A stretch of 24,102 nt of DNA from Pseudomonadota bacterium (GCA_043821645.1 JBDRCO010000004.1:1-24102); one strand, 5' to 3'. Shown: positions 1 to 24,102, counted from the first letter of the stretch. The notes: a model not told the origin generated them from the sequence alone. Made by a program: numbers and translations.

Positions 1-354
1 CGCGTCAACGACGACTTCGGACATCTGGCTGGCGACTACGTACTCAAGAAGGTGGCCAACGAGGTGTCGCGCCGCATCCGCAAGGAAGAGTGCTTCGCCC
101 GCTACGGCGGTGAAGAATTCACGATAGTGCTGCCGGACACCACCCTCGACCGTGGCAAGATCCTGGCCGAGAAGGTCCGCAGCATCATCGAGGCCACGAC
201 CTTCGAGTTCGAGGACAACATCATCCCTGTCACGGTGAGCATGGGTCTGACTCAGATGCTCGAGGACGACAAGGAAGCCCCTCCCTTCATCAAGCGTGCG
301 GACGAGATGCTGTACGCCGCGAAGGAGGGGGGACGTAACTGCATCAAGTTCTGA
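1..354 (+). CDS. Diguanylate cyclase, C-terminal GGDEF domain (5'-truncated by window edge)
   Basis: Frame is open from base 1: RVNDDFGHLAGDYVLK...ARYGGEEF...VTVSMG...KRADEMLYAAKEGGRN. This has the NDxxGHxxGD, GGEEF and ADxxLYxAKxxGRN motifs. Confidence 0.93.
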   Translation, partial: RVNDDFGHLAGDYVLKKVANEVSRRIRKEECFARYGGEEFTIVLPDTTLDRGKILAEKVRSIIEATTFEFEDNIIPVTVSMGLTQMLEDDKEAPPFIKRADEMLYAAKEGGRNCIKF

Positions 355-432
355 GTGCTTCGCGAGCCGCCTTCCGATCCTGCGTGGGGCCAACATGAGG
401 GTGCGCGACACCGCAGCGACGAGGACAGAGGT

Positions 433-1272
433 ATGACGTCCTCTGGATCGGATCGACGTGTGCATGCGCGGTACCTGGCGCCCTACCGCGTGGTGGTGAC
501 GCCATCCGAGGGCGCGCGCCTGGCCACCCTGACCGACAACCTGAGTGCTGGTGGCTTGATGCTGGCCACCAACCACGATCTGCCGCTCGAGCAGAATCTG
601 GACCTCACCATTCACCTTCCCGACGGGCAGCGAGCCGTGCGCTGCCACGGGCAGGTCGTGCGCCGGGCCCATCGCGAGCAGGACGGCCGCGAGGGCTTCG
701 GAGTGCAACTCGAGTTTGCACTACCGGCCGACGCGGTGGACTACCTCAAGCGGCTCAATGCCCTGCGCGCGGGTGAGGTCGATGTGGCGCCGCGGGCGTA
801 CCCGGTGCTGGTCGTCGAAGACAACGACATCCTCAGCGAACTCATGGCCACCTCGCTGCCACTGCTGTGGAAACGCCGCTACACCTACGGGCCTTTCCTG
901 GACATCGATCTGGCTCCGAGTGGTGATGTGGCCCTCGAGATGGTCAAGCACCGTCGCTACAACCTCGTCGTCACCGACGTCTACATGCCCAAGCTGGATG
1001 GCCGGGCTTTCATCACCGCCTTGCGCGCGGACGCTCGCACCCAGTCGATACCGGTGCTGGTCATCAGCGCCGGCGACCTGGCGGACGAAGTCATGGCCCT
1101 CGACGCGGATGGTTTTTTGCGCAAGCCCCTGCGCCTGCGCGTGCTCTTCGACGTGGTGCACCTGCTGCTCGCAGGGGCCATGCCAGAGGACGAATCCCTG
1201 GAGCAGACGACGGCTGCCGACGACGAGAGCGAGACCCCCCTCGAGCGCGCGCTGCGCGGTGTGTCGGACTGA
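433..1272 (+). CDS. PilZ domain - response regulator receiver fusion protein
   Basis: ATG at 433 follows AGAGGT (the ORF track uses GTG 355). PilZ motifs are RxxxR (RRVHAR) and D/NxSxxG (NLSAGG). Receiver motifs are VLVVED, TDVYMPKLDG, VISA and FLRKP. Confidence 0.88.
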   Translation: MTSSGSDRRVHARYLAPYRVVVTPSEGARLATLTDNLSAGGLMLATNHDLPLEQNLDLTIHLPDGQRAVRCHGQVVRRAHREQDGREGFGVQLEFALPADAVDYLKRLNALRAGEVDVAPRAYPVLVVEDNDILSELMATSLPLLWKRRYTYGPFLDIDLAPSGDVALEMVKHRRYNLVVTDVYMPKLDGRAFITALRADARTQSIPVLVISAGDLADEVMALDADGFLRKPLRLRVLFDVVHLLLAGAMPEDESLEQTTAADDESETPLERALRGVSD

Positions 1273-1274
1273 GC

Positions 1275-3020
1275 GTGGCGCGGCCGCGCATCCCTCGCTG
1301 GGTGGTCGCCATCATCCGCGTCTTGTGGGGCGTGGCCCGTGTTCTTCCTGCCCCCATCATCCGCTTCCTGGGGCGGCTGCTGTTCTCGAAGAGCCAGGCG
1401 CGCTTCGAGGCTGCGCTGGCTGATCCCCGCGGGACCCAGACCCGACACCTGCTGGAGATCCTGCGCCGACATCGCGATACCTCCTTCGGTCGCGAGCATG
1501 GCTTCGAGGAGATTCGCGACTGGGCGGGCTTTCGGGCCCGGGTGCCGATCCGGGGTTACGACCAGCTCGAGCCCTACCTGAAGCGCATGGTGGCAGGAGA
1601 ACGCGATGTGTTGGTCAGTGACCCCGTGACCTTCTTTGCGCGCTCGTCGGGAACCACCGGGAGCCCCAAGTACATCCCGGTCACCGAGCCCTACCTCGAC
1701 GAGATGCGCGCGGTGCGCCGGGCCTGGAGTCGAGCGGTCAGCCAGGTGTTTCCCGGACTGGTACGGGGGCACTTCCTCACCGTGCACTCCCCGACCATCG
1801 ATGGCCACACGCCGGGCGGCGTGCCCTATGGTTCCATCACCGTCGCCCTGTCGGGTGGCACCGATGACGACGTGGCGAGCCCCCTCGAAGGGATCCCGCG
1901 CGCCATTCATCGCCTTCGAGACCTCGACACCAAGTACTACCTGATCCTGCGCGCAGCCCTGGATCTTCCCATCAGCTTGATGGGGGCTCTCAATCCCAGC
2001 ACGGTGTTGCTGCTGTGCCAGCGTCTGACGCGCTGGGCAGACCGCCTGGCCACGGACCTCGAGCAGGGGACCTTGTCTGCTCCGGGGGAGGTTCCCGCGG
2101 ACCTGCTCGCGCGCATGGCCCCTCGACTCGCTCGTCGCCCCGAGATGGCCCGGCGGCTGCGGCGGAGCCTCGCCCAGCACGGAGTGGTGCGCCCCGGCGA
2201 CCTGTGGCCACGTCTGTGCGGTGTGCTGACCTGGAAGGGCGGGAGCGCGCCCTTTTACCTGGGCAAGCTACGCGCCTATCTGGCTGAGCTGCCCATCCTG
2301 GACTACGGCTACGTGGCAAGTGAAGGCGCCTTCAGCGTGGTCCTCGACGCCGGGGATGGCCGCGGTGTGGTGGGAATCCAGGGCCACGTGCTGGAGTTCG
2401 TCCCCGAGGCCATGGCGGGTCAGGCGGACACCGAGGCTCTGCTGGTGGACGAGCTGCGGATTGGCGAGCGCTACGCGGTCATCATCACCGCTGGCAACGG
2501 GCTCTATCGCTACGACATCAACGACATCGTCGAGGTGGTGGATCTGTACCGCGGTGTGCCCCGGATCCGCTTCGTGCACAAGGGCGGCAACATGATCTCG
2601 ATCACCGGCGAGAAGCTGGGTGAAGCCCACGCCGTCGAGGCCATCGACGGAGCGCTGCGGGCGACCGGGGTCGACGCTGCGGGCTTCCTGCTCACCGCCC
2701 GGCTGGAGGATCCTCCCTACTACGTGGTGGCCGTCGAGATCCCCGGTCCTATCCAGGACTCGAGCTTGCAGGCCTTGCTGCATGCCTGCGACCTGGGTCT
2801 GCAGCAGGTCAACATCGAGTATGCGGCCAAGCGCAACTCCCAGCGCCTGGGCAGTCCGCACCTGGTGCTGACCTCGCCCGGCGTCTTCGAGGGCCTGCGT
2901 GCCCAGCGTGTGGCCGAGGGTGCGCCGGACGCCCACGTCAAGGTTCCGCACCTGTGGCGCGATGCCGCTGTCCTCGAGCGCCTGGGTGTTCAACGCGAAC
3001 TGATGCTGGAGACGCCATGA
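1275..3020 (+). CDS. GH3 auxin-responsive-promoter family protein (adenylate-forming acyl-amido synthetase-like)
   Basis: GH3 motifs SSGTTG-SPKYIP, YVASEG and GLYRYDINDIV, with N-terminal TSFGREHGF and C-terminal NIEYAAKR...HVKVPHL. Starts 2 nt after the previous stop. Confidence 0.9.
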   Translation: MARPRIPRWVVAIIRVLWGVARVLPAPIIRFLGRLLFSKSQARFEAALADPRGTQTRHLLEILRRHRDTSFGREHGFEEIRDWAGFRARVPIRGYDQLEPYLKRMVAGERDVLVSDPVTFFARSSGTTGSPKYIPVTEPYLDEMRAVRRAWSRAVSQVFPGLVRGHFLTVHSPTIDGHTPGGVPYGSITVALSGGTDDDVASPLEGIPRAIHRLRDLDTKYYLILRAALDLPISLMGALNPSTVLLLCQRLTRWADRLATDLEQGTLSAPGEVPADLLARMAPRLARRPEMARRLRRSLAQHGVVRPGDLWPRLCGVLTWKGGSAPFYLGKLRAYLAELPILDYGYVASEGAFSVVLDAGDGRGVVGIQGHVLEFVPEAMAGQADTEALLVDELRIGERYAVIITAGNGLYRYDINDIVEVVDLYRGVPRIRFVHKGGNMISITGEKLGEAHAVEAIDGALRATGVDAAGFLLTARLEDPPYYVVAVEIPGPIQDSSLQALLHACDLGLQQVNIEYAAKRNSQRLGSPHLVLTSPGVFEGLRAQRVAEGAPDAHVKVPHLWRDAAVLERLGVQRELMLETP

Positions 3021-3700
3021 CCGGCCTCCCCGTGGCGATCAGCTTTGACCTCGACGGCACGCTGTACAGCACGCGCCGGGTGGCCCTGCGGGTGCTGTGG
3101 GCCACGCGTGGCAGATGGCGCTTCCTGCGGATCTATCGCACGGTTCGGCAGGCGCTGCGACCGCGCGTGTTCGAGGACGGAGATGCGCTGCACACGGCCG
3201 AGGTCGAGCTGCTGGCCCGGGCACTCGTCCGGGACGTCGAGACGACGCGCGAGCTCCTGCATCGCGTTCACGAGGTGGAGCTCGTCGGAGCCTTGGGGCG
3301 CTGTGGACCCGATGCCCTGGCGCGGCCCCTGATCTTGGCCCTGCACGCGCGCGGTGTTCGCCTGGCGGTACTCTCGGATCTACCCGTGGTGGCCAAGCTC
3401 GAGGCCTTGGGGTTGGCGGACCTGCCGTGGACCACGGTGATGGACGCCGGGGACACGGGAGCACTCAAGCCCCACGCGCGCCCCTTCGAGCGGGTGGCCC
3501 AGGCTCTGGGAGTGTCTGTGGAACAGCTCGTTCACGTTGGCGACAGGCACGACACCGACGTCACGGGAGCCGAGAGCTGTGGGGCGAGCGCCGTGTGGCT
3601 GACGCGAAAGGCCGACGAGCCCGTCGCACGGACGACGTGGACGGTGCGCGATCTTGCCGAGCTGGCGGATCGCTGGGAGCTGGCCCTGTCCCCGGGCTAG
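3017..3700 (+). CDS. HAD-superfamily hydrolase/phosphatase
   Basis: ATGA overlap with the GH3 stop. Motifs I FDLDGTL, II LSD, III KP and IV HVGDRHDTD. Confidence 0.9.
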   Translation: MTGLPVAISFDLDGTLYSTRRVALRVLWATRGRWRFLRIYRTVRQALRPRVFEDGDALHTAEVELLARALVRDVETTRELLHRVHEVELVGALGRCGPDALARPLILALHARGVRLAVLSDLPVVAKLEALGLADLPWTTVMDAGDTGALKPHARPFERVAQALGVSVEQLVHVGDRHDTDVTGAESCGASAVWLTRKADEPVARTTWTVRDLAELADRWELALSPG

Positions 3701-3741
3701 TCCCAGGAGCTGGCTCGCTCAGGACCTCGTCGCTGCGAAGG

Positions 3742-3978
3742 TCAGTGCCCGCAGCTGCAGCTCCCCGGAGAGCAACCACTGCAGTCGCCGCCGGAGCATC
3801 CCGACGAAGCCGAGACGGGGCTGCCGTCCGCCCGCTGGCCATGGATGGCAAAGGCCGAGAGCTTGCGCTCCACGGTCTCGGCCGCGCAGTGGGGACAGCT
3901 CACGGACTCGTCGCGATGAAACACGAGTTCCTCGAACTCGACGTGGCAGCCCCGGCACACGAATTCGTAGATGGGCAC
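3742..3978 (-). CDS. FmdB-family zinc-ribbon protein with Cys-rich tail
   Basis: GTG at 3978 after AGGAGG. Sequence MPIYEFVCRGCHVEFEELV...CPHC...RKLSAFA with tail CSGGDCSGCSPGSCSCGH. Confidence 0.88.
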   Translation of the reverse strand: MPIYEFVCRGCHVEFEELVFHRDESVSCPHCAAETVERKLSAFAIHGQRADGSPVSASSGCSGGDCSGCSPGSCSCGH

Positions 3979-4202
3979 GCCAGCCTCCTGTTCATTGACC
4001 AACGTTCACGCACCCCCGACTCCGCCCTGGCGCGGCTGGCCGAGGTATCTCGGAAGATGGGCGGCACCTGCGTCCGCCCTTCCGGGGTCGCTCCGCGCTT
4101 CTGTGGCAGCACTGGCCAGCCGGTGACGCTGGAATACGGTGCAACGCTCGTTCATTACGTAGCAGGATCGAGATCGTCAATGGCCGGTCCGCAATCCAGG
4201 AG

Positions 4203-5042
4203 ATGCCCGTGACCCTGAGTCGACGCCAGTTTCTTGCCGCTGCCGGGACCGCCAGTGCTGGCGTGCTGCTGGCAACTCCAGCCGTGGCGGGGATCCCCTC
4301 GCGCATCGAGCACCATGGCCTGTCCGTGCGCCACCCAGATCTGCACGGGCTGTGTCTGGCCCACCTGACGGATCTGCACCTGGACAGTGACCTGGCCTAC
4401 CAGCGCCTCCCCCAGGCTGTTCGGCTGGTCAACTCCCGTCGTCCGGATCTGGTGCTGCTCACCGGCGACTACGTCTCCTGGGGTGAGGACCACATCGAAC
4501 CCTTCACCGAGATCGCGGCGGGCTTTCACTGTCCCGTGGTCGCGGTCCTGGGCAACCACGACCACTACGCCGGGGCCGAGCGCATGACCGCAGCACTTTC
4601 CAGCCGGGGTGTGCGGGTCCTGAGCAACACCAGCCACGTGGTCGAGATCGGTGGCGCCCACCTGCGGATCGTCGGTATCGACGACCTGCGCACCCAGCAC
4701 GCGGATGTTGCAGCGGCGCTGGCCGGACTCGAGGCGCGCGATGACCTCCGCATCGTGCTGACCCACGTCCCCACCGTGGCGGACCTGCTGCCCGCTTCCA
4801 CGGCCGATCTCATCCTGGCGGGGCACACCCACGGCGGCCAGATCGCCATCCAGGGCCTCACCGAGTGGATCGTGCGCGCGGTCGGCTCGCCCTACGCGCG
4901 CGGGTTTTACAGCCTGCCCGCAGGCCGTCTGTACGTGAACCGGGGCTGGGGCACGGTGGGCCTCCCGCTTCGTGTCGGGGCTCCTGCCGAGATCGCATTT
5001 TTTCACTGTGTCCACGAATCCGCGCGGCCATCCCCGGTCTGA
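4203..5042 (+). CDS. Calcineurin-like metallophosphoesterase (YkuE/YaeI-like) with twin-arginine signal
   Basis: Tat motif SRRQFL. Motifs TDLH, LTGDY, GNHD, LTH-P, AGHTHGGQ and YVNRGWG. RBS CAGGAG. Confidence 0.92.
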   Translation: MPVTLSRRQFLAAAGTASAGVLLATPAVAGIPSRIEHHGLSVRHPDLHGLCLAHLTDLHLDSDLAYQRLPQAVRLVNSRRPDLVLLTGDYVSWGEDHIEPFTEIAAGFHCPVVAVLGNHDHYAGAERMTAALSSRGVRVLSNTSHVVEIGGAHLRIVGIDDLRTQHADVAAALAGLEARDDLRIVLTHVPTVADLLPASTADLILAGHTHGGQIAIQGLTEWIVRAVGSPYARGFYSLPAGRLYVNRGWGTVGLPLRVGAPAEIAFFHCVHESARPSPV

Positions 5043-5252
5043 GCGTCCCGCACGCAGTTCACTGCAATGTGGGGTTCCCAGGCGCTGCCCCTCGCGGCAG
5101 CGGAAAACGCCACCATTCAAAAGTGTTGAACCAAGCTCTGACGTGGGCTCGTTGTTCGGGACAGGTCCTGCTGTCCCTGGCGGGGCTCGAAAACACGCCT
5201 TGGCCCGGCCCTCGCCGCGCGGTACCCGCAACGATGTGCAGTGAAGCCAGGC

Positions 5253-5840
5253 CTAGAGGTTGGCAGCCAGGCCGTCCATCTCGCGCAGGATGCGACGATG
5301 GTTCACCGGCACCAGCACCTCGCAGTTGGATCCGGTCTTGGTCAACATGACGAAGCCCAGGTACCAGTTCAGGATGCCCTGGGGCGCGGTGCAGCCGGAG
5401 AACACATTCTCCATGACGTAGTCACAGCCGCTGGTCGACCCGGCCATGTTGACGTAGGCCGTGAAGCATCCCGCGGTTCCCTCGATACTGCCCTTGAGGC
5501 CAGAGGCCACGTCCTGGATGTCGTGCGCCTCCCATCCCATCTCGATCTCGTTGTCGGCAGTCTGGCTGGAAAAGTGGTAGTCGTAGTCCACGAAGTCCAT
5601 CACGGCATTCCGGTCGTCATACACGATCTTCATGTCGTCCAGGAAGTAGTCGCCCACGACATCGGGCGGGTCTTCTCCCCGGTACAGCGTCATGCCAGCG
5701 CGTTCCAGGGGATGCCGGCCGTCGGGCTCGGGAAGATCCGGAGGCATGGGGGCTCGCCGGTCATCTGGACCGCAGGCCAGGGCAGCGATGCCGAGAAGCA
5801 ACGTGCCTGCCACGAGGAGAGACCGGGGCCAGAACTTCAT
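5253..5840 (-). CDS. Hypothetical lipoprotein
   Basis: MKFWPRSLLVAGTLLLGIAALAC signal with lipobox-like Cys, followed by a beta-rich mature region. Coding-like composition. Confidence 0.7.
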   Translation of the reverse strand: MKFWPRSLLVAGTLLLGIAALACGPDDRRAPMPPDLPEPDGRHPLERAGMTLYRGEDPPDVVGDYFLDDMKIVYDDRNAVMDFVDYDYHFSSQTADNEIEMGWEAHDIQDVASGLKGSIEGTAGCFTAYVNMAGSTSGCDYVMENVFSGCTAPQGILNWYLGFVMLTKTGSNCEVLVPVNHRRILREMDGLAANL

Positions 5841-5904
5841 GGCGTCAGTATACACGACGTGCCGGCGGGCTGCACTTCTCCGTCGACACGGCACATACCT
5901 TGTG

Positions 5905-5933
5905 TTGACACGGCGTCGTGGTCGCGCCATCGT
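5905..5933 (+). promoter_or_regulatory. Putative sigma70-type promoter for serC
   Basis: Perfect TTGACA (5905-5910), 17-nt spacer, CATCGT (5928-5933, 3/6 match to the -10 consensus). Confidence 0.45.
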
Positions 5934-6140
5934 CGCTACGTCGTATTCTGGCGTCTTTCACGCTGGAGCGAAGGGTCCTCTTCGGACGGGATGCGACAAG
6001 ATCCCCGAGGCCGCGAGAGGGCCGGCGCGATTCCCGCCAGGGGGGACGTGCTGCTCGGGGAGAACGCGTCGGTTGCTACCCGGACCCGGGGCCCGACGAC
6101 ACGGGGGCTGCAGGACGGCCCCCAAAGAAAGGACACCGCC

Positions 6141-7220
6141 ATGGCAGAGCGCAAGATCAACTTCAATCCCGGTCCCGCCATCCTGCCCGTGCCCGTCCTG
6201 GAGATCCTGGCCAAGAACACCGTCGAGTTCGGTGGTTGCGGCATGTCCATCTACGAGATCTCCCACCGCTCGAAGGAGTTCGAGGCTGTGCTGGCGGATG
6301 CCCAGAAGCGCCTCCACGAGCTGCTGGCCATCCCGGACAGCTACCAGGTGTTGTTCCTGGGCGGTGGTGCCAGCACACAGTTCGACATGCTCGCCATGAA
6401 CTTCTTGCAAGGTGGCAGCGCCGACTACGTGCGTGCGGGTGAGTGGGGCAAGAAGGCGGCCAAGGAAGCCGAACTCTTTGGCTCCGTGCACCTGGCCGGC
6501 GACAGCTCCGCCGACAACTTCAACCACCTGCCGGACAAGCTCGAGTTTGACCCGAAGGCGCGCTATGTGCACTTCACGTCCAACAACACGATCTACGGCA
6601 CCCAGTACCGGGACTTCCCCGACGTGGGTGCGGTGCCTCTGATCTGCGACATGTCGTCGGACATCCTGTCCCACCGCTGGGACATTCAGCGCTTTGCCAT
6701 GATCTATGCCGGCGCCCAGAAAAACCTGGGGCCGGCCGGCGTCACCGTCGTCATCCTGCGCAAGGACATGCTCGAGAAGTGCGCCGCCAAGCTGCCGGCC
6801 ATGCTCAGCTACAAGACCTTTGCCGACAAGAACAGCCTGTACAACACCCCGCCCGTGGGCCCGATCTACATCGTCAAGCTGGTGCTGGACTGGGTGGCCG
6901 AGCAGGGTGGTCTCGCGGCCATGGAGAAGCTCAACGCCCAGAAGGCGGACCTGCTGTACGGGATGCTGGACGGCGATCCCGAGTTCTATCGAGGCACCGT
7001 CGTCAACAAGGCCCACCGTTCGCAGATGAACGTGCCCTTCCGGCTGCCGAGCGAGGACCTCGAGAAGACGTTCATCGCCGAGGGCGCCGCGATCGGACTG
7101 CACGGGATGAAGGGCCATCGCTCCGTCGGTGGCATCCGCATCTCCATGTACAACGCCCTGCCCCTGGCAGGGATCGAGAAGCTGGTCGGCTTCATGAAGG
7201 ACTTCCGCAAGGCACACTGA
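6141..7220 (+). CDS. serC: 3-phosphoserine aminotransferase
   Basis: ATG 6141 after AAAGGA. Motifs NFNPGPA, EISHRS, GGGASTQF, NNTIYG, DMSS, YAGAQKNLGPAG (PLP lysine), SLYNTPP, RSQMNVPF and GHRSVGGIRISMYNA. Confidence 0.98.
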   Translation: MAERKINFNPGPAILPVPVLEILAKNTVEFGGCGMSIYEISHRSKEFEAVLADAQKRLHELLAIPDSYQVLFLGGGASTQFDMLAMNFLQGGSADYVRAGEWGKKAAKEAELFGSVHLAGDSSADNFNHLPDKLEFDPKARYVHFTSNNTIYGTQYRDFPDVGAVPLICDMSSDILSHRWDIQRFAMIYAGAQKNLGPAGVTVVILRKDMLEKCAAKLPAMLSYKTFADKNSLYNTPPVGPIYIVKLVLDWVAEQGGLAAMEKLNAQKADLLYGMLDGDPEFYRGTVVNKAHRSQMNVPFRLPSEDLEKTFIAEGAAIGLHGMKGHRSVGGIRISMYNALPLAGIEKLVGFMKDFRKAH

Positions 7221-7242
7221 GCACACGAAAGGCCTGCACCTG

Positions 7243-8757
<1,515 letters not shown>

Positions 8758-8824
8758 CCCCCGCGGGGGGCGACCCGACATCGCGGCGCGCGCTGCGTGG
8801 CGACGAGCGGGACGGAGGAAAGCG

Positions 8825-9337
8825 ATGCGAGTGAGAGCGCCGTGGATGCTGCTGCTGGTGGGGACTCTGATGGCGACGGGCTGCACGGACCCTCCTCTCG
8901 AGGGGGAGTGTGTTCCGGGCTTCGATTACACGGACAAGCCATCGATCTTCCCCAGTGTGTCGCCGTTCATCATGTGTCCGGTGTCGCCGGTGGCACCCAA
9001 CAACAAGATCAACGCCAACTTCCTGCTCAACAACTGCGGTCGCCAGCCGCTCACCATCGAGAGCGCCGCGATCAGCAATGCGGCGGCCCCGGAGGTGTTT
9101 GGCAACCTGCAGCTCGAGAAGACTGACGTGAATCCAGGTGATAGCGCTGCGGCGCTGTTCGTCTACACCGCTGTGGATACCCTGGAGCACCGCGGCACCA
9201 TCACGGTCAAGTCGAATGCCGACAACTTCCCCGAGCTGACCATCGATGTGGTGGTCCGCGCCGATGAGCCCTTTGACGGTGGCTTCTGCCCGCCGGTCCA
9301 GGGTGGCGGCACGGATGCGGGCGCCGAAGACATCTGA
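8825..9337 (+). CDS. Lipoprotein with Ig-like (ASH/choice-of-anchor-D-like) domain
   Basis: ATG 8825 after GGAGG. Lipobox-like MATGC, followed by the pattern LNNCGRQPLTI...VNPGDS...GTITVKSN. Confidence 0.72.
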   Translation: MRVRAPWMLLLVGTLMATGCTDPPLEGECVPGFDYTDKPSIFPSVSPFIMCPVSPVAPNNKINANFLLNNCGRQPLTIESAAISNAAAPEVFGNLQLEKTDVNPGDSAAALFVYTAVDTLEHRGTITVKSNADNFPELTIDVVVRADEPFDGGFCPPVQGGGTDAGAEDI

Positions 9338-9693
9338 TCGGCGTCTGGGCGACCCTCTGCTTGTTCCTGGGGCGTTCGGCAGACCCCGCCCCTCGATCAG
9401 GAAAAGTCTGACCCGGGATCGTGTGGGCTCGAACCCTTGGCGGGCCCGTCTCCACCGGCAGCGCTTCATATCCTCGCAAGCTCGGCACGTGTCGCCTGGC
9501 TCCCACGACAAGACGATTCAACACCATCTGGTATGAGAAGGCCGCACGGCAGGGTCCTGAGATCGGATCATCTGCAGCGTCCTGGCGTGGGCACGCTTCG
9601 CGTCCGACGCGCAGCCTGATCGGCTCGCGGCGACAAGCAGTCACGCCGGGACAGAGGCCGAAGAGAGACGCACAGGCATACCTGGGCTTGCGC

Positions 9694-12186
9694 TCAGCGC
9701 GCGCTGTCCGTGCAGTTGCGGTAGTACAGCGGCGCCGTGCAGTAACCGCAGAGGTCCGGGCAGTTGCAGCTCCAGCGCACGGTCATGGTGTACTGCATGG
9801 CCAGGTCGAAGTCGTTTTGCCCGTTGTCCGTGATCTCGATGATCCACGGGTTGCCTTCGCCGCACAGAGGCGCCACCAGGCAGTTCCCGCCGTCGGGTCC
9901 AAAGGTCACGTTGGGCAGCGCGTGGCTATCGTCGTCACGGAAGCAGCGTTCGCGGATGCACAGGTAGCTGTCCGGGCAGTCGGTGTGGCTGGCGCACTCC
10001 TCCGGAGGCTGGCACAGGCCGGCGCCGCTGTTACCACTGGGATTGTGGCAGGGGACCTCGCTGGGGTCGCACTCGAACACGTTGTCACAGCAGTCATGCC
10101 AGTCGGTGCAGGGGCGGGTGGATACGGTGTTGGCCCTGTCCGCGTCGACGAAGGAAGCGTAGAGGCGGCCCTGGCTGCCCGTGAACACGAACACGGCGGG
10201 CTCGATGCCGGTCGACGAGGCGCCACTGCCTGTGACGTCGATGTTCACCTCGATGTCACCGGGGGGCAGATTGAACGAGTAGTAGTCCCGATCACCCTCG
10301 AAGCTGAGCTGGCCCGTGGCGGTGTAGCTGCCCGTGCCGGCACCGGAGCAGTCCAGGCTGGTGTAGGGGTTGGAGCCCACGGATCCGCCGTCGATGGTGC
10401 CATTGTTGTCCCAGGGCAAGCAGCTGCCCCCGTTGTGCTCGTCATACCGGCACACGTCACCACTGCCACCGTCGTACATGGCGCAGTTGAGGGACGGCTC
10501 GGTGCAGGCCGGGATCCCGCTGTAGCTCCCGATCTGCGGGATCGCGAAGTTGCTGGCGTTGCACGAACGGATGGCCCCGGCGCTCGACGAGTACCGGGCT
10601 TCCCGGTTGAGGGCTGGCGGCAGGTCATTGGGCTCCCGGGTGTCGGGATCGGGGACCAGGTTGAAGCGGATGGTGTAGGGCTGCTGGTCGTGAAACACCT
10701 GCCCCTGGAACAGGCTCACGCCGACGAGGATGGGCTGGGCCTTGCGCACCGCGACTCCTGCGCGGGCTTGAGCGGCGCGAGGCACCCGGTTGGCATCGGC
10801 ACCCTGCAGGATCAGGCGCGACCAGCGACTCTCGCCGCAGTAGCTCCCCGGCATACACACCGGGTTCTGCTCGCCGTGGGCATCCCGGCAGCGGTCGGTG
10901 GTGGCGTTGAAGTTGTCGCAGCGGGCAAACTGCGTGGCGTTGGCAGGGCTCTCGGTGCAGCCCGTGGTGACGCTCATCGTGCCGCCGGAGGCCACACTCA
11001 GGCGCGCGTCGTAGATCTCCAGGCTGACGCCGACGCGATCCGGGTCCACACTCTCGGGGACCACGCCGTCTGCGGGCATGTTGAGCTCGACCTCGAGCAC
11101 GTAGCGGCCGTCGGCGCCGTCGATGGTGTACCAGTCGACGTCACCGTAGGTGGCGAGGTAGCCGTTGAGCGTCTGGCCCGAGTTGACCGAGGTCGCCGTG
11201 CCCGGGGCATCATTGCGGCCCGCGGGTTCGGTGTCGTTGCCGGGGCCGGTGTCGACGGTCAGGGTCAGGTCGTAGCGGCCGGTGGTGGTGTCGAAGTTGA
11301 AGCGATCGCCGCTGACATCCTCGACCAGCACCGTGACGGCGCCGCTGTGCGAGAAGGTCTGGCTCAGCTCCGGTCGGGCGGAATTGGCCTCGAAGCGGGT
11401 CACGGCCACTGCGCCGACGAAATCGTAGCTCCCGTCTGGCTTGGGCACCAGCTGGGTGTCGAGCAGTGCCTGGCCCTGGTCGTTGGCGATGTACAGGTGT
11501 GGTTGCCAGCCCAGCTCCGCGCCTCCCTGGAAGCGCACCTTGAGACGCATGGGCATGGCCGAGGCGATGCACTGGTAGTAGTCGCGGTCACCGCGCGTGC
11601 CCAGGTAGGCGGCCACGGCCTGGCCCCCGCACCCTCCCGTGGTCGCGGTCTGCGCCGTGTCGTTGGGTTCGTTGCTGTCCGGCTGCGGGCTGAGCGCGAT
11701 CTCCAGGTGGTAGGGGTTGGTGGGATCGCCGTCGTCACCGCCCTCGTCGCTGACCTCGATGATGTAGGTGGTGCTGGGCGAGACACCGAAGGCGCCGCGA
11801 ATGTCGGTGACGGCACCGGTGCCATTGGGATTGCTGAAGGCCATGGGGGTCGGCGTGCCGCTGGCGTCGAGCAGGGCCGCGCGCAGATCCACGCTGGTGA
11901 AGCCCGTGTCGTTGTAAAGATGCACCTCGAGGATGCCGTCGCTTGGCCCCGTGGTCACGCGGTAGTAGTCCTTGTCGTCGAAGCCCTGCGGACAGATCGT
12001 GCCGTCGACGATCTGGTCCGGCGTGATGTCCTGGGCGCTCTCGGCGTTGTACAGCGCGTCGATGACGCAGTCGACGTCGACATTGGTCGCGTCTTTCTTG
12101 GTGGTGACCTGGGTGTTGCAGTCCTCGCAACCCACGGCGAGGGCGAGGCCGAGCACCGAGAACGACAGGACTGCGCGCATCCTCAT
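9694..12186 (-). CDS. Large Cys-rich lipoprotein with repeated PPC-like domains (MtsF-like by position)
   Basis: ATG 12186 after AAGGAG. Lipobox LAVGC. Repeated EP-N-D...G-x-L...DxD[WY]Y units (DKDYY, DRDYY, DVDWY, DRDYY) and a Cys-rich C-terminal half. Lies directly downstream of the two vWA genes. Confidence 0.75.
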   Translation of the reverse strand: MRMRAVLSFSVLGLALAVGCEDCNTQVTTKKDATNVDVDCVIDALYNAESAQDITPDQIVDGTICPQGFDDKDYYRVTTGPSDGILEVHLYNDTGFTSVDLRAALLDASGTPTPMAFSNPNGTGAVTDIRGAFGVSPSTTYIIEVSDEGGDDGDPTNPYHLEIALSPQPDSNEPNDTAQTATTGGCGGQAVAAYLGTRGDRDYYQCIASAMPMRLKVRFQGGAELGWQPHLYIANDQGQALLDTQLVPKPDGSYDFVGAVAVTRFEANSARPELSQTFSHSGAVTVLVEDVSGDRFNFDTTTGRYDLTLTVDTGPGNDTEPAGRNDAPGTATSVNSGQTLNGYLATYGDVDWYTIDGADGRYVLEVELNMPADGVVPESVDPDRVGVSLEIYDARLSVASGGTMSVTTGCTESPANATQFARCDNFNATTDRCRDAHGEQNPVCMPGSYCGESRWSRLILQGADANRVPRAAQARAGVAVRKAQPILVGVSLFQGQVFHDQQPYTIRFNLVPDPDTREPNDLPPALNREARYSSSAGAIRSCNASNFAIPQIGSYSGIPACTEPSLNCAMYDGGSGDVCRYDEHNGGSCLPWDNNGTIDGGSVGSNPYTSLDCSGAGTGSYTATGQLSFEGDRDYYSFNLPPGDIEVNIDVTGSGASSTGIEPAVFVFTGSQGRLYASFVDADRANTVSTRPCTDWHDCCDNVFECDPSEVPCHNPSGNSGAGLCQPPEECASHTDCPDSYLCIRERCFRDDDSHALPNVTFGPDGGNCLVAPLCGEGNPWIIEITDNGQNDFDLAMQYTMTVRWSCNCPDLCGYCTAPLYYRNCTDSAR

Positions 12187-12229
12187 GTCAGGCTCCTTTG
12201 AAGGGACCACATCCCCCGGAGAGGATCGG

Positions 12230-13969
12230 TCAGGGCATCACACAGTGCAAGGTGGTGTCGGTGGCGCCGGGCACCCACAGGGCATCGGCCGGGATCTCCA
12301 GCTCGCCGGAGGCCGGTAGCTTGAACCGCCGGTCCTCGATGAACTGGGCCCGGGCGCAGCCCTGCTTGAACAGGGCGATCTCGTCAGGCTCGTCCAGCGG
12401 GACCTCGGTGACGTAGACGCCGATCTCGTTCCAGCCACGCTCCGCGCCCGGCGGCGCGTCGGTGGTGACCAGCCGGATGTTCTCGACCTCGTAGTGGTAG
12501 CACAGCTGGTTGCCCTTCATGCCGGTCTGCACCACGCGGTAGCGATAGCCCTCCTCGCTGAGGTGGGCGCTGTCATTGGTATGGGGATCCGAGTGCCAGC
12601 GGATCTCGTCGCCATTGGGTGCGCCGTCGAAGTCCACGTCGCTGAGCAGGTCGTCGAGGGTCAGGTAGGTGTCGTTGCGGTGCTCCAGGATGTCCGGGAC
12701 GCCGTCGAAGTCGGAATCGTACTTCTTGCTGAAGCTGCCAATGACGCGCTCCTCGCAGTTGCGCAGGCCGTCGATATCGTCGTCGGCGCGGTCGACTTCC
12801 AGGTCGCAGGCGGCATCTGCCGGATCGATGGGGTCGCGCCCCGAGTTGCGCAGCTGATACTCGAGCAGATCGTTGAACCCGTCACCGTCGGTGTCGAGAG
12901 AGAAAGGATCCGATCCCTGCAGGCGCTCACTCACGTCGTCGAGTCCGTCCCCATCCGAGTCGATGATGAAGGCACTCGACCAGGGTTTGGCACTCTTGTT
13001 GGTGATGATCAGGTTGTGCAACTTGAACTGGCGCTTGTAGCTCGATGTGTCGATGTGCAGGAAGTTGATGTCCTCCCCGTTCTCGAAGTCCCGGAAGGTG
13101 CCGTTGCCCACCTCGGCCACGTAGCGCATGAACAGGCGCGCCGCGGTGCGAACCTGCAGATCCGTGATGCCCGCCGACAGCAGCAGGGTGTGGAACTCGA
13201 GGGAGCGGATGCGGTGGATGCGCTTGAGGTTCATGATCTGCTTGAGCTGTTCGTACAGCGAGCAGTGCAGCGAGGGCGGCGGATCGAAGCGGCCGTAGCG
13301 CTCGAGGCAGGTCTGGGAGTTGGCGGCGCACTGGTCCGAGCCGTAGGGACACCACACGTCGAGATTGCCGACCTCGAGCCCGCCCAGGCCATCGGAGAAA
13401 AAGATGACCACGTAGCGGGCATTGCCCGCGGCGTCCTCGTCGATCTGGCGCAGGCGCTCCATGTCGTCGAACAGCACGCGGTAGACCACGCTCAGGGTGG
13501 CGGCGTAGTTGGTGTTGCCGCCGGACACCGAGCCCGAGGCCGACGCGATACCTCCGAGGATGGTGGTCTCGTCGTCGGTAAAACCCTCGACGCAGTTGGT
13601 TCCGGGCGGCGCGTAGTCGTCGCAACGCTGGGTCATCACCCGGGTCGCGGCGCCGAAGGCGATGACAGCGACCTCGACGCCACGGCGGCCCTGGATCGAC
13701 TCCTCGAAGGCATCCACCATGGCCTGCAGGCGCTGGGTCTCGCCGTTGACGTCCGGGGGATCCACGGCGTTGAGCGAACCCGACTGGTCGACCACGAACA
13801 GCACCTTGACCGGGTAGTTCAGGGTGTCCGGGTCGGTGGTGCAGAAGTCCCCCTTCACCTGCAACCTGTTGTCGAGCTTGCCCGGGTCCGGCGGCGGCAC
13901 GGGCACCAGCCCCTCCTGGGTACAGGTGGTGAGCAGCACCAGCCCCGTCATCAGCAGCATCATCCGCAT
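12230..13969 (-). CDS. vWA domain + bacterial TSP3 Ca-binding repeat lipoprotein (MtsE-like)
   Basis: Signal ends LLTTC. MIDAS motif in YPVKVLFVVDQSGS, plus TNY and VIFFSDG. Repeats DSDGDGLDD, DTDGDGFND, DSDFDGVPD and DVDFDGAPN. Paralogous to 14007-16121. Confidence 0.85.
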   Translation of the reverse strand: MRMMLLMTGLVLLTTCTQEGLVPVPPPDPGKLDNRLQVKGDFCTTDPDTLNYPVKVLFVVDQSGSLNAVDPPDVNGETQRLQAMVDAFEESIQGRRGVEVAVIAFGAATRVMTQRCDDYAPPGTNCVEGFTDDETTILGGIASASGSVSGGNTNYAATLSVVYRVLFDDMERLRQIDEDAAGNARYVVIFFSDGLGGLEVGNLDVWCPYGSDQCAANSQTCLERYGRFDPPPSLHCSLYEQLKQIMNLKRIHRIRSLEFHTLLLSAGITDLQVRTAARLFMRYVAEVGNGTFRDFENGEDINFLHIDTSSYKRQFKLHNLIITNKSAKPWSSAFIIDSDGDGLDDVSERLQGSDPFSLDTDGDGFNDLLEYQLRNSGRDPIDPADAACDLEVDRADDDIDGLRNCEERVIGSFSKKYDSDFDGVPDILEHRNDTYLTLDDLLSDVDFDGAPNGDEIRWHSDPHTNDSAHLSEEGYRYRVVQTGMKGNQLCYHYEVENIRLVTTDAPPGAERGWNEIGVYVTEVPLDEPDEIALFKQGCARAQFIEDRRFKLPASGELEIPADALWVPGATDTTLHCVMP

Positions 13970-14006
13970 GTCGCGAACCTCACCTTCTCAGGCCCACGTC
14001 CCGTCC

Positions 14007-16121
14007 TCACGGTACCGCACACACCCGCGACGGCAGACACTGCAAGCCGGCCGGGCAGTCGTCGTTGGACACGCAGGGCGGGAAGATGCCCCGGCAGTCC
14101 TTGCCGTCCATCACAGGTGGGATGAAGTTCCCCATCACGTCGTATCCGCCGTCGACCAGGTCCACCAGATCGTAGTCGGTGAACGGCGGTGTCAGCACCC
14201 CATTGGCAGGCTCCCGGAAGTCGGGTGCCACGTAGCGCGCCAGGTAGCAGGCCCCGCGCACCCTGGTCTCTCCCAGGGCGTCGTCGCTGGGCGACTCGAC
14301 CTCGTACACCTGGATCTGGTTGTAGCCGGGCAGGTCGATGTGTTGCGGCGCCGCGGGATCGTTGGGGATGCGGAAGTATCCCAGGGGCGTCTCCAGGGTG
14401 ATGTGGCGCATGCGCAGGTCAAAGCAGCCTCGCTGGTCCAGGGTCTCCAGGGTCTGCTCCAGGGTGTAGCGGAACGCCGGTGCGCGCCTCGCCACCGGAT
14501 CGTCCTCGCGCGGGTTCAGGTTGCGCAGCACCTCCTCGATGTTGCTGATGCCGTCGAAGTCCGCGTCGCCCTCGGCGTCCTGCACGCGCGGATCCAGGCC
14601 AAAGCGCAGCTCGAGCCCATCGGGGATGGTGTCGTGATCGCTGTCCGCCTCCAGCGGGTTGGTGCCGATCATGTCCTCCTCGCAGTCGCGGAGCATGTCG
14701 TTGTCGCTGTCCACGCTCTGGCCGAGATCGTCGGTGGGCGATAGCGAGGTGCCCGGGAAGCCGGACTGCGGGTCCATGCCGGGGGTCAGGGGAGGATTGT
14801 TGAAGGACATGCAGGGTGTGTAGGGGTGCAGGGCCTCGAGGGGATTCATGCCGAACTCGGCGTAGCGCACCTCGAGCAGGTCGGTGTAGCCGTCGCCATC
14901 GGTGTCGCGCAGCAGGGGATCGATGCCCAGCTCGTATTCCTCGTCGTCACTCAGGCCGTCACCGTCGGAGTCCAGGACCAGGCCTTCGGCGGTCGGTACC
15001 AGGTTGCGGTTGGTCACGAACACGCGGCGCATCTTGTTGGTGCGCTTGAGGGCGGTGAAGTCGAACTGCAAGAAGTCGATCTCCTCGGCAGAGCGCGCCT
15101 CGCGGTACTCGCCTCCGCCGCGTTCGGCCATCATGCGCATGAGCCGGGACTGGCGACAGTAGTTGGTGCCCACGATGGCCTGGATGCCCGCGGGCAGGGC
15201 GGCGTTCCACAGCATGATCGAGTGAAACTGGAACGCGCCCACGTCGAGCCCCTCGGTCAGCTCCACCATGTCGTCGAGCAGGTTGAGGATCTGGAACTCG
15301 CGGTTGTAGTTCTGCTCGGTGTTGAGGTCGGGGAACTGGTTTTGGAACCGGGCCGGGAAGCTCACCTGGAGTTCTGCCAGGTTGTTGCAGATGTTGAACT
15401 CCCACTGGCCTTCACAGACACGGCTGAGCTGCATGCCGATGTTGAGATCGGCCACCGTGGGCGGGTTGCACTGCGACGTCCCTGGCCCACCGCCAGCGGG
15501 ATAGACCTCGCCGAAGCTGCAGTCCATGGAGACGTCCGGGGTCGGCTTCTGCGCGGACTCGTCCTCGCAGATGCAGCACACGGGCGAGGGCTGGCCGTCG
15601 GAGAAGAACAGCACCACGTACTTGGTGTTGCGCGCCTCGGGACCCTGGGCGTCGATGCTGATCAGTTCAAAGGCCGAGCTCAGGGCGGCCTGGTAGTCGG
15701 TGAGCACCTCGGCCACCTGCAGCTGCGCGTCCAGGTTGACGGACTGGACCAGGCGGGCCGCGTCCCAGAACTCGCTGGCCTCGGGGAATTCCTTGACGAA
15801 GGTGTTGAACAGGATCAGGTGGAACATCACCGTGTCGTTGCCCACGTAGCGATTGAGCAGCTCGGTCACGGCGCGCACCCGGATCGCGCCTTCGTCGGTG
15901 AACTGCAGCGAGCCCGAGCCGTCGAGGATGAGCAGGATCTTGACCGGAAAGCGCTCTTCTTGCGGCTTGGCCGTGCAGAAGCTGCCCGCCAGCTCGACCT
16001 TGTTGTCCACCACCTTGGTCGTGACGAGGTCTGCGGGCTGGATCTCGCCCTTGGAGCAGGCCCCGAGCAGCGCCAGGGATGCGGCCAGGACCAGCAGCTG
16101 GCTATGGCGTGTCGTTGTCAT
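14007..16121 (-). CDS. mtsD: vWA domain + bacterial TSP3 repeat lipoprotein (MtsD-like cohesion protein)
   Basis: ATG 16121 after GAGGT. Lipobox LLGAC. MIDAS motif in FPVKILLILDGSGS, plus TDY and LFFSDG. DSDGDGLSDDEE-type repeats. The symbol rests on recalled resemblance and synteny with Myxococcus mtsC-D-E-F. Confidence 0.8.
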   Translation of the reverse strand: MTTTRHSQLLVLAASLALLGACSKGEIQPADLVTTKVVDNKVELAGSFCTAKPQEERFPVKILLILDGSGSLQFTDEGAIRVRAVTELLNRYVGNDTVMFHLILFNTFVKEFPEASEFWDAARLVQSVNLDAQLQVAEVLTDYQAALSSAFELISIDAQGPEARNTKYVVLFFSDGQPSPVCCICEDESAQKPTPDVSMDCSFGEVYPAGGGPGTSQCNPPTVADLNIGMQLSRVCEGQWEFNICNNLAELQVSFPARFQNQFPDLNTEQNYNREFQILNLLDDMVELTEGLDVGAFQFHSIMLWNAALPAGIQAIVGTNYCRQSRLMRMMAERGGGEYREARSAEEIDFLQFDFTALKRTNKMRRVFVTNRNLVPTAEGLVLDSDGDGLSDDEEYELGIDPLLRDTDGDGYTDLLEVRYAEFGMNPLEALHPYTPCMSFNNPPLTPGMDPQSGFPGTSLSPTDDLGQSVDSDNDMLRDCEEDMIGTNPLEADSDHDTIPDGLELRFGLDPRVQDAEGDADFDGISNIEEVLRNLNPREDDPVARRAPAFRYTLEQTLETLDQRGCFDLRMRHITLETPLGYFRIPNDPAAPQHIDLPGYNQIQVYEVESPSDDALGETRVRGACYLARYVAPDFREPANGVLTPPFTDYDLVDLVDGGYDVMGNFIPPVMDGKDCRGIFPPCVSNDDCPAGLQCLPSRVCAVP

Positions 16122-16194
16122 AAGCACCTCGTTGCCACATGTGAACGGCGCAGCAGGCTCCCTGGGGAGCGAAGACCACGCCGGACAAGTCTAC

Positions 16195-16211
16195 TGCGAA
16201 AAGCGATCCAG
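16195..16211 (-). promoter_or_regulatory. sigma54 -24/-12 promoter for the mtsD-E-F-like operon
   Basis: Minus strand CTGGATCGCTTTTCGCA has GG-N10-GC spacing, about 75 nt upstream of the start codon. Confidence 0.7.
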
Positions 16212-16235
16212 GTCGTGCACCTCACTCATGATAAC

Positions 16236-16255
16236 TGCAAGACACAGGTCTTGCA
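16236..16255. promoter_or_regulatory. Perfect inverted repeat, candidate operator
   Basis: TGCAAGAC-ACAG-GTCTTGCA. A second inverted repeat, GACCTCG-TT-CGAGGTC, follows at 16259-16274. Confidence 0.5.
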
Positions 16256-16310
16256 CGAGACCTCGTTCGAGGTCCCGGCGAGAGGTCGCGGCAGGGGGCG
16301 TGTGATGCAC

Positions 16311-16342
16311 AAAAAGCGACGCCCCCTTGAGGGGGGCGTCGC
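16311..16342 (-). terminator. Rho-independent terminator after mtsC-like copy 1
   Basis: Minus-strand RNA GCGACGCCCCC-CUCAA-GGGGGCGUCGC-UUUUU. Confidence 0.88.
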
Positions 16343-16384
16343 AACAGAGGTTCAGAGTCTATCCAGCAGGTGCTGGCGGAGAAG

Positions 16385-17668
16385 CTAGCGGCGGCGGCGG
16401 ATGCCGAGCAGGGCCAGGCCGGCCAGGACGAGCAGGCTCGCCGAGCCGCTGGTCATGGCGCTGCAACCCAGGGCAGCACCCTCGACCACGATCTTCATGG
16501 TCTGCTTGTCGCTCTGCAGGCCCGGGTACAGGTCGTCGTCGAAGACCAGGTTGGTCTGCAGCTCGATCTGGTACTCACCGGGGGTGCGGGCCACGAACAC
16601 GGACTCGCGGTCACGCTGGTAGTGGAACTCCCAGGGCGAGGAGGTGTTGACGGTGCCGGCCGGGTTCTCGACGTCGAAGCTGGAGCCGGCGGGGGACGCG
16701 GTCACCTTCCAGGCGTACTGGGTCGGGGCATTGGGGCGGTTGGTGAAGACGCGCAGGCGGATGCGCTCGCCGGTGACGACGCCAAGGTCCGGACCAGGGC
16801 GGCCCTGGAAGCGGCCCGTCGGGTTGAGGCAGCGACCCTGGTCGGGGCTGTCCACCACGAAGCAGAAGCTCGAGTCGCAGCTGTCGCCGAAGCCGTCACG
16901 GTCAGCGTTGAGCTGGTTGCTGTTGGGGGTCAGGCGGCAGTTGTCCAGCAGGTTGGGCACACCGTCGTTGTCGAGGTCGGCGTCGCAGGCGTCGCCCAGT
17001 CCGTCCATGTCGTTGTCGTTGTTGTCCTCGGAGGCGACGAAGGGGCACAGGTCCAGGCTGTCCGGCAGGCCGTCGTCGTCGGCGTCACGGTCGCACAGGT
17101 CGTTGTTGGGATCGGTCACGCCAGCCAGCAGCGGGCAGGGGTCGCTGACATCGGGCAGGCCGTCGTTGTCGTCGTCGTCGTCGCAGACGTTGCCGCGACC
17201 GTCGAGGTCGTTGTCGTCAAAGGCGGGATCCTGGACCGGGTTGGGGACCAGGGAGCAGCTGTCGATGTTGTTGGGGACGCCGTCGTTGTCCGCGTCGTCG
17301 TCACAGGCGTTGCCCAGCATGTCGCCGTCAGCATCGAACTGTTCGGGGTTGGCATGGCCAGCGCAGTTGTCACAGGCATCGCCGAAGCCGTCGCCGTCCG
17401 CGTCCGCCTGATCCGGATTCACGGCGAACGGGCAGTTATCGAAGTCGTCCTCCCAGCCGTCGATGTCGAAGTCATCGGCGTACTGGTAGGTGTCGCCCAT
17501 ATCGGTGTTGTTGATCAGGATGGAACCGCCGCCGCAACCGCAGCCGCCGCCACCGCTCTCATACGGAGTACCGCACGCGCCGCCGCCGCACTCGGCCTGC
17601 GCCTGGGCATTGACGCTGACGAACAGCCCCAGTGCCGCGAAAGCAAATCCTGCAAAAAACTTCTTCAT
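16385..17668 (-). CDS. mtsC: TSP type-3 repeat MYXO-CTERM surface protein, MtsC-like copy 1
   Basis: Signal peptide, then ECGGGACGTP...CGCGGGSILINNTD, many DxDxDGxGDACD/DNCP repeats and a PKD-like beta domain. The C-terminus GCS-hydrophobic-RRRR fits MYXO-CTERM. The symbol is from recalled similarity. Confidence 0.85.
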   Translation of the reverse strand: MKKFFAGFAFAALGLFVSVNAQAQAECGGGACGTPYESGGGGCGCGGGSILINNTDMGDTYQYADDFDIDGWEDDFDNCPFAVNPDQADADGDGFGDACDNCAGHANPEQFDADGDMLGNACDDDADNDGVPNNIDSCSLVPNPVQDPAFDDNDLDGRGNVCDDDDDNDGLPDVSDPCPLLAGVTDPNNDLCDRDADDDGLPDSLDLCPFVASEDNNDNDMDGLGDACDADLDNDGVPNLLDNCRLTPNSNQLNADRDGFGDSCDSSFCFVVDSPDQGRCLNPTGRFQGRPGPDLGVVTGERIRLRVFTNRPNAPTQYAWKVTASPAGSSFDVENPAGTVNTSSPWEFHYQRDRESVFVARTPGEYQIELQTNLVFDDDLYPGLQSDKQTMKIVVEGAALGCSAMTSGSASLLVLAGLALLGIRRRR

Positions 17669-17758
17669 AATCCTCTCCTCCTCTTTCGAACCCTGGTTTT
17701 CTCTCTACTCTGTGCGCGGCCCGGTCTCTCTATACGGGAACGCGCAAGACGAAGTCAT

Positions 17759-17775
17759 TGCGAGAACCGATCCAG
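17759..17775 (-). promoter_or_regulatory. sigma54 promoter of mtsC-like copy 1
   Basis: Minus strand CTGGATCGGTTCTCGCA (GG-N10-GC). Confidence 0.75.
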
Positions 17776-17861
17776 ATCGGTGGCACTGTACAAGAAACTT
17801 TTATTTACGGGAAGTTAGGCAATTTCCAGAGACCTCAAGTAAGAGCCAGGCCTACACCGGG

Positions 17862-17965
17862 TGGTGACTGGAGTCCACAGAAGTGTGGAGTCTGGACCTC
17901 GAGCAAGCGTGCGATCTGTGGAGTCGAGACACCAGGGGAGTCCAGAGTGGGGACTGCAGTCGCCA
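17862..17965. repeat. Array of four 18-bp imperfect palindromes, candidate enhancer boxes
   Basis: TGGTGACTGGAGTCCACA (17862), TGTGGAGTCTGGACCTCG (17884), TGTGGAGTCGAGACACCA (17917) and TGGGGACTGCAGTCGCCA (17948). Confidence 0.7.
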
Positions 17966-17970
17966 TATAG

Positions 17971-17997
17971 AAAACGAGGGCCCGATGGGGCCCCCGT
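17971..17997 (-). terminator. Rho-independent terminator after mtsC-like copy 2
   Basis: Minus-strand RNA ACGGGGGCCC-CAUC-GGGCCCUCGU-UUU, with one G-U pair. Confidence 0.7.
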
Positions 17998-18029
17998 GTA
18001 GAGGTTAAACGATATGTTGGAGGGTGCTG

Positions 18030-19316
<1,287 letters not shown>

Positions 19317-19375
19317 CTGCTCCTCCTACACTCTGTGACCCCGTCGGCGGGGGTAATGACTCTGCAACACCTCAT

Positions 19376-19392
19376 CGCAAGAACTGATCCAG
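19376..19392 (-). promoter_or_regulatory. sigma54 promoter of mtsC-like copy 2
   Basis: Minus strand CTGGATCAGTTCTTGCG (GG-N10-GC). Matches the copy-1 promoter at 18 of 21 nt over the extended element. Confidence 0.75.
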
Positions 19393-19453
19393 CGCGCTGT
19401 AACCGGGGCAAGCCCTGGAGATCAGACGACGATGCTCCGCAGACCGATGCTGG

Positions 19454-19536
19454 TGTCGGCACTGGACGACAACCGTGGGGACTCGCCCCCCCAGATTTCT
19501 TCCATCTCAGTGGTGCGAGGAGGACTCGAGTCCCCA
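19454..19536. repeat. Candidate enhancer boxes between mtsC-like copy 2 and the glycosyltransferase
   Basis: TGTCGGCACTGGACGACA (19454, weak), TGGGGACTCGCCCCCCCA (19476) and GGAGGACTCGAGTCCCCA (19519). Confidence 0.6.
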
Positions 19537-19645
19537 TCTTCGTATCCTGTCGGTCTGCAAAGCAGGCAGGTCCGTCACCATTCTGCAAAACTGGTGGCAA
19601 CCAACGGGTCTGCGTTCGCGGGTTCGACATGGTATCGATGAGCCC

Positions 19646-20875
19646 ATGCGCATCCTGGTCTCGACCGTGGGCAGCCGTGGCGATGTGCAGCCCATGCTCG
19701 CGCTCGCCCTCGAGCTGCAGGGCCGCGGCCATCAGCTGCTGTTTGCGGCGCCGCCGGAGAACCAGGCCTGGGTCGAGGGCCGGGATCTGCGCTTCCACGC
19801 CGTGGGCGTGGATCTGATGAAAGCGGTCGAGGGCATCTACACCCACCGCGTGGGCCTGGGGACGCTCACGCGCTTTGTTCGCGATCGCATTGCCGAGCAG
19901 TTCGATGACCTGTTGCCCCTGGCGGACGCGTTCGACTTGTACCTGGGCGGCGGTCTGCAGCTCGCCCTGCCCAGTGTGGCCGAGGCGCGCCAGCGACCTT
20001 ATGCCTATACCGCCTTCAGCCCGTGCCTGCTGCGTTCGTCGCAGCACGCGCCGGTGTTCTTCGCCGCGCAGCGACTTCCTCGGTGGTTGAACCGGATCCT
20101 GTGGGCGATGTACGTGGGCGCGGGCACCCGGGCCACCCGCGGCATGCTGGGGCAGCAGCGCCATCGCCTGGGGCTGCCACCCACACCCGACATCTACCGC
20201 TACATGTTCGAGCCCGCGGCATTGCTGCTCGCCTTCGATCCCGTGCTCGGACCACTCCCCGACGATGTCGAGGCCCGAGCTGTGAGCACGGGCTTCTTTT
20301 TTCTCGACGACGACACGCCCGTGCCCGACGCCGTGTCGCGCTTTGTCGCCCAGGGCGCTGCGCCGCTGTACGTGGGGCAGGGCAGCATGTGGCTGCGCGA
20401 CGCGCCCGCCGTGAACCGCGTGCTGCTCGACGTGCAGCAGCAGCTCGGCTGCCGCCTGATCGTGGGGCGTGGCCGCTCCGGGCTGGGTGAGGGGATGCAC
20501 GGTGAGGGTGTGCTGGTGGTCGACGCAGTGAACCATGCCGCCCTGTTCCCTCGCTGCGCGGCCGTCGTGCACCACGGCGGAGCTGGTACCACGGCCACGG
20601 CTCTGCGCGCCGGCGTGCCGCAGCTGGTGACGCCGCATTCGGCGGATCAGTTCTACTGGGCGCGGCGCGTTCATGAGCTGGGCCTGGGGCCCGCACCGCT
20701 GGCCTTTGGCTCGCTGTCCACCCGGCCCCTGGTCGCCAGGCTCCGCGCTGTGCTCGAGGACGGTGCGTGTGCGGACCGGGCGCGGGTCGAGAGTGAGCGC
20801 CTGGCGCAGACCAGCGGCACGGCCGTCGCCGCCCGGGCGCTGGAAACTCTCGTCGAGGGCGGTACCTGGGGCTAA
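19646..20875 (+). CDS. GT1-family (GT-B) glycosyltransferase, sterol/glycopeptide GT-like
   Basis: MRILVSTVGSRGDVQPMLALA N-terminal motif, VHHGGAGTT-ALRAGVPQ and DQFYWARRV. Confidence 0.93.
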   Translation: MRILVSTVGSRGDVQPMLALALELQGRGHQLLFAAPPENQAWVEGRDLRFHAVGVDLMKAVEGIYTHRVGLGTLTRFVRDRIAEQFDDLLPLADAFDLYLGGGLQLALPSVAEARQRPYAYTAFSPCLLRSSQHAPVFFAAQRLPRWLNRILWAMYVGAGTRATRGMLGQQRHRLGLPPTPDIYRYMFEPAALLLAFDPVLGPLPDDVEARAVSTGFFFLDDDTPVPDAVSRFVAQGAAPLYVGQGSMWLRDAPAVNRVLLDVQQQLGCRLIVGRGRSGLGEGMHGEGVLVVDAVNHAALFPRCAAVVHHGGAGTTATALRAGVPQLVTPHSADQFYWARRVHELGLGPAPLAFGSLSTRPLVARLRAVLEDGACADRARVESERLAQTSGTAVAARALETLVEGGTWG

Positions 20876-20906
20876 AAAAAACGAGGGTCCCGCGGGGGAC
20901 CCTCGT
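20874..20906 (-). terminator. Rho-independent terminator after mtsC-like copy 3
   Basis: Minus-strand RNA ACGAGGGUCCC-CCGC-GGGACCCUCGU-UUUUUUU. The plus-strand A-tract overlaps the GT stop codon TAA. Confidence 0.88.
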
Positions 20907-20934
20907 CGAGGCATGAACGCCTCGGGGTTCGACT

Positions 20935-22260
20935 CTAGCCGCGGCGGCGCAGCCCCACCAGGGCCAGGCCCAGGAGGACCAGCAGGCCGGCGCTCGAGCC
21001 ACTCGCGGTCAGGGCGCTGCAGCCCAGGGCCTCACCGGTGACCACGATGGTCATGGTCTGCTTGTCCGAGGTCAGGCTGGGGTACATCTCGTCGTCGAAC
21101 ACCAGGTTGGTCTGCAGCTCGACCTCGTACTCACCCGGGGTGCGCGCCACGAAGCTGGCCACGCGCTCCTTCTGGTAGTGGAACTCCCAGGGCGACGAGA
21201 AGTTGACCGTACCGTTCGAGTTCTCGATCTCGGCGTCAGCACCGGCGGGGCGACGGGTCACCTTCCAGGCGTAGCGGGTCGGCGCATTGGGGCGGTTGGT
21301 GAACATGCGCAGGCGGATGCGCTCGCCGGTCAGGATGGTCATGTCCGGGCCCGGGCGGCCCTGGAAGCGGCTGGCCGGGTTGAGGCAGCGGCCGCCGTCG
21401 GCGCTGTCGACCACGAAGCAGAAGCTGGAGTCGCAGGCGTCGCCCAGGCCGTCGCGGTCGGCGTTGAGCTGGTTGGTGTTGGCGGTCAGGCGGCAGTTGT
21501 CGATGGTGTTGGGCACGCCGTCGTTGTCGAGGTCCAGGTCGCAGGCGTCGCCGATGCCGTCCAGGTCGCTGTCGCGGTTGTCCTCGGCGGCGGTCATGGC
21601 ACACAGGTCGATGCTGTCCGGGATGCCGTCGTTGTCGCTGTCCATGTCGCAACGGTCGTCGCTGCCATCGGTCACCCCGGCGAGCAGCGGGCAGGGGTCG
21701 GTGACATCAGGCAGGCCATCCGCGTCGTCGTCGTCGTCACAGGCATTGCCCAGGCCGTTGCCGCTGGTGTCGAGCTGACCCGGGTTGGGCTGCAGCCAGC
21801 AGTTGTCCATCTGGTTGGACACGCCGTCGCCGTCGGCATCGTCGTCGCAGGCATTGCCCACGAAGTTGCCGTTGGCGTCGGCCTGGTCGGGATTGCTGTG
21901 GCTGGGGCAGTTGTCGCAGGCGTCACCGAAGCCGTCGCCGTCCGAGTCTTCCTGGGCCGCGTTCACGGCGAAGGGGCAGTTGTCATAATCGTCTTCCCAG
22001 CCGTCGACGTCGAAGTCGTCGGCGTACTGGTAGGTATCACCCATGTCCGTGTTCGCGATCAGGATGCTGCCGGCCACGCACACGCCGCCGTTGCAGATGC
22101 AGTCTCCGCCCTCGACACAGGGATTGGAGCCGCCGCTTTCGTAGGGCGTGCCGCAGGCGCCACCACCGCACTCGGCCTGGGCCATGGCGGTATTCGCCAG
22201 GACCAGGGCCAGGGCCGCGAGGCTACAGTTCGCCAGGACCGTCAGGGTTCGTCGTGCCAT
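20935..22260 (-). CDS. mtsC: TSP type-3 repeat MYXO-CTERM surface protein, MtsC-like copy 3
   Basis: Likely start is ATG 22260 after AAGGAGG (MARRTLTVLANCSLAALALVLANTAMA-QAEC). Colinear paralog with a variant N-terminal Cys loop. Ends GCS...LGLALVGLRRRG. Confidence 0.85.
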   Translation of the reverse strand: MARRTLTVLANCSLAALALVLANTAMAQAECGGGACGTPYESGGSNPCVEGGDCICNGGVCVAGSILIANTDMGDTYQYADDFDVDGWEDDYDNCPFAVNAAQEDSDGDGFGDACDNCPSHSNPDQADANGNFVGNACDDDADGDGVSNQMDNCWLQPNPGQLDTSGNGLGNACDDDDDADGLPDVTDPCPLLAGVTDGSDDRCDMDSDNDGIPDSIDLCAMTAAEDNRDSDLDGIGDACDLDLDNDGVPNTIDNCRLTANTNQLNADRDGLGDACDSSFCFVVDSADGGRCLNPASRFQGRPGPDMTILTGERIRLRMFTNRPNAPTRYAWKVTRRPAGADAEIENSNGTVNFSSPWEFHYQKERVASFVARTPGEYEVELQTNLVFDDEMYPSLTSDKQTMTIVVTGEALGCSALTASGSSAGLLVLLGLALVGLRRRG

Positions 22261-22316
22261 GGGTTCCTCCTTGATAACGCTCGAAGCGTGGTTTCGTTCG
22301 TGTCGAGGAGGGATAA

Positions 22317-22333
22317 AGCGAGAGCCGTGCCAG
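22317..22333 (-). promoter_or_regulatory. sigma54 promoter of mtsC-like copy 3
   Basis: Minus strand CTGGCACGGCTCTCGCT has a consensus -24 TGGCAC and GG-N10-GC spacing. An AT-rich tract lies immediately upstream (about 22336-22397). Confidence 0.85.
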
Positions 22334-22415
22334 CTTGAAAAAATTAAAAAAAACACACAAAAACAAGATGATAGACATTTCGAATAACTCAAAAATCGAG
22401 ATGTAGGGAAATGTC

Positions 22416-22488
22416 TGGGGACTCTGGCCCCCAGTTTCGGGCGTGTGGACTCCACACCTCAGCGACGAGTTGCGGAGTGCAGTCCCCA
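22416..22488. repeat. Candidate enhancer boxes shared by divergent sigma54 promoters
   Basis: TGGGGACTCTGGCCCCCA (22416), a central box around the palindrome GTGTGGACTCCACAC (about 22439-22461) and TGCGGAGTGCAGTCCCCA (22471). Confidence 0.7.
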
Positions 22489-22615
22489 CCGGCCCAGCAA
22501 GAATGGGTCAAGGTTTCGTGGAGCCCGCGGGGCTGCGACGGGCAGCGCGGGCGAGTTCGATTTCCGGACTGGTCGCGGCGCGCGGCCACGTGTCATGGTC
22601 CGCGGCAGGTGGGGG

Positions 22616-22632
22616 GTGGCATTGCCTGTGCT
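22616..22632 (+). promoter_or_regulatory. sigma54 promoter of the divergent beta-propeller gene
   Basis: GTGGCATTGCCTGTGCT has GG-N10-GC spacing and lies about 45 nt before ATG 22677. Confidence 0.65.
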
Positions 22633-22676
22633 TCTGCTATCCTCTCAGGTGGACCGACCCTGTGCAGGAGGTGGTG

Positions 22677-24102
22677 ATGTCCCGAATCGAGCGCGGGCTT
22701 GGATCGCTGATGCTGGCTGCAGCGTGCCTGGTCCTGGTCGGCGGCGAGTGCCCTGGCGGCAGCGACAGGCCTGACTTCGACGGCGGCCTCGACGGCGGCG
22801 GGCGCGATGTCAGCGTGGTGCAGGTCAAGCTCTACGACTGGAACATCAGCCGGGGCTTCACCTCGGAGTCTCCGTCGCCAGTGGCACCCCTGGCCACGGC
22901 GGTGGGCCCGGGCGGTCGCATCGCGGTGGGCTATTACAAGGCGCCAGACCCGGTGGTGCCCTACCACTGCGTCACCAATCTGGGCGAGAGCGACATCGAG
23001 GACATCGACCTCAAGCTGGCGCGCTTCGATGGCGCCGCCTGGACCACCGATCTCGTCGAGACCGTGCACTCCCCCGACGCCTATGCGACGCTCTACGACG
23101 CGGCGGGCGGGTTGCAGATGGTGTACATGGCCGGCCCCACCACGGGGACCTACTGCGGGGTGTCGCAGCTCTTTGGTCGCTACATCAACGGGGCCGGGCT
23201 CGGATCCCCGACCACCCTGGTGGCCAACTCGGCGACCGGTGACGCCTGCCGGCTGATGCAGAACGCCTGCAATGCAGGAGACAACGCGGGGCGGTTCCCG
23301 AGCCTCGAGCTGCTGCCCGACGGGCGCATGCTGCTGGCCTACCAGGACACCCACTTCAACTTTGGCCAGCAGACCGACATCGAGGGCAGTGACCTCGAGG
23401 TGATCGTGGGCACCGCGCCGCTGGCAGCCGGTGGGCGCGCCTGCCTGGACGACTCGAGCGGAGCCGGAGCCTTTCTGGACACCTTCGTGGGCATGGGGGG
23501 CCGGCCCGCGGTGGCTTACTGGGTTCCGGTCACCCACAACTTCAACAGCACGGGCTGCCTGGACAACCCACCGGTGGCCGAGGGCACCTCGTACAACTGG
23601 AAGCGCGGCATGTACGTGGCACAGCTGCGTGACGACGATACCTGGGACAATCTCTACATCGCGGACATCATCGTGAACCAGCGCCTGGCCGCGGCCTATA
23701 CCGAGAGCGATGGCTACATGGTGGCCTATCGCCTGGGCAGTTCCCTGGCCGCGTACTTCTCGGCCGACGGAGTGACCTGGCAGAGCCGCAACATCGACAG
23801 CGCCGGTCGAAATGGCGTGTCACCCTCGGCCCTGGTCGACGGGCAGGGACGCATCCTCATCGCCTATGGCAAGTGCTCCAACTCGCCTGGCGCGAGCTGT
23901 GCGCCGGCCCAGGATGCCGTGCGCATCGCGGTGCTGAGCGGTGGCCAGTGGAAGACCGAGGACGTGGTCAACGACAGTGACGAGCTCGACGGTACCGAGG
24001 TGCACCTGCACCTGGATCCGGACAGCGGCAACCCGGTCGTCGTGTACCGCGCCGCCGCGTCCCAGCAGGTCATGATCGCGCGCGGCACGCCGCACACCAA
24101 CT
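22677..24102 (+). CDS. Exported, probably lipoprotein, beta-propeller protein with a BNR/Asp-box (3'-truncated; absent from the ORF track)
   Basis: AGGAGG precedes ATG 22677. My translation stays open to the window end (about 475 codons): MSRIERGLGSLMLAAACLVLVGGECPGG...GPGGRIAVGYY...PDGRMLLAYQD...SADGVTW...DGQGRILIAYG...DSGNPVVVY. Confidence 0.85.
   Translation, partial: MSRIERGLGSLMLAAACLVLVGGECPGGSDRPDFDGGLDGGGRDVSVVQVKLYDWNISRGFTSESPSPVAPLATAVGPGGRIAVGYYKAPDPVVPYHCVTNLGESDIEDIDLKLARFDGAAWTTDLVETVHSPDAYATLYDAAGGLQMVYMAGPTTGTYCGVSQLFGRYINGAGLGSPTTLVANSATGDACRLMQNACNAGDNAGRFPSLELLPDGRMLLAYQDTHFNFGQQTDIEGSDLEVIVGTAPLAAGGRACLDDSSGAGAFLDTFVGMGGRPAVAYWVPVTHNFNSTGCLDNPPVAEGTSYNWKRGMYVAQLRDDDTWDNLYIADIIVNQRLAAAYTESDGYMVAYRLGSSLAAYFSADGVTWQSRNIDSAGRNGVSPSALVDGQGRILIAYGKCSNSPGASCAPAQDAVRIAVLSGGQWKTEDVVNDSDELDGTEVHLHLDPDSGNPVVVYRAAASQQVMIARGTPHTN

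Follow-up and report, generated by a model that had tools for sequence, protein, structure and literature searches.

The locus described here is best compared with the mts locus that Zhang et al. reportedly described in Myxococcus fulvus HW-1 and M. xanthus (2007, J Bacteriol 189:7937); its genes are named mtsA to mtsF. A study on the processing of the C-terminal sorting tag MYXO-CTERM gives "MstC" a role, known from Myxococcus genetics, in cohesion, S motility, and development (PMC11980579). Another identifies MtsC as MXAN_1334 and reports that GspD translocates MYXO-CTERM proteins (PMC12475490). The two studies support the MYXO-CTERM sorting route for MtsC. TraA and the other MYXO-CTERM proteins sorted by the myxosortase MrtX resemble MtsC in the tripartite C-terminal tag and the presumed sorting route (PMC11980579), but TraA is a polymorphic single-copy recognition receptor, whereas the diversity found here lies in paralogs within one genome.

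We analysed a stretch of 24,102 nucleotides (hereafter the window), and the reading that we favour, with slightly better than even confidence, is that it carries the mts (cell–cell cohesion) locus of an uncultured member of the Myxococcota, in which mtsC has expanded to three tandem paralogs that each kept the ancestral regulatory kit. The Myxococcus locus has one mtsC, whereas here there are three, all full-length and on the minus strand: copy 1 (16385–17668, 427 aa), adjoining an mtsD-like gene; copy 2 (18030–19316, 428 aa); and copy 3 (20935–22260, 441 aa counted from the ATG after GGAGG), adjoining a divergent gene for a putative beta-propeller. As in Myxococcus, all three pass NF047638, the NCBIfam equivalog model of MtsC, with 513.0, 508.3, and 484.4 bits against a curated cut-off of 350 bits, and they are the only matches over this cut-off in the whole genome. 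Together with the syntenic, mts-type surroundings, these scores bear out the orthology that the first-pass annotation had suggested. Open reading frames and motif scans likewise upheld its description of three TSP3 paralogs, each with boxes, a sigma-54-type promoter, a ribosome-binding site (of GGAGG type before every copy), and a terminator. The copies had further been described as a colinear array, which is right for the shared strand but not for adjacency, since a plus-strand glycosyltransferase gene separates copies 2 and 3. This gene (19646–20875, 410 aa; GT1/MGT family, Pfam EryCIII-like_C and Glyco_transf_28) looks foreign and sets the array apart from the Myxococcus locus. It has a GC content of 0.707, scores 160 bits with the Rgt model against a cut-off of 800, and has no tblastn match in 29 related mts loci.

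The mtsC copies lie upstream of lipoprotein genes that resemble mtsD, mtsE, and mtsF, also on the minus strand, and this succession of a vWA-TSP3 lipoprotein, a second one, and a PPC-like lipoprotein is a further likeness to the Myxococcus locus. The order mtsC, vWA, vWA, PPC-like is kept in six fetched loci from four families, one of them Myxococcus-like (MtsD 1328 bits). The mtsD-like gene (14007–16127, 706 aa; VWA_2 and TSP3_bac) encodes the positional ortholog of MtsD, in which the DxSxS, T, and D residues are invariant among nine orthologs. The mtsE-like gene (12230–13969, 579 aa; VWA_2, VWA, and TSP3_bac) was assigned by synteny. The two vWA lipoproteins, themselves a paralogous pair, score 155.0 and 168.9 bits, respectively, with the NCBIfam equivalog model of MtsD (NF047639), far under its cut-off of 800 bits, which nothing anywhere in the genome exceeds; in this they differ from Myxococcus, and their likeness to MtsD and MtsE is limited to domain content and position. 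The HMM check thus failed for MtsD. The mtsF-like gene (9694–12210, 838 aa) encodes repeated PPC-like modules with a weak PPC match; the protein matches an 801-aa protein at the same position of the Myxococcus-like locus (E=1e-8) and is 27–29% identical to the positional orthologs of genomes G002 and G003. Before mtsC, the Myxococcus-like locus has genes for a 602-aa MtsD-related protein and a 781-aa protein, which have no counterpart here. The mtsD/E/F-like genes are present once each behind the terminator of copy 1, so that their earlier description as single-copy and insulated holds. The glycosyltransferase gene, the promoter type of the mtsD-like operon, and the scores of the vWA proteins below the MtsD model had been overlooked.

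Two further neighbours recur at mts loci. A gene for an FHA-domain sigma-54 enhancer-binding protein (EBP) lies at 7243–8757 on the plus strand (504 aa; FHA, Sigma54_activat, and HTH_8), and its homologs, 42–53% identical, adjoin mtsC in three loci of another family. These features make it a candidate activator for the mts locus. In the loci fetched from G002 and G003 the EBP gene does not adjoin mtsC, and its link to the boxes described below is therefore a guess. The gene divergent from copy 3 (22677–24101, plus strand, cut by the contig end) encodes a secreted protein and is a conserved neighbour of mtsC, with homologs adjoining it in G001, G002, G003, and the loci of family f4. A Pfam search with this protein gave no match, and its resemblance to a BNR/sialidase-like propeller is a lead only.

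The three MtsC proteins are 72–76% identical to one another over the full-length alignment, and the genes differ by about 20% at the DNA level. Each has five to six TSP_3 stretches (six in copy 1; PF02412, 142–148 bits), and no Asp or Cys column of the repeats varies among 33 MtsC proteins. The AF2 model (mean pLDDT 77) has a TSP3 wire, an Ig-like sandwich (289–396), and a C-terminal helix. Its best Foldseek matches are the signature domains of thrombospondin-2, COMP, and thrombospondin-1 (PDB 1yo8, 3fby, and 2rhp), with which it shares the run of calcium-binding type-3 repeats and the paired cysteines at 28–30% identity over 355–387 columns. The likeness has limits: overall TM-scores are low (0.21–0.22), the C-terminal domain of MtsC is a small Ig/PapD/MSP-like sandwich of ~110 residues where that of thrombospondins is L-lectin-like, and MtsC, which carries a MYXO-CTERM tag, is a lipid-anchored protein of the bacterial surface. 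The tag model (TIGR03901, cut-off 20 bits) has 44 matches in the genome and is passed by copies 1 and 2 (21.2 and 21.0 bits); for copy 3 there is no match at E<=0.01. All three copies end in an invariant Cys, a hydrophobic stretch, and an RRR(R/G) tail. With the myxosortase core model, this genome yields no more than fragments below the threshold (72 and 67 bits; cut-off 100).

The copies vary in sequence both within the calcium repeats and at a loop in the Ig-like domain. Among 113 columns conserved in the family, five are altered in copy 1, seven in copy 2, and ten in copy 3, which also has an insertion within the Gly/Cys-rich N-terminal part. Copy 1 is the most conservative and copy 3 the most derived. 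Copies 2 and 3 have D114N, D154S, and D156N in common, all in the calcium repeats, and the altered Asp positions are kept in at least 27 of the 30 other MtsC proteins. With dN/dS values of 0.30–0.42 at a dS of 0.50–0.58, all three are under purifying selection.

Each mtsC copy is predicted to be a self-contained monocistronic transcription unit. Sigma-54-type -24/-12 elements precede copy 1 (17760–17774, TGGATCGGTTCTCGC), copy 2 (19377–19391, TGGATCAGTTCTTGC), and copy 3 (22318–22332, TGGCACGGCTCTCGC, one mismatch to TGGCAC-N5-TTGCW), all on the minus strand, and the genome encodes rpoN (424.5 bits, cut-off 277). A fourth element, of the type seen in copies 1 and 2, precedes the mtsD-like gene (16196–16210, minus strand, TGGATCGCTTTTCGC). 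All four have GG at -24 and GC at -12, 10 nt apart, in the sense direction. The promoters of copies 1 and 2 are identical at 18 of 21 positions, as had been claimed, a score reached in 1 of 300 shuffles. Taken alone, these two elements are weak sigma-54 sites, having TGGATC instead of TGGCAC and three and two mismatches, respectively, at the 10 specified positions of TGGCAC-N5-TTGC, which 22% and 6.5% of shuffles equal. The pattern TGG-N6-TCTYGC has four matches in the window, three of them upstream of mtsC copies (0/100 shuffles reach four), and CTGGATCNNTTYTYGCR has only three sites in the 7.07-Mb genome, all within the mts locus (none for the reversed control). Across the family, the GG-N10-GC element (at most two mismatches to TGGCAC-N5-TTGC) occurs in 26 of 34 mtsC upstream regions in sense and in 2 of 34 in antisense; as in the present locus, it is also found upstream of Myxococcus-like mtsC genes, there with three mismatches. 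The promoter of copy 3, with TGGCAC and an AT-rich spacer, is unlike those of copies 1 and 2, and the copies may therefore respond differently.

A pair of palindromic boxes lies upstream of every copy: at 17863–17878 and 17949–17964 for copy 1 (centres ~103 and 189 nt upstream of the -24/-12 element), at 19477–19492 and 19520–19535 for copy 2 (~100 and 143 nt), and at 22417–22432 and 22472–22487 for copy 3 (~100 and 155 nt, with the palindrome GTGTGGAGTCCACAC in between). The boxes of copy 2 are in the intergenic region that it shares with the divergent glycosyltransferase gene. The centre of the proximal box is 100–103 nt from that of the promoter in all three units. The pattern GGGGACTSSAGTCCCC, derived like the other box patterns from the very mtsC upstream regions later scored, has six sites in the 24 kb at up to three mismatches, two per gene and all in mtsC upstream regions, where 1.34 are expected and 0/100 shuffles reach six. 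Genome-wide, mtsC upstream regions hold 4 of the 12 box sites at up to two mismatches and both of the two sites at up to one. The counts at one to two mismatches are not above the reversed-pattern control (12 vs 15), so the signal is the concentration of boxes at mtsC and not their number. In the sister family, too, mtsC is preceded by this box, with two sites in G003 and one in G002. The mtsD-like promoter has other palindromes and no GGGGACT box.

Every copy also has its own terminator on the minus strand. That of copy 1 (16316–16342), an 11-pair stem (10 of the pairs being G-C) with a T-run behind it, divides it from the mtsD-like operon, and this terminator and the separate sigma-54 promoter between mtsC and the mtsD-like gene are a difference from Myxococcus. 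The copy 2 terminator (17974–17997) is an intrinsic hairpin; that of copy 3 (20880–20907) is a hairpin with a 12-pair stem and a T-run, at which the converging glycosyltransferase gene ends as well. These two have the hairpin in common and also the 10-mer AAAACGAGGG, which, in agreement with the first-pass annotation, occurs exactly twice in the window (17971–17980 and 20878–20887; 0/100 shuffles give any match). Apart from such short motifs, the DNA flanking the coding regions cannot be aligned between copies.

The multiplication of mtsC had been set against the single gene of Myxococcus. A single mtsC is indeed what well-studied Myxococcus-like genera have, yet at least two matches occur in 42, and at least three in 22, of the 195 Myxococcota genomes with any match. 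Multi-copy genomes carry two to four matches, as does this one, and tandem pairs are frequent (G005, G051, G032, G068, and G259 are examples). We found no publication on such arrays, which are known from the genome scans of this analysis. The tree groups copies 1–3 with two fragments of the sister genus G001 in one clade (support 100/100), in which copies 2 and 3 are sisters (100/99), and gives other families their own independent duplications. The arrays thus differ in origin, and among the loci compared only this one has an inserted glycosyltransferase gene. G001 has at least two mtsC, distinct from each other (72% identical over 151 residues), one beside the propeller gene and one beside the mtsD-like gene, the same flanking positions as here. 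The expansion is therefore one among many independent mtsC duplications in the phylum, and because extra copies are common among relatives it is an ordinary gene-family expansion.

The simplest alternative is that three redundant copies only raise the output of an abundant surface protein, their differences being neutral drift. The common architecture, box type, and box-to-promoter spacing fit such a dosage effect, as do near-identical recent duplicates elsewhere (end branches of 0.034 and 0.024 for the G002 pair, 0.05 and 0.014 for the G045 pair). Set against this, the present copies are old by their dS and yet constrained, copies 2 and 3 have both lost Asp residues that nearly all other MtsC proteins keep, and the sister genus has also retained two distinct copies. 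We regard pure dosage as unlikely.

It had also been proposed that interchangeable MtsC subunits, expressed in turn on a shared MtsD/E/F platform, alter surface identity or adhesion. A separate promoter and terminator for each copy, the divergent promoter of copy 3, variation in the calcium repeats and the Ig-like loop, and single mtsD/E/F-like genes would all suit such alternation. However, the same box type at equal distance in all copies argues for co-induction and not switching, and multi-copy mtsC is too common to be a special device of this genome. The first-pass annotation had named multi-copy mtsC that is common and co-expressed at fixed ratios as grounds for rejecting its proposal, and the first part of this holds. 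We found no long inverted repeats flanking any mtsC promoter or gene, those present being short (14–34 nt), mostly imperfect, and within coding sequence or boxes. There were no invertible or silent-cassette features at the mtsC locus either, every copy having an intact reading frame, its own promoter, and a ribosome-binding site. The idea of a switchable surface identity thus finds no support in the sequence, and alternation seems very unlikely. Next to no credence is due to an assembly artefact, a metagenomic contig that joins variants of a single mtsC from different strains. The assembly has 140 contigs, of which the window is one entire 24.1-kb contig, and that of the sister genus breaks within mtsC on both sides, but the copies differ by about 20% in DNA and have unique flanks that do not align, public contigs of run X1, perhaps the source sample, span the junctions of copy 1 with copy 2 (17376–18377) and of copy 2 with the glycosyltransferase gene (19198–19747), pieces of all three upstream regions occur with 0–4 differing letters in runs X2–X4 of other studies, and G001 has its two distinct copies at the same two flanking positions.

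An mts locus with three tandem mtsC paralogs that kept their regulatory kit, the reading favoured above, suggests how the system might work. Each copy has a sigma-54 -24/-12 promoter, paired palindromic boxes before it, and an intrinsic terminator at its end. One enhancer-binding protein would bind the boxes and turn on all three genes together, the candidate being the FHA-type EBP encoded 1 kb beyond mtsF, and the mtsD/E/F-like operon would be run from the fourth sigma-54 promoter. From the protein families and the studies cited above, the MtsC pre-protein would be exported via its signal peptide, its thrombospondin type-3 repeats would fold around calcium, and a myxosortase would process the tag (invariant Cys, membrane helix, and Arg tail), leaving MtsC displayed on the cell surface. 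The three isoforms would then be mixed on the cell, copy 1 with the conserved residues and copies 2 and 3 lacking three Asp in the calcium repeats. They may act in cohesion with the MIDAS-containing MtsD/E-like vWA lipoproteins and the MtsF-like protein, a cooperation suggested by gene neighbourhood only. For the phylum as a whole, a bolder reading, and one we consider quite unlikely, is that mtsC was duplicated repeatedly and independently in Myxococcota because a set of MtsC isoforms would form a combinatorial, calcium-dependent code of cohesion or recognition on the cell surface, all of it induced by one FHA-type sigma-54 activator acting through the two conserved GGGGACT-type boxes that lie ~100 nt before each promoter.

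The three adhesin genes that the first-pass annotation described as self-contained MtsC-like cassettes are full-length mtsC-type paralogs (copies 1, 2, and 3; 16385-17668, 18030-19316, and 20935-22260, all on the minus strand). Their proteins are 72-76% identical across their full length (~80% for the coding DNA), they score 513, 508, and 484 bits against the NCBI MtsC equivalog model (cut-off 350), and they are the only genes of the source genome to pass it. Passages of two papers describe MtsC (MXAN_1334) as a MYXO-CTERM protein with a part in cohesion, S motility, and development (PMC11980579, PMC12475490). An AlphaFold2 model of copy 1, made from a 33-row alignment (mean pLDDT 77), comprises a signal peptide, a disordered stretch rich in Gly and Cys at residues 18-63, a calcium-repeat "wire" that is long and non-regular, a beta-sandwich (289-396), and a C-terminal helix (410-426). 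In Foldseek it best matches the signature domains of thrombospondin-2, COMP, and thrombospondin-1, and the beta-sandwich is similar to Ig-, PapD-, and MSP-like domains. At the 113 columns with a conservation of at least 90% among 30 other MtsC proteins, copies 1, 2, and 3 show 5, 7, and 10 departures, with D114N, D154S, and D156N, in the repeats, common to copies 2 and 3; copy 3 also has an extra insertion within the N-terminal Gly/Cys-rich part. Copies 1 and 2 reach the MYXO-CTERM model (21.2 and 21.0 bits, cut-off 20), and copy 3, which ends in RRRG, is not among the matches listed. The myxosortase core model NF040914, which also matches 9 of 14 control genomes, gives two sub-threshold fragments in the genome.

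The source genome (7.07 Mb in 140 contigs, 94.7% completeness) contributes the window as one entire contig, in which nearly all genes between 9.7 and 22.3 kb lie on the minus strand. Copy 3, the highest-coordinate gene of the array, diverges from the gene of a secreted protein without Pfam family (22677-24101, plus strand), whose homologs adjoin mtsC in three families (26-50% identity; loci L029, L027, L031, L021, L022, and L024); its description as a BNR/sialidase-like beta-propeller comes from a protein atlas and is a lead only. Next to copy 1, on the minus strand, are the genes of two vWA-TSP3 lipoproteins of 706 aa (mtsD-like, 14007-16127) and 579 aa (mtsE-like, 12230-13969), then that of an 838-aa lipoprotein with PPC-like modules (mtsF-like, 9694-12210). 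Past the latter are a small lipoprotein gene (8744-9337) and, on the plus strand, the gene of an FHA-domain sigma-54 activator, or enhancer-binding protein (7243-8757). Further away, 355-1272 and 1275-3020 (both plus strand) encode a PilZ and receiver-domain protein, then a GH3-family (acyl-acid amido synthetase type) protein and a HAD hydrolase, a trio unusual in a bacterium. No Rfam family matched in the window.

The names mtsD, mtsE, and mtsF are positional here. The earlier assignment of the vWA genes to mtsD and mtsE holds by synteny and position, but the two proteins score 155 and 169 bits against the MtsD model, far under its cut-off of 800, which nothing in the source genome passes; there are no NCBIfam models for MtsE or MtsF, as the adjacent accessions NF047640 (AgmC_N) and NF047637 (lipo_CC0125) are unrelated families. 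In the Myxococcus-like genome G012, the genes after mtsC encode, in order, a true MtsD (1328 bits), an MtsD-related protein of 609 aa, and a protein of 801 aa that has PPC-like repeats in common with the 838-aa protein of the window (E=1e-8). The order mtsC, MtsD-position, MtsE-position, and PPC-like gene recurs in the loci of six other genomes (G002, G003, G005, G051, G032, and G045). Despite the low MtsD scores, synteny thus identifies the window locus as one of mts type. Nine MtsD-position proteins have the MIDAS residues (DxSxS, T, D) without variation. A complex prediction between the mtsD-like protein (24-706) and MtsC copy 1 (100-400), with alignments for both, scored 0.00, a "no answer" that favours neither side. 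The protein at the mtsE position of one other family has ~1,064-1,087 aa (L021:13569-16829, L022:4231-7491, L024:10351-13542), ~500 aa more than in the window, and may be a fusion with the product of the next gene.

Each mtsC copy has its own promoter, ribosome-binding site, terminator, and boxes, and all the specific statements made about them at first reading were reproduced. A GG-N10-GC element lies 46-80 nt upstream of every start codon (TGGATCGGTTCTCGC, TGGATCAGTTCTTGC, and TGGCACGGCTCTCGC for copies 1, 2, and 3), a GGAGG-type ribosome-binding site precedes each start codon, and a strong hairpin with a T-run follows each gene; rpoN is encoded in the genome. Copies 1 and 2 have promoters that agree at 18 of 21 positions, a score reached in 1 of 300 shuffles. 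There are exactly two occurrences of AAAACGAGGG in the window, within the terminators after copies 2 and 3, whose hairpins align over 29 columns (score reached in 0 of 300 shuffles). Within the window, TGG-N6-TCTYGC has four matches, three of them upstream of mtsC copies (0 of 100 shuffles reached four), and TGGCAC-N5-TTGCW, with up to two mismatches, has 14 against 11.45 expected, i.e., no window-wide enrichment. Taken singly, the elements of copies 1 and 2 are weak matches (22% and 6.5% of shuffles equal them). The case for sigma-54 is made by a comparison of the regions upstream of 34 mtsC genes, those of the window and of related genomes: with up to two mismatches to TGGCAC-N5-TTGC, the element is found in 26 of the 34 in sense and in 2 of the same stretches in antisense. 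Sequence words of the window were next to absent from two metatranscriptome runs of the study that produced X1, a public sequencing run that is possibly the source sample.

The boxes are palindromic GGGGACT-type sites, and in each of the three units the centre of the proximal one is 100-103 nt upstream of that of the promoter. With up to three mismatches, the pattern GGGGACTSSAGTCCCC occurs six times in the window, always in the mtsC upstream regions and twice per gene, against 1.34 expected (0 of 100 shuffles reached six), a count that is not independent because the pattern was drawn from these very regions. Genome-wide there are 12 sites with up to two mismatches, versus 15 for the reversed-pattern control; four of the 12, and both sites with at most one mismatch, are upstream of mtsC copies. 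Among the few others, one with two mismatches (G000:C70:15312-15327, in the source genome) adjoins a TSP3-repeat gene (C70:15418-15867, 899-aa frame). Independent backing for the boxes comes from the mtsC upstream regions of relatives. In the sister family, G003 has GGGGACTCCACTCCAC and GGGGACTTCACTCCAC, 44 nt apart, and G002 has GGCGACTCCACTCCAC upstream of one mtsC copy; all four exact matches of GGGGACTNNASTCCNC in four genomes searched are upstream of mtsC genes, with a pattern designed after the sites had been seen.

The pattern CTGGATCNNTTYTYGCR has three sites in the 7.07-Mb genome, one each ahead of the mtsD-like gene, copy 1, and copy 2 (reversed control, none). Therefore, in the family of the source genome, the mtsD/E/F-like operon has its own sigma-54-type promoter behind the copy 1 terminator. 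The layout is alike in the sister genus (G001), where a strong terminator and then TGGCGT-N5-TTGC stand ahead of the mtsD-like gene; in G002 and G003, the 110-nt spacer between mtsC and this gene has a GC-rich hairpin only. Just upstream of the mtsD-like element of the window (16211-16300, minus strand) are the palindromes TGCAAGAC-N4-GTCTTGCA and GACCTCG-AA-CGAGGTC. This stretch holds no GGGGACT-type box, and the operon may be under a different regulator from the mtsC copies. The FHA activator has a GSYTGA variant of the GAFTGA loop. Its homologs (42-53% identity) are directly upstream of mtsC in another family (L021, L022, and L024) but were not within the stretches fetched from G002 and G003; that it binds the mtsC boxes is therefore a guess.

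Between copies 2 and 3 lies a GT1/MGT-family glycosyltransferase gene (19646-20875, plus strand) that matches EryCIII-like_C and scores 160 bits with the Rgt model (cut-off 800). At 0.707, its GC content exceeds the 0.65-0.68 of neighbouring genes. The gene was probably inserted into the array, as a homolog is absent from all 29 related loci examined. We set aside a role as MtsC-modifying enzyme: by family it is a cytoplasmic small-molecule type, and other mts loci examined lack it.

In a maximum likelihood tree of 35 MtsC sequences, one clade (support 100/100) unites the three copies with two fragments from G001; within it, copies 2 and 3 are sisters (100/99) despite the intervening glycosyltransferase gene, and copy 1 has the shortest branch. 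Separate duplications occurred in other families: a near-identical pair in G002, pairs in G045 and G032, and a pair common to G005 and G051. G001 has two distinct copies (72% identical over 151 overlapping residues), one adjoining the homolog of the divergent secreted protein and the other the mtsD-like gene, i.e., the positions of copies 3 and 1; both contigs stop inside mtsC. The pairwise dS of the window copies is 0.50-0.58 and dN/dS 0.30-0.42; all three are, judged from sequence, old and constrained. Across codons 46-90 (17400-17535), the DNA of copies 1 and 2 is 93-95% identical, versus ~80% overall, and elsewhere copy 2 is nearer to copy 3, which hints at a gene-conversion tract. Apart from the short motifs, the flanks of the three units are unalignable (global alignment degenerated, local alignment found the motifs only). 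As neutral flanks are expected to lose recognisable similarity at dS ~0.5, the motifs fit functional constraint; they are compatible with the proposal that whole units were duplicated and no proof of it. By hand count, the copy 1 promoter is as similar to that of its G003 ortholog (18/22) as to that of copy 2. The unalignable flanks, the glycosyltransferase gene, and the same-type mtsD-like promoter had been missed by the first-pass annotation.

We searched 355 Myxococcota genomes, each at least 90% complete and including the unpublished G257, for mtsC matches (E<=1e-80), with up to four candidates scored per genome. There are at least 266 matches in 195 genomes; counted as matches, which are not strictly copy numbers, 153 genomes have one, 20 have two, 15 have three, and seven have at least four. 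Multi-copy mtsC, named at first reading, together with co-expression at fixed ratios, as a point against its interpretation, is thus common (42 of the 195 with at least two), as follows from this tally and from the frequent tandem pairs (e.g., in G005, G051, G067, G068, G069, and G259). Many genomes in the Myxococcus family show 3-4 matches; those of the large genera, ~9-13 Mb in size, show a single one. In the literature searched for mtsC, the mts locus, and MXAN_1333 to MXAN_1336, MtsC is mentioned in only two Myxococcus items, one a preprint of the other, with nothing on copy number or sigma-54 control in either.

The simplest account of the window is a lineage-specific tandem expansion of an adhesin gene inside the mts cohesion locus. 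The mildly diverged copies would each have retained the ancestral sigma-54 promoter, activator boxes, and terminator; with these regulatory parts kept at every copy, the three isoforms would probably be induced together and displayed as a mixture. Pure dosage, where the number of copies would be what counts, is a fair rival. Alternating "identity cassettes", the switchable surface identity suggested at first reading, are unlikely: in all three copies the promoter is full, the frame is intact, and the boxes are of one type and equally distant, and a search for switch-like repeats found none. An assembly artefact is also unlikely given the unique flanks, the public contigs spanning the copy 1-copy 2 and copy 2-glycosyltransferase junctions, the occurrence, in runs from three other studies, of pieces of every upstream region, and the parallel layout of G001.

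The tandem expansion concerns no new kind of system: the MtsC family, this type of locus, the sorting tag, and the protein fold had all been described before, and multi-copy arrays occur widely in genomes. To our knowledge, few surface proteins of the MYXO-CTERM type have a known role in the social behaviour of myxobacteria; MtsC is one of them, through cohesion, S motility, and development, and mtsC has so far been studied only as a single-copy gene. What is new is modest: mtsC is often multi-copy outside the model genera, through repeated independent duplications; a sigma-54 element lies upstream of it phylum-wide; a paired box stands at a fixed distance from its promoter at the level of the class; and a glycosyltransferase gene is lodged within this array. 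Together, the duplications, the sigma-54 promoter, and the paired box provide a testable handle on the regulation of cohesion, and on whether mixtures of isoforms tune adhesion.
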